Source of the DNA: Eledone cirrhosa | Lineage: Eukaryota | Assembly (NCBI GenBank): GCA_964016885.1 | Contig: OZ024743.1 | Coordinates: forward strand, 13,640,001-13,704,000 | DNA length: 64,000 bases | Reading direction: 5' to 3' | Shown here: in pieces, positions 1 to 64,000 of the stretch | How the letters are laid out: each line of letters opens with the position of its first letter | Numbering within the stretch: position 1 is the stretch's first letter | Made by a program: the position numbers and the translations under genes | The notes under the pieces: model-generated | What the model saw: only the letters and a program-made list of their open reading frames with translations | What the model was told of the DNA's origin: nothing | Database searches by the model: none

Positions 1-1399
1 ATTTCCGGCCTTCAGATTTTCTGGACGTTGTCTTTACACAAATTGAGCTGTGGCGTTGTGATCTATTCTAGAGCTGTTGTATGCCCAAATAACACTGGGA
101 AACAAAAAAGATTTCTATGTTAGACCTTATGGAAATATATTAGGAGTTGATCGTTAATCTAAATTCATCTGCATAATTAAAGAGCAGCCCTAATATTGCT
201 TATGTTTTTTGATGTTTCTGTTTCTCATGTCTATTGTATATAATATTAAGAAGGATTATTAAATTTAACAGTTAATGACGAAACTTTATCAAGAAGAAAA
301 TATGTAAATCATCCAAATATTTTTTTTTGTTTCATATTTTGAAGAGTATGCGTTCATTAAACAGAGAAAATATAATAAGAGTTTTGGGAAAATACATATT
401 TTGTCTACTTAAATTTAAATCTGGAGGTTCCTATAAAAGCCATGGTTTTCTCACGATGTGTATAAAACCTTTACGGAACATCTTTGATAATGAACTAAAG
501 AAATATGGTGGAAGTATCTGGAGGCTGGTATACCATTGGTATGGCGAGAACAATGAAACAAAGAGTGAAGAGTGTTACTTTGTTAGGTAAATATAAAAGT
601 TATCAAATGGCCTAACCGTAATAAATGAACGTATCCTCACAAAGGGTAAGCTAGATGGTCCTATGTATATTCAAAGGAAATGCCTGTCTCATCACTCAGC
701 CAAATTGAAGATGATGAATTCTGTTCAAACAAAGAAAGCATATGAAGGTAAAATGACAGTTGTTTTGAAGGAACGTCAACAATTGCAGACAGTTTTAGTC
801 AACACAAATTGAAAGACCAAGTAAGAAACGGTGTTCGGGTAAATCGTCTGAAGTCTTAGCTTCCAGAGTTGGAGAAAATAATTGAATGTTATTGGGAAGC
901 AAAATCAGGTTTGATCGCGTCGGAAAATTATTTTTTCTTCGTCTTCCAACATATGAAGTGTTTATTTCACCTACAGACACTCCGTAACTGATTACGCAAA
1001 ATGGAATGGCTGTGTCTCATAGATAACTCACGACGGATATAAAAACCTGCTCCGTGCAGAGGCAACTAATACAAATTAAAAGCAAATGGTCACTTCATTG
1101 GTTTGAATGTGTGTTTGGTAGTCAATGTCTATTCAGAAGTGGTTTGTAATTTTGAATATATACATACATATTTGCTTTCGTATTTGATCTGGAGCAACGG
1201 TAGAGTGAGAAAAATCTTGGAATTTAGGAAACCCCACCAAAATCTAAAGGCTCATTACGTAGTATCTCGCTTGTAGCGGGGTCATTTAATTGGTGACACT
1301 GAATTCATCCGGTCTTTGAGGTTGAGCTTGTTTTGACCTACGTAATCATTGTTAGACTTTTTATATTCAATGGAATATATTAATTATTTTGATGAACAT

Positions 1400-2423
1400 G
1401 TTAAAGATTTGTTTTTCCAATTGTCCTGATTTTAATTAACAAAGTGTGTCCTCAACGGGGTTAATGCTAGTCCAAAATTAGGGTCACCACACTTTATGAA
1501 TGTTGCTGTCGAGTTTTATATGCGATATTGGGTGTCCTTTGCTTTTGGTTATTTTATGTGTTTCCTGTGATATTTTTTATTCTTGTCCCTTGTCGCAACA
1601 GTGGGATGTTTTGTGGGTAATATGTTATGCCTCTCTATTACTTGAATTGTGTGTTGACATATAGGATATTGAATGTATCTGAAGTTGTTTTTGTTTTCGC
1701 ATTTCTTAAATATCCATTGCTTTTGCACGTTCTATTTCGTTGTCTATTAATAACTGTTTCTACTTTTGGCACAAGGCCAGCAATTACCCAGTACATAACT
1801 GGTACTTTATTTTATCGAACCCGTAAGGCAAAGTTAACCTCGGTGGGATTTGAACTCAGAATGATAAGGGCCGTAACTCTATGCGCCAAAGCATGGCGTC
1901 CGACCCTCTACCGATACTGCCAATCCACCAATAACGATGGGTACTGTGTTTCGAGTAGAATTTCTATTAGATCTTGGAGTTTATTATTCCGAGTTTCATA
2001 ATTTGAGACAGTTGTACAGATTCGTCTTGCTAGATTAAATGGAATATTTGTCATTGTATCTTTCATATGACTTTAGCTGAATAGTATCTGTTGGTTTGTG
2101 TTGAATGTCTGTTTCAACATTTGTGTCTATTTTTATGATTAAGATTGTTCAACAATAGAAGTTGCTTTTGACTATAGTACGTTGTGAATTGGATATTGTT
2201 CATTGAGTTGCCCGATTGTGTGCGTCCAGAGGATACGGCAATCATCTAAGTAACATTACCACCTGTTTACTATATATTTGGGGGAATAATTTTATCTGCA
2301 TAGGTTCATGTACCTGGACTGTCGGGCACGGCATGATGGAACTGGTGTAAGTCGGAGAAACTTTTGTCCACATTGTAGTGCCCGATACCTTTTTGTAAAT
2401 ATTGCCATTTATACAAAAAAGAT
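1400..2423 (-). pseudogene. Degenerate Penelope-like reverse transcriptase fragment
   Basis: Minus strand gives NLFCINGNIYKKVSGTTMWTKVSPTY (GTAMG-like), W*CYLDDCRILW (YxDD at 2241-2252) and ETDIQHKPTDT...NIPFNLARRICT. Many stops and frameshifts; interrupted by a SINE. Lower boundary approximate. Confidence 0.75.
1755..1929 (-). mobile_element. tRNA-derived SINE (same family as 22997-23180)
   Basis: Reverse complement of the 22997 copy (B-box-like GAGTTCAAATCCC, GGG-TCGATAAAATAAAGTACCAG core). Flanked by AATAAC at 1749-1754 and 1930-1935. Confidence 0.8.
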
Positions 2424-2772
2424 TCTTCTTCTTCTTCTTCTTCTTCTTCTTCTTCTTCTTCTTCTTCTTCTTCTTCTTCTTCTTCTTCTTCTTCTTCTTC
2501 TTCTTCTTCTTCTTCTTCTTCTTCTTCTTCTTCTTCTTCTTCTTCTTCTTCATTCGCCTACTGTTTTTACTCCTTCTCCTGGTCTCCCCTCTCATCATCG
2601 TTATCAGCATCATCAACATCATCATCTTCATGATCGTGATGATCATCCTCCTCCTCATCATCATCATCACCATCACGATCGTCATTATCATCTTCACCAC
2701 CACCACCACCACCACCACCACCACCACCACCACCACCACCACCACCACCACCACCACCACCACCACCAGCAG

Positions 2773-2804
<32 letters not shown>

Positions 2805-2890
2805 TTATCGTCGTCATCATCAGCATAAACACTACCACCGCCATCCCAATCATCACCGCCATCACAATCATCATCATCATCATCATAATC
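2424..2890. repeat. Compound trinucleotide microsatellite (TTC)n-(CAT)n-(CAC)n-(CAT)n
   Basis: Directly visible; explains the poly-K/H/F/T ORFs. Confidence 0.97.
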
Positions 2891-4149
2891 ACCGCATGAA
2901 TATTTCTTCTCCGTTATTGTCGTCTGGTGACAGCTGCATTGAGAGTAAACTTTACTTTATTACGAAATATGAAGTTAGATGTACACAGAGGCTTTCAAAT
3001 ATATAAGATGCCTATATGACATATATATGATAAATATATATTAGGAATATGAATATGATGTATGCATATGATGTGTGTAAGAGACATCAGTTGAGGGAAA
3101 TGAGTTATGTGTATATGTGTACGTGTAAGTTTGTTATATATATATTCAGACAGACACACACACACATACATAAACACACACACACACATATATATATATA
3201 TGTGTGTGTGTATGTGAGTGTGAGTGTATGGGTATGTATGTGTGTATATGTATCTGTCTGTGTGTGCGTGTGTGTTGGTTGGAGTGTGGGTATGTGTAGG
3301 TTTGTGTGTGTGAATATTATATATAAATCTATATACTGATGTGTGTATTTGTGCGTGTTGCTTTCTTTATATAGAAACCGTAGTTTCTTTCCGGATTCAA
3401 TGAAATGGAAAATATGTTAATTTTCTCAGTTATATATTTTTCCAATACACTGTTATAAACATAATGTTTCTTACTGAAGCTTCAGTTTACCTGTTTATCT
3501 GAGAACAACAGCTGACGAATGTGATCACCCACATTATTACCAACTACGGCAATTCTGTCACTAACGCCACTATCGTCGTAATCGACGTCATATTTGTCAC
3601 ATTGTCATCAATAATATCATCCCTCTACTTGTCCTTGTCCTAGTCCTCATAATCTACATCATATTTCTTTTAGTTGAAGTGTAAATCAACTTAAACTTAT
3701 TGTATCTACGCAGCAACGCAATAAATCAAATACTGAGTTTTAACACCTAAAGAGTTTTGCTTGATAGCAAGGCCATCATATGTGTATTGTATAAAAACAT
3801 ATAGTATATTATTTCATATAAACAGTTATTAAGTTTAAGCCCTGTCTTACTGCTACTGCTAATGAATTATCACCCGCCAATTTCTATCCGATAGTTTCTA
3901 TTTGGTATATGCAAATGAGCAGCTTAGCAAGTGTTCATCACACAAAATCTAGTCTACATTCATGTCAGTATCAGTTGAGTGAATATCACAGAGAAAAGAT
4001 AAAGTAATCTCTAAAAGTCGTTGTTTAGCGTTCTCGACCGCTACTGACAAAATCCGTGAGGTATTCATGACAAAAATAGATTTCTTCTTTGATTAAGAGT
4101 CTACTATATGTGTATTGTATAAATATATAACACGTGTTTTTATATACAT

Positions 4150-4757
4150 CCAAGGAGGCAGAGGAGTTGATGCAGGAGGTGGAGACTGTATCGCCGAGAA
4201 TGAATGAGATTAAGACGAAGTATCTGGTGGAGAATATTAAGAAGCCAGAGAAGATTATGAATGTACGCGGGAAGCCGCTAGAATTGGTTAAGGACTTCCT
4301 GTATCTGGGAGCAAAGATTGGAAACATAGAGGATGATGTAGTTGAGAAGAAGAGCAAAGCCTGGGGGGGGGGGGGGGGGTGTGCCACAGATTGAGATCGG
4401 TGTGGGAGTCGGACCTTCGTAAGGACCTACTGATCCATCTCTTCGTTGCTACAGTGGAGTATGTGCTGCTGTACAGGTCTGAGACTTGGACACTGACATG
4501 AAGCTCACTAAGATGGGAGATGGGTGCTATACGAGAATGCTGAGGATGGCTATGCACATTAATCAGTATAAACTGAGGATGAAGAACTCAGAGCTGTACG
4601 GGAGCCTCCCAAAAGTTACCACTAAAATAACACAGGGCCAACAGGTTAGCTGGACATGCTCACCGACATGCAGAGTTGGCACTGCACTCAGTGCTCCTGT
4701 GGGAGCCCCTGCACGGACACACTAGAAGAGGGAGACCGAGGTTGACATATGTCCTAA
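4150..4757 (+). mobile_element. RTE-clade LINE, degenerate 3' fragment
   Basis: LELVKDFLYLG, LFVATVEYVLLYRSETWTL, DGCYTRMLRMA, RLAGH and LLWEP..GHTRRGRPRLTY across frameshifts; typical RTE post-RT C-terminus. Confidence 0.8.
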
Positions 4758-4834
4758 GGACAGGCACATGTATGTGTGTGTATATATGTGTGACTATATA
4801 TAGTCACACATATATACACACACATACAGTGCGT

Positions 4835-5743
4835 GCTATAAGTGATAATGCGCAACATATGCTGAGACTACAGCCTCTTCAGATATTAGTAAATGTTGAA
4901 AACATCTAGTCACCGTATATGAGACATCCGTTCCGCATCTCGTCTCTTTGACAGAGCTGCTGCCATGATTCAATCAAAGACAAAGACTGGGCGCCTGGCA
5001 TCTGGATAATTGTCCTGGGCTCCATGTCTCTACCAGTTTGCAAAGGCGGTCAATGAAATTCCACTCTAGAGTTCTAGAAAGGAATTGCCGTGGGCAGGTT
5101 AGAACATCGAAGCCAGGACCTATGATCAACTTCCAGAATTCCCTTGCTGGACAGTTCTCCATGCACTCGTCTAGTGTCTGTGCATTACTGGCTTGTGGAA
5201 TTTTTTCGAACAGCTATTATTGCCTCTAGAGCAGATCCAGCTATCGACCATGCCCATTGTGAAAATCACCCTTCCACCTACATTTGGTCAGGAAAGGTAT
5301 GCAGTTTTCGTCTGCCCGGTTGAGAGGTGGACGTTGCTGAAACGAATGAAGACAAACACTTTTATATTCGGCCAAGCTCCCATCAACTTTTTCAACTTCA
5401 ACTTGGAAAGAAAGGGGAAGATGGAGTGGGAAATGATACACCTCAGTTAATTTGTTAAAAGGTGTGCAAATGTAGCGAGGATCACCCGTGTGATAAGCCT
5501 ATTCAGACTGTACACTTCTAGGCCGGCTAGTGAGGAGAGCAAAGGGACACGCTTCTAGGGTGTTCTTGGTGAGTATGTTAGTTTAGGATTAGTGGGATTC
5601 CTAAGGCGGCCTTGGGTGGTACTGCCATTACTGAGGAATGTTATTGCTATACAGGTTTTACTCCATTTTTATGTAAACCCCTACCGTCGCAGCTTTTTGT
5701 ATTGTCCCCTATATGTCGGCCCTTGTGGCCAATAAATGAAATC
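4835..5743 (+). mobile_element. Old, decayed 5'-truncated Tx1-like element (relative of the adjacent intact copy)
   Basis: HMLRLQPLQ, PHLVSLTEL, PGPMINFQNSLAGQ and EQIQLSTMPIVKITLPPTFGQERYAVFVC align by eye to the C-terminus of ORF2 8137-11556. Ends GGCCCTTGTGGCCAATAAATGAAATC followed by ATTATT. Confidence 0.85.
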
Positions 5744-5761
5744 ATTATTTGTTGTAATAGT

Positions 5762-5764
<3 letters not shown>

Positions 5765-5794
<30 letters not shown>
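5765..5794. repeat. (ATT)n tract at the 5' junction of Tx1-A
   Basis: Ten ATT units immediately before GAATGCC. Confidence 0.95.
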
Positions 5795-6007
5795 GAATGC
5801 CATGGTTGACGGAGGCTCGGCTCTGTAAGGTATAGTAATTTTTAACCGTTGGAACAATTGTAAATTGTTTAAAACTTGAACCAAATTGTTGATAAAGACA
5901 CCCTCCTCCTCGTGAGAGGGGTCTTTCTGTCCGTTATTTGGCCCTTCGGGGTTGAATAACCAGTTGTTGGGGTTTTGTACCCAAAATTTCATTTTAAACA
6001 AAAAAAC

Positions 6008-8101
6008 ATGGCTACGAAAAAGAAATTTCATACGTCACTCCCACTCATTCCGTCTTCTTCTTCCTCAATCATCACTACAGCAGAGAGAAGATTGTCTCTC
6101 TCCCTCCCTTCTTTAAATGTGTCTCTCTCCCTCCCTTCTCTTTCGCAAGTGACGAAAGAAAAGAAAAGTCTCGTGCAAAGCGTGCAAGGTTTCTCCACGA
6201 CGACGACAGCGACGAAACAGGTGTGCGGGAAATACGAAAACCCAGTTCATTCGTCTGACGTCAGGAATAATAGCAGTAGCAGCCGTAATAACAACAGCAA
6301 CAGTGACAATGAAAACAACAGTAGCAGCCGCAACAGCATCACCAGCAGCATAAACAACAACAGCATTAGCAGCAGCAACACCAACAACAACCACAGCAAC
6401 AGCGGCGGAGGCAGTAGTCGTAGTACCTGCAGCAACAACAAAAGTACCAGCAGCTCTGACGACAACAACAACAGCAGAGAAAAACCAATCTCATTTGCAG
6501 GTATTGCGAAAAACCTGGAAACAATCCTCATAACAAATGAGGAATTAGAGGAAGCGAAGAAGATGGTGACCAAGAACGGACACCGAGCAATCTGCAAGGC
6601 AGCGAAAAATTTTTTCGAAACCCAAGAGCACTGTACGGTCACGTACCGTACAGTAAGTACAAAATCCCGTAGGGTGGAAAGAGCCACAGAGGCCCAAATA
6701 CAAAAAGCCTTGGGGTCTGTGTGGCAGCGGAAAACGCACATCACCCGAGGCAAAAAATATGCCACCGTAGACGTACTTTTTGCCACACCCCAGGAGGCAA
6801 AGGCCCAATCAGTAGTGACCCTAAGGAGCGAGGAAATGGTGTTGGTGCCCTCCTACTGTGGGCAAAAAATTGTGAGGGTCAAACTGACCCACGTCCCCCC
6901 CGGAATGACCCCTTCTTGGCTGGCCGCGTCTGTCCTCGTCGGAATCGAGGACAAAACAACTGTACTGCAAGTACAGAAAAAAGTAAGAGAAGATTGGGTC
7001 GGCTCCTCCATTGAGATGCTAATCCAAACCAACCAGGAGTGCATCGAAGCTATCCCGGATGTGATAGACTTCGATAACGGCACTCAACTGCCCATAAGTG
7101 TTGAGGGCAAACGCCCGAAATGCTTTCGCTGTGGATCGAAGACTCACCTCAGGGCCTTCTGCAACGAGAAGACCCTGAGAAAGGAGAAAACCCCCCTCCT
7201 TCCGAATCCGGCTCCACGGCTACCAGCAACAGGACAAGCGGCAACCAGGAACGATAGGCCCGTGGCACCCATACCCACTCCACGGAAATCAAAAACAGCA
7301 GCAGCAGTGGAAATACTAACAACAACAACAGCAATACCAAATGCAGCTGCAACAGAGACTCCAGTGCAAACATCACCAACAACAACAAGTGAAAGAGTGG
7401 AGTTGGTACCCCTCCCCGACCTCACAGAATCAGACATGGAGTGTGAGGTGGGAGAGAGATGGCAAAAGGTCGTAAGAAGGCACAAACGCAGAAGCAGCGC
7501 ATCGTCGCCTTTGAAAAGTGAGGAAAGAAATGAGAAAAGGGTAAAGTCTACTGCAAAGAGACCCACAGCAGCAACAACACCAACACCATCACCACCCACA
7601 CTAGCGCCACCATCACCACCGGCGACAACCCCACCGCCAACAACACCTTCAACACCACCACCACAAGCACCAACATCGCAAACACAACAACAAAACACAC
7701 ACACCCAGCAACAACGACAAGAAAATAGCAGAACCACACCCCACCCCCAGAAAAACAAATGCACGGCAATAAATACACACAACAAGAAACTAATGACTTA
7801 CATAATTGAACACACAGACATTTCACAACAGGACTACATAATACCAGCACCAATCAAAACGCCAACTAACATAAGACTGCTAAAAATAGCACAGAAACAA
7901 TACACAAATATTAAAACGAAATTCCCCAACGCAGTTGGTGATTTCAGGGACCTAGGAGGAACCATCAATCGAAGAGTATACTCAGACATTCTCTTAGAAG
8001 AGCCGACGACCAGCCGAAGGGACGATTCAACGGTCCCTTCACCAGACGATCAAGTGAAAAGGGATGTAAAAACCATCCCTCCTCTACCAAAAGTACGGTA
8101 A
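6008..8101 (+). CDS. Tx1-A ORF1, gag-like nucleic-acid-binding protein
   Basis: First ATG at 6008. CCHC knuckle CFRCGSKTHLRAFC; low-complexity N/S-rich and P/T-rich arms; core homologous to ORF1 of the 53 kb and 60 kb copies (ISVEGKRPxC). Confidence 0.9.
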   Translation: MATKKKFHTSLPLIPSSSSSIITTAERRLSLSLPSLNVSLSLPSLSQVTKEKKSLVQSVQGFSTTTTATKQVCGKYENPVHSSDVRNNSSSSRNNNSNSDNENNSSSRNSITSSINNNSISSSNTNNNHSNSGGGSSRSTCSNNKSTSSSDDNNNSREKPISFAGIAKNLETILITNEELEEAKKMVTKNGHRAICKAAKNFFETQEHCTVTYRTVSTKSRRVERATEAQIQKALGSVWQRKTHITRGKKYATVDVLFATPQEAKAQSVVTLRSEEMVLVPSYCGQKIVRVKLTHVPPGMTPSWLAASVLVGIEDKTTVLQVQKKVREDWVGSSIEMLIQTNQECIEAIPDVIDFDNGTQLPISVEGKRPKCFRCGSKTHLRAFCNEKTLRKEKTPLLPNPAPRLPATGQAATRNDRPVAPIPTPRKSKTAAAVEILTTTTAIPNAAATETPVQTSPTTTSERVELVPLPDLTESDMECEVGERWQKVVRRHKRRSSASSPLKSEERNEKRVKSTAKRPTAATTPTPSPPTLAPPSPPATTPPPTTPSTPPPQAPTSQTQQQNTHTQQQRQENSRTTPHPQKNKCTAINTHNKKLMTYIIEHTDISQQDYIIPAPIKTPTNIRLLKIAQKQYTNIKTKFPNAVGDFRDLGGTINRRVYSDILLEEPTTSRRDDSTVPSPDDQVKRDVKTIPPLPKVR

Positions 8102-8136
8102 GTGGTCTTTCCCATCTTTTCCACTCTATTTTAAAC

Positions 8137-11100
8137 ATGACCTCACTCAGAATAGGCAGCATAAATGCGCGTGGCTTGGGGTCGTCATGGAAGCAGGGTC
8201 ACCTGCTCAACGACCTCAGGTCACTAAACATAGATGTAGTGGCCATCAGCGAGACCAGAATCTCCGAAGCACGGGCCTTCGCACCGATCTTCGGCGGCTT
8301 CGATGTGTACGCATCTCCCAGCCGTCCTGGATCCGGTGGAGGAGTTGCTGTGCTTTTTCGGAGAGGTTTGGATCTCGCCATACGGGCCATCTTCCTGGAC
8401 CCAGAGGGTAAGCTGGTGGTGCTGGACGTGACCAGCGGAGACGGGCAAGCTTTCAGGCTAGTGGCCGTCTATGCCCCGACAGGAGCAGGGCGGCCTGATT
8501 TCTTCCGGCGTCTGGAGACCTTTCTTGGAACGTCCCGCTCTTTAGTGTTAGTGGGCGACTGGAACGGGATCTTAGATGCACGCTGGGACTGTGTGGGATT
8601 AGCGGATAGGGGTGGAGGGTGCAAGAGCCTCACCAACCTGCTCAGGCGTTTTGAACTGTCTGACAGGTACCGATTGGATTTCCCGAATGTGCCAATGTGG
8701 ACTTGGACAAACCGCATAGGGTCATCCAGATCATATCTAGATAGAGTATTTTGTAGGGAAATAGATAGGTCTAGCATAGGCTGTCCACAATTCAAGATAG
8801 TCAGCTACACGGACCACAAATTCGTGATCTGTGTGCTTGACTTAGATAGGCTTCATAGACGAGGACCCGGCTACTGGAAGCTAAACGCGTCCTTACCAGC
8901 GCGCAAGGCCTACAGAGACCGGATTAGCGAACTAGTTAAGCGGGCGTTGACGGGGGCCATCGTCAACAACAAGTGGTGGTTTGCTCTGAAAAGAGCGATT
9001 AGAATAGAATCGATTAGGTTTAGTAAGGCTTTAGCAATAGAGAAAAATAGAGCAGAGGGAGAACTAGTTAGAAAATTAGACGAGGCGCTTAGCAAAGGCA
9101 TTGCGACCGACGTGCTTGCGGCGAAATTGGCCCTTGACCAATTCTTCAATGCAAAGCACGAAGGCTGCGTTGTCAGAGCTAGGGTGCGTGCTCTCAGACA
9201 CGAGGGGACGAAAGCCGTTCAATGGGCCCGAGTGGCGGAGGCGCGTCGTGGCAACAAAGCCACGATCCGGTCTTTGGTGGACCACGACGGGCGCATGCTA
9301 CTCGATCCCGGGCAAATGTGTGAAGCTTTTCAGCGACACTTCGCTCAGCTGTTCGGGGGCAGCGGGGGGCCGGGTAGAGGGATGGACTTTAGTGTCTACC
9401 TCGACGGACTGCCGCGGCTCTCGGCCACTGAGGCGAAGTGTTGCGAAAAGCCGATAACAGCCGCTGAAGTACGGGAGGCAATGACTGGCTGCACAAGGGG
9501 TAAATCGCCTGGTTTGGATGGTCTGCCCTATGAACTTTACGTACAGATGCCAGACTTGTTCGGAGGCCTCTTGGCGGACGTCTACTGCAACTGGCAACAG
9601 AACGGGAGAATTCCCAGTTCTGTGAGCCGAGGAGCGGTGGCACTGCTGAGAAAGGATCCGAACAAGGGGGATAACATAGACAATTTCCGGCCCATAACTC
9701 TGCTAAACACAGAGTTTAAGATTTTGGCCAAGGTGCTAGCAAAGAGGTTGGCGCTTGTCGTTGGTGGTCTGGTGGGAGAGGCGCAGACATGCGCCATTCC
9801 CGACAGATCCATCCACGACAACCTCCACCTCATGCGATACATCGTAGAGAGGGTAGCTAGGGAACCTGGCACGGGTGGGTCCTTGATCAATTTAGATCAG
9901 TCGAAAGCTTTCGATAGGGTCGACCATCGTTACCTAGCGGCAGTCCTGAGGGCGGCTGGCTTTGGGCCCGTCTTCAGAGGCTGGATCGCTGCCATGCACA
10001 GCGACATCTGCTCTGTGGTGAGAGTGAACGGTCACCTGTCGGAACCGTTCAACATCATGCGCTCGGTCCGCCAAGGATGTCCCCTCTCGTCCCTCTTGTA
10101 CGTATTGACTCTCGAGCCATTACTGCACAAACTGGAGACGTTGAGGGGAGTCCCGCGCGAACTAGGATGCGGAAGATCCGTGTCAGCATATGCGGACGAT
10201 GTCACCGTAGTGGTGTCGAACGCCAAACACATCGAGGCGATCGGCACTACACTAAGAGAATACGAAGCGGTGACAGGAGCAATGATCAACCAGGAAAAGT
10301 CAGTGGGCCTGCAGCTCGGCACCTGGAGAGGCAGGTCCATGCCGTCCAACAGCGTCGTCGGGCGCTGGACGGACGGACCGGTTAAATTGCTAGGGGTCTG
10401 GTTCGGTCCGGACCTCCAGACGGACAAAAACTGGGACGAGGTGACGAGCAGGGTGGCTTCTCTCACCCAGAAATGGGCGGAGAGGAAGCTATCCCTGAAA
10501 GGTCGAGCGGAGGTGGCTAACGCGTACATCGCGTCTGTCATCTGCTACCGCCTAACCGTCGTACCTTGTCCTAAGCCTCGCCTGACTGCGCTGGAGCGTT
10601 TGCTCTTTCGCTTTTTGTGGAAGGGACGTGCTCCGATGGTCAGGCGGTCCATCTGTTGTCAACACCCGCTACGTGGAGGGCTGGGCATGCCGTGGCTGAT
10701 GATGCGCAGGCACGCGCTCAGGCTACGACATCTCCACCTCTTCCTCGACGGTGATCAGGTGTGGTCGCCGTTTGCTAGACGCGTTTTTCCCCAGCTCGTT
10801 TCCTTGACGGAGCTGCAGTCCTGGGTCAAGCGAAGACCGAGAGGGAGCGCCTGGAGACTGGAATGTCTTCAGGCGCTCACAGCCCTCGACCAATCGGGCA
10901 ATGTGATCGGTGGAAGCTCCACCTCGGCGTTCTATAGAGGATTAGTGGAGGGGAAGAGCGACGACGTACTTGGGGAAACTCTAGGCGTCGACGAAAATCA
11001 ACTAGCCAATCTCTTCGGAAGAACTTTCGGGCCGGGGCCTATGGACAACTTCCAGAAATCTCTGGCCTGGCAGTGCTACCGAGGAGCCTTGCCAGTTCGG

Positions 11101-11556
11101 GATAAACTCTACAGGCATGGAGGTGCCGTCAGCCGGGCATGTCCGAGATGCGCGCAGGGCGACGAAACCGTCCTGCACGCACTCGTCCAGTGTCCGAAAA
11201 TTGCTGACTTGTGGGTTTATGTCGAACACCTGCTGTCGCGTTTAGGACGGATCCAGCTATCATCTGAGTCTATCGTGAGGATTGCCCCGCCCTCCTCCTT
11301 TAGCCGGGAAGGGCAGGCAGTTTTTATCTGTCTGGTGGCCATGGCGAAAGAGATAGTATGGTGGACACGTTTGAAAGGGCTGAAGACGAGCACTTACCTC
11401 TTCGGTGATGCTCTGATTGACTTTTTCAAATTTCATTTGAAAAGGAAAATCAGAGTAGAGAAGGAAGTGCTCTCTTCCCAGCATTTTGTTGAAAGATGGG
11501 TGAGAGAAGCAAGAATGGCCCGAGTGAATGGGCCGACTCTGAGTATATATCTGTAA
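8137..11556 (+). CDS. Tx1-A ORF2: AP endonuclease, reverse transcriptase and C-terminal Cys/His zinc finger
   Basis: APE motifs SINARGL, ISET, VYAP, GDWN, SYLDR, TDH. RT motifs KSPGLDG, FRPITLLN, DQSKAFDRV, RQGCPLS, YADD. CPRC..ETVLHALVQC. 1139 aa uninterrupted. Confidence 0.97.
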   Translation: MTSLRIGSINARGLGSSWKQGHLLNDLRSLNIDVVAISETRISEARAFAPIFGGFDVYASPSRPGSGGGVAVLFRRGLDLAIRAIFLDPEGKLVVLDVTSGDGQAFRLVAVYAPTGAGRPDFFRRLETFLGTSRSLVLVGDWNGILDARWDCVGLADRGGGCKSLTNLLRRFELSDRYRLDFPNVPMWTWTNRIGSSRSYLDRVFCREIDRSSIGCPQFKIVSYTDHKFVICVLDLDRLHRRGPGYWKLNASLPARKAYRDRISELVKRALTGAIVNNKWWFALKRAIRIESIRFSKALAIEKNRAEGELVRKLDEALSKGIATDVLAAKLALDQFFNAKHEGCVVRARVRALRHEGTKAVQWARVAEARRGNKATIRSLVDHDGRMLLDPGQMCEAFQRHFAQLFGGSGGPGRGMDFSVYLDGLPRLSATEAKCCEKPITAAEVREAMTGCTRGKSPGLDGLPYELYVQMPDLFGGLLADVYCNWQQNGRIPSSVSRGAVALLRKDPNKGDNIDNFRPITLLNTEFKILAKVLAKRLALVVGGLVGEAQTCAIPDRSIHDNLHLMRYIVERVAREPGTGGSLINLDQSKAFDRVDHRYLAAVLRAAGFGPVFRGWIAAMHSDICSVVRVNGHLSEPFNIMRSVRQGCPLSSLLYVLTLEPLLHKLETLRGVPRELGCGRSVSAYADDVTVVVSNAKHIEAIGTTLREYEAVTGAMINQEKSVGLQLGTWRGRSMPSNSVVGRWTDGPVKLLGVWFGPDLQTDKNWDEVTSRVASLTQKWAERKLSLKGRAEVANAYIASVICYRLTVVPCPKPRLTALERLLFRFLWKGRAPMVRRSICCQHPLRGGLGMPWLMMRRHALRLRHLHLFLDGDQVWSPFARRVFPQLVSLTELQSWVKRRPRGSAWRLECLQALTALDQSGNVIGGSSTSAFYRGLVEGKSDDVLGETLGVDENQLANLFGRTFGPGPMDNFQKSLAWQCYRGALPVRDKLYRHGGAVSRACPRCAQGDETVLHALVQCPKIADLWVYVEHLLSRLGRIQLSSESIVRIAPPSSFSREGQAVFICLVAMAKEIVWWTRLKGLKTSTYLFGDALIDFFKFHLKRKIRVEKEVLSSQHFVERWVREARMARVNGPTLSIYL

Positions 11557-11817
11557 ACTAAAGGTGGAAAACTGGGAGAGGGCACTTGCCTTGGTGGTCA
11601 GGGTCATTGTGGCTTTTTACTGGGCTTTCTCCACAAATGTCCCTCCGAAGTCTCCCCCCTATTGGGGAATTTTTCATTGTTATTTTCATTGTTATTTTTG
11701 TTACATCCTCTGTTTTTGTTTTTTTTACACGCAGAAATGCCCATTTGTACCGTCCTGCATTGTCCTGCACTGTCCTTAATGTCTACTTTATGTAAACCCT
11801 TGTGGTTAATAAAGAAA

Positions 11818-11931
<114 letters not shown>

Positions 11932-12145
11932 TTTGTGTTTTTGTTGTATCATCTAAATTAATCGGCTGAATGTTAGCCGTGATTTTTCAAACATATTTTT
12001 TATCAAGGCTGTCAAAATATTTTCTTATACCTAACATTTACCTCTATTTATTTCCATGGTATTTACCATCTATTGTTTGTCGTTGTTTATTTATGGCGTA
12101 CACATTATTTCTCTTTTACTTTCTCCCTCCCAACTGTCTCCACTT

Positions 12146-12180
<35 letters not shown>

Positions 12181-12234
12181 GAGGTGTAGATCATGCGAAA
12201 GGGACTAAGGGTATATATATATATATATATATAT

Positions 12235-12307
<73 letters not shown>

Positions 12308-12680
12308 CGCACATAGAAACACACACACATATGTTCATAGTAAGGTTGATAGATAGATATTTAGATACCTAGAATAATCAATAACCATCTAGGTATTTGT
12401 AGGTTTTCGATAAAAAATATATCTATAGTTCTATATCTCTCTTTTCTATATTATGTCCATTGCCATTTCTTTTCGAACCAATTCATACTGTTTTCATTGT
12501 CTAAATATTGAAATCTTTGTAATTTGTGTCAGCCATTTTAGTTGGAAATTCATTGTAAATAATATTTTTTATGCATCTATATTTGTATGTTTCAATATTG
12601 CCAAATTTATTTTACATATTATTTAACCAATATTATTTTACTTATTTTATTTTTTGAATGGCATTATTAATGAGCAGCAT

Positions 12681-12781
12681 CCCGCCGAGGTTGGCTTTGC
12701 CTTTCATCCTTACGGGGTCGATAAAATAAAGTACCAGTAATGCACTGGTTTATTGCTGGCATTGTGCCTAAAGTAGAAACA
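12681..12781 (+). mobile_element. 5'-truncated SINE with 18-bp target-site duplication
   Basis: CCCGCCGAGG...GCCTTTCATCCTTACGGGGTCGATAAAATAAAGTACC...AGAAACA. TSD ATTATTAATGAGCAGCAT at 12663-12680 and 12782-12799. Confidence 0.9.
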
Positions 12782-13156
12782 ATTATTAATGAGCAGCATA
12801 TTCAAGTGTTTTAACAAGCATACCTACGATTATATCTAGTTACATTTTTATTTGTCAACCATAAATTTAAATGATCTGACGGGACGCAAATATAGACCGA
12901 GTCGCTTCTTAAACTCGTTCACACAAACAGACAATATACCCGCATACACACATATACACACAAAATATAGACATAAAGAATAATATCTGTAAAATTTCAG
13001 CCAAACCAATTTCACGCATTAGGTACTGGTAAACCTCAAACTATAGACATCCCTTGCCATAGTTGTTTTATTGGAACTAATTTGAAATCACTTGTTAGAA
13101 AAGCCAACCTCTTTACCCGTATAACCCTCGACTATATGTATTACCACCTCACCACA

Positions 13157-13294
<138 letters not shown>

Positions 13295-13365
13295 TTACAT
13301 ATATATATATATATATATTTATTATATGAATTATAAGAATCAAAGAACTGTTCAAAACATTTTTA

Positions 13366-13412
13366 TGCTTACAACTCTTTCCTCCAAACCGAGGTTTGGA
13401 TTCTTCGGAGCA
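13366..13412 (-). ncRNA. Hammerhead-like motif, core variant
   Basis: TGCT-CCGAAGA-a-TCCAAAC ctcg GTTTGGA-g-GAAAG AGTT GTA-AGCA. Helix I tgct/agca; helix III imperfect. Confidence 0.5.
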
Positions 13413-14045
13413 ATTTATTATTGAATGAACACTTATATGACCTTCTTTTCACCCAAGAGACATACAGATACATATGCAAATATTGTGGGTCAACATTCAT
13501 TACAGCATTTAGTGTGGCAGTACACACTTAGAGATTACATTCATATTAAAAGATACAATCAAAAATACAGGTTAAAATACATGAAAATTAAGCGGTTATA
13601 GAGTGAAATGGTTATATGTGTGGCAAGCACGTGCGTCTTGTTTATATAGTGTGGCAGAGAGTTACGTGTAATAGAAGCACTTAAGCTGGTAATCAAGAGT
13701 GTTAAGAGGGTGATGAATTCTTTATATGATTGTTATAGCCTGTGTGTGGAGAAATAATATAAGTATTAAAAATAATGTAAGCATTAAAAATATTGGAAAT
13801 GCGTAGCGAAGCGATGATATGGATTTCATGCACTGCGACATTTTCATAGTCTGGGGAGCGTACTTTTCAGATTATATGCCCCTCACATAATCCACGACGA
13901 TTCGATATTTAATATGAATGTAATCTCTAAATGTGTACTGCCACACTAAATGCTGTAATGAATGTTGACCCACAATATTTGCATATGTATCTGTATGTCT
14001 CTTGGGTGAAAAGAAGGTCATATAAGTGTTCATTCAATAATAAAT

Positions 14046-14092
14046 TGGTCCGAAGAATCCAAACCTCAGTTTGGAGGAAAGAATTGTAAGCA
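14046..14092 (+). ncRNA. Hammerhead-like motif, core variant (inverted copy)
   Basis: TGGT-CCGAAGA-a-TCCAAAC ctca GTTTGGA-g-GAAAG AATT GTA-AGCA. Confidence 0.45.
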
Positions 14093-14325
14093 TAAACATG
14101 TTTTGAACAGTTCTTTGATTCTTATAATTCATATAACTGCTCTGTAAATCATCTGAGGTTATTACATTGAGCTATTTAACTTACTGGTAATAAGGTAGTA
14201 GTATTTAGGGTTTATAAAAATATATATATCTACAAAAGGTTTTTGTATTTGCATAACCATAAATAGTATAATTAATACTAATTAATACTATATATATATA
14301 TATGTATATATATTTATATATATAT

Positions 14326-14428
<103 letters not shown>

Positions 14429-14905
14429 TATATTAGCTATTTCACTATGTTTTAAATTGCCTTGTCCGACGAACGAACGAGGACGTTTTTAATAAACACG
14501 TATAATAATATAAATAAGGAAGCTAAAGAATTAGCTAGTTCTTTAAAAATAGATAATAGGGCAGAAAAACTTGCTAAACGTAATGCATATATCACCCTTA
14601 AATATCACAAACCTGACTTTATTAATCCTCCTAGTTGTAGATGAATCAACCCTACTAAGACTGATATCGGCCTTGCCAGCAAAAAAATTTCAAATAATAT
14701 AAACACACAGATTAGAAGTAAGTCTGAATTACTCCAATGGATAAATAGCTCTTCCGTAGTACATTGGTTTAATAATATTAAAGATAAAAATAGTTCTAGA
14801 TTCCCCCAATTTGACATTGTAGATTTCTACCCGTCTACCACTCATACTCCTTTTGCGAAAGCCTTAAATTTCGCTATAAAGTTTACCAATATCTCTGATA
14901 TTGAA

Positions 14906-15550
14906 GTGAATGTCATCTTGCATGCTAGAAACACTCTACTCTTTACTGATAATGACACTTGGGTAAAAATATCTAACCCAGAGAACCCATTCGATGTCTC
15001 AATGGGCTCGTTTAACAGTGCTGATGTTTGTGATTTAGTCGGCCTATTCCTCCTACACACACTTAAAGAAAAATTCCCTAACCATATTTTTGGGCTTTAT
15101 CGCGACGATGGTCTAATAGTTTCCCATACCACCATAGGCCATAACTTAGATAGATTAAGGACATACTTAATAAAAACCTTTGCTAGTTTTAATCTTAAAA
15201 TTACTATTGCCACTAACCTTTCCAATGTTAATTTTCTAGATATAAACCTAGATTTGCCTACTGCTTCTTATAAACCATACCATAAACCTAATGAAAATTT
15301 AAAATATATAAATAAAGGCTCTTGCCATACTCCTATAGTTTTTAAAAACCTTATCCCTAATATTAGCCGTAGGATCTCCACCCTCTCTTCCTCAGAAGCT
15401 ATTTTCAATAAGGCATCCCCCTACTATAATAAAGCCCTTCAAAATAGCGGATTTAGCGAACCGATTAAATACATACCAAACAATACTAACTCTTTTAAAC
15501 ATAATAATAGGAAAAGAAAAATAATCTGGTTCACACCCCCTATTCTCTAG
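14906..15550 (+). pseudogene. PLE RT core fragment
   Basis: GLYRDDG catalytic motif and thumb region; flanked by stops and frameshifts. Confidence 0.85.
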
Positions 15551-15798
15551 CAGTTAAAACTAATGTAGGCAAAAAATTCCTAGAGCTCTTAGATAAACAT
15601 TTCCCTAGAACACATAGATACTATAAGATCTTCCATAGAAACTGTGTCAAAATTAGCTACTCCTGCGGTCCCCCTATTAAATCCTATATCATCAATAAGT
15701 AATCACCCAGAGAACATCAAAATTGCTCCTGTAGAGTCAAAAGTGAATACTCATTACAAGGTAAATGCAACACCAAAGCCATTGTATATGCGGCTAAA

Positions 15799-16167
15799 GT
15801 GACAACCATCAGCAACAACCAACCAGCCACCAGCGAACGATATGTGGGTATGACACAAGACAAATTCAAAATGCGTTATTACTCACATGTCGCATCTTTC
15901 CGACATCCAGAAAAAAGATTCACAACAGCTCTGGCTAGCAGAATATGGGATTTGAAAGACCAAGGTATCCAATATAAATTGGATTGGTCAATTTTGAACC
16001 AATCTAAAGAATATGCAAGAGGAACAAGAAGATGCACACTCTGCATAAGCGAAAAATATTGGATTTTACAAAACCTTAAATCACCAAAAACCTGCCTAAA
16101 TACAAAAAACAGAAATATTCAGCAGTTGCCCACACATGAAATCACATTTGCTATCCAGCTCATATAA
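15799..16167 (+). pseudogene. PLE GIY-YIG endonuclease fragment
   Basis: YVGMT..FKMRYYSH..SF, TALASRIW, CTLCISEK. Confidence 0.85.
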
Positions 16168-17440
16168 ACTTAACTCACTTTAAGATACTTATCCTTCATA
16201 AACTCTTATTCTTCACTTTCCTTAAATTATTCTCTTTACAGATTTCTTGTTCTGATTTACTTTCATTTTTAACTTTATTTTTAATTTTATTTTTATTTTT
16301 ACTTCCATCCACCAGTCACCCCCCCACCTACTTTTCGATTCACTTACCTAATACCTTCACTTTCCATATTTTACTTCCCCATTTTCTTTCACTACCTGAT
16401 TTCACTGTCACTTGCGTTTTCCACTCCAATATATATTCTGTTGTTTCGCAGCCGATTTACATTTGTACTCATTTATTCATATGGCTGATTTGTAATCTGT
16501 ATCTATGTGTCTGAGTGTGCTTATGTGTGTATACTTTCTGTATATGTATACGAACGCTTCCGTATGTGTGCGTGCGTACGTATATATATGTGTGTGTATG
16601 TGTGTTTTTATATCTATGTTTTTTACATTCTTATTTTTACGTGTGTGTGTATGCAGGTGAATGTATATAAATGTGTATGTATATGTGTATATATGTATAT
16701 GTATGTATGGGTGTGTATGTGTATGTGTGTATATATATATATAGTCGCGTACGTACGTGTGATTAGATATACATGGGCGATATATATATATACGTGCCTC
16801 GTGTGTATGTATATACGCATGCATGCGCTTTTGTCTGTACGTATTTGTGTGTATAAATATTTTTTTATAGATATATGTGTATGTACGTGCGTACCTATAT
16901 TTGTTTTCTTTTCTCTAGTGTACATTGATCTAAACATTTTTTTCATTCTCATATATTGTTTTCATTTTTATACATATATCGAGAATGACACTTTTTTTAC
17001 TATTGCACTCCCTGCCCTCTTTATCTTCCGCATATAAGTGACCGCGCGTGTGTTTGTGTGTGTTTATACGCGTGCTTTTATACTCGTATGTGTATTTAAT
17101 ACCTGTATCTGGATGCGTGTCAACTATACTATCATTTTCTTTTTCATCTCATTATATACGTATTTGTAGTCACATATACACAAATATACTTGCCCTCATA
17201 TATGTACTTACGCACACATTTTCACCATACACATGCATTTGTACATACACACATATGCACCTTTGTGAGTGTATATACATACATATACACATACCCTAAC
17301 TATATTTCCTTATATTTTTTAATATATTTTTTATATATTCTTTTATATATATTTTTTAATATCTCTTGCATTACTTTTATTTATATATTTTTCGCATTTC
17401 TTGAGGAGACTTTCCAAATGTTTCACTATGTTTTAAATTG

Positions 17441-17508
17441 CCTTGTCCGACGAACGAATGAGGACGTTTTTCGGATTCGCCTTACTCGGGAAACCTCTGG
17501 TAATGAGG
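17441..17508 (+). ncRNA. Type I hammerhead-like ribozyme in PLE 3' pLTR (CCGACGA core)
   Basis: Helix I CCTTGT/ATGAGG; core CCGACGA; helix II CGAATGAGG/CCTTACTCG; GAAAC-C tct G-GTA. Confidence 0.6.
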
Positions 17509-17526
17509 TATTTATATTGTATTGTT

Positions 17527-17588
<62 letters not shown>

Positions 17589-17702
17589 GTTTGAATATGT
17601 ATAATTAAGCCAAAACAATGCAGGTATGGACATAGAAAAAAGAATGCAATTGCAAAAGATATTGTTGACAATTCGTCTTTTACCTTAGATTTATTTAAAT
17701 GT

Positions 17703-17737
17703 CCTTAATTTTCGAGATAATATCTCTTCTTCAGAGG
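17703..17737 (-). ncRNA. Minimal (dimer-type) hammerhead ribozyme
   Basis: CCT-CTGAAGA-A-GAGAT att ATCTC-GAAAATTA-AGG; palindromic AATT helix III. In sense with the PLE ORF. Confidence 0.75.
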
Positions 17738-18137
17738 GAAATAAAGGTCTCAAACCAGCGTTCTAAATATCTTGCCAAGCCATGCTGACAGGAAATAGTA
17801 TAGAGTATCTGTTCTATCTCTAATGTCAAAGAGTTAAAATTAGGTGGATAAAGAGTAGTCTCCCTTTAAAAGGGGTTTGTTTAGGGTTTTTTTATTTTTT
17901 ATATACATGCCTGTTTAAGTGTGTGGGAGAATGCATGAAGGTGTAAGTATGTGAGTGTGTGTGTGTGAGTGTGAGAAGATAAGTCTATTCGTAAATGTGG
18001 GGGATAGGTGTTATCTGGTGTTAGAACTGGTTTTGTGTGTGTATGTGTGAGAGAGAATAAGTGGAGGTGTAAGCGTGTGTGTGTGTGCGTGCGTGTGTGT
18101 GTGTGTGTGGTGTGTAAATATGGGGCTGGAAGCCCTA

Positions 18138-18935
18138 TCAGGCTATAAATTGGGTGTTGAGTTCTAGTCTATTATTGATAGGTGGTCGTGTTTTATCTAT
18201 AATTAGTGCTTCCTTAATTCTAAGATTGCCGAGGTTTCTTTCCTTAGTTTCTATCCTAACTGTTATGGTTTTGTCGGTGTTTTTGCATTTAACTAGGTGT
18301 TTCTTAAATGAGGAAGCGTTAGTATTGAGGTGTTCTTTTATTCTTATGTGGAGTGGTCTGGTGGTGCTATTCTTGTGGGTCTTGATGAGGTGGTAGAAAG
18401 TGGGCAGTCTGCTATTTCTAGTGGTGTAGTTGAGCTTAACTTTATTTGGGAGTTGTCTTCTCCTACAGATATCGGACCAAATGGAGTTGGTCTGTTTTTC
18501 GATCTGGGCTGCAGTCATGTCCGGGATCTCTGCGTATAATTCATTGTCGCTTAGGTTTTCAAAGGCTAGGTTATTGTATGTGGCTTGAGAGATGACGCAA
18601 AACTCTTTACCTTTGTCGGATGGTAAGTATATAAGTTCCCTATTCCGTAGGTTCTTCAGGGCGAGTTGTTGTGTCCTGGAGAGGTTTGGGGCTATCTTCT
18701 TCTGTTTCCATAAGATGTTAAATAGGGAATGTTTTAGTCTCGAGAGTTTTTCTTCAAGCTCGCGGTTGGCAGGCGGTGGACAGAGTAGGCGATCTAGTTG
18801 GTATATCGGGAATCTGGGTTTGATAGATTCCGTGGTGTTGTTGTCGAGAGTCGATACCCATTTTAGTTGGTAGGCAGCCCGACAGAAATTCGTTACTATG
18901 TCGAGCCATAATTTGTCGTTCAGTCTCTGTTTCAA
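18138..18935 (-). CDS. PLE ORF remnant: pre-RT region fused in frame to the GIY-YIG C-terminal half, RT deleted
   Basis: NLSRTQQLALKNLR..YLPSDKG..PTFYHLIKTHK joined directly to TTRPLHIRIKEH..LRIKEALII...PPIN. Confidence 0.8.
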   Translation of the reverse strand: MKQRLNDKLWLDIVTNFCRAAYQLKWVSTLDNNTTESIKPRFPIYQLDRLLCPPPANRELEEKLSRLKHSLFNILWKQKKIAPNLSRTQQLALKNLRNRELIYLPSDKGKEFCVISQATYNNLAFENLSDNELYAEIPDMTAAQIEKQTNSIWSDICRRRQLPNKVKLNYTTRNSRLPTFYHLIKTHKNSTTRPLHIRIKEHLNTNASSFKKHLVKCKNTDKTITVRIETKERNLGNLRIKEALIIDKTRPPINNRLELNTQFIA

Positions 18936-19304
18936 TATGAACTTGGGACCCAGGCTGAGGAGGTCTAATTCCTCTCGGGAGAGGGATCCTGTCAGGTCTG
19001 TGATGAGGTGTTTTGCGTCAGATGTCTTGTTGGTCGGGGCCCAAATTTACGAATAGACTTATCTTCTCACACTCACACACACACACTCACATACTTTCAC
19101 CTTCATGCATTCTCCCACACATTTAAACAGGCATGTATATAAAAAATAAAAAAAACTCTAAACAAACCCCTTTTAAAGGGAGACTACTCTTTATCCACCT
19201 AATTATAACTCTTTGACATTAGAGATAGAACAGATACTCTATACTATTTCCTGTCAGCATGGCTTGGCAAGATATTTAGAACGCTGGTTTGAGACCTTTA
19301 TTTC

Positions 19305-19339
19305 CCTCTGAAGAAGAGATATTATCTCGAAAATTAAGG
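19305..19339 (+). ncRNA. Minimal hammerhead ribozyme (inverted pLTR copy)
   Basis: Identical to the 17703-17737 motif. Confidence 0.72.
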
Positions 19340-19779
19340 ACATTTACATAAATCTAAGGTAAAAGACGAAATGTCAACAATATCTTTTGCAATTGCATTC
19401 TTTTTTCTATGTCCATACCTGCATTGTTTTGGCTTTATTATACATATTCAAAAGTTTATACCTCATTACACAATGCTTCAAGTGAACTATAACCTCCTCC
19501 ATATATATATATATATATATATTTGCTGGCAAAAGGTAAAGAAAAAAAACTGCGTAGCAGATAGTTCTCTTCTCATCGTGTTTGATGGAGATATGTAATA
19601 TAATTAACCAGATGTTAAAATCTTCGAATATGGCACAAGGTTCAATGAGCAATGTATTACAAATAGTGTATTATGAAAAACTAGACAAGAAGATACGGGA
19701 TATTTGAGGAAATATGTATTATATTATATTACCTTAATTCCTGATCAGCTAAAACTATTGCAATGTTGAACACAAAACG

Positions 19780-20085
19780 TTGTTACCTGAAGACAGTTCA
19801 AGAGGCTCCTAAAAAGCGTTTCAAGGTACACAAGTTGTTCCTTAATATTTGATCAAGGTATATTACCTACAGCTTTCAAGGTGTCATCACTCAGAGCAAT
19901 GGGTCTTCATGATCAATGCTCATCAGATAGGTCAAAATTGCTTTTCTTAAATTTTGATAACTAACTTTTCGAACACTTACTACATCTGATAGGTTTTCAC
20001 TGCAAACCTTTTCATTGCAATTACTGCATCCATACAGCATGCAATGCCGAATATGAAATTCTTTAAATTCTTTGTGTTCCATAGG
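19780..20085 (-). pseudogene. Degenerate mariner transposase N-terminus
   Basis: MEHKEFKEFHIRHCMLY and LSDDTLKAV resemble the mariner HTH region. No TIRs recognised. Confidence 0.5.
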
Positions 20086-20242
20086 TTATCCTAAATAGAG
20101 AAAATCAAAGTAAATTTTGTTCAACTAAAGAAACAATGTAACTGATGCCTAATACGGTAAATGACTCTAAAGAAATACAACGTTTGTGTTTTCAACATTT
20201 TAAATTTATCTTCTTAAATAAGCACCCATTCATCCCACCATC

Positions 20243-20323
<81 letters not shown>

Positions 20324-20326
<3 letters not shown>

Positions 20327-20889
20327 GGGTTGAACAAAATAATGGAAACGCCATAGCATCATAGCATCATAATTTTGAAATATCTATAAAACCGTCAAAA
20401 GCTTGTTTATTTTTCTGTTTTTTTTATTTATTATTAGTGTTGCTTAATATGTTTTGTTAAAATTGCTGTTTCTATTCAGATATCATCAGAAAAAGGTAAT
20501 TAAAATTCATTAAAATGACAGATCTATCGGACTTTCAAAGAGGTCAAATTGTTGGTGCCTAGCGCAACGCTAGCGTAACGAAAACAGCCGAAATGTTTGG
20601 TGTATCACGAAGTACTGTCTCGAAAGTAATGACAGCCTTTGAGAAAGAGGGAAAAACCTCCTCGTCGAAACAAAACTCCGGAAGAAATCCAAAACTTTCA
20701 GATAGGGACCGTCGGACCCTTACGCGAATTGTTAGAAAGAATCACAAAAGTACAGCTCGCAAAATTACTACAGAGCTTAATGACCACCTCGAAAACAATA
20801 AAAATAAACATGCTTTTGATGGTTTTATAGTTATTTCAAAAGTATGATGCTACGATGCTAGGTGTTTCCATTATTTTGGTCAACCCCTG
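20324..20889 (+). mobile_element. Internally deleted Tc1-like DNA transposon
   Basis: TIRs CAGGGGTTGAACAAAATAATGGAAAC... / ...GTTTCCATTATTTTGGTCAACCCCTG, flanked by TA. Transposase HTH from 20515 (MTDLSDFQRGQIVG..GVSRSTVSK..GRNPKLSDRD); no DDE domain. Confidence 0.92.
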
Positions 20890-22249
20890 TATATATATAT
20901 ATATATATTGTTCAAAGTAAATGGCAAAAGAGCCCATCTGCCGGAGTTACCAAACTTATAGCAACTAAGCACTTTTCTGCTTGTTCCTCATAATTCCTCA
21001 CTCTTCCCCCGAAACATTCTTTCAGATCTTGTGCACACACAAGCGTACATACACGCACATAAACACACACAAAAAAACACGTAAACAAATATGTATATAT
21101 ATATATAAATACATTTTTTACTGCTTTCAATTATTAATCTGCTAATAATATTATCCCCCCGCCGTCGTAAAAGGCTAACTATTGGCCTGTATCTCATGAA
21201 TATATGTATTTATATATATCATCTTCCAGTTTTCCATCATATTTGCTGAATGTTTTTAGAGTTGAGAATTTGTCCAACTTCAGCAAGCATAAAATCAAAT
21301 ATCTCATATGTCCTGCGGCAGTGAACTGGACATAAGGTTGAACCAGGAGTAGATTAACTCCATTATCAGGAGAATCTCAAGGGAATGTAGTCAAAATCAT
21401 GATATTGACTATAGGTATTATATGCTACTTTCTTTGGCAGAAAGTTAATTACCGTGCGATAAAATTACGCTTGACATCCCAACTCACCAAAAATAGCTGC
21501 GAAAGTTTTAAAAAATAGGTAGATATAGTAGCGTCATGATCATGAATGAGTTCATTGCATACACACTACATGATATAGTATTTTCATTTTCAAAATATCA
21601 ATAGTATATAATCATACAAGCTGTTTGCACTTTAGTTTAATATAGCAAATATAGAACAATGTTTTTCAAGACTGAAGGAGACACAATCAATTCTTCTTCT
21701 TATTGGTCTTCAATCATCTTTATATATTGTGGAATAGTGTAACTAAAAACCACTACGTGTGTTTATTTAGCTTCTTGGTTATGTTTATTTCCTCTAATAC
21801 CATAAAAATATTTGAATAACTGTAATGTGTTTCAATAAATTTCTAGCAAGCATATGATAAAAAATATAAAAAATATATAGTGATACACTTTTCATCACGC
21901 AAAATATAGCTAATCATAGCACTGTATATGTGGCCTCAGTTACATAAACTGACCAAAGGATTTCAGAATGTTAGCTGTAGAAAAATTTCCTTTCATCGAT
22001 AAATCTAAGAAACAACGAGCTTAATGTGCCTACCTTCCTTATGTACATGTCTGTTGTGTTTTCACCTACTCTGTTATATCTCTCTCAGAGGAGTTTGTAA
22101 ATTGTTCAGTTAAATTCAATCTCTTTGAAATCTCAGTTTTACCAGGCGACATATTAAGAACTTATTCCAGCCGTGAACAATTTGTTGTAATTCTATGACG
22201 ACATTGAACGTTTATTATTGTAATGTCTACGGGAGGAAACATAATAGTA

Positions 22250-22657
<408 letters not shown>

Positions 22658-22996
22658 CGTGCGTATGCGTATGTGTGTTTGCGCGCGCGCACGTGTGTGT
22701 GCGTGTGCGCGCGTAAACATTTTGCTTTTCTATTACGTACAGAACAGCGTCTGATTGCATTTTCTGACCACACGCAGCCACCCCAAAGGGATCAACATTT
22801 CAAAACCTTAGCTACTCTTGACATTTTGGCTATAACATGACGCTGTAAATATAGTTCCTCAGTATAACTATACTTTACGTCTAACAGACGACACGATCCC
22901 ATTTATAACGATGGGAAACAAATACACACTAACAAAAAAAATATATATGTGCCATCTACAACAGTGCAAAGGACCCAATATTATATTGTTTAACAC

Positions 22997-23180
22997 AAGG
23001 GCGGTGAATTGGCAGTATCGGTAGAGGGTCGGACATGCTTTCCAGCATAGTTATGACCCTTTACGGTATGAGTTCAAATCCCGCCGAGGTTAACTTTACC
23101 TTTCATCCTTACGGGGTCGATAAAATAAAGTACCAGTAATGTACTGTGTAATTGCTGGCCTTGTGCTAAAAGTAGAAACA
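22997..23180 (+). mobile_element. Full-length tRNA-derived SINE with 17-bp TSD
   Basis: A-box-like TGGCAGTATCGG, B-box-like GAGTTCAAATCCC, core CCTTTCATCCTTACGGGGTCGATAAA. TSD ATTATATTGTTTAACAC at 22980-22996 and 23181-23197. Confidence 0.9.
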
Positions 23181-24184
23181 ATTATATTGTTTAACACCGT
23201 TCACATAGATCATATTCTAACAGAAATAATCAATATCTTGAAAACACTTGCTTATTCCCCAAACTAGACATAACCTAACCTCACAATATGATGAACCGTA
23301 ATCGAACTTTTAATTTGCGGATTAAATTCCGCACTACGTAAAGTATTAATTTAACTTGGCCCAATACGCATGCATAACGCAAGTCGAATTCATTCACACG
23401 TACACATTATATACACATTATATATATACACACACACACACACAAAAAAAAAGACGTATATATTATAGACTAAACTACTTGCCTAGAACATAGTGTTGAA
23501 CAACAAACATAAAATATCCTTCACATTTATATAGTGTCCAAATAGTTCGTTCGTCCAATACGTTTGGAATGGTACATTTTAAATAGTATGAATTGAAATA
23601 ATGTCTTCGGAGTTTCATTTTATTGGTTTCCTTTCGGTCTTAAAATCTTAATAATCAACTAGCAAATTCACGCCAGAGTAAACAGAAAAACCACAAAATA
23701 CGACAGTAAGACAAGTGTTGTTAATGCTTCCAGAGAAATTTAAAGTGAATAATAGCAATGCTTTAGTTGTGAACAATTGATGACTTACAGAGGAATATTA
23801 CGATTGTCAGCGATTATAGGGTCGATTAATGTCGTTCATTGTTTCATTATTCAAGCTCAGTTTCCATTTAAACCAAATGTCTTTAATGCCAGTGCACACA
23901 CAGACAGACAAGCGCGCGCGCACACACACACACAAAGACACAAACACACAAACGCGTCCCTCCCCCAGACACACTATCACGCACACATATGTATGTATAT
24001 ATATATATCCAATAAATAAAAATGTTATACCGAAAAGGCTTCATGATGAATATAGATACACGACCAACGAATTAAGTAGAATCATCTCTATTAACACAAG
24101 TATAAGTGAGAGTAAAGTTTAATAACTTATTCCTCAAGTCAATGACAAATAATTTTATATGGATACACACATACATATATATAC

Positions 24185-24230
<46 letters not shown>

Positions 24231-24293
24231 GTGGAACACTGGAAGGTAATATCCGTAGTGGTAGAGCACTCAGTCCAAGGGACGAGTTAGGTA

Positions 24294-24598
24294 GAAGTGG
24301 TTACACAACAGTTAGTTCACCATACCGAGAACAATTGTTTCAGCTTAGCGGATCTTCAGCTCGGGATGTGCATGGTTATAGGAACAGGAAGGACAACCAT
24401 ACGAACGCGCATGCGCAGAAACTCGGTCACTTCAGCCACTTCGTCTAGTATTGCCTGTGTGAAGTGGACCGAGTTTCTGCGCATGCGCGTTCGTACGGTT
24501 GTCCTTCCTGTTCCTATAACCATGCACATCCCGAGCTGAAGATCCGCTAAGCTGAAACAATTGTTCTCGGTATGGTGAACTAACTGTTGTGTAACCAC

Positions 24599-24601
<3 letters not shown>
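24294..24601. mobile_element. Palindromic MITE / foldback element
   Basis: About 140-bp near-perfect inverted arms around a short spacer; TA on both sides (TA|GAAGTGG...CCACTTC|TA). Confidence 0.88.
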
Positions 24602-24644
<43 letters not shown>

Positions 24645-24646
24645 TT

Positions 24647-25503
24647 AAAAGGTAAACAGAAATAACAACACAATCAGTACTGCATATGGAAGGAATCCAT
24701 TAGGTTAACGCTTCAAATAGCAGGAATAGGGTCTTGACGGTTCGAATGCTAGTCCTACATTACAAGAAAGAATGAGAAATAACGCAGGTTCACGAGATTA
24801 AGGGTTTTTCCGGGTATCTTCATAAATAGAGAGAGAGAAAGAGATATTGGTATTAAGGGAGTAGTGAATATTTCCTGCTAAATAGGAAAGGTTTCTAAGT
24901 GTCTGCCCGTCCATTATTACACCCCTAGTACAACTAATACAGGCTGATTATATATGCTCACTCCAATTTTCCCTTCACTGCTCTGAATACACCCATACAT
25001 ACCCTTATATTAACATAATTTTGCTTATAGCTCCATACTTACATGCACACACACTCTTTTACTGACATATACACACACTCTTTTACTGACATATACACAC
25101 ACATTTCTTAGCTTCGTACGGACGTATAATAGCACGTGCGCACACACACATAATGCTTACGCACGTTCACAAGTATAGCTCTTTTTACAAAACGTTTTTT
25201 TTTTCCATTTCATGTAGACGCGCTACATCATCCACTTTTCTAAAAAATAAATCATACACAAAACGCCAGCACCAACAGTTTTGCAAAAGATATCAACATA
25301 AATGGACCTGTTATTTTTACGTAAATACATGTTTTCCAATTCCTATCCGCTCGTCCCCTCAATCTATCTTATTTCTCATTCTTTCCTCTGATGAAGGACT
25401 ACCGTTCGAAACGTTATGACCCTCTTCCTGCTATATCAAGCGTTAACCTAATATATCCCTTCCATATACTGTGCCGAGTGTGTTGTTATTTCTGTTTACC
25501 TTT
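24647..25503. repeat. Old inverted repeat pair (24647-24782 / 25369-25503), PLE pLTR-like
   Basis: Diverged reverse complements. The right arm holds CTGATGA-A-GGAC tacc GTTC-GAAACGTTA (25388-25416), a minimal hammerhead-like motif. Confidence 0.65.
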
Positions 25504-25504
25504 G

Positions 25505-25540
<36 letters not shown>

Positions 25541-25604
25541 GTGTGTGTGTGTATGTGTGTGTGTATGTGCCTTCGTGTGTGTGTGTTTATATATGTGTGT
25601 GTGT

Positions 25605-25852
25605 CTGTGACCAGTGTCTATAAACAGCCTACTTGTGAAATTAACATGCAAGTGGCTGAGCATTGCACGGACACGCGAACCGTTTACCTTGTTCTGGGGG
25701 AGATTCAGTGGGAGACAGAGGGTGACGAGTCTGGACCTTCGAATTACAGGTGCAACGCACTTTTGCCAGGTGAAATAAAGTGTCTTGCTCAAGGACACAA
25801 AGCGCCGCCGGGAATAGAACTTTTAATTGTGAGACGAATACCGTAACCATGC
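25605..25852 (-). mobile_element. Second SINE family with CORE-like central motif
   Basis: Minus strand reads GTTCTATTCCCGG..GTGTCCTTGAGCAAGACACTTTATTTCAC. Confidence 0.7.
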
Positions 25853-26009
25853 ACTTTCACACACGTAAATACATATATAAACACACCCGCTTATGTATAT
25901 ATACAAACACAAAAACACACACATACATACATATAAACACGCACACGAACTCATATATTCAAGCACACAGGCAGACGCACAAATACATATATATAAACAC
26001 ACATACAGG

Positions 26010-26490
26010 TACGTTATTCCGGGTTGAATCGGAGGTAACCACAGTAAGTAAGGTACTCAATGCATAGCAGAGTATAAAAGTTTTAATATAGATGAGATTC
26101 TACAGGACTAGAACTGTTTCATTCTTTAGAAATCATCAGGAATCTGGGTATCACAAAATAAATATGGTATTTATAGGTCTCTTCAGGTGGTAGGAGAGGG
26201 TAGCGTGTGGGATGGGTACAGGTCATTGGTTGATAGAAAAGGGAATGCCCATACCCACTCCTTCAGGAGACCGGACAAATCAAACCAGACAACACTCGCC
26301 TCCTATGTTTGGGACCTCAAAAGGAACTCCACCCCCTTCACACTTAAATGGAAAATACTCCAGAAAGCGCGCTCTTACAACGAAGGACACAAGGGCTGCG
26401 AAATATTATTCGCCAAGGCGCCGCTACTGAACAAACTCTCTAAACACTGCCCGAACTGCATGCACAAGAACTTTGCAACTTTCAAATAAA
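26010..26490 (+). mobile_element. PLE fragment: inverted pLTR piece plus GIY-YIG C-terminus
   Basis: HTHSFRRPDKSNQTTLASYVWDLK..LKWKILQKARSY..C..CMHK. Segment 26010-26240 matches 30455-30685. Confidence 0.75.
26095..26145 (-). ncRNA. Type I hammerhead ribozyme
   Basis: AGATTC-CTGATGA-tTTCtaaaGAAt-GAAACAG ttctagtc CTGTA-GAATCT. Confidence 0.85.
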
Positions 26491-26760
26491 TTAAGCCAGT
26501 GTTAATGCCCGATGGCTAAAAACGATTTCCTCCTTTTAGGCCCTCTACCTCCTTACCACCCCACGCCCACCCCTCCTCAACCTGAAATACGGCCACTATG
26601 GTTATGTGAGTACCACTTAACTATATGCATTTTCTGCCTGTAGAGCTGTTTTTATGTGCCTGTGTATATGCGTATATTTATGAGTACTTATTTGTGTATA
26701 TATATATATATATATATGTGTCTGTGTATGAGTATGAATGTGTATACATATATATGTGTG

Positions 26761-26847
<87 letters not shown>

Positions 26848-26890
26848 GTGTATATGTAAATATGTATGTATTTATATATATGTATATATG

Positions 26891-26925
<35 letters not shown>

Positions 26926-27084
26926 ATATATGTATATGTGTGTATATGTATGTATTTGTGTATGTGTGTATATATGTGTATGTGTATGTGTATGTATGTG
27001 TGTGTATATGTGTGTATATATGTATATATATATGTGTATATATATACATATATACACACATATACACACACATACATATATATA

Positions 27085-29245
27085 TAAAATAAAGATAAAG
27101 ATACTGACAAAAATAAAAGCGAAGAAGGGGGTGAGAAAGAAGAAAAGAAAAGATAGCCAAGAAGGGGAGGGAAGGAAGGAGCCACTTAGGCCTAGTACCC
27201 CCACATTTAACCTCAAGGACCACAAGGTAAATTTTGATTATAACCCCCAATTAGACTTATATGCCCGTCCAAATCGGACATCAGTAAAATTAGTAAACAT
27301 ATATTAGACAGAGTCATAGCACAAATAATCTAGTGATTAAACTATGGGGTAACGCTACCGAAACAATTAAGTGGTTTAACAATATAGCTAACAAAGAAGT
27401 ATCTAAATTTATACAAGCTGACATTAACGATTATTACTCATCTATATCCCCCAACACCTTGGATAAAGCCTTATCATTCGCCAAAGCCAATTCTGACATA
27501 ACAGACGACGAGATAAATATCCTATTAGCTGCTAGGAAAACAATAATTAAATTTGAAAACGCCTATCGGGAACGTAAGGATAGATTAAATAACTTTGACA
27601 TCACGATGGGGGCCAACGACTCGGCTCAAGTCACATATTTAGTAGGTATTTACATAGCCCATAGTTTACAAAGTGAGTTTAGCGACCATCACGGTGGAAT
27701 CTACAGAGACGACGCCCATATCCTACTTAAGAACCTAAATAACCAGAGCATAGAAAGACTCCGTAAGAATATTAGAAAGACTCTCGGAAAACTAGGCCTT
27801 AGCATAACGTATGAGTATATCACTAAAACAGTTAACTTTCTAGACGCGACGCTTAACCTAAATACGGGACTTATAAGACCTTTTCACAAGATTAATGACA
27901 ACTTAGCATACATCAACTGTAACTCAAACCACCCACTATCCATAATTAAATCCATTCCACGCAGCATGTCCCTTAGGATCTCCCGCCTCTCCTCTAACCA
28001 ACAAATCTTCGAAGAACATGCAGAATACTTCAATACCGCATTAGACAAGCCAGGCCACTTAGATAGAGTAGAATGTATAGATGAAAGCCTCCGTGAAGCG
28101 CACACGAACACGCATAACACAAACACCGGTAACACACGCACACACGCACTTACGCATAGAACTGCAAAGTATACGGCAAATAGAAATACAACATCGAAAT
28201 CAAACAAGTCACGCAGTAGAAAATATATTTGGTATAACCCCATATTTAACACCTCTATTAGTACTAACCTACCCTCTACTTTCTTTAGAATAATAAATAA
28301 GCACTTTCCAGATTCACATAGATACAGCAAAATCCTTAACACTAAATCTATTAGTCTATCTTACTCCACGGCACCAAATATAGAGGCACACATTAAGATG
28401 CTTAACGCTAAAAGATACATAACAACACCAAAACACACATTTACAACAATAACAATACAATCACCACCGAACACAACAGAATATCTAATACACAACCACC
28501 CGCTAATAGGCAAACAAAACGTAACACACTTGTACAGGCATCGCAGCCCACAAATAATGCCAAAGTTGCCCATGACAAGAACTGTAACTGCCACCTACCT
28601 GAAACCTGTCCATTACATAATGAATGTATGCATCTAACCTGGTTTACCAATGCACAGTGGAATCAGACAACCAGAAGTAGTATTACATCGGAGCGACTGG
28701 GAATACATATAAAGCCCGTTGGTATATACACCGTTACGCAATGAAATATTCCCAGACCGTTATGTAACTACGCTTGCAAACAAGACTTGCAACTGAGGGA
28801 AAGTAACCATCAATACACCATGAAGTGGAAAAAATTATCGAACGCGCCCCCATATCGGAGTGGTATGAGGAGCTGTCGATTATGCGACCTTGAGCTGTTC
28901 CCCATCTTAAGTTCGAAAAATAAGTTACTCAACAATAAAATCGAAAGATCAATTTATTGTAACCATAGACACAAAGAGAGGTTTTCGCACTACAAATCGA
29001 ACCCTTAACCTCTTACTACCAACTGACAAACTGCATATACTTAGACATTATACCCTCTTGTTGTATCTAAACCCTTTTAATTACCCACAAAACCAATACA
29101 AATATCCCCCACTTCTCCCTCATTCCTCTTCTATTTCTTCGTTTTATCCTTCCTTCCCTCCCCTTCTTGGCTATCTTTTCTTTTCTTCTTTCTCACCCCC
29201 TTCTTTGCTTTTATTTTTGTCATTATTATATTTATCTTTATTGTA
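27085..29245 (+). mobile_element. 5'-truncated Penelope-like element with about 100-bp inverted terminal repeats
   Basis: 27085-27180 is the reverse complement of 29146-29245. RT and GIY-YIG coding remnants span 27185-29008. Confidence 0.9.
27333..28637 (+). pseudogene. PLE RT plus linker (YRDD)
   Basis: DINDYYSSI, FDITMGANDSAQV, GIYRDDA, VNFLD, RKYIWYNP. GIY-YIG continues in other frames to 29008. Confidence 0.88.
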
Positions 29246-29322
29246 TATATATATATATATATATAAATTAATAAAATAATGAATAAACAAAGAAACAGTT
29301 CCTTATATTAAAAAAATTCATC

Positions 29323-29454
29323 ATTTTACGATCGTTTCTAGGATATATATGTGTTAGAGTTGGTATGCATATTCTATAGATCTATGTACAATATTTATAC
29401 AAACTATCAGAGGGAATATACATACCTACACATATATATGCTGTCTTCAGAAAT
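29323..29454 (-). ncRNA. Hammerhead-like ribozyme with 105-nt helix II
   Basis: ATTT-CTGAAGA-[long hairpin: ATATATATGTGT/ACACATATATAT, GGTATGTATATTC/GAATATGCATACC]-GAAAC GATC GTA-AAAT. Confidence 0.7.
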
Positions 29455-30304
29455 AATGATATTTGTTTATTGAAAAAAACAAAGATTCAATACAATAGGT
29501 CTGTTTGGGAACAGGTTTTGAATTGACCAATAGAGAGATAGTGAGGGTCAAGATAGTAATATAGTAGTAGAAGAACCTTAAATTATGGTAAGAGGAGGGT
29601 AGATTTCAGTTTTGGATGGAAAAGAATATTATGAATGAAGGATTATTTTAGGGAAGAAATAGGTCGTATGCTGACCTCAGAAATAATTTTATTTGTTCAT
29701 TGAATAAAACCAACAAAGATCTAATGTATTCTGTCTGTTTGGTAAGTGGTTTAGAATTAACCAATAGAAAGTTAATAATTGGCCAAATGGTAAAATAGTA
29801 GTAATTGAAGCTTATTTTAGGGATGAAAATAGGTCAGGTGGTCAGTAAAAGGTATACAAGCAGTTGCTGTTATAAAATAGTAAAGCCAATGCAAATATCT
29901 AAGGTGACTAAAGTTTTACGATAAGAATGTTAGTGAAAAAAATACATCTATGAAAAGATTATAAATTAATTTAATTAATGGGTATATTTATATTGATAAA
30001 ATTATACTATATTCCTACCTCTTTCCCCTTCCTCTCTCTCTATACTATTCCGTTTGTCCCCTCACCTTCTGATTCCTCTCTCTCTATACTAGTAAATACA
30101 ATTCCAAATAAACGTTTTTCTCTATATATTAAGAATTATTTCAAGAGTAACTTACTATTTTGAAAATTTGCACTGTGAACAACAATTATATTTGAGTGGC
30201 TGCTATTTGCAGTATAGCAATATAAGGTTGCACTTACCAATGAAACGGTCGTAAATACCTGGATAAAATCCTTCTCTCAATGCTTACCTGTGTTTTCTCT
30301 TTTA

Positions 30305-30356
<52 letters not shown>

Positions 30357-30405
30357 GCAAACACACATATATATATATATTATATATATATATACACAAA
30401 CATAT

Positions 30406-30454
<49 letters not shown>

Positions 30455-30455
<1 letters not shown>

Positions 30456-31030
30456 GTTATTCCGGGTTGAATCGGAGGTAACCACAGTAAGTAAGGTACT
30501 CAAAACATTGCAGAGTATAAAAGTTTTAATATAGATGAGATTCTACAGGACTAGAACTGTTTCATTCTTTAGAAATCATCAGGAATCTGTGTATCAAAAA
30601 ATAAGTATGGTATTTATAGGTCTCTTCAAGTGGTAGGAGAGGGTAGGGAGTGGGATGGGTGTAGGTCATTGGTTGATAGAATAGGGAATTCATTAAAAGC
30701 TAATTCTTCAAAGCTATAGTTTATTTTTAGAGTAACAAAGGCAGAAAGAATTCTATAAACAAGTTCAGGAAGGGGTGCCACTCATTATTTTTAAGTTTCT
30801 CTTAAGCTAACAGGTGTCTATAAGATCAGTTGAGGTCAGTCATGGTTCATAGATTTAAAGGAAAGGGAGATTCTTTAAAAGCTAAATTCTTTAAGGTTGT
30901 ACTAAGTGACAAAGGCCTAGAGAATTCTGTAGACAAATTCAAAATATTGAGTGCATATCATACGATTATCTGCAAATTTCTCTTAAACTATTCAACTATA
31001 TGCCAAAAATCAACAGACACATTCACAAAC
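30455..31030 (-). repeat. PLE pLTR-like segment, inverted relative to 37500-38020
   Basis: Diverged reverse complement of 37500-38020; contains a hammerhead. Confidence 0.8.
30538..30588 (-). ncRNA. Type I hammerhead ribozyme
   Basis: Same sequence as 26095-26145 and 37942-37992. Confidence 0.85.
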
Positions 31031-31058
31031 ACACTCACGCGCACCCACAAACAACCAC

Positions 31059-31107
<49 letters not shown>

Positions 31108-31184
31108 TATATATATATATATATATGTGTGTATGTGTATATGTATGTGTATGTGTATATGTATGTGTATATGTATGTGTATGT

Positions 31185-31234
<50 letters not shown>

Positions 31235-31871
31235 ACATACACATACATATACACATACATATACACATACACACACATAGACACACACATATATATATAT
31301 ATATATATACATATTTATTAAATAACATAATAGAGCGATCGTTATACTGTAACCATCGCTTAAAATCCACATTTTCATATTACAAATACTACCAGGATTG
31401 AACGCCTGTCTCCATCTCCGTTTGATTGTCAAAATACATATTAACATTCTCTATTAGTCTTAATTCTATCAACTCTTCTATTATTTACCATTTAATACAA
31501 ACTGCTATAGATAAAATGAGATTTCAGATTTCTTGATTCAATTCCCTAATGCATATACCAGCTGGCTACTAGCATTGATGTCATTTAGTAGCAATCGAAA
31601 TCTCCCCCTTTCCCCAATTGACACTTTATAATTAATACTACTGCACCAAATGACCAGCCCTGTCCACTGTCCAGTTGGTCAAGTAGAGATTAAAATTGGC
31701 ACTCCCAAAATTCTTATTTAAATTTACTCATGGTATTCTCATTAGAAACCCATTAGATACTTGTTTAGCAGTAAATTAATTTACCATCTGTCATATACTA
31801 TCCCCTCTGTTCCTTCCTCCTTTACTAATATAAATACTTCAATGTTTCTGATTTTATCCAATTTATCCAAA

Positions 31872-31988
31872 ATCTCTGAAGAAGTGACAACTGATTATAC
31901 ATTTGCTATCGAATACTTGCTAACATTATATGATTACGCAAGCAGCGATACATAGGTATTCGGTCTGTTACAGAAACATATGTCAATA
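31872..31988 (+). ncRNA. Hammerhead-like motif with 90-nt helix II (5' pLTR)
   Basis: CTGAAGA 31876-31882; hairpin GTGACA/TGTTAC, ACTGA/TCGGT, ATCG/CGAT, TTGC/GCAA; GAAAC ATAT GTC 31973-31984. Helix I weak. Confidence 0.55.
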
Positions 31989-32199
31989 CCTAATAAATTC
32001 CTTTTTTAACAAAAGCACTTTCATTTTATATTCATCCTTTCTACATTTTCTCCGGAATATAATTTATACTCGTTGAGCCAACCTGCACGTACGCTGTTCA
32101 TCTCTAACGTAACGATATATTATCACTACATTATTGATAACCTGAAATTTTATTAATCTCCTACACAGTTGAGCAACTAATTCAGCATACGCCTCTAAA

Positions 32200-34515
32200 A
32201 TGGAGAGGCACCAATTGGATATGTCGTTAAAAAACATACCTATTCAGGCAAAAAGGGAATATATTCTAGGTATGATACGAAGGACCAATGATTTTATTCG
32301 ACGAATCAGATGGAAAACATTCCATTTTGACAAAAGCCGTATAAACCAAACATCGGATCTTAACAAGGATAAATTTGGATTTAAATCTTACAAGAACCCA
32401 CCCTCAAACCCACTTTTGGATGCATTTGAACAAGACCTAATGGATATGATCATGGAGATCAAATTTACAAAACGGAAGAACAATAAACTACAGAATGACA
32501 TCACGGCACTGCTCAATAATCTAAAAAACGCCAATGGAATTATTGTTAGAGCAGACAAAACATCAAACGTATATACCATGGATGTGGACACTTACAATAA
32601 CTTCATCCGTAAGGAATTGCATAAAAAATACAGGAAAACTAATGAAGCTACACTTAAAAACATCAACAACTCGGCATGTGATATTGTTAAAAAACTTTGT
32701 ATTGACGATAGAACGCAACCCTTAACACCAGCTATACCTTCCTTCAACCTGAAGGACCACAAGGTAAACTTCGATACTAACCCTAATATTAGACTTATAT
32801 GCCCCTCTAAATCTGATATAGGCAAAATTAGCAAATATATACTAGACAGAATTATCCCCCAAGTTAAGGTTAAAGTAGAGATTAAACTATGGGGTAACAC
32901 TCATGAAGCAATAAGATGGTTTAATAACATTACTGATAAGAAAAAATCAAAATTTATTCAGTTTGATATTGATGAATATTATTCCTCAATTTCACCTGAT
33001 ACTCTACATGAAGCTCTTTCGTTCGCTAAGGATAATTCCGACCTTACGGATGCTGAAATTAAAATTATTATGGAAGCGAGGAAAACTATAGTTAAATTCG
33101 ATGATAGCTACTGGGTTCGCAAAGATAGACCTTCTAATTTTGATATCACTATGGGTTCTAATGATTCGGCGGAAGTAACAGATCTTGTGGGAATTTATAT
33201 CACCCACAGATTACAAGGAAAATTCAAGGATCTCCACGGTGGAATCTACCGTGACGATGCGCTCCTATTAGTTAAGCATATGAATAACCAGAATTTAGAA
33301 AGGATGCGTAAAAATATCAGAAAGCTTTTTAAGGAACTAGGATTAAATATTACATTTGAATATAACCTCAAAGAGGTCAATTTCCTTGATGTTACTTTCA
33401 ATCTCAATACAGATACGATTAAACCGTTCCATAAACTAAATGAGAACCTTAAATATGTAAATATGAGTTCTAATCATCCACTCTCTATAATTAAATCCAT
33501 CCCTAGAAATGTTTCTCTTAGGATCTCCCGCCTGTCGTCCAACCAACAAACCTTCAAAGAACATGCCGAGTATTATGATGATGCACTTAGGAAAGCCGGT
33601 CACCTAGATAATATAGATTATATAGTCAAAGATCACCAAAACACCCAAAATAAATCACATAGGAGTAGAAATAGCACAGAATCACCACCATACATACACT
33701 ACCGCAATAGACACAATAATAGTCGCACACCACCAAACAGAAGGCGATGTAAGGAGTATATACAACCCGGTCTATAACAACTCTATTAAAACCAATCTAC
33801 CCTCAAAATTCTTTCGATTAGTTAAAAAACACTTTCCAACATCACATAAATATAATAAAATCTTAAACCCTAACACTATTCGACTTTCATATTCAACCGC
33901 CCCTAATATTGAACAACATATAAAAAAGGTTAACGCAAAACGGTTGTATAAACGCCTTCCAACACATAACAATACACGTAAAACATTAGCTATAACATCA
34001 CAAAACAACAAACAACATCCTGTCCTACATAAGCAACCTCATCAACCCATCCATGGCAATACAACAACGCAAAATTATAATTGCAACTGTGTCCAACCAG
34101 GAATGTGTCCGTTGAACAATCACTGTCTTGAACGCAACATCGTATACAAATGTACTATCGAATCGGATAGACAGAAGTGGTACTATGTGGGATCTACAGC
34201 CACCTCCTTCAAATCACGCCTTTATAGACATCGTTACTCGATAAAACATGAAAACCAGCGTTATGTAACAACACTTGCAGACAAGGCTTGGCAGCTGCGT
34301 GAAAATAACCAACAATTTCACCTAAAATGGGATATAATAGCGGCTGCCCCCCCCCATATTCCCATGGACAGGAATTTTGTAAATTATGTAATGTAGAATT
34401 ATTTTGTATTATGAAATCCAAAAACATTTTATTAAATAACAGAATAGAGCGATCGTTATACTGTAACCATCGCTTAAAATCTACATTTTCATATTATAAA
34501 TACTACCAGGACTGA
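32200..34515 (+). pseudogene. PLE polyprotein (N-terminal region, RT, Cys linker, GIY-YIG) with about two frameshifts
   Basis: SLKNIP, IVRADKTSNVY, LKDHK, FDIDEYYSSI, GIYRDDA, CNCVQPGMCPLNNHCL, NIVYKC..YVGST..FKSRL, CKLCNVE, CNHR. Frame breaks near 33770 and in the C-run near 34350. Confidence 0.92.
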
Positions 34516-34985
34516 ACGCCTGTCTCTATCCCCGTTTGATTGTCAAAATAGATATTAACATTCTTTATGAGTCTTAATTCTATCAACTCTTCTATTATTT
34601 ACCTTTTAATACAAACTGCTATAGATAAAATGAGATTTCTGATTTCTTGATTCAATTCCCTAATGCATATACCAGCTGGCTACTAGCATTGATGTTATTT
34701 AGTAGCAATCGAAATCTCCCCCTTTCCCCAATTGACACTTTATAATTAATACTACTGTACCAAATGACCAGCCCTGTCCACTGTCCAGTTGGTCAAGTAG
34801 AGATTAAAATTGGCACTCCCAAAATTCTTATTTAAATTTACTCATGGTATTCTCATTAGAAACCCATTAGATACTTGTTTAGCAGTAAATTAATTTACCA
34901 TCTGTCATATACTATCCCCTCTGTTCCTTCCTCCTTTACTAATATAAATACTTCAATTTTTCTGATTTTATCCAATTTATCCAAA

Positions 34986-35102
34986 ATCTCTGAAGAAGTG
35001 ACAACTGATTATACATTTGCTATCGAATACTTGCTAACATTATATGATTACGCAAGCAGCGATACATAGGTATTCGGTCTGTTACAGAAACATATGTCAA
35101 TA
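34986..35102 (+). ncRNA. Same hammerhead-like motif (3' pLTR)
   Basis: CTGAAGA 34990-34996; GAAACATATGTC 35087-35098. Confidence 0.55.
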
Positions 35103-35259
35103 CCTAATAAATTCCTTTTTTAACAAAAGCACTTTCATTTTATATTCATCCTTTCTACATTTTCTCCGGAATATAATTTATACTCTTTGAGCAAACCTGC
35201 ACGTACGCTGTTCATCTCTAACGTAACGATATATTATCACTACATTATTGATAACCTGA

Positions 35260-35312
<53 letters not shown>

Positions 35313-35660
35313 TATAGACACATATACATACGCATACATACACACATACATGTATATACATACATACACACATACATATATATACACACATATACATACA
35401 TATATACACTTATACATGCATGCATATATACATATATATATATACACACACACGCATATATATATATATGTGTGTGTGTGTATATATATATGTATAGATG
35501 TATATATATATGTATATATGCATGCGTGTATATGTTTATATATGTATATATATGTATGTGTGTACGTATATACATGTATGTGTGTATGTATGTGTATGTA
35601 TATGTGTCTGTATGTGTATATATATCTATATATATATACATGTGTGTGTGTGTATAAATT

Positions 35661-35711
<51 letters not shown>

Positions 35712-35768
35712 TTATATGTATACATGTGTGCATATGTGAGTATATATATGTATATATATATATATGTG

Positions 35769-36263
35769 TGACTTTGGACATCCTCCAGGACTAAAAACAA
35801 AACCTGTCAAAGGGCAAAGACCTCTTAAGAGTCAATGGCCATCCAAAATCACCGGGAGAGATGACCCCTTAGCCTTTGTCAAGGCAGAATTCTAGGAGAA
35901 GGAAAACTCTGATATAACACCTGCAACCCTGATGGTATCCAATGATGTTGACTTGTTCTTCTTTTTGGTAAATATCATCTTGGTTAAGAGAGTGGGACTG
36001 GCTTTGTGCAGTGCCTTTGCTCACTATAAAAGCTTCACGGCACAGGCATTGCTTTATATCTGGAGATCTCTCTGCACTTGTCGTCACATGGTACCATGGG
36101 CCCAGCACTATGTGTCAATAATTGTCACAAGTGTAGTGTTTGTACCAGAGTTTTCAAGTCGCTGGCTGGACTAAAAAGTCACACTCGTTCAGCGCATCGG
36201 TAGGGGTTCTCCTAGATGGATATAAAGTAGTGGCCGTACTCGAAAACGAGTTGGCAGCCACCA

Positions 36264-36304
<41 letters not shown>

Positions 36305-37300
36305 GTGTATGTATTAAGGATAATATTTATGGTTATGTATATAATAAGACCTTTTATAGTTATATATATTTTAAACTCTAAATAGTGAAAGACAGTAATT
36401 CATTACTACCTTATTACCAGTAAGATAAATAGCTCAATGTAATAACTGTCTCTACATTTGGCACATTTATTGACCCCGTAAGGATGAAAGGCAAAGTTAA
36501 CCTCGGCGGGATTTGAACTCAGACTGTAAAGGGACGTAACTATGCTAGAAAGCATGGCGTCCAACCCTCTACCGATACTGCCAATTATGTAATAACATCA
36601 GTTGTTTTACAGAGCAGTTATATAGAAATTACATGAATCAAAGTTCAGTTTAAATCATTTATTTGCTGTGTTGTTATGTGTATGTATATATATACGTATA
36701 TCAGGTCACCACTTGGTGTTACTGGTAACATGTATCCCAGTACAACCTGTCTCATGGTCGGGTCGTTGGATACTAAACTGGCAACCCCACCAAGGTTTCT
36801 TGGTGAGGAGGGTGACTTTGGACATCCTGCAGGACTAAAAACTAAACCTGGCAAAGGAGCTCTTAAGAGTCAATGGCCATCCAAAATCACCGGGAGAGAT
36901 GACCCCTTAGCATTTGTCAAGGCAGAATTCTAGGAGAAGGAAAACTCTGATATAACACCTGCAACCCTGATGGTATCCAACGATGTTGACTTGTTCTTCT
37001 TTTTGGTAAATATCATCTTGGTTAAGAGAGTGGGACTGGCTTTGTGCAGTGCCTTTGCTCACTATAAAAGCTTCACGGCACAGGCATTGCTTTGTATCTG
37101 GAGATCTCTCTGCACTTGTCGTCACATGGTACCAAAGGTAAAGCACTATGTGTCAATAATTGTCACAAGTGTAGTGTTTGTACCAGAGTTTTCAAGTCGC
37201 TGGCTGGACTAAAAAGTCACACTCGTTCAGCGCATCGGTAGGGGTCCTCCTACATGGATATAAAGTAGTGACCGTACTCGAAAACGAGTTGGCAGACGCC
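35769..37300 (+). repeat. About 490-bp direct repeat (35769-36262 / 36812-37300), possibly the 5' region of an RTE-like element
   Basis: Two highly similar copies, each containing GGAGAAGGAAAACTCTGA. The second copy extends 5' to about 36700 with several hairpins. Family assignment tentative. Confidence 0.7.
36447..36586 (-). mobile_element. SINE copy with 10-bp TSD, inserted in a pLTR-like segment
   Basis: Same family as 22997. ATGTAATAAC at 36437-36446 and 36587-36596. Confidence 0.85.
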
Positions 37301-37333
37301 ATGTATGTATATATATGTATATGTGTGCATATG

Positions 37334-37387
<54 letters not shown>

Positions 37388-37941
37388 CGTGTATGTGTGT
37401 GTATATGTATATATATGTGTATATATATATATATGTATGTGTGTATGTGTGTATGTGTGTGTAGGTGCGCGCGAGTGTGTGTGTGTGAATGTGTGTGTTT
37501 GTGAATAAGTCTTTTGAATTTTGGAATATAGTTTAAGAGAAATTTGAAGATAATGGTATGATATGCACTCAATATTTTGAACTGGTCTATAGAATTTTCT
37601 CGGACCTTGTCACTAAGTAGAACCTTAAATAATTAACTTTTAAACATTACCCTTTTCTCTAAATCCATCAACCATGACTGACCCCCAACGATCTTATAGA
37701 CACCTGAAATATAGGCATTGTTAGCTTAAGAGAAACTAAAAATAAGGAGTGGCACCCCATTCTGAACTTGTTTATGGAATTCTTTCTGCCTTTGTTACTC
37801 TAAATATATATTATAGCTTTAAAGAATTAGCTTTTAATGAATTCTCTTTTCTATCAACCAATGACCTCTACTCATCCCACTTGCTACCCTCTCCTACCAC
37901 CCGAAGAGACCTATAAATAGCATATTTATTTTTTGATACCC

Positions 37942-37992
37942 AGATTCCTGATGATTTCTAAAGAATGAAACAGTTCTAGTCCTGTAGAATCT
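37942..37992 (+). ncRNA. Type I hammerhead ribozyme
   Basis: Helix I AGATTC/GAATCT; CTGATGA 37948-37954; GAAA; helix III ACAG/CTGT; cleavage triplet GUA at 37984-37986. Confidence 0.85.
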
Positions 37993-38175
37993 CATCTATA
38001 TTAAAACTGTTATACTCTGCTAAACACACATACATATAAACACACATAAATAAATAAACACACACATATATGTATAAACACACATAAACATAAATATACC
38101 CACACACATATATATATATATACACACATACACACACACACATATATATTAAACTCACACATGCATATAAATAAA

Positions 38176-38247
<72 letters not shown>

Positions 38248-39835
38248 CAGTGCCCCGCAAAAGTTTACAACACATTAGGAAAAATGCGGTTTTAGGTAAT
38301 TTTAATAAAGTTAGGGTAATGAAAATTTAACTACCGATAGAAAATACAATGAGGCATTTAATGATACAATTATATTTTAAAAAAATAATAAGGAAATAAC
38401 TCATGAAGAAAAAACAATATTTTTATAACGCAAAAGTTTACAACACATTTATTAAATCATCTCTTAATATTTTGTAGCGTAACCTTTGTTGCTAATTACA
38501 GCCTGTAGGGCATTTGGAGTAGCCTCCTACAAACTTCTTGGCTAATATATTTCCATTCTTCACAACAAATTTTCTTTAGTTCAGGGATATTTTGGGGTTT
38601 CCTTTTTTGAATTATGAGTTTCAGTCTCTCCACAAATTTTTGATCGGGTTAAGATCTGGAGACTGACATGGTCATTTTAGAACATTTGTTCCATTCGTAC
38701 TTAACCAAGATTGTGTTAGCTTTGCAGTATGCTTTGGATCGTTGTCTTGTTGAAAAAACCAAACTGGTTTTAAGCTGAGAGAATGTGCACTTTGATGTAA
38801 ATTCCTTTGCAAAATACCTCTATAATAAGCGCCATCCATTCTTCCTTCTATTATTTCAATATTTCCTACACCTGTGGCAATAAAGCAACCCCAGACCATG
38901 ACTGATCCACCTCCAAATTTTACAGTTGGAATAGTATTCTTCAGCGAATATTCAGTACCTTTCTTTCTCCAGACTTTTGCCACAGCATTTCGACCAAAAA
39001 GTTCAATTTTTGTTTCGTCTGACCAAAGTACATCTTCTCAAAATGACGCAGGTTTGATGAGATGCTCATTTGCAAAGTTTAATCGACGAAGAACGTGTTT
39101 CCTTGTAAGAAGTGGTGTTTTCCTTGGAGACCTCGAGAAGATATCATATCGATGTAGTGAACGACTAATTGTATCTGTGCTCACATTTACTCCACTTCCT
39201 AAAGATTTTAATGAGTACACCGGGGTTCGTTGCCAACCTTTCTCGTCAATAACCGAGCTGCACGTTCCGTTATCTTTCTAGGACGACCATAACTAATTAG
39301 AGGACAGATGGAATGATGAGATTTCCAGTGAAAAATTATAGTACCAACTGAACTCAATGGCACATTTAACTGACAAGATATCTTTCTATAACCAACACTA
39401 TTTGTATGAAGGTCTAAAATGCGTTCACGGAGGTCTTGATCAATCAGTTTATTTTTCCCCATATTGTCAATGTTTACAGGACGGTTGTCAATGTTTACAG
39501 GATGGTTGTCAGACAAATAATGACGTAATGTTTTTAATTGTCCTTAGAAGTTACCTTAAACCTAATCTAGAACATTCTACTGAATTTTAAATCTGAAAAT
39601 TTAAGAATTTTCTTGAAAAAAAGCGATAAATATAAAATGTGTTGTAAACTTTTGCGTTATAAAAATATTGATTTTTCTTCATGAGTTATTTCCTTGTTAT
39701 TATTTTAAAAATATGATTGTATCATTAAATGCCTCACTATATGTTCTATCAGTAGTTACATTTTCATTACCCTAACTTTATTAAAAATACCTAAAACCAC
39801 ATTTTTCCTAATGTGTTGTAAACTTTTGCGGGGCA

Positions 39836-39838
<3 letters not shown>
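38248..39838 (-). mobile_element. Tc1-family (IR/DR type) DNA transposon, full length but defective
   Basis: About 200-bp TIRs starting CAGTGCCCCGCAAAAGTTT, flanked by TA. Inner repeat of CGCAAAAGTTTACAACACATT. Transposase MGKNK..GRPRK..WSDETK..GGGSVMVWG..QQDNDPKH..SPDLNPIKNLW with frameshifts and stops. Confidence 0.95.
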
Positions 39839-39890
<52 letters not shown>

Positions 39891-39895
<5 letters not shown>

Positions 39896-40860
39896 TCATC
39901 GAGAATCGTATTTCGGCGGGTAGAAATAAGCGAAACACAATTTCCGATTTGTATTGGCAAGCGCTCCACGGATCAAAAGAACAGGAGCAATACACATATG
40001 TTATAAAGACTATACAAACTGAGACGGCGGTTAAGAGGCTATCAACCACCTAAGCCAAAAAAAAAAAAACGAAGCAAGCTATACGGGTCAAACAAAATAA
40101 CTTAATGAAATATTTACCCGGACACTTGGATATGATGGTATATTCCAGTACAGGGTTTCTGCGACACCTAAGTCAATAATACTGTCTGCTTAAAAAAATA
40201 AGCTTTTGGTATAATGATCGAACAAGGATATCACTTTCTTAACAGGTATTTTGTTCTGCGCCAGCGTTTTGAATCTCACAGTGTTTTGAAAGCACATGTG
40301 TAACTCTACAGGGGAGAAAACCCCAAATTTTGGCGTATGAATTCAGTATGTGTAATCGATACAAAAATTGCAAAAGCAGCACAATTCGAGTTAAGCTCTC
40401 GACCGGGTATTTTAAAAAATAAACTTAAGCAATTAATCAGTGAATAGAATTATCTAAAACAAATTAACTGGTTAATTGTTAGACTCGGGAGATTAATACA
40501 AATATAAATTCAGCGAGAATCGTATTTCGGCGGGTAGAAATAAGCGAAACACAATTTCCGATTTGTGTTGGCAAGCGCTCCATGGACCAAAAGAGACCAG
40601 AGCAATAAACATATGTTATAAAGGCGATACAAACTGAGACGGCGGTTAAGAAGCTATCAACCACCTAAGCAAAAATAAAAACAACAAATAACGAAGCAAG
40701 TTATACGGGTCAAACAAACTAAATGAATGAAATATCTACCCAGCTTCCGGAAATGATGGTATAATCCAGTACAGGATTTCTGCGACACCTAAATCAATAA
40801 TACTGTCTGCTTAAAAAAATAAGCTTTTGGTATAATGATCGAACAAGGATATCACTTTCT
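39891..40860. repeat. About 350-bp direct repeat pair (39891-40240 / 40506-40860), unclassified
   Basis: TAAATTCA..GAGAATCGTATTTCGGCGGGTAG...GGATATCACTTTCT occurs twice. Confidence 0.85.
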
Positions 40861-41303
40861 CAACCGGATAGTTTTTAAAATATATATATATTATTCAAAA
40901 TATTAACAAATGAAGATATTCACATAATCAACATATATGCTTTATTATATACTAGCAGCAGTACCCAGCGTTGCCTGGGTAGGTAAAATAATATATGGTT
41001 TGATGAAAAGGTGTTGATCTTAGCGACTGCTTCTCGATGACTCATCTATTGCCACACACAGGCCATGCTGGGGAGAGTGCTGATGACCTTTATCACTGAG
41101 AAACGCAGGTGACTGACGAAGGGGCATGCTGGGGAGGGAGGTAATGACTTCTAACACTAAGCCAAACTTCCTCACGCTACTTGATTGGAAACCGATGAAT
41201 TCTCAAATACACAACTAAAAGCTCAGACGACGTCAGTGGCCATACACTCTATCAGATTCCCCCTCTCTCAGTATACCACCAAATTCTCTCGCATTTTTTA
41301 TAT

Positions 41304-41367
<64 letters not shown>

Positions 41368-41599
41368 TACAATTCTGTCTCTCTCACTAAAACAACAAAT
41401 TCTCTCCCCCCTTTTTGTATTCCCCTAAATACTCCTCTCTCTCTCTCACACACATTACCCTCTCACTAAACCAACAAAGTCTCTCCCGCTCTCTATATCC
41501 GACGACAATATTATTTTGCTTTGAAACAACAAATGGTTTCATCTTGTGTAAAGAACGACAACGTTCTCCATCCCCTCCTCAACCTTTTGAACCCCAGGG

Positions 41600-42460
41600 T
41601 TGTGGGAAATGTTTCTTTTTTTATGGTGTGCTTTTGCTGATGAGTGCACTTGCATCGGAGTAGCCGAACGCCTTGGCCCCCGCGTGTGTGACCCACATAA
41701 ATGCCGCTGCGGGGTGGTTGTAAGCAAGTTCGGCCTGCACCTTCTGTTGTGCCGCCAATGCGAAGGCCGATTCCTCCGGCATGCCGCTCTGAACGACATA
41801 TTGGGAAGAAGCCTGGACGCAGCTGACTTTGCAGCTCCATCAGAGCAAGCATGCCTACACCACGAAGAATGCAACGCCCGCACGGAATCACACTCTTCCC
41901 GTTCGAAGGACATAGATCCTTCATCTGTGCCACCATCTTTGCGACATGTTCTCCGCCTCCAACTTAGTCGCTTCGCTCACAAACCCCGGCATCGCATCCC
42001 ACTTCGAAGAAGAACGTAAAAGAAACGAATACCGAGATTTGTCCCGCCGCTTCCTCTTCGCACCGGTTGCCATCGAAACCTCAGCCGTACATGGACTTCC
42101 TATTTCCGAGCTCTTTCGCAAGAGCGGATGTCAGCAACCAGTCTGTGGAGGGTTTCTCGTTAGGCTGGGTGTCTGTTGCGGCGGGTGTCACTGGCCATTG
42201 TCCGGGGAAATGCATTTGCAGACTTGTCAGCGGGGTGCAGCACTTCTGCCCTCTTGCCCAAAGCCCAATCATCCTCCCTTCATCCATCCCCTCTATTATG
42301 TGACACCAGAGCTCTTACCATTCCCTCTCCGTCCCGTTCATTTCATTCTTTCCTTCTCTCTTTTTATTCTATATTTCCCTATTCATTATTTCCTTTTCCC
42401 CACCTTTTATTATTATTTCTTACGAATTGTAGATTGTCTGTTTTATATTTGAATAAATAT
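41600..42460 (+). mobile_element. CRE-like non-LTR retrotransposon 3' fragment (zinc knuckle plus restriction-like endonuclease)
   Basis: IGVAERLG.RVCDPHKCRCG..GLHLLLC..GRFLRHAALNDIL, KRNEYRDL..FLFAPVAIET and RRVSLAIVRGNA across frameshifts. Confidence 0.78.
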
Positions 42461-42711
42461 AGATATGTGATATAGAGGAAATGAAAGTTTATTTGACAGG
42501 TGTTTAAAATATGTGATGGTGGAGGGTGGTGCGGGCTAAGGTAAGATTTTATCGTTATCTTGGCACCTTCAATTTTGTAATGTATCGTATGGTTTTTAGA
42601 ATTATTTAAATTTATATTTCATATTCAACAATGCTGTTTTATATATATATATATATAAACACACGCACACACACACACACACACACAGACACACACACAC
42701 ACAAACACACA

Positions 42712-42767
<56 letters not shown>

Positions 42768-42860
42768 AATATGTATATATATATTTGATTGGCAGTGAGA
42801 CGTGTAATATATAATTAAATATGTATATGATGCAATAATGATTCTTTGCTTGCTATTTAT

Positions 42861-42907
<47 letters not shown>

Positions 42908-43002
42908 CGCGGAGTTACAGTAGGTTGACCCAGATGAACACTCGATGTTTAGGTTCACGTCTGTATCGAGGTTTAGCGGTAAACAGGGTGTAGTATAATA
43001 AA

Positions 43003-43197
43003 ATAAAACAAGGACGAGTGGTTACTGCTTCATTACTGTTATTGGTTGGAGACGCGCGTTTCGCCATCAAAAGGGTCTGACGAGATTACAGAATTGGGAT
43101 TAATCGATACAGATTGAACTTTGACCTGATCGGTGGCGAAACGCGCGTCACCAATCAATAAACGTAATGAAGGAGTAACAACTCGTCCTTGTTTTAT
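43003..43197. repeat. Short inverted repeat (about 65-bp arms) built from a pLTR-like end
   Basis: ATAAAACAAGGACGAGT..GACGCGCGTTTCGCCA versus TGGCGAAACGCGCGTC..ACTCGTCCTTGTTTTAT. Confidence 0.8.
43074..43152 (+). ncRNA. Hammerhead-like ribozyme with 54-nt helix II
   Basis: GGT-CTGACGA-[imperfect hairpin]-GAAAC GCGC GTC-ACC. Confidence 0.65.
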
Positions 43198-43203
43198 GTT
43201 ATT

Positions 43204-43235
<32 letters not shown>

Positions 43236-43282
43236 GTTTAAATAAATCTTGTCTGGTCCATTTTGTGATCTTATATATATAT

Positions 43283-45497
43283 ATATTGTTATACTTGGGG
43301 AGGGTCATATTGTTGTAATAATATTGCCAGAATTAATAACAGAACACACTCACTGTTTGGTTGGTTTTTGCTTCTGTACCTTTAATATCAGTTAATTCAT
43401 TCGGTGCTCAATGTTTACTATTCAGTAACCAACGGTCAAAAATACAGATATAATATAGATATAAACATATATATAGTCTAACAAAGTTCTTTTGTTGCAC
43501 ATCTGCAGCATCGTCAGTGGTGCAATTATGTTCCTCCTGCTGTATTGTATATTTACGCCATCTTTATTTAATCTGTTTTTTTATTTATTTATTTTTGTCT
43601 TCTTCTTTGAGCATGCGTTTGCGTGTGTGTATAGTGTTTGGTGTGTGTTCGACTTTGGGTGACTGTTTTGTGGTTATTGTATTCCATCTTAGTTTACTAG
43701 TGTGTGCGTATATGTGTTTGTTGTTATTGTGCTTGTGTATATATTTATTTATTTATTTATATTTCTCTTAGGTCAGTATTGTTTGTTTGGGCGTTGTTAT
43801 TCTATTTATTTTTTCTGTTTAGCTTTGGCCGTCTAAGTTCTATTTCACTTGCCTCTCTGATTTGCCTATCTGCTGGGTCATTTCTATGTTTAGATATTAT
43901 TTTAATTTCTATGTCGCCTATGTTACCGTCATGTTGTTGTCTGGCGTGTTCGTATATTACTGAGCCGTTTTTAGGTCCTTTCAGTTCCTCCTAGTGTTGA
44001 TCTATCCTTTCACCTATGCCACGAGCTGTTTTGCCTATGTATGTTGCTGTCATGTTTCTGCAAGTACTTTCTGTACATCTTATGCTATAGACTACGTTTC
44101 CAGTTTTACAGTTTATCCGGGGGTTTACTTTACATACAATACATTTCCTAATAGTACAGTGGTTTTTCTTAAGTGGGTCAGGGATTTTATGGTATTTCCT
44201 GGCTTTTCTACCACCTTAATCTTTAAGTGGGTTTTTTTCAGGGCCTTTCTACACTGGTTAGCTAATTTCCCTCCAGGGGTAGCGTCCACGAACATGACAC
44301 TCTGGTATCTCTGATTGTCGTAACATGAAGTGGCTTTCCCTATCTTATGTTTAATCCTATCTAAGCTATTCCATGATTTGCTCCTGTATAATGGGCAAAT
44401 TCCTTTTATGTCCAGTTCTATGAGGATCTTATACTTCTCCGTGGCTCCTTCGTATACTCTGATTCTATATCTTTCGTTGTAGCCAGAGAACATGCGGTTG
44501 ACTAAGTGTTGGATGTGTCTTTCCATTTCTGTTGGGTCACACATGCAGGACACGTTCTTCATCACTCGTACCAAGTCTGCGATCAGAATATTAAACTTAG
44601 CATTACTGGACATTGCTGAGTTTTGAGTATCAGGTATTTGGAGGCCATGGGTTTAGCGTAGTGTGAATGGAGAATTTGGGCCCTCTCGTCTATAGTGTTA
44701 ATCCAGACTCCCGTGTCTAATACAGGTAGTCTACTGTTAGGGTGTTTGGAAGGGTAGTCGATAGTTATAGTTATATTCTGATGTATGGAATTAGCTATCT
44801 GCTGGATGCTTTCCATTTTGCTACATTCTAAATCATACTTGTTAGTACTCTCTTGTGGGGGTGTCCTATTAATATATTAATGTCGTCTACATAACGAGAG
44901 TACATGATGATGTCTATGGAGATCTCATCAAGGAGATCTTTGAGTCTCCTTTCCCACCATGCTATAAAAAGGTTGGCAACGTCACCAGCTATGTTGACGC
45001 CAATGGTTGCTCCCTCATTTCGGGTGTAGATCTTCTCGTTGAATTTTAATATTTGGCCCTTTTGGGTAGTTTTAATACTAGCCCCTATTGCATGCGCGAC
45101 CGTTTTTCTTACCTGATCATTGTCTTTGGGGGTCCGCATGGCTTTGGTCCACCCAATCCACCTTCCCATCGGAGTCTCTTTGCCATTGAAGGTATGGTGG
45201 AGGGTCTACCTCTTATGTTCTACAGGGGCAGAAACGGATAAGGTCATGGCTGTCTAGGTAGTCGGTGTCATAGGTAAGTCTAAGTAGTTGGCCCATTTCG
45301 TCTGATCATCTCCACACATATTCCCACAGCAAAATCAATGTTAATGGATGGGTATAGTGATACCACGTCCATACTGCCTAATGGATTAGCTGATATGAAA
45401 GATACAGAATCGAAAACCAACCAAACAGTGAGTGTGTTCTGTTATTAATTCTGGCAATATTATTGCAACAATATGACCTTCCCCAAGTATAACAATA
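43283..45497 (-). mobile_element. 5'-truncated Penelope-like element (YVDD-type) with inverted pLTR piece
   Basis: IGSMDVVSLYPSI, GATIGVNIAGDVANLF, YSRYVDD, LPVLD, NVVYSIRC..YIGKTAR. Inverted repeat 43283-43370 / 45413-45497. Confidence 0.88.
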
Positions 45498-45536
45498 TTT
45501 ATTTCGACACACGATTTCATATCAAAAACCTCCCAA

Positions 45537-45636
<100 letters not shown>

Positions 45637-46313
45637 ATTTATATCTATTTGTAACAAAATAACTAGGAGGCCTAGGTAAAACCGTTTAAAGCAATCCCAG
45701 CATTCAACGTACATTAATTCTACAAGTCTGTAAATGAAGAGTTATTCTGAACATAATTTGAATTCAAATTGTAAAGGACCAAAATTTAAAGCTGCAGTAC
45801 ATTTCCAGAAATGTACTTCTATTGAATCATACCAACTATTGCTTTCAACATTGCGTGTTTTAAATGAATGCTAATCCATGTCATTACAGGCAAGCGGTCA
45901 ACATTGGTGTTGAAATATTAATTATTATATAATATTATTCAATGAAATTTTAATTGAGAAATAATGAAAATAAAATAAAACAAAATATATGAAATTGCTT
46001 GTCTAAAAACGGTTTGTATAACTATTTCATTAGATGTATTTTAAAATAGAATGTAATTAAATTTATATTTCATTGAGTGTAGTTTCATGAATAAACAGAG
46101 AAGAAATATGGAATTTTCCTGTGAAACAGGTATCGATAGAATTAAATACAAATTCTGAAGATATATAGAACAATCAACGTGACGAAGAATGGGGCCAATG
46201 GAATTATGTAATATCCTCTAGCAACAAAAATGTATACAGTTTTCCACATGTAATCTCCTCCACAAGCTCCGATATAGGCATTTGCATATGTAGAGGCGCG
46301 TATATATGCACAC

Positions 46314-46386
<73 letters not shown>

Positions 46387-46394
46387 GAGAGAGG

Positions 46395-46444
<50 letters not shown>

Positions 46445-48975
46445 TAACAAGATAGGGGAATAGAGAAGTATGTGAAACGAAGAATTATTACATTATTGCG
46501 CGAGTCAACATTTAGTGCATTTTACGATTGCAATCATGTATCTAGGACCTAATTAGTTTCCATTCTAATAGTTAACGTTATAATCTCGTTCGTACATTGT
46601 CCTATATGATGCTAATTAAACAATGTATAGCAGTCACCGATTTTATAAGCTTTACTTATATATATCTATATATATATATTCGTCTGTGTGCGTGTATGTG
46701 TGTGCGTGTGCGTGTGAGTGCGTGCATTTGCAATCATTTCATGTTAACATGTAAGTCTGGCTCAAAATCAATGGTGACATTGAGGGACTGATTCCAGTAG
46801 GAAATGGTGTCAAACACGATGGTGTCATTCCCCGACCTCTCCTCTCCTTATATGTTTTGTTACACTCACATGCCCTTTTCACTGACTGCTCTCATAAGGC
46901 ATGTTAGGGATCACTTCTTGATTCTCCTGCATTTTTTTTTGCCATCAATTTGTAAGTTTCGAGGCAGTTATTCCAGATGGATGTTCAGATAATTACGTCT
47001 TAATTTTACAGAATGTTGAAGATGTGCATTTTCACACTGAGTTGAGTTAAAGAATGGATTGTCAAGGGTGGAATTTGACCGTCAATCTTATATGAGTGCA
47101 AATATCAGAAAATGAGATGATTATAAAGTGGCATAATTATAAAATTATATATATTAAATACAATAGCCCCATCGAATCAAGATCATATGAAAGAGAAGCC
47201 GAACTTTTCAACGAATAACATTGTTATACACCACAAACGGCACTACAATAAATGCTGGCTAAATACAGAGATAGGCTGAAAATTTCAGCTAGCAATCTGA
47301 CAAGGTAATAACAGGGAAATGCTACGTCTTGAAACATATTGTATGAAGCCATGTAGACATTTCCTTCCTTTTGAAATTGGATTAGTGCAAGTATATGCAT
47401 TTCAAAATGACAACAATTAAAAAAATTATTTCTAATCAGTCTTACCTATAAAATGCATACAGACAAAGGTTAAGGAAATCTTGATAATCTACAACAACAT
47501 GCAATCACGATACATCCAACCCACAAATGCACATGTATACAAATGACATGGAATGTTTTAAATGATATTAACAACGATGGTGAGAGTGTATTTTCGGAAA
47601 GTCTCCTAAATATATCTCTAAACAAACACATTCACTAATTAGCTGGTCTTGAAACATTCGCAATAAACAAAGCTCAAAGCTTCTGCAATCTCACATAAAT
47701 GACCATTTCGCATTCATATCAACATTTTTGTTGATATTTAAGGAAATTACTCGATCCCTCAACCAAATCGATGAAAATGAAATCGATATCATCTTATAAG
47801 TTTACATGTCCCAATTTAATACTAAAACAGCGTGGTTTGGACTATTTTTATTAAGTAATATTAAATACAAACGTTACACCTAGTAAAAAAAGGTGTCATG
47901 TATATGGTTGATAACTTTCCTACTCCTAGTTACCTACACTATCTACCAACAAATATTCATAGAAAGAAAACCCATTTCTTACGTTAGAAATATAACTTGT
48001 TAATAACCATCTGAAGTCACTAATATTTTCTTCGTCTCACTCTCACACTAGCAACACTCTTCAGTCTATCTTCATTCGATTAGGTCCTCACGTATACATA
48101 CTCGCTATTAAAGTGTCCTCTCGTATACATACTCGCTATTAAAGTGTTGAATACATTGTATATGTTAAAATCGTCAATCTTATAAACTGTGCGGTTGATT
48201 CATTCTTTTCCATAACGAGGCTTTTTATGAACTTTTTATATATGAAATGGAATTTCCGCCGCGTCTGAAATAAATTATCCTGGATGTTAATGTGGTGTAC
48301 TTTTGATTACCAATTTGCTTCGTGCAAAATAATCTAGAATGATGAAATCAATTTTATTCAGGATTCTCTTTATATTTGCCGCAATGAATTAAGCATCTTC
48401 ATTGGATCAAGATGCTAGAGTCTACATGGTACAAGGAGTTTCGTATTGTTGTGGAAGTATGAGAAAGTTATGCAATCGGTTCCAGTCCAATACAATGGTC
48501 CTCGTCGAGTATAAGGAGGAGTAGCAAAGCTGTTTAAAGAAAGTAATTCAATATGGAGGTGACACATCATTATATTTCTCTATATAAAACCATGGAATAC
48601 CAATATGTTCCATAATGATGCAGGTACACCTGAGCATCATAGGACGCACCTATTAAAGAGTAATACTTACTCTCCAATCAGCCATAAATTCAATTATCTT
48701 GTCGCTAAACATAAAATAAATACATAAACGAATACTGAAATTACGGTATTGAACTACTTAAACTTGTTGACCTTGTACACCTTCTACATGATATGTCATT
48801 TGTTATTTAACTAATTGGTTTTCAGAATATTTGTAATTACTAAGCATTGCAGACAAAGGAGGATATGCACATACATGTATGAATTAGATGTATGTCAACG
48901 CTTTCAATATAACTGTATGTATGCATCTATACATAAACTATTGTGTAAGCATATACACATGTGATTACACACGCG

Positions 48976-49078
<103 letters not shown>

Positions 49079-49204
49079 CTATATATATATATATATATAT
49101 ATATGTATCTATGTATGTGTTTGTATGCGTATGCGTGTATGTAAATATTTGTGTATATATATATATAACGACTGAAAGCAGATTATCTTAAGTTGTTTAT
49201 TACA

Positions 49205-49314
<110 letters not shown>

Positions 49315-49432
49315 CACATTTATACATATATATATATATACGTATATAAATGTATATATAAGGAGAGAGAGAGAGTGACAGATATCTATACATATATATA
49401 TATAAATATATATACATGAATATATATATATC

Positions 49433-49463
<31 letters not shown>

Positions 49464-50202
49464 ATACATTCACATACATATGCAAGATGCTTTGTGGTGA
49501 TGTAGATAAAGGTCGCCTTCAAATACTCCTTGCGCCTATGTACAGGTTAAATATATGCAGCACACCTTTCCTCCAGCTGTCATAATAATTTAATGTACCC
49601 CTGAGTAACAAGCAGGAATCTCCAGAGGATTACTGTGTTTGCTCGAGTTTAAACCGACAACTAAAATAGGAGCGAATATACGGAGAAACTGGCAGGTTGA
49701 GAATACCAGAAGCTGTTAAATGCACATCTGCACATTGGGGATCTGGGCGTGACGGCTGTTAATTACGCTGTGTGGTGAGATCCGGAAGTACCATTTACAG
49801 ATTGCGTTGCTTGACACAAATTAGGTACACTGTGACAAAACGAGAGATAAAAACCTCTGACTCATATTAAATTAATCGAACCAGGGTACCACACATGATG
49901 CGCTATTTCTTCTCAATAAGCAATAAAGAATGAGTGAAAAAGGAAGTAAACACATTAGTCTTAATTTTGGATGAGTAGAAAAGTCGAACACTAAAAATAA
50001 TCGTTGAGGTCGTTTCTTAACTTTGCAGGATCTTCTTCTACATTTATGGTAAGTAGTTATTTCAGTCCATCAACGAAATTTGTATCTAGCATGATACTGT
50101 TAATTATTGAAGCTCTTTTTAGTTTATTTGGCGACTGTGGAAGACATTTTTGAACGCTATTATATTGCTTCAGTGCAGAACATGGTAACATTATTTCAGC
50201 GT

Positions 50203-50355
50203 AGGACGCCATGCTTTCCAGCATAGTTACGTCCCTTTACGATCTGAGTTCAAATCCCGCCGAGGTTGACTTTGCCTTTATTCCTTACGGGGTCGATAAA
50301 ATAAAGTACCAGTAATGCACTGGGTTATGGTGGCCTTGTGCCTAAATTAGAAACA
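50203..50355 (+). mobile_element. SINE copy (slightly 5'-truncated)
   Basis: Same family as 22997. ATTATTTC near both ends (50190-50197, 50356-50363). Confidence 0.85.
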
Positions 50356-51980
50356 ATTATTTCTCATAGTCTACAATATGAACGGCAATAAGAAAACGAA
50401 AAATAAAAAAAAAAATAAATGATTGAATGACTATAAAATAATCAGGAAAAACACTACAGATATTTAAACACACAACAGGAATAGGAAGGCAAATGATCTA
50501 GGGTCACAGTACAATGGGAGGGGGAAGGTGAAAAGGTGATGTGCTCTGGGCGTAGGGAGCGACGGTGCTTGGGCTTTGCCCCACGGACAGGAACAGTTGA
50601 TGTAAATAATTATATACGCGCTTCAAGGAATTTCCTTTTCGGGCATTCACGTAGTCTCCCACTGTAATCAACCTATATGGCAATTGAATAGTATACATTA
50701 TAATATATTCGTAGATAGGCTATGCGGTTCAAATTCGCGCATAATTTATAAAATATCTGAGTAAATAATCCACTAATTGTAAGTATGCACACGTACATAC
50801 ACGCACTCACACTCACACACCCGTACACACACACACCCGTACACACACACACCTACACACCACACTCACACACACGTATATATACACATACACATATACA
50901 TATACATATGTACGTATGGGTTATATCGAACATTAATAATAATATTAGATTCGTTTGTAAACAAACGGCCCGATTAAAGCTGAGCCGTGCAAATGACCCA
51001 TCGTCATCTGTTTGTTCAACACTGGCATCGAGGAACAATCAACATGTAATTAATTACTATATTCATTAATTCTACCTCATTTCGATGTAACAGGCATTAT
51101 AATACGGGAGAAATGGATATTATATGAGGTTATTATAACAGACGTTGAGGCAACAAATATAAAGCAGGGTTAGGGTTAGGGAGTCCAGGTTTGAAGCGGA
51201 ATCATTATTTTTCTCAATTCATTGGGTTGTTCTAGATTAAGGCCTATGTTAGTTGATTGGTAGTATAATAACAAATATGCCGTCTTCTTCGGCATTTTGA
51301 CTTTTAAAATACAATTTCTCTATTGCTTTACATTAAATTGAATCATTTATATGTAGGGAAAACAGATACGATTAATATTCGTCACTTATACAAAACAGCT
51401 TACGTAAACACACACACAAACACACACAAACACACACTCCCTCTCTCTCACACACACTCCCTCTCTCTCTCACACACACACACTCTCTCTTTCTCACACA
51501 CACACGCACAAACAAATGTATATATATATTTATACGTGTTTGTTGGTGTATCTATATAGTTTTTCTAAAAGCATTAATGCTTGAGTTATCAGATGATCGC
51601 CTGAACATAATACATAAAGCCTTCTAGATAATATAAAATTTCAAAGAGACAAGGATATTCACTTCCGTTTACTTTAAATAGCCTAATAAATATTTACATT
51701 TCAGACATAAAGCTACAAACCTTCCTACATATTAATCTAACAGTTATGGATACATTTATATATTTACTTACGCTAGTATTTAAGATTCGTAGGACAGGAT
51801 ATGACCCTACACAGGAAATACAGATAGTAATAAAAGTTTGCAAGTAATTACGAATATCATAAGATATAAGATATTATTGAACTCAAATAAATAACTGAAC
51901 ATGTTACTCATTGTCAACTATAGCAGATTAACCCTTTATAAAAAACGTTTTATATGTATACCTGTTGTAAAATAGGCAAC

Positions 51981-52073
51981 CAGATATACTATATAATTTT
52001 ATGTGAGAATATGTTTCAACAGCCCTCATGCACAATCACTCACAAACAACTGAACTCACATGCCACCACTTTA

Positions 52074-52135
<62 letters not shown>

Positions 52136-52301
52136 TTATCTATAGACTCCACCGCAACATTCTATAGAGCGCTGGTACGCAGCAGGTGCGACGACGCCCT
52201 CGGAGAAGCAGATATACTATATAATTTTATGTGAGAATATGTTTCAACAGCCCTCATGCACAATCACTCACAAACAACTGAACTCACATTCCACCACTTT
52301 A

Positions 52302-52395
<94 letters not shown>

Positions 52396-52561
52396 TTATC
52401 TATAGACTCCACCGCAACATTCTATAGAGGGCTGGTACGCAGCAGGTGCGACGACGCCCTCGGAGAAGCAGATATACTATATAATTTTATGTGAGAATAT
52501 GTTTCAACAGCCCTCATGCACAATCACTCACAAACAACTGAACTCACATGCTACCACTTTA

Positions 52562-52646
<85 letters not shown>
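51981..52646 (+). repeat. Tandem triplication of [flank + (ATCT)n + 5' tip of Tx1-C]
   Basis: Units start at 51981, 52209 and 52469. Units 1-2 contain TAGACTCCACCGCAACATTC...CGGAGAAG matching 58457-58522. Confidence 0.92.
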
Positions 52647-52647
<1 letters not shown>

Positions 52648-52881
52648 AATAATCTAGCTGTCGTCTGTTCTACAGTGTGGGTGTCATTCACTTCGCACAG
52701 AAGTTTTGTTCAAATTTATTGAGGAAATTTTGTGAGTTCAAACTTAATTTTGATACAATTGTGTAGCTTGACCCTCCGTCTGAACTGTCAGGCGGTGGGT
52801 CAGCTCATCTTTACCCCTCCTAGAGGTGAAAAACCTGTTTTAAAAAAATTTTGTGTAAAAAATTTCAATCGTCTAACAGAA

Positions 52882-54769
52882 ATGTTAAACGCAGCGAACG
52901 AAAATAGTGGTGGGGGGACAGCGGTAAGAGTTGTAAGCTCGCATGCTTTAGTCCTCCCTTCCTTCCCAACTAACGTCATAGAGAAGGAAGGAAAAATGAA
53001 AATAAAAACGGACGAATCTGCGGAGAAAAAATTAAATGACGAAAACATAAATCTGGACTTGGATTCCAACAACGAAAAAAAAAAATTTGAAAAATTGCAT
53101 GACAATACTAATAACACAAACAAAGACACAACAAAAAAATAACAGTTGAAAATAACACCATATCAGAAAACAAAGCAGACGACAAGATTTCATTTGCACA
53201 GAAAACAAAGAAATCTTTGACTTATATAGCGGAAAACATTTCAGATGTGGTACGAAGGATCACGGACGCCAAACAATACATAAGTGAAGGTGAGAATGGT
53301 ATTTTATTGGTAAAAATGCCTCAAGAATTCACGAAAGACATTGAAAGCCGAACGGTCAAGTTTCGGACCATCAACAACAGTACAAAAAAACCTGAACAGC
53401 CTTCTCAAGCAGATATCAAAACAGTACTCACAGAAGTACTGAATGAAACAACTTTCATAAGAAAAGACAGACTGTATGGAAGCCTAGCAATTATCATGAA
53501 GAACGAATCGGCGGCAAAAAAATGTGCTTTGTCACCGATTCGTTCGAAAAATTTCACCTTTTATCCATCTTATATGGGTAAAAGAACTCAACGCATATGG
53601 CTGGATGCAATGATGCCAGATGTGGACTACTGCTGGCTCATAGCTGGCTTCATCGATCCAGTGAATGACAACGTGATTTCCATTGGGAAAACCACAGGCA
53701 ATGCGTTCAGTGGAACAGGTATAGAGCTGGTAGTACAAATGAAGCCTGAACGCATCGCCCAAATACCCGACAGAATCCTATTAGAGGACCACGGGTATAT
53801 AAACATTAGCGTGGAGGGGAGAAGGCCGTCCTGCCATATCTGTGCAGGCAGAGGGCACCTGAAGGCCGCTTGTCCCCAATTCAACAAAAAGAAAACCCTG
53901 CTACCAACACCAGCTCCACCACCACCACCACAACAGATAAACAAACAACAAATCTCAGTCCCACCCAACCCGTCCCTCAGTAAAACCACAACACAAACAG
54001 TCACAACACATTACCCCAAAACAAAATACAGGCCCACCCAACCTCTCACTCAATAAAACAACACAACCACCGCAGACACAACACACAACACAGTCTAACA
54101 TAGTGACATCCATCTCCCCCACAAAGAAAACCAACACGGAAACATTACCAGCAAACATACCTCTTCTCTCCAACACTGAAGATAACCCAACGAATTCGGA
54201 GGAAGAAACGGAGTCCTTCAGACAGATTAAAAGGAAAAAAAGAAAACATGTGCAAAACACACAAGGACAAACAACCCCCACCCAAATCGCAACACAATCC
54301 AACAAAACAGAAAACACCCCTCCAGCAACAAACAAAACCAAACCTGCCCCTCCCCTCTTCGAAACACTCACACCATCGGAAAAAAAGACATTACACTATA
54401 CTTACATCAACGGAAACAATAATAAATTAAATGAACTCATATACAATAATCCTTCGGTACAAACCGAAGGTGTAAACTTTGTTTCGTCAGAAAACCACCC
54501 ACATTTAAAACTAATAAAAATCCCAATGAACCTCTACCAAAAACTAAAAAAAGGATTTTAAGGAGGACGTAGGACCACCCTCTGTCAAACCCATAAACCG
54601 CGTCGTAGTAAAAAGCTTTCCCCCTCCCCTTCCCCTCCCCAACACAACTCCAAACACCCCAACCCCACCACACACTGACGACCCCACACCACCACAAGAC
54701 ACCCCTTCACCCAACACCCCCGACCCCATGGAAGTCGTGCAACCCGAACCCCGGGAAGCGGAAAGGTAG
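52882..54769 (+). pseudogene. Tx1-B ORF1 (frameshifted)
   Basis: Pieces 52732-53142, 53217-54056, 54103-54561 and a tail to TAG at 54769. Knuckle CHICAGRGHLKAAC; collinear with Tx1-D ORF1. Confidence 0.85.
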
Positions 54770-54802
54770 GTCTCTACACTCTCCTTTGGCTCTGCCGCCC
54801 AC

Positions 54803-57800
54803 ATGGATGTGTTAAGAGTAGGATGTTTGAATGCACGTGGCCTGGGCTCAACTTGGAAGCAAGCAAAGCTTCTAAATGACCTCAGGTCATGTAGTATAAA
54901 TGTAATGGTTATCTGTGAGACTCGAATCAGCGTCATGCGGCAGCTGGCCCCCACCTTCGATGACTTTGAGGTGCATGCATCTCTCTGTCAACCTGGAGGT
55001 GGGGGTGGGGTTGTCGTACTGCTGCAAAAACACCTGGGTCTTGCCGTACAGGTTGTGCACTCGGACCCGGAGGGTCGTTTGTTGGTGCTAGACGTTGGCA
55101 GTAGTGAAAGTGCGGCCTTGAGACTGGTCGCCGTCTACTCCCCTTTCGGAGCTGAACGGCCCGACTTCTTCCAATGTTTGGAGACTTTTCTGGGAACGTC
55201 GCGTTCCCTGCTTCTAGCGGGGGATTGGAATGACATCCTGGATGCACGTTGGGACTATGCAGGAGCATGTCCTAATAGAGGGGGGTGTAACAGCCTCAAG
55301 GGGTTACTCGACCGTTTTAACTTGGTCGATAGATATCGACTAGATTTTCCAACTGTGCCTACCTGGACTTGGAGAAACCACAGTGGTCAATCTAGATCGT
55401 ACTTAGATAGATTCTTAGTTAGAAGTAAGGATAGGGACATATTAAGCTGTCCAGAAATGCGCACGGTTGGCTACACGGATCACAAATTAGTGACCTGCGT
55501 GGTCAATCTCGAGAAAACACATAGACAGGGTCCCGGTTACTGGAAACTTAATTTGTATTTACCGGCAAAAGAGACTTACAGAAACCGGATTAGCAGATTA
55601 GTTAAGGAGAGGTTGACGGGTGCAATCGTCAACAACCGATGGTGGGCATCTCTCAAAAGAGAGATTAGAACAGAATCAATAAGTTATAGCAAGATGTTAG
55701 CTGCCGATAGGAATAGAAACGAGAAAGAATTAACAGGTAAATTAGAAGAGGCAATCAAGAGCGAAGATGTGGCCAGAGTGCTGGCATCGAGGACGGCCTT
55801 GAACCAGTTTTTCGATGCAAAGCATGAAGGCTGCGTCATTCGAAGTAAAATACGTGCTCTAGGTAATGAGGGGGCCAAAGCCGTTGGATGGGCCCGCGTG
55901 ACAGAAGCTAAGAGTGGAAATCGATCCACCATCCGGTCGTTGCAAGACGAAGATGGACGAGTGATCCGGGAGCCTAAGCAGATGTGCGAGGCCTTTCAAA
56001 AGCACTTTGCCCGATTGTTCGGGGGAGGCGAGGGTCCGGGCCGGGGCGTGGATTTCGGTCCATACCTCGACGGCCTGCCGCGTCTCTCGAACAAAGAGGC
56101 AGAGTCCTGCGAGGGACCAATCTCGGCTGATGAGATCGGAGATGCGCTGAGCCAATGCAGCAGACGCAAATCTCCAGGTCTCGATGGTATACCTTACGAA
56201 CTTTATTTAGCAATGCCGGTCTTCTTCTCCGAACTCCTCGAAGCGGTCTACTGCAATTGGGAGCAGAACGGGAGAATTCCTTGTTCTGTAGCCAAGGGCA
56301 TAGTCACGCTGGTGAGGAAGGACGAGAACAAGGGGGATAGTATAAATAATTTTCGGCCCATAGCCCTGCTAAACACAGAGTTAAAGATTTTGGCCAAGGT
56401 GTTAGCAAAGAGGTTGGCGCTTGTCGTGGGTGGCCTGGTGGGAGATGCGCAGACATGTGCTATCCCATCCAGGTCCATTCACGATAACCTCCACCTCATG
56501 CGATACATCATAGAGAGGGTTGGCAACAAACCCGGCTTCGGTGGGGCCCTGATCAACTTGGATCAGTCTAAGGCCTTCGATAGGGTCGACCATGGTCACC
56601 TGGATGCGGTGCTAGCGGCGGCTGGGTTCGGTCCTGTTTTCAGAGGCTGGATCACTGCCCTACATAGCAACCACATCTGTTCTAGGATCAAGGTGAACGG
56701 CTACCTTTCGAAGCCGTTCGAAATCACACGATCCATTCGACAGGGGTGCCCTATCTCCTCCCTTCTGTACGTATTGACTCTCGAGCCTTTACTGAGGAAG
56801 TTGGAGTTGTTGCAGGGTATCCCCCTGGAACCAGGATTGAGCAAACGTAACAGTAATGGTATCAACCGACTCGGAGATCGAGGCGATCGGTACCTTACTG
56901 GAGGAGTACGAAAGGTTGTCAGGAGCGAAACTGAACCGGGAAAAATCCATCGGGCTGCAACTCGGAACGTGGAGAGGCAAACCGATGCCTCCTGACGGTG
57001 TCGTCGGACACTGGACGGAGGGCCCGGTAAAGTTGCTTGGGGTCTGGTTTGGACCGGACCTCCAGGTGGAAAAGAACTGGAACGAGGTTACGAACAAGGT
57101 GTTTGCACTAACCCAGAAATGGGCCAAGTGTAAGCTGTCCCTAAAAGGCCGGGCGGAGGTGGCGAACATTTACATAGCGTCCGTCACTTACTACCGCCTG
57201 ACTGTCGTGCCTTGCCCTAAGGAAACACTCACCACCATGGAACGCATGCTCTTCCAATTTCTTTGGAAGAAGCGTCCTCCTATGGTGAGAAGATCCATCT
57301 GCTGCCAACAACCTTCGAAAGGAGGGCTGGGGATGCCGTGGTTGATGATGCGTAGGCACGCATTAAGGCTACGGCACCTACAGGTATTCCTCACTGGTCA
57401 ACCGGTGTGGGCTCCGTTCGTGAAACGAGCCTTTCCGAGACTCGTCTCACTCACCGAGCTACAGTCCTGGGTCAAGCAAAGATCCGGAAAACTGGGAGAC
57501 TGGCACACTGAGTGTGCTCCGGCGCTCAGGGCTCTCTGGCAAGCGGGCCAGGCCATCGGTGGAGAATCCACCTCATCATTCTATAGAGGGCTGGTGGCTA
57601 GCAGGGGCGATGACACCCTTGGAGAGTCGCTGGACATGGAAGAAGACGAACTGGCCAGCCTGTTCGGTAGGACTTTCGGCCCAGGACCAATGGACAACTT
57701 CCAGAAGTCACTGGCCTGGCAGTGCTACCGAGTGGCTCTACCCGTTCGAGAGAGGCTCTACAGACACGGGCGCCCGGGCAGGGATCCCTCAAAAAAGATT

Positions 57801-58217
57801 TGCCCTAGATGCGTGCGTCACGAAGAAACCGTAGCGCATGCATTGGTGCAATGTCCGGGCGTGGCTGATCTGTGGGGCTACGCCGAACAACTGCTGTCGC
57901 GGGTGGCGCCGATTAAATTGACCGCCGAGTCCGTGATGACAATCAAACCGCCTCCCCTCTTCACAAAGGAAGCAAAGGCGGTTTTTCTGTGCGTAATAGC
58001 CATGTTGAAAGAGGTTGTTTGGTGGACACGATTGAAAGGTCTGAGGTCAGGCAACTTCCTCTCTGGCCATAGTCTGGTCTACTTCTTCCGATATCACTTC
58101 GGAAGAAGGATAAGAATGGAGAGAGAGGTGCTTGGCCACAGGCAGTTTTATGAAAGGTGGGTGATAGTGGCGAGAATGGCTCGTGTAAATGGGCCTTCTC
58201 TGTATACCATCCTGTAG
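54803..58217 (+). pseudogene. Tx1-B ORF2 (APE-RT-zinc finger), split by a 23-bp deletion of the YADD motif
   Basis: ORFs 54803-56995 and 56856-58217 are collinear with Tx1-A ORF2; junction at 56845/56846. Confidence 0.93.
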
Positions 58218-58457
58218 GTAAAGAAGTAAAGGAGAGGGGAGCACCTTCTCCATGTGCTCCCCGGGCAAAGGATTGCACACTTTTTCGGAGGTGTGTGCAA
58301 CCCCCATCACGTCCCCTCCCTTTTGAGGTTATTTTCGATTATTTTCATGTTACACCCTTTTTACTCGATTATATGTAAACTTCCCCTTTGTATTTGTCCC
58401 TTCTTTTTATGCCTTTATGGTAAATAAAGAAATCTATCTATCTATCTATCTATCTAT

Positions 58458-59375
58458 AGACTCCACCGCAACATTCTATAGAGGGCTGGTACGCAGCAGG
58501 TGCGACGACGCCCTCGGAGAAGCCCTAGACATGGAGGAGGACGAACTGGCCAGCCTGTTCGGTAGGACATTCAACCCGGGACCTATGGACAACTTCCAGA
58601 AGTCCCTGGCCTGGCAGTGCTACCGAGGGGCTTTACCCGTTCGAGAAAGGCTCTACAGACACGGGCGCCCGGGTAGGGACCCCGCCAAAAAGATCTGTCC
58701 CAGATGCGTGTGCGACGAGGAAACCGTTGCACACGCATTGGTACACTGCTCGGGCGTAGCCGATCTGTGGGGCTATGTCGAACAACTGCTGTCAAGGGTG
58801 GGACCGATCCGGTTGACCACCGAGTCTATTGTAATGATCAAGCCGCCTCCCCCCTTCAAAGATGAAGCAGAGGCGGTGTTTCTGTGCGTAATAGCCATGG
58901 CGAAAGAGGTTGTATGGTGGACGCGTCTGAAAGGACTGAGGTCAGGCACCTTTCTCTCTGGCCAACAACTGGTCCGTTTCTTCCGATATCATTTCGGAAG
59001 AAGGATCAGGATGGAGAGAGAGGTGCTGCACCCCAGCCGTTTCTATGAAAGATGGGTGAAAGTGGCGAGAATGGCCCGTGTGAATGGGCCTTCACTCTAC
59101 ATCAGACTATAGGTGAGGAAGATGAAAGACCAAGGGAGCACCCCTTCTCTGTGCTCCTGAGGAGAAGGGTTGCACACTTTTTTCGGGGGTGTGTGCGACC
59201 CCCCAAGGCGCCTCCTCTCTATTGAGGATTTTGTTATAAATTTTATTTTTTGTTATATCTTATTTTATTTTTATATTTTGTTATTGCCTCCTCCTTATTG
59301 AGGACGCCTTTTTGTGTAAACTCCCCCCTTTGTACTTGTCCCACTTTTGATGCCCTAGTGGCAAATAAAAGAAAC
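58458..59375 (+). mobile_element. 5'-truncated Tx1-like element (Tx1-C), bounded by (ATCT)n
   Basis: Open ORF2 C-terminus to 59112 (CPRC..HALVHC), 3'UTR ending AATAAAAGAAAATC-like (AATAAAAGAAAC), then ATCTATCT. Confidence 0.93.
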
Positions 59376-59407
<32 letters not shown>

Positions 59408-59619
59408 GTCTAACGTGTGGAATATCGCCGGTAAGTTTTTTGTTAATTTCTATGCAAAAAACCGATCTAATTGTTTGAAAAAAATACAACACTTTGTAGA
59501 TTAACCCCCAAGCTGAATTGTCAGCTGGGTGGTAATCCCATTTTTCGCCCCTGTAGGGGCGAAAATTTTATTTAAAAGTTTGTCTTAAAATATCAAATTT
59601 TACAAAGTAAAAAAAAAAC

Positions 59620-61497
59620 TTGAGCAACACTAGAACGCTGGAGAACGTTAATAGTGAAAAGAGAGAGAAAGAGGCAGATATTAACGTTATATCTGCTTCT
59701 GCTGCTATGGACGTTGCCATAGATACTGTCACAAAAGAAAAAAATATATCAACATTTGAAAATGTTACAATTTCTACCGCCGAAGCGGAGAAAAATGACA
59801 ATAACACACGGGAAAACACGGCAAAAAAACCCATTGACATACATACACATGAAAAAGACATCAACAACTCTACAGATACATCTACACATAAAATTTCCAA
59901 CAACGATAACATCATTATTAACAACAACATCACACAAAAAAAGAAAATGTCTTTTGCTGACACAGTCAACAAGAAACAAGATTTTATAAATCTTGATATC
60001 TCCAACGCAAGAGATATGCTCCAGCAAGGGAGAAAATTTGTAACTTTCGAAGAAAGAGGTGGGTTTAGAATTAACTCACCCCTTGAAATAAAGGAAGACA
60101 CAAACCGCCGATCAGTCACTTTTAGGACTGTGTCAAATTCGTCAAGAAAACCGACATTTGTTAATCAGTCAGATATAGAAGATTCTTTCAAGGAGATTCT
60201 AGGAAATGTCGATTTTCTCCAGCGAGGAAAACAGTACGGAAGCGTTTCCGTACTGTTTAAAAGCGAGACACTGGCCCCAAAAATCTCTGTGACACCAATA
60301 GTGTCAAAAGCATACACCTTTTTCCCTACATACATGGGGAAAAGGACACAAAAAATAAAAATAAAAAACATACCTCCAAGCATTAACATCTGGTGGATCT
60401 TGGCTGGCTTCGTAGAGCCAGAAACAGACACAATACTTTCGATACGAAAATCCATTCGACAAAGGTGGGCGGGCACCGATTTGGAGATTCTGTTGCAAAT
60501 GAAACCGGAGAGAATCTCCAAAATACCCGAAAGAGTCGTTATTGATAATAACAACAAAATAAACATTTCGGTAGAAGGAAGAAAATTTCACTGCTTTCGC
60601 TGTGGTAGCACATCTCACATAAAAGCCTCTTGTCCACAAACACACAACAGCAACATCATAAAAAAAACGCTATTACCAACACCAACACCAAAACAACCAC
60701 CACCACCACCACAAGTACAACGACAGACGAAACGAGCAACCACACCAAAACAAACAGACACTCAACCAACAACAACAGAAAAAACAGAGACAACACCCCT
60801 GAAGAACACATCCCCACTCCATCCCACTCCATCAAACACTACCACAAACACACATACCGAAACACCACCACCACCACACAACATACCCTTACCCCACACA
60901 CCTGACGATGATTATTCATCGACGGATGAAGCTGCTTCTCCTTCTTTAAGTGAAGAAGAGGGAGAACCGCGTAAATCCAAAAAACAAAAAAAGAGACACC
61001 ACAAAACCCCCAAAACTCCAATCACCAACACCAACACACAACCACAGACACAAACAACAACACAAACAACACCACAGTCAAACACCCCCCTATCAGCAAA
61101 ACCAGCACCAACACCACCCCAAACACAAGCACCCACCATAAAAAGAAAACTCCCAGGTGAACAACAAACTAAATCAATACAACAAAAACACAAACAACAA
61201 TACGCATACATCAACACAAACAACAAGAGTTTGATGGAGGTCATCTCCCAAAACCCCAAGGTGGAGACGGAGGGCAAAACTTTCGTCAAGGCAGAATCGT
61301 CTCCACACCTTAAACTTATAACGGTTTCTATGGAAACCTATAAAGACCTGAAAATTAAATTTTCACAGGACGTGGGCAACCCCTGCCACAAACCCATCAA
61401 CCGCGTCCTGTTGAAAGGTTTCCCCACCCCACCCAACACCCCATCCAGCACCCAAATGGAGATTGAACAACCCGATCTCCAGGAAACGAAAAGGTAA
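59620..61497 (+). CDS. Tx1-D ORF1
   Basis: Open frame (first ATG at 59707); knuckle CFRCGSTSHIKASC; P/T-rich arm. Confidence 0.9.
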   Translation: MSNTRTLENVNSEKREKEADINVISASAAMDVAIDTVTKEKNISTFENVTISTAEAEKNDNNTRENTAKKPIDIHTHEKDINNSTDTSTHKISNNDNIIINNNITQKKKMSFADTVNKKQDFINLDISNARDMLQQGRKFVTFEERGGFRINSPLEIKEDTNRRSVTFRTVSNSSRKPTFVNQSDIEDSFKEILGNVDFLQRGKQYGSVSVLFKSETLAPKISVTPIVSKAYTFFPTYMGKRTQKIKIKNIPPSINIWWILAGFVEPETDTILSIRKSIRQRWAGTDLEILLQMKPERISKIPERVVIDNNNKINISVEGRKFHCFRCGSTSHIKASCPQTHNSNIIKKTLLPTPTPKQPPPPPQVQRQTKRATTPKQTDTQPTTTEKTETTPLKNTSPLHPTPSNTTTNTHTETPPPPHNIPLPHTPDDDYSSTDEAASPSLSEEEGEPRKSKKQKKRHHKTPKTPITNTNTQPQTQTTTQTTPQSNTPLSAKPAPTPPQTQAPTIKRKLPGEQQTKSIQQKHKQQYAYINTNNKSLMEVISQNPKVETEGKTFVKAESSPHLKLITVSMETYKDLKIKFSQDVGNPCHKPINRVLLKGFPTPPNTPSSTQMEIEQPDLQETKR

Positions 61498-61538
61498 GTG
61501 CACCTTTCGTCCTTTTTCTCCAACTTTTCTTCACCAAC

Positions 61539-64000
61539 ATGGCTGGTTTACGAGTTGGAACCGTGAATGTGCGTGGCCTAGGGATGCCCTGGAAACAGGG
61601 CCAACTTTTAAACGACCTTAGGTCACACAGTATGGATGTGATAGCCATCACCGAGTCCAGAATCCACAACAGGCAGCAACTAACACCCATCTTCGACGAC
61701 TTTGAGATCTACGCATCTCTCTATCAGCCAGGAGGTGGAGGTGGAGTGGCTGTTATGTTTCGGAAGAACCTGGACGTCGGAGTACAGCAAGTACACTTGG
61801 ACCCGGAGGGTAGACTGGTAGTCCTAGACGTGAACAGTATCGGAGGTGGAGCCTTCAGACTGGTGGCCGTTTATGCCCCGACCGGGCAATCGCAATCACG
61901 GCCAGACTTCTTTAAGCGTCTAGAGTCTTTTCTGGGAACGTCTCGCTCCTTACTTTTAGTGGGGGACTGGAATGGTATCCTAGATGCACGATGGGACTAT
62001 GTGGGAGCATGTCCCAGTAGAGCGGGGTGCAACAGCCTCAAAACTTTAATCGGCCAATTCCAACTGGCCGATAGGTATCGACTGGATTTCCCGACTGCAC
62101 CACAGTGGACGTGGGTAAACCGCAGTGGGACATCTAGATCGTATTTAGATAGGTTCTTCATTAGAGAAAGGGACAAGGATATGTTAAGCTGTCCACGAAT
62201 GCACATGGTTGCCTATTCAGATCACAAGTTAGTCGTCTGCTTAGTCAACCGTGATAGAATACATAGACAGGGTCCCGGATACTGGAAGCTGAACGTGTCG
62301 TTGCCGGTACGTACAGCTTACAGTGAACGGATAAGTAAACTAGTCAAGCAACAGTTAACGGGAGCCATCGTCAACAATAGATGGTGGTACTCTCTCAAGA
62401 AAGCAATTAGAATAGAATCAATAGGGTATAGCAGAGAGTTAGCCTTAGAGAAAAACAGAATAGAAAGAGAACTAGTAGCCAAGGTAGAGGAGGCACTTAG
62501 AAGTGGCAACGCGGCTAGAGTGTTAGCGTCGAGAACGGCACTGGACCAGTTCTTCGATGCGAAACACGAAGGCTGCGTGGTCAGAAGCAAAACACGTGCT
62601 CTAGGAAACGAAGGAGCGAAAGCTGTCAGCTGGGCCCGAGTGGCGGAGGCAAAAAGTGGCAACAAGTCCACGATTCGGTCTTTGAAAGACCAAAACGGAC
62701 GCGTGCTACTTGACCCCAAGCAAATGTGCGCGGCCTTTCAGCGGCACTTTGCGCGACTGTTTGAGCAGAACGACGGTGAGCCGAACGGGGCAATGGACTT
62801 TAGTTTATACCTCGACGGCCTGCCGCGTCTCTCGAACACGGACGCCGAGTTCTGCGAAAGACCGATCACGGACACTGAGATACGGGACGCTCTGGGCCGC
62901 TGCGGGAAACGCAAGTCACCCGGTCTAGATGGTCTACCCTACGAATTTTACATAGGCATGCCGGACTTGTTCTCTGGCGTCCTCGAAGCCGTCTACTGCA
63001 ATTGGCAGCAGAACGGGAGAATTCCCAGTTCTGCAGGCAAGGGCGTAGTAACGCTGATCAGGAAAGACGAGAACAAGGGGGACGAAATTAACAACTTCAG
63101 GCCCATAACTCTGCTCAACACAGAGTTAAAGATTTTGGCCAAGGTGCTAGCGACGAGGTTGGCGCTTGTCGTCGAGAACCTGGTAGGGAAAGCGCAAACG
63201 TGTGCAATCCCGACCAGGTCCATACACGACAACCTCCACCTCATGCGATACATCATAGAGAGGGTGGGTAGTAAACCCGGCTTCGGTGGGGCTCTGATCA
63301 ACTTGGATCAGTCTAAGGCATTCGATAGGGTCGACCATCGATACTTGGAAGCGGTTCTCAAGGCGGCCGGTTTCGGTCTCGTGTTCAGAGGATGGATCGA
63401 GGCGATGCACACCAGCATCTGCTCGAGGGTCAAGGTGAACGGCTACCTATCGGAGCCGTTCGCAATCACGCGTTCCATTCGACAGGGATGCCCTCTCTCC
63501 TCCATTCTGTATGTATTGACTCTAGAGCCACTACTGCGGAAATTGGAGCTGTTGCAGGGCATCCCCCTAGAACCGGGACTGCGCAAAGCGGCGTCGGCTT
63601 ATGCCGACGACGTGACAGTAATGGTGTCGAGCACCTCGGAAATCGGGGTGATCGGCAACATACTGAAAGAATACGAAACGCTGACGGGAGCAAAACTAAA
63701 CCCAGACAAGTCTGTCGGTTTGCAACTCGGTACGTGGAGAGGCAAACCGATGACATCCGACAGCGTCGTTGGACGCTGGACGGACGGACCGGGGAAATTG
63801 CTCGGGGTCTGGTTCGGTCCAGACCTCCAGGTGGAGAAAAACTGGAAGGAGGTCACGGCCAAGGTGTTTGCACTCACTCAGAAGTGGGCAGAGTGCAAAC
63901 TGTCCTTGAAAGGTCGAGCGGAGGTGGCGAACACTTTCATAGCGTCCGTCATCTACTACCGCTTGACTGTCGTGCCTTGTCCCCGTGAACACCTCGCCAA
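61539..64000 (+). CDS. Tx1-D ORF2 (APE plus RT), incomplete at the window edge
   Basis: MAGLRVGTVNVRGL.., GDWN, SYLDR, SDH. YADD codon TAT at 63600 is in frame with the ATG at 61539. Absent from the ORF track, consistent with no stop before the window end. Confidence 0.93.
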   Translation, partial: MAGLRVGTVNVRGLGMPWKQGQLLNDLRSHSMDVIAITESRIHNRQQLTPIFDDFEIYASLYQPGGGGGVAVMFRKNLDVGVQQVHLDPEGRLVVLDVNSIGGGAFRLVAVYAPTGQSQSRPDFFKRLESFLGTSRSLLLVGDWNGILDARWDYVGACPSRAGCNSLKTLIGQFQLADRYRLDFPTAPQWTWVNRSGTSRSYLDRFFIRERDKDMLSCPRMHMVAYSDHKLVVCLVNRDRIHRQGPGYWKLNVSLPVRTAYSERISKLVKQQLTGAIVNNRWWYSLKKAIRIESIGYSRELALEKNRIERELVAKVEEALRSGNAARVLASRTALDQFFDAKHEGCVVRSKTRALGNEGAKAVSWARVAEAKSGNKSTIRSLKDQNGRVLLDPKQMCAAFQRHFARLFEQNDGEPNGAMDFSLYLDGLPRLSNTDAEFCERPITDTEIRDALGRCGKRKSPGLDGLPYEFYIGMPDLFSGVLEAVYCNWQQNGRIPSSAGKGVVTLIRKDENKGDEINNFRPITLLNTELKILAKVLATRLALVVENLVGKAQTCAIPTRSIHDNLHLMRYIIERVGSKPGFGGALINLDQSKAFDRVDHRYLEAVLKAAGFGLVFRGWIEAMHTSICSRVKVNGYLSEPFAITRSIRQGCPLSSILYVLTLEPLLRKLELLQGIPLEPGLRKAASAYADDVTVMVSSTSEIGVIGNILKEYETLTGAKLNPDKSVGLQLGTWRGKPMTSDSVVGRWTDGPGKLLGVWFGPDLQVEKNWKEVTAKVFALTQKWAECKLSLKGRAEVANTFIASVIYYRLTVVPCPREHLA

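Follow-up and report, generated by a model that had tools for sequence, protein, structure and literature searches.

The window, a 64,000-nt stretch of Eledone cirrhosa contig OZ024743.1, holds four LINE-type elements on the forward strand, which we call A, B, C and D, and the remains of an older copy. Element A (5795..11819) is full length (about 6.0 kb) and young, and it belongs to a very abundant family. Its first open frame (ORF1, 5960..8101, 713 aa from stop to stop) gave no Pfam match, and a CCHC knuckle could be read from the sequence near 7120. Its ORF2 (8137..11556, 1139 aa) is intact and encodes APE, RT and zf-RVT domains in that order, as found with tblastn and Pfam; the APE domain (8137..8856) contains the WDC motif at 8584 and the hairpin loop at 8704-8733. 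Upstream of A lies the degraded 3' remnant of an old A-clade copy (4933..5743; tblastn matches at 4933-5492, 3' motif at 5726). The gap between the two is an ATT-type tract (5744..5794 by sequence, 5764-5794 in TRF), which is A's upstream target repeat, and repeat finding placed (ATT)22 immediately 3' of the end of A, then (TAG)n (11820..11886). A degraded reading frame with a 'SETWTL' motif, spotted by eye at about 4150-4760, is presumably a remnant of another, RTE-like LINE.

The remaining elements form a head-to-tail run, B-C-D, from 52648 to past the window end. Behind an (ATCT)n tract (52563..52647), element B (52648..58434) is full length but broken, with ORF1 split and ORF2, from 54803, changing frame near 56850. 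An (ATCT)n gap (58432..58458) leads to element C (58459..59375), which is 5'-truncated, lacks the APE and retains the ORF2 C-terminus and 3' UTR only. A further (ATCT)n gap (59376..59403) leads to element D (59403..64000), which continues beyond the window (ORF1 59611-61497; ORF2 from 61539; APE 61539-62267; loop 62112). The D family copy L111 is 5,782 nt long and its 3' end runs into (TATC)n. Relative to its family, the window copy of D carries a private C62Y change (61713) and a 33-nt deletion (about 5240 in L111), and its ORF2 frame is 1042 aa against 1172 aa. Just before B, at 51978-52650, roughly 100 bp of flank, (ATCT)n and the first 70 bp of a truncated C together form a unit that occurs twice, and the doubled unit is followed by a third flank with (ATCT)n and then B. 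This order suggests that C inserted first, that the junction was then duplicated in tandem and that B entered the last repeat, though the doubled unit may instead be an assembly artefact.

The two-ORF layout is present throughout, with an N-terminal APE, RT and C-terminal zinc motif in ORF2 and a CCHC knuckle in the ORF1 frames; for A ORF2 the domains are PF03372, PF00078 and PF13966. In phmmer, A ORF2 matched fish pol-like proteins and proteins named TX1 at 261-326 bits and human L1 ORF2p at 180. From these bit scores, rather than from a tree of curated references, we lean towards Tx1-like LINEs for A, B, C and D. The closest relatives are unnamed proteins (840-913 bits) and an Argonauta protein (1072 bits), and the closest named one is from Argonauta hians (73%). 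An APE-only homologue search returned one fragment, an Atlas search returned RT/APE clusters only, none of them named, and a metagenome scan for flanks of relatives at 50% identity found none. An Octopus sinensis protein model named 'tectonic-3-like' (P0001) holds a piece of the APE, which covers a quarter of the domain at 62%, through either exonisation or an annotation error. Both 5' truncations and target duplications, the hallmarks of target-primed reverse transcription, were found.

An earlier note on this DNA had set the endonuclease of A against those of B and D as a natural target-switch experiment, in which closely related enzymes differing at a few residues would be associated with (ATT)n or with (ATCT)n. 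The peptides on which this was based are real: 9/9 of the quoted APE motifs are in place (A 8311, 8584 and 8704; B 54977, 55250 and 55370; D 61713, 61992 and 62112), although ASLY in D, the result of C62Y, is peculiar to the window copy and the remaining D copies read ASLC. The ORF2s are also collinear, A ORF2 matching D at 69%, B at 66% (in two frames) and the C remnant at 62.5% in tblastn. 'Closely related' and 'a few residues' overstate the case: of about 240 APE positions, A and B share 145, A and D 148, and B and D 158, and in 34 alignment columns B and D agree while A differs. The ORF1s of A and D are about 30% identical over their alignable part. The comparison of A with B and D is therefore confounded and cannot separate enzyme from tail, because APE, tail and ORF1 all differ. 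The hairpin loop is, as had been proposed, the homologue of the L1-EN βB6-βB5 hairpin in an alignment that includes the LTx and LR1 grafts, and it lies between a conserved T and the S ahead of the S-x-x-D motif. With L1 numbering that we count from commonly quoted positions and PMC1950540, the WDC motif of A (8584) would align near L1 R155.

The elements' own sequence ends 6-7 nt past AATAAA, and over the last 20 or so bases A and D differ at one base. What follows is as the earlier note had read it, with the old copy (ending at 5743) and A (ending at 11819) continuing into ATT, and B (ending at about 58434) and C (ending at 59375) into TATC/ATCT; (TATC)n follows the D end just past the window (L111) too. 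The 3' motif quoted for all copies fits the old copy and C only, since the base that should precede GAAA is missing from A and B.

These repeats are targets and not self-made tails, because they stand on both sides of the copies. The 5' junction could be resolved in 16 of the 20 A regions that we fetched, and an ATT run adjoins it in 15/16, including 2/3 truncated copies; the resolved full-length copies have an ATT-type upstream junction in 13/13 cases. In 13/30 copies (for example L004, L006, L007, L011 and L012), A lies in antisense orientation within the (TAA)n tail of a LINE from one of two unrelated families, these hosts having what we take to be R4/Dong-type C-termini, and in 6/30 copies an A is followed by another A. 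Copies of D away from repeats have ordinary duplications and no repeat tail, the pre-insertion sites being deduced from the duplications. RTE- and CR1-type LINEs bear a self-templated microsatellite tail, at the 3' end only and whatever the site. Were the microsatellites here made by the elements in that manner, as tails grown by slippage, no choice of target would be involved. Almost every A 3' end has a repeat, and a full-length D can bear a few TATC bases at its 5' end (L124), as such an origin would allow. The self-templated pattern is nevertheless not matched: repeats flank both sides and adjoin 5'-truncated ends as well (L108, L109, L123, L207 and L211), they are missing at off-repeat sites, and A sits inside the tails of other LINEs. 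We therefore regard element-made repeats as very improbable.

In the 3.0-Gb genome, which has roughly 14,000 APE-bearing copies, about 9,110 ends match the A terminus and at least 2,034 match that of D, as counted with patterns whose last position does not admit C; pattern controls gave 0-12 matches against these thousands. None of the roughly 9,110 A ends continues with NN and TATCT, and none of the at least 2,034 D ends with NN and ATTAT. The A family is young (150/150 hits listed were 100% identical over the last 151 residues). All of the A loci cut out (30/30) continue as (ATT)n, and 100 listed A ends, read by eye, were (ATT)n or off by one or two bases. Two patterns for deviant A ends gave 190 and 244 matches, most of those listed still ATT-like, and in the first 100 of each, read by eye, there was no A lineage with another target. 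In rare A ends the terminal GAAA/AAAC is repeated, or a run of A precedes the ATT tract (e.g. G000:C3:333425455 and C2:300391277), possibly from re-priming or from copied poly(A). Two loci, L101 and L107, combine an A-type ORF2 (96-99% DNA identity) with another ORF1 (43-45% protein identity), and both end in (ATT)n.

The label (ATCT)n proved too loose for the other families. At least three units follow 13/30 D ends and 7/30 C-type ends, and most others have one or two TATCT units: short TATCT follows 11/30 D and 17/30 C-type ends, and the remainder differ. The target of B, C and D is a short TATCT-type motif and not a pure microsatellite. Measured against the published yardstick for target preference, more than 20% of flanks being of one type (PMC4494074, as far as its text was available), A has 30/30 ATT flanks and D has 24/30 TATCT flanks, 13/30 with at least three ATCT units. 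An ORF2 tree annotated with flanking repeats had been suggested as a check, and in 121 ORF2 C-termini, a sample enriched by our own searches, target types split by clade and are not mixed for the A clade, which has 29/30 ATT and one single-base variant, against 0/91 ATT in the other clades. Thus the families partition strictly by target.

A change of target was found within D itself. Ordinary D copies end ...GAAATC-TATCT, and sub-lineages end ...GAAATC-AATAT. The end GAAATC-AATA turned up in 4/20 copies picked by APE identity and in 7 of the first 100 ends; genome-wide, 115 ends read GAAATCAATA (a looser pattern matched 132), and, read by eye, not one of the 100 listed goes into (TATC)n. We examined 46 such rows, dropped three that lacked a D body and were left with 43 distinct copies, which sit at dispersed Y|AATAT sites. 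A duplication of at least 7 nt that starts with AATAT is present in 25/43, and 18/43 lack a duplication that long. Because the duplications begin with AATAT, this motif is part of the target. C or T precedes the duplication in 25/25, against a flank background of 50% pyrimidine. At one minisatellite junction AATAT stands where 105/110 matching units in the locus read AATGT, a single hint of an RNA-templated base. In two full-length AATAT copies, L124 and L288, the duplication is separated from the start of the element by 12-13 additional bases, which are TATC-like in one copy and ORF1-like in the other.

These copies are a lineage and not scattered misses, because linked ORF2 SNPs mark them: the SNPs occur in 8/10, 23/26 and 25/29 of the AATAT copies covered, against 0/16, 0/23 and 0/23 TCTATC copies. 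Picking by a single SNP gave 54 hits, and the 30 cut out comprised 27 TCAATA, 2 TCAATG, one 3'-truncated and 0 TCTATC, so that the new end is present in 29/30 linked-SNP copies. Both classes, TCAATA and TCTATC, are young (median 0.34% from their majority). In L115, L117 and L261, APE residues 1-245 show 0 differences from ordinary D; three further copies have private changes only. The D sub-lineage has changed its target with an unchanged APE. The one ORF2 change shared by this first lineage is D932Y, which is also the only difference between L261 and ordinary D over 1,146 codons, and ORF1 has one Q-to-R change. We considered D932Y as the cause of the switch and rejected it, as it is absent from L270, L277, L347/L348 and a second haplotype. 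This second haplotype is a separate group that has no substitution in common with the first; 6/7 of its loci end TCAAT, and L455 ends TCTATC. Its APE was read in one copy only (L295), which has three substitutions and an 8-codon alignment gap.

The hairpin loop does not predict the flank, as seen from another abundant relative, family E, and from the several loops of the TATCT families. Family E has the D loop NRSGTS and occupies a fixed point in a minisatellite whose tandem unit is 72 bp, and the ATCT-type families have NRSGTS, NRSGSS, NHSGQS and NRSGQS. Across the genome, the correlation of loop with target is weak except at the split of A from the rest. This 72-bp unit is itself part of an element whose inverted ends are flanked by TTAA (we located the 3' end in 9/23 loci and the 5' end in 4/5), and which we take from its TTAA/CCCT signature to be piggyBac-like. 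Family E was downgraded as firm proof of a second switch, since 17/20 copies are full length and share the same 5' junction, and L443, with a 9-nt duplication at the fixed point, is the sole clear truncated copy. It may spread partly as cargo of the inverted-repeat element, and for that reason it lends weak support. Full-length E copies lack about 5-7 bp of the unit (L161, L182, L186, L190, L200 and L431-L450), and the E copies listed cluster toward the ends of large contigs.

The strict partition, the pre-existing repeats and the AATAT switch at an unchanged APE support a model in which the motif used by each family would be set in two steps, a loose endonuclease nick and then pairing of the DNA end with the 3' end of the RNA. 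The bottom strand would be nicked 5' of a purine, giving Y|AATAT or Y|TATCT on the top strand (the phase is uncertain for A), and only nicks whose end matches about five tail bases would prime reverse transcription. The pairing bases would be few and target-derived, in that transcripts would extend beyond AATAAA-GAAA-NN and include a few bases of the DNA flanking the source copy; RNA cleavage typically falls 10-30 nt downstream of AATAAA. Because the tail sequence of the transcripts is read back from genomic ends, the model as a whole is one that we infer, and we put its probability at about 0.6. A bolder form is more tentative, and we would bet slightly against it: that about five RNA bases from the source copy's 3' flank program the integration site, and that new families (ATT, ATCT, AATAT and the 72-bp minisatellite) arise by inheritance of the flank with no change of protein. 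Under the two-step model itself, an off-target source copy would pass its new flank on as the target of its daughters, so that a full-length off-target copy could found a lineage, and the same inheritance would also explain the head-to-tail arrays. The strict use of (ATT)n by the A clade may include a real difference in the APE.

Some observations sit less easily with pairing by the tail. L455 belongs to the second haplotype and yet ends TCTATC. The 18/43 copies that lack a long duplication, the D932Y and Q-to-R changes of the first lineage and the reading of the second lineage's APE in L295 alone also weigh on this side, as do the TRAS1/SART1 endonuclease swap and the effect of hairpin changes on cleavage by TRAS1 and R1Bm. 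Two lineages with one AATAT end are odd if tails are random, and could reflect a shared default of the enzyme or a recombined 3' end. The A lineages have not left ATT, which counts against a model of the tail alone, and at the deep split the APE clade agrees with the target, as an endonuclease that chose the repeat would also predict. Such an enzyme would have hairpin and neighbouring-loop changes by which A cuts (AAT)n and B, C and D cut (AGAT)n. Besides this concordance and the A ends that keep to ATT even among the deviant ones listed, the A-clade loops have I, V or T where others have S, and the loop is a known specificity element of TRAS1 and R1Bm in the text available to us (PMC1919474, PMC2868851). 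It is hard to reconcile with two targets served by an identical APE within D, with the D loop recurring in family E at a different target, or with the several loops that serve ATCT; in the available part of PMC1950540, moreover, L1 point mutations left the nicking pattern as it was, and after a loop graft integration was still at T-tracts. An enzyme acting alone cannot explain the AATAT lineages, although A versus D may still follow it, and overall we consider it unlikely. The APE may contribute at the deep split between A and the rest.

The AATAT lineages might instead have lost their tail, their RNA ending in GAAAUC and poly(A), with YAATAT as the default of the enzyme; the RNA end would then matter without being freely programmable. 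The common AATAT end of two haplotypes fits this, as do the few A ends with A-runs right after the terminus, and AA at +1/+2 would pair with poly(A). A T at +3 (29/29 SNP-picked ends) and at +5 (25/25 duplications) would mismatch it, the SNP-picked copies include no A-tailed junction, and a templated tail fits the one junction whose sequence departs by a base from its target. A lost tail is thus decidedly unlikely, and we retain the two-step model. Of the cause proposed in the earlier note, a few APE residues and/or pairing of the RNA tail with the target, the second part is supported, and the first is unneeded for the switches that can be resolved.

A change of target in LINEs is usually ascribed to the endonuclease, and here a matched pair has the same endonuclease, other last bases and other sites. 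The usable natural experiment is D against D-AATAT, which points to the RNA end; A against D is less useful alone, as enzyme, ORF1 and tail all differ. D is young and abundant with intact ORFs, and with such a pair the share of RNA pairing is testable with donors ending TATCTATC, AATATT and ATTATT. If the tail is causal, it would show a simple way in which site-specific retrotransposons can evolve, and could help in a small way to steer RNA-templated gene insertion; if programming by the flank is true, an APE-type element would be retargetable by an edit of the donor tail.

Microsatellite-targeting Tx1 elements are already known, and the tail-linked switch within one genome is what appears new: in the mostly open-access literature covered, we found no report of these families or of any natural change of target in which the APE stayed identical. 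The available text of an octopus LINE paper (PMC9115989) has no occurrence of 'Tx1'. Known Tx1 targets are (TC)n for Kibi, (TTC)n for Koshi and (TTCC)n/(TTTC)n for crocodilian Tx1, in the portion available of PMC4494074. Like Kibi and Koshi, the families here are APE-type LINEs with a strong microsatellite preference and with differing units in related families. Host and lineage differ, and the targets (ATT, TATCT, AATAT and a 72-bp unit) are not the (TC)n, (TTC)n and (TTYC)n of Kibi/Koshi. That source puts target choice in Tx1 families down mainly to the endonuclease, and a switch with an identical endonuclease is not described in the text available. It also offers a parallel for family E, fixed in a 72-bp tandem unit of a TTAA-flanked inverted-repeat element, in Xenopus Tx1L within Tx1D and Tx1-Mar within Mariner-N4.

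Human L1 is alike in its loose pyrimidine/purine nick, in RNA-primer pairing and in a homologous hairpin of the same length; it pairs through poly(A), whereas the pairing bases proposed here would come from the flank of the source copy and vary between copies. In SART1Bm and R1Bm, priming is made more accurate by RNA 3' ends that resemble the target (AGG in the former, downstream target in the latter), and a terminal AGG lifted accurate priming by SART1Bm from 36% to 76% (PMC7265360, available text). These two and TRAS1 belong to the R1 clade, in which hairpin changes alter cleavage by TRAS1 and R1Bm (PMC1919474, PMC2868851) and exchanging the endonucleases of TRAS1 and SART1 shifted the site of insertion (work cited in the part of PMC1919474 available); here, by contrast, the target moved with no change of endonuclease. 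The two-step model fits that effect of AGG, as it does the sufficiency of four matched bases for L1 priming (PMC3649969, in part) and the Tx1L loop grafted into L1, which changed nicking and kept the integration preference (PMC1950540, in part).

Follow-up and report, generated by a model that had tools for sequence, protein, structure and literature searches.

Type I hammerhead motifs with an expanded helix II in Penelope-like elements of Eledone cirrhosa

The closest described relatives of the motifs analyzed here are the hammerhead ribozymes of Penelope-like elements (PLEs). According to the available text of Cervera and de la Pena (2014; PMC4209133), these lie on the sense strand in the pLTR or the 3′UTR of the element and combine CUGANGA and GAAA boxes with a short helix I, a 2-bp helix III whose self-complementary loop implies dimers, an extra nucleotide after A9 and a U3-A8 variant of the core, the last seen as a covariation among approximately 1,300 PLE hammerheads of Schistosoma. 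The same text reports a helix II of 6-8 bp, a highly conserved G10.1-C11.1 pair, and low cleavage activity of minimal PLE hammerheads in vitro. The sites described below lie in a 64,000-nt window of the Eledone cirrhosa genome (all coordinates are positions in this window) and resemble the published ones in strand, location, boxes, helices I and III, the nucleotide after A9 and the core variant. They differ in that the arm occupying the place of helix II measures 54-105 nt, forming up to ~35 bp, and in that three of four long-arm families carry a 1x1 mismatch in place of G10.1-C11.1.

Other systems share single features with these sites. In Naiad PLEs (Craig et al., 2021; PMC8557442) the two halves of a hammerhead core (HHR_half_core) lie 35-50 nt apart, likewise beyond standard descriptors, and relaxed descriptors gave no further matches; the accessible part of that paper describes neither a closed helix II nor a helix III. 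Naiad elements carry an N-terminal endonuclease and are reported there to lack canonical hammerheads, whereas the elements of the window have a C-terminal GIY-YIG domain. Metazoan non-LTR retrozymes are, like some of the units described below, short non-coding elements with type I hammerheads, and the available text of two sources proposes that they are non-autonomous PLE derivatives (PMC7229834; bioRxiv 10.64898/2026.07.22.740005). They occur, however, as head-to-tail tandem arrays (repeats of 170-400 nt with one hammerhead each) that give rise to circular RNAs, whereas the mini-elements of the window are dispersed or head-to-head, and no head-to-tail array surrounds any hammerhead site in the window. 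The Rfam model Hammerhead_1 (RF00163) has the same core and strand order, yet does not match the window sites. In the accessible literature on hammerheads with a long or extended stem or helix II we found nothing closer, 6-8 bp already counting as long there, although we do not claim that such motifs are absent from print.

We consider it fairly probable that the window sites are genuine type I PLE hammerheads whose helix II has grown into a rod of 54-105 nt and which would cut themselves after GUH only as a dimer, two copies being held together by the self-complementary helix III. The boxes, the sense-strand position, the closed rods and the compensatory changes on which this reading draws are direct observations. 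The sites and the elements that carry them are as follows.

29319-29458, minus strand: family A hammerhead (from fold, descriptor and alignment), with the helix I 5′ strand at 29458-29451, CUGAAGA at 29450-29444, a 105-nt arm at 29443-29339, GAAAC GAUC GUA at 29338-29327, the predicted cut at 29327/29326 and the helix I 3′ strand at 29326-29319
29263-30009, minus strand: family A copy of 747 bp, 5′-truncated, comprising part of the 3′UTR only and adjoining (TA)n
30156-30257, plus strand: family E hammerhead, UAUU / UUGAAAA / 75-nt arm / GAAAC GGUC GUA / AAUA
27244-30305, plus strand: 5′-truncated family E PLE, coding at 27244-28996, followed by a 3′UTR that the family A fragment interrupts and that terminates in (TA)n
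31876-31984, plus strand: family B hammerhead of the 5′ pLTR, CUGAAGA, 90-nt arm, GAAAC AUAU GUC
34990-35098, plus strand: family B hammerhead of the 3′ pLTR, identical in motif to the 5′ pLTR copy, the two 3114 bp apart
31309-35267, plus strand: full family B PLE, with pLTRs at 31309-32153 and 34424-35267 that are 98% alike in self-comparison
~32200-34479, plus strand: family B RT and GIY-YIG coding region, in two overlapping ORFs
43060-43202, plus strand: family C mini-element, with the hammerhead at 43077-43149 (54-nt arm, loop GCGC) and an inverted partial copy upstream at 43052-43065
24330-24565: inverted pair of short PLE ends, with hammerhead-like motifs at 24536-24565 (plus strand) and 24330-24359 (minus strand), flanked by (TA)n

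A first-pass annotation, made from the sequence alone, had listed five of these hammerheads with their boxes. A descriptor applied to both strands of the window (CTGANGA, at most 200 nt, GAAA-X-NNNN-X′-T-H) recovered all five at the same coordinates and placed the first of them, family A, on the minus strand (29327-29450; CTGAAGA, 105 nt, GAAAC GATC GTA). The box C3 U4 G5 A6 N7 G8 A9 is present as CTGAAGA in families A and B, as CTGACGA in family C and as UUGAAAA in family E. G12 A13 A14, the A15.1-U16.1 pair and an H17 other than G are found at all sites (GAAAC....GUA or GUC). Helix III is minimal: positions 15.2-16.2 together with loop 3 are palindromic in ACGAUCGU, ACAUAUGU and ACGCGCGU, and the corresponding segment of family E, ACGGUCGU, is self-complementary with two G-U pairs.

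The boxes are short and a relaxed descriptor yields spurious nested matches, as would be expected if short motifs had simply been juxtaposed by chance in AT-rich repetitive DNA. Requiring a gap of 20-150 nt and a palindromic loop, we observed four matches (three distinct sequences) in the window, compared with a mean of 0.067 and a maximum of two in 300 dinucleotide-preserving shuffles of it; none of the 300 reached four, and chance is thus ruled out as the source of the motifs. The frequency in shuffled sequence, which the first-pass annotation had proposed as a check, therefore lies far below that observed. A stricter descriptor, under which helix I had to reach 4 bp, the loop had to be self-complementary and the arm had to close at its base, gave 160 matches in 926,264 nt of window and retrieved loci and none in any of five block-shuffles. 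Since the loci were retrieved for particular families, the copy numbers among these 160 matches are not a census, and families B and C, which fail the helix I criterion, are outside the count. Strand and position are also fixed within PLE families and the arms fold better than shuffled sequence (z-scores below). We therefore reject chance juxtaposition, which retains next to no probability.

In an Rfam scan of the whole window no hammerhead was detected, either at gathering scores or at E-values up to 10; the best score for RF00163 was 14.3 bits (E 1.1; gathering score 34), for one family C copy at another locus (L176). The same scan returned dozens of sub-threshold matches to miRNA families on palindromic TA/TG microsatellites (e.g., 31159-31260 and 35420-35503), which look like low-complexity artefacts. 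The expectation that existing models would overlook the sites was thus borne out. The accompanying proposal of an under-recognised architecture holds in this respect, but the long arms do not form a distinct class and instead mark one extreme of a gradual size distribution: under the stricter descriptor, arms of 12, ~26-36 (most clusters), 45-62, 75, 97-107 and 143 nt occur, and across this genome helix II grades continuously from 12 up to 143 nt.

Folded in isolation, each arm forms one rod whose closing pair joins the first or second base to the last or second-last one, in agreement with the earlier remark that the inserts fold back on themselves. Minimum free energies, each compared with 200 shuffles, are -33.8 kcal/mol for arm A (z -5.55) and -25.5 kcal/mol for arm B (z -4.21), with no shuffle as low in either case, -20.0 kcal/mol for arm E (z -2.51) and -18.2 kcal/mol for arm C (z -1.23). 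The 12- and 13-bp stems previously noticed in the family A insert are both part of its minimum-free-energy fold. Related types found at other loci also carry closed arms: A′ (89% alike A, arm of 114 nt, z -3.15), A″ (76% alike A, arm of 107 nt, U3-A8 core, z -5.19), B′ (arm of 90 nt, loop GUAC, z -2.00), C′ (arm of 62 nt, z -1.89) and a further type, H (arm of 97 nt, z -6.34). Helix II would be directed away from the catalytic core, so that the length of the arm would be free to drift; a long arm would be tolerated and may stabilise a core whose helices I and III are weak. The roles that the first-pass annotation had suggested for the long helix in protein binding, editing or as a small-RNA module are speculative.

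The short helix I pairings that the first-pass annotation had assigned to three of its four sequence types hold for family E (4 bp) and family C (3 bp), but the helix of family A is longer, with 8 bp in the fold (CAUUAUUU / AAAUGAUG) and 9 bp in the three-sequence alignment. Where the core meets the arm, a 1x1 mismatch is followed by pairs in families A (C-A), B (A-A) and E (U-U); a U-U mismatch at 10.1-11.1 is tolerated according to the available text of earlier work (PMC3088659; for axolotl, PMC7229834). Among the four long-arm families only family C has the canonical G10.1-C11.1 pair, which is seen in its relatives: most of these have 60 nt between the boxes, starting with GCCG and ending with GGC, whereas the 54-nt arm of the window copy has lost 7 nt of the relatives' arm.

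The PLE families to which the sites belong are all high-copy in this 3-Gb genome (1248-3001 candidates per family in a first-look search). Like the published hammerheads (PMC4209133, available text), the motifs lie in the pLTR or 3′UTR on the PLE sense strand, here 40-64 nt upstream of the 3′ end of the element. A tblastn search with five PLE proteins found RT/GIY-YIG coding regions upstream of the motifs on the matching strand; within the window, coding regions were detected at 14462-16116, 26169-26474, 27244-28996 and 32200-34479, all on the plus strand. Among sampled copies the motif is intact in 33/33 of family A, 33/34 of family B, 32/33 of family E and 26/46 of family C. The first-pass annotation had described the motifs as recurring in unrelated pLTRs. 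They do occur in several different PLE families and, in family B, in both pLTRs, since the 98%-alike direct repeats around the coding region place both 90-nt motifs in the pLTRs of a full element; the family A site, however, is in a 3′UTR fragment and the family C site in a mini-element, and families B and E are not unrelated, sharing an identical 7 nt after the cut and ORFs that are 68% identical.

Every PLE end that we examined adjoins (TA)n or (TA)n(TG)n (29244-29265, 30300-30455, 31004-31330, 35267-35800, 24186-24230 and 24605-24640), which suggests a strong insertion preference; in one case a PLE sits inside a microsatellite that is internal to another PLE. In the inverted pair at 24330-24565, 11 nt separate the boxes and can form at most 2 bp, helix I has 5 bp and the loop is AAUU; there is no hammerhead match in Rfam. 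The window also contains three LINE-type ORFs (7942-11556, 54770-58217 and 61467-63998; 69-75% alike in DNA) with endonuclease/exonuclease/phosphatase, RVT_1 and zf-RVT domains.

For the family A motif with its flanking sequence, the first-look genome search gave 1248 or more candidates, at ~99% identity. Among loci brought into one orientation, the 5′ limit of homology varies and the 3′ limit falls 64 nt past the predicted cut (150-270 nt later in a minority); 29263-30009 is thus a 5′-truncated 3′ piece. In the longest copies, homology extends far enough upstream to include same-strand sequence coding for a PLE C-terminus. The window copy lies within a (TA)n tract internal to the 3′UTR of the family E PLE with the ORF at 27244-28996; at other loci the end of this ORF and the segment that begins here at 30012 lie on the same strand, ~175-187 nt apart. 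Family A also contains an internal duplication of ~155 nt (29437-29588 and 29667-29822, 74% alike) in which the helix I strand and a box-1-like CTGAGGT recur, with no second arm or GAAAC following.

The genome contains no fewer than 1371 family E candidates, at 97-99% identity. The first-pass annotation had set its 75-nt site aside as decayed. That description does not hold: TTGAAAA and GAAAC-loop-GUA occur as in the window copy in 32/33 sampled copies, and U3 and A8 are able to pair as C3 and G8 do, in the manner of the published PLE covariant, so that family E has a variant core rather than a decayed one. The single arm-base change in the window copy breaks a G-C pair that is kept in 31/33 copies.

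In family B, the 534-aa ORF (32173-33777) has 62 homologues, most of ~700 aa, and the second, overlapping ORF has a weak GIY-YIG match. Its helix I has 1 bp adjoining the core; a distal helix I of 7 bp is possible when read by eye and is absent from the predicted fold. In families B and C, positions +8 to +13 past the predicted cut read AATAAA (window 35106-35111; L176 ~1626-1631), a possible polyadenylation signal that overlaps the possible distal helix I strand. In an unbiased sample of 30 loci containing the 169 nt after the family B cut site (L146-L175), no copy (0/30) starts at the predicted cut; the 5′ ends are instead concentrated 11-23 nt ahead of box 1. Head-to-head pairs are frequent in family B, with one arm ending ~59-62 nt and the other ~169 nt after the cut (window 34965-35267), which leaves a tail of ~107-113 nt that exceeds the published 30-40 bp. 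Cleavage of these motifs, like its dependence on dimers, is inferred from the published PLE family.

The absence of the cut site among these copy ends is also what would be seen if the hammerhead with its long arm served mainly as a cis-acting 3′ module for the PLE reverse transcriptase, self-cleavage being secondary or dispensable, and insertion of an Anolis PLE in vitro is indeed unaffected by catalytic hammerhead mutants (PMC11167929). The mini-elements point the same way. Families C and A″ occur mainly as mini-elements that consist of a hammerhead and a 40-60-nt tail and start at helix I or 1 nt before it. Family C is old, with ~3000 candidates at 72-84% identity to the window copy, and its typical copy is a discrete unit of 148-149 nt, from 17 nt before box 1 to 53 nt after the cut; among the BLAST pieces 35/101 begin at unit position 1 and 82/101 end at 148-149. 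The A″ mini-element (~187 nt, ~1700 candidates; L204:2014-2200) has its 5′ end 1 nt before helix I, and 26/40 non-self long matches begin at query position 10. Many family C units are head to head, and copies of C and A″ are dispersed or inverted. Nevertheless, such preferred 5′ ends, including the cluster in family B, may equally mark the start of the template RNA, and the catalytic boxes are conserved as catalysis predicts, down to the change from C3-G8 to U3-A8, none of which a mere protein-binding hairpin would need. We regard a predominantly RT-directed module as unlikely beside the self-cleaving hammerhead that we prefer.

A further suggestion, more speculative still, is that the hammerhead with its long arm constitutes a minimal mobile unit, represented by the mini-elements of 148-187 nt that start from helix I and number in the thousands. 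Dimers paired through helix III might then present a rod of ~80 bp to the RT or to host dsRNA-binding proteins, and the ribozyme fold would be a handle for retrotransposition beyond its role as a cutter.

Comparisons between diverged relatives bear on whether the fold has been maintained. As the counts come from sequence alignments, broken pairs are upper bounds and kept pairs are undercounted. Of the family A pairs placed on A″, 28 are the same, 2 are kept with a change on one side and 5 with changes on both (2 of these in helix I), 8 are broken and 8 gapped. Between C and C′, 16 are the same, 1 is kept with a one-sided and 4 with two-sided changes (helix I and the base of helix II contributing 2 each), 6 are broken and 1 is gapped; for B and B′ the figures are 14, 3, 2, 11 and 3, in the same order. 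The core covaries as well, being C3-G8 in A and U3-A8 in A″ and E. Compensatory changes have thus kept both helix I and the basal part of helix II paired in diverged relatives. The covariation within families that the first-pass annotation had proposed to look for did not emerge in family C, where 3 covarying pairs compare with 1.0 +/- 0.9 in shuffles and 39/500 shuffles reach 3; a flat signal of this kind is what neutral decay after insertion predicts.

Some of these results count against cleavage: the complete lack of cut-site starts in the family B sample, the mismatches at 10.1-11.1 in A, B and E, the single base pair of helix I in B, the flat covariation in C, and the 11 broken as against 2 compensated pairs of B and B′. 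In addition, box 1 is base-paired to the region of helix III in the minimum-free-energy fold of the family C unit, an inactive alternative. One could accordingly regard the motifs as inherited, non-cleaving relics, with long arms that expanded neutrally (TA/TG slippage being one possible route) and are carried along by young families. The non-canonical 10.1-11.1 positions, the weak helix I of family B and the lack of covariation inside family C all accord with such a history, as do the (AU)n(GU)n-like outer stem of arm A and a family C subfamily in which CCGA replaces CUGA (5/16 of the first 16 copies; the 46 distinct copies scored above are L176:1523-1671 and 45 others). It is harder to reconcile with the persistence of the boxes, the self-complementary helix III and arm closure across nine or more sequence types with flanks that do not otherwise align, and with the compensatory changes in helix I and the core, and we judge it distinctly improbable.

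The PLE family with the ORF at 14462-16116 would also be in keeping with relics, its terminal motif being a poor fit to a hammerhead. This family is high-copy and has a 3′UTR of ~1.5 kb rich in TG/TA repeats. No motif fitting the descriptor was found within 1.5 kb downstream in 20 loci (L121-L140), and five stretches further downstream had no shared homology. A candidate at its 3′ end (TTGAGGA, ~82 nt, GAAAC CTCTGG TAA; L127:3116-3218) resembles a hammerhead but fits poorly: it has U3-G8, its helix III is not palindromic and its arm remains open.

Overall, the expanded helix II is a variant of the known PLE hammerhead motif, the type I core itself being already known. Surveys of PLE hammerheads usually rely on descriptors or covariance models that limit the length of helix II, and the nine or more sequence types of this one genome escape such limits; PLE families scored as lacking hammerheads may therefore simply bear long-armed ones. 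The range of 12-143 nt amounts to free growth of helix II in active elements, which is useful both for ribozyme engineering and for the re-annotation of PLEs, and the hammerhead-only mini-elements provide a handle on the question of what the hammerhead does in PLEs.
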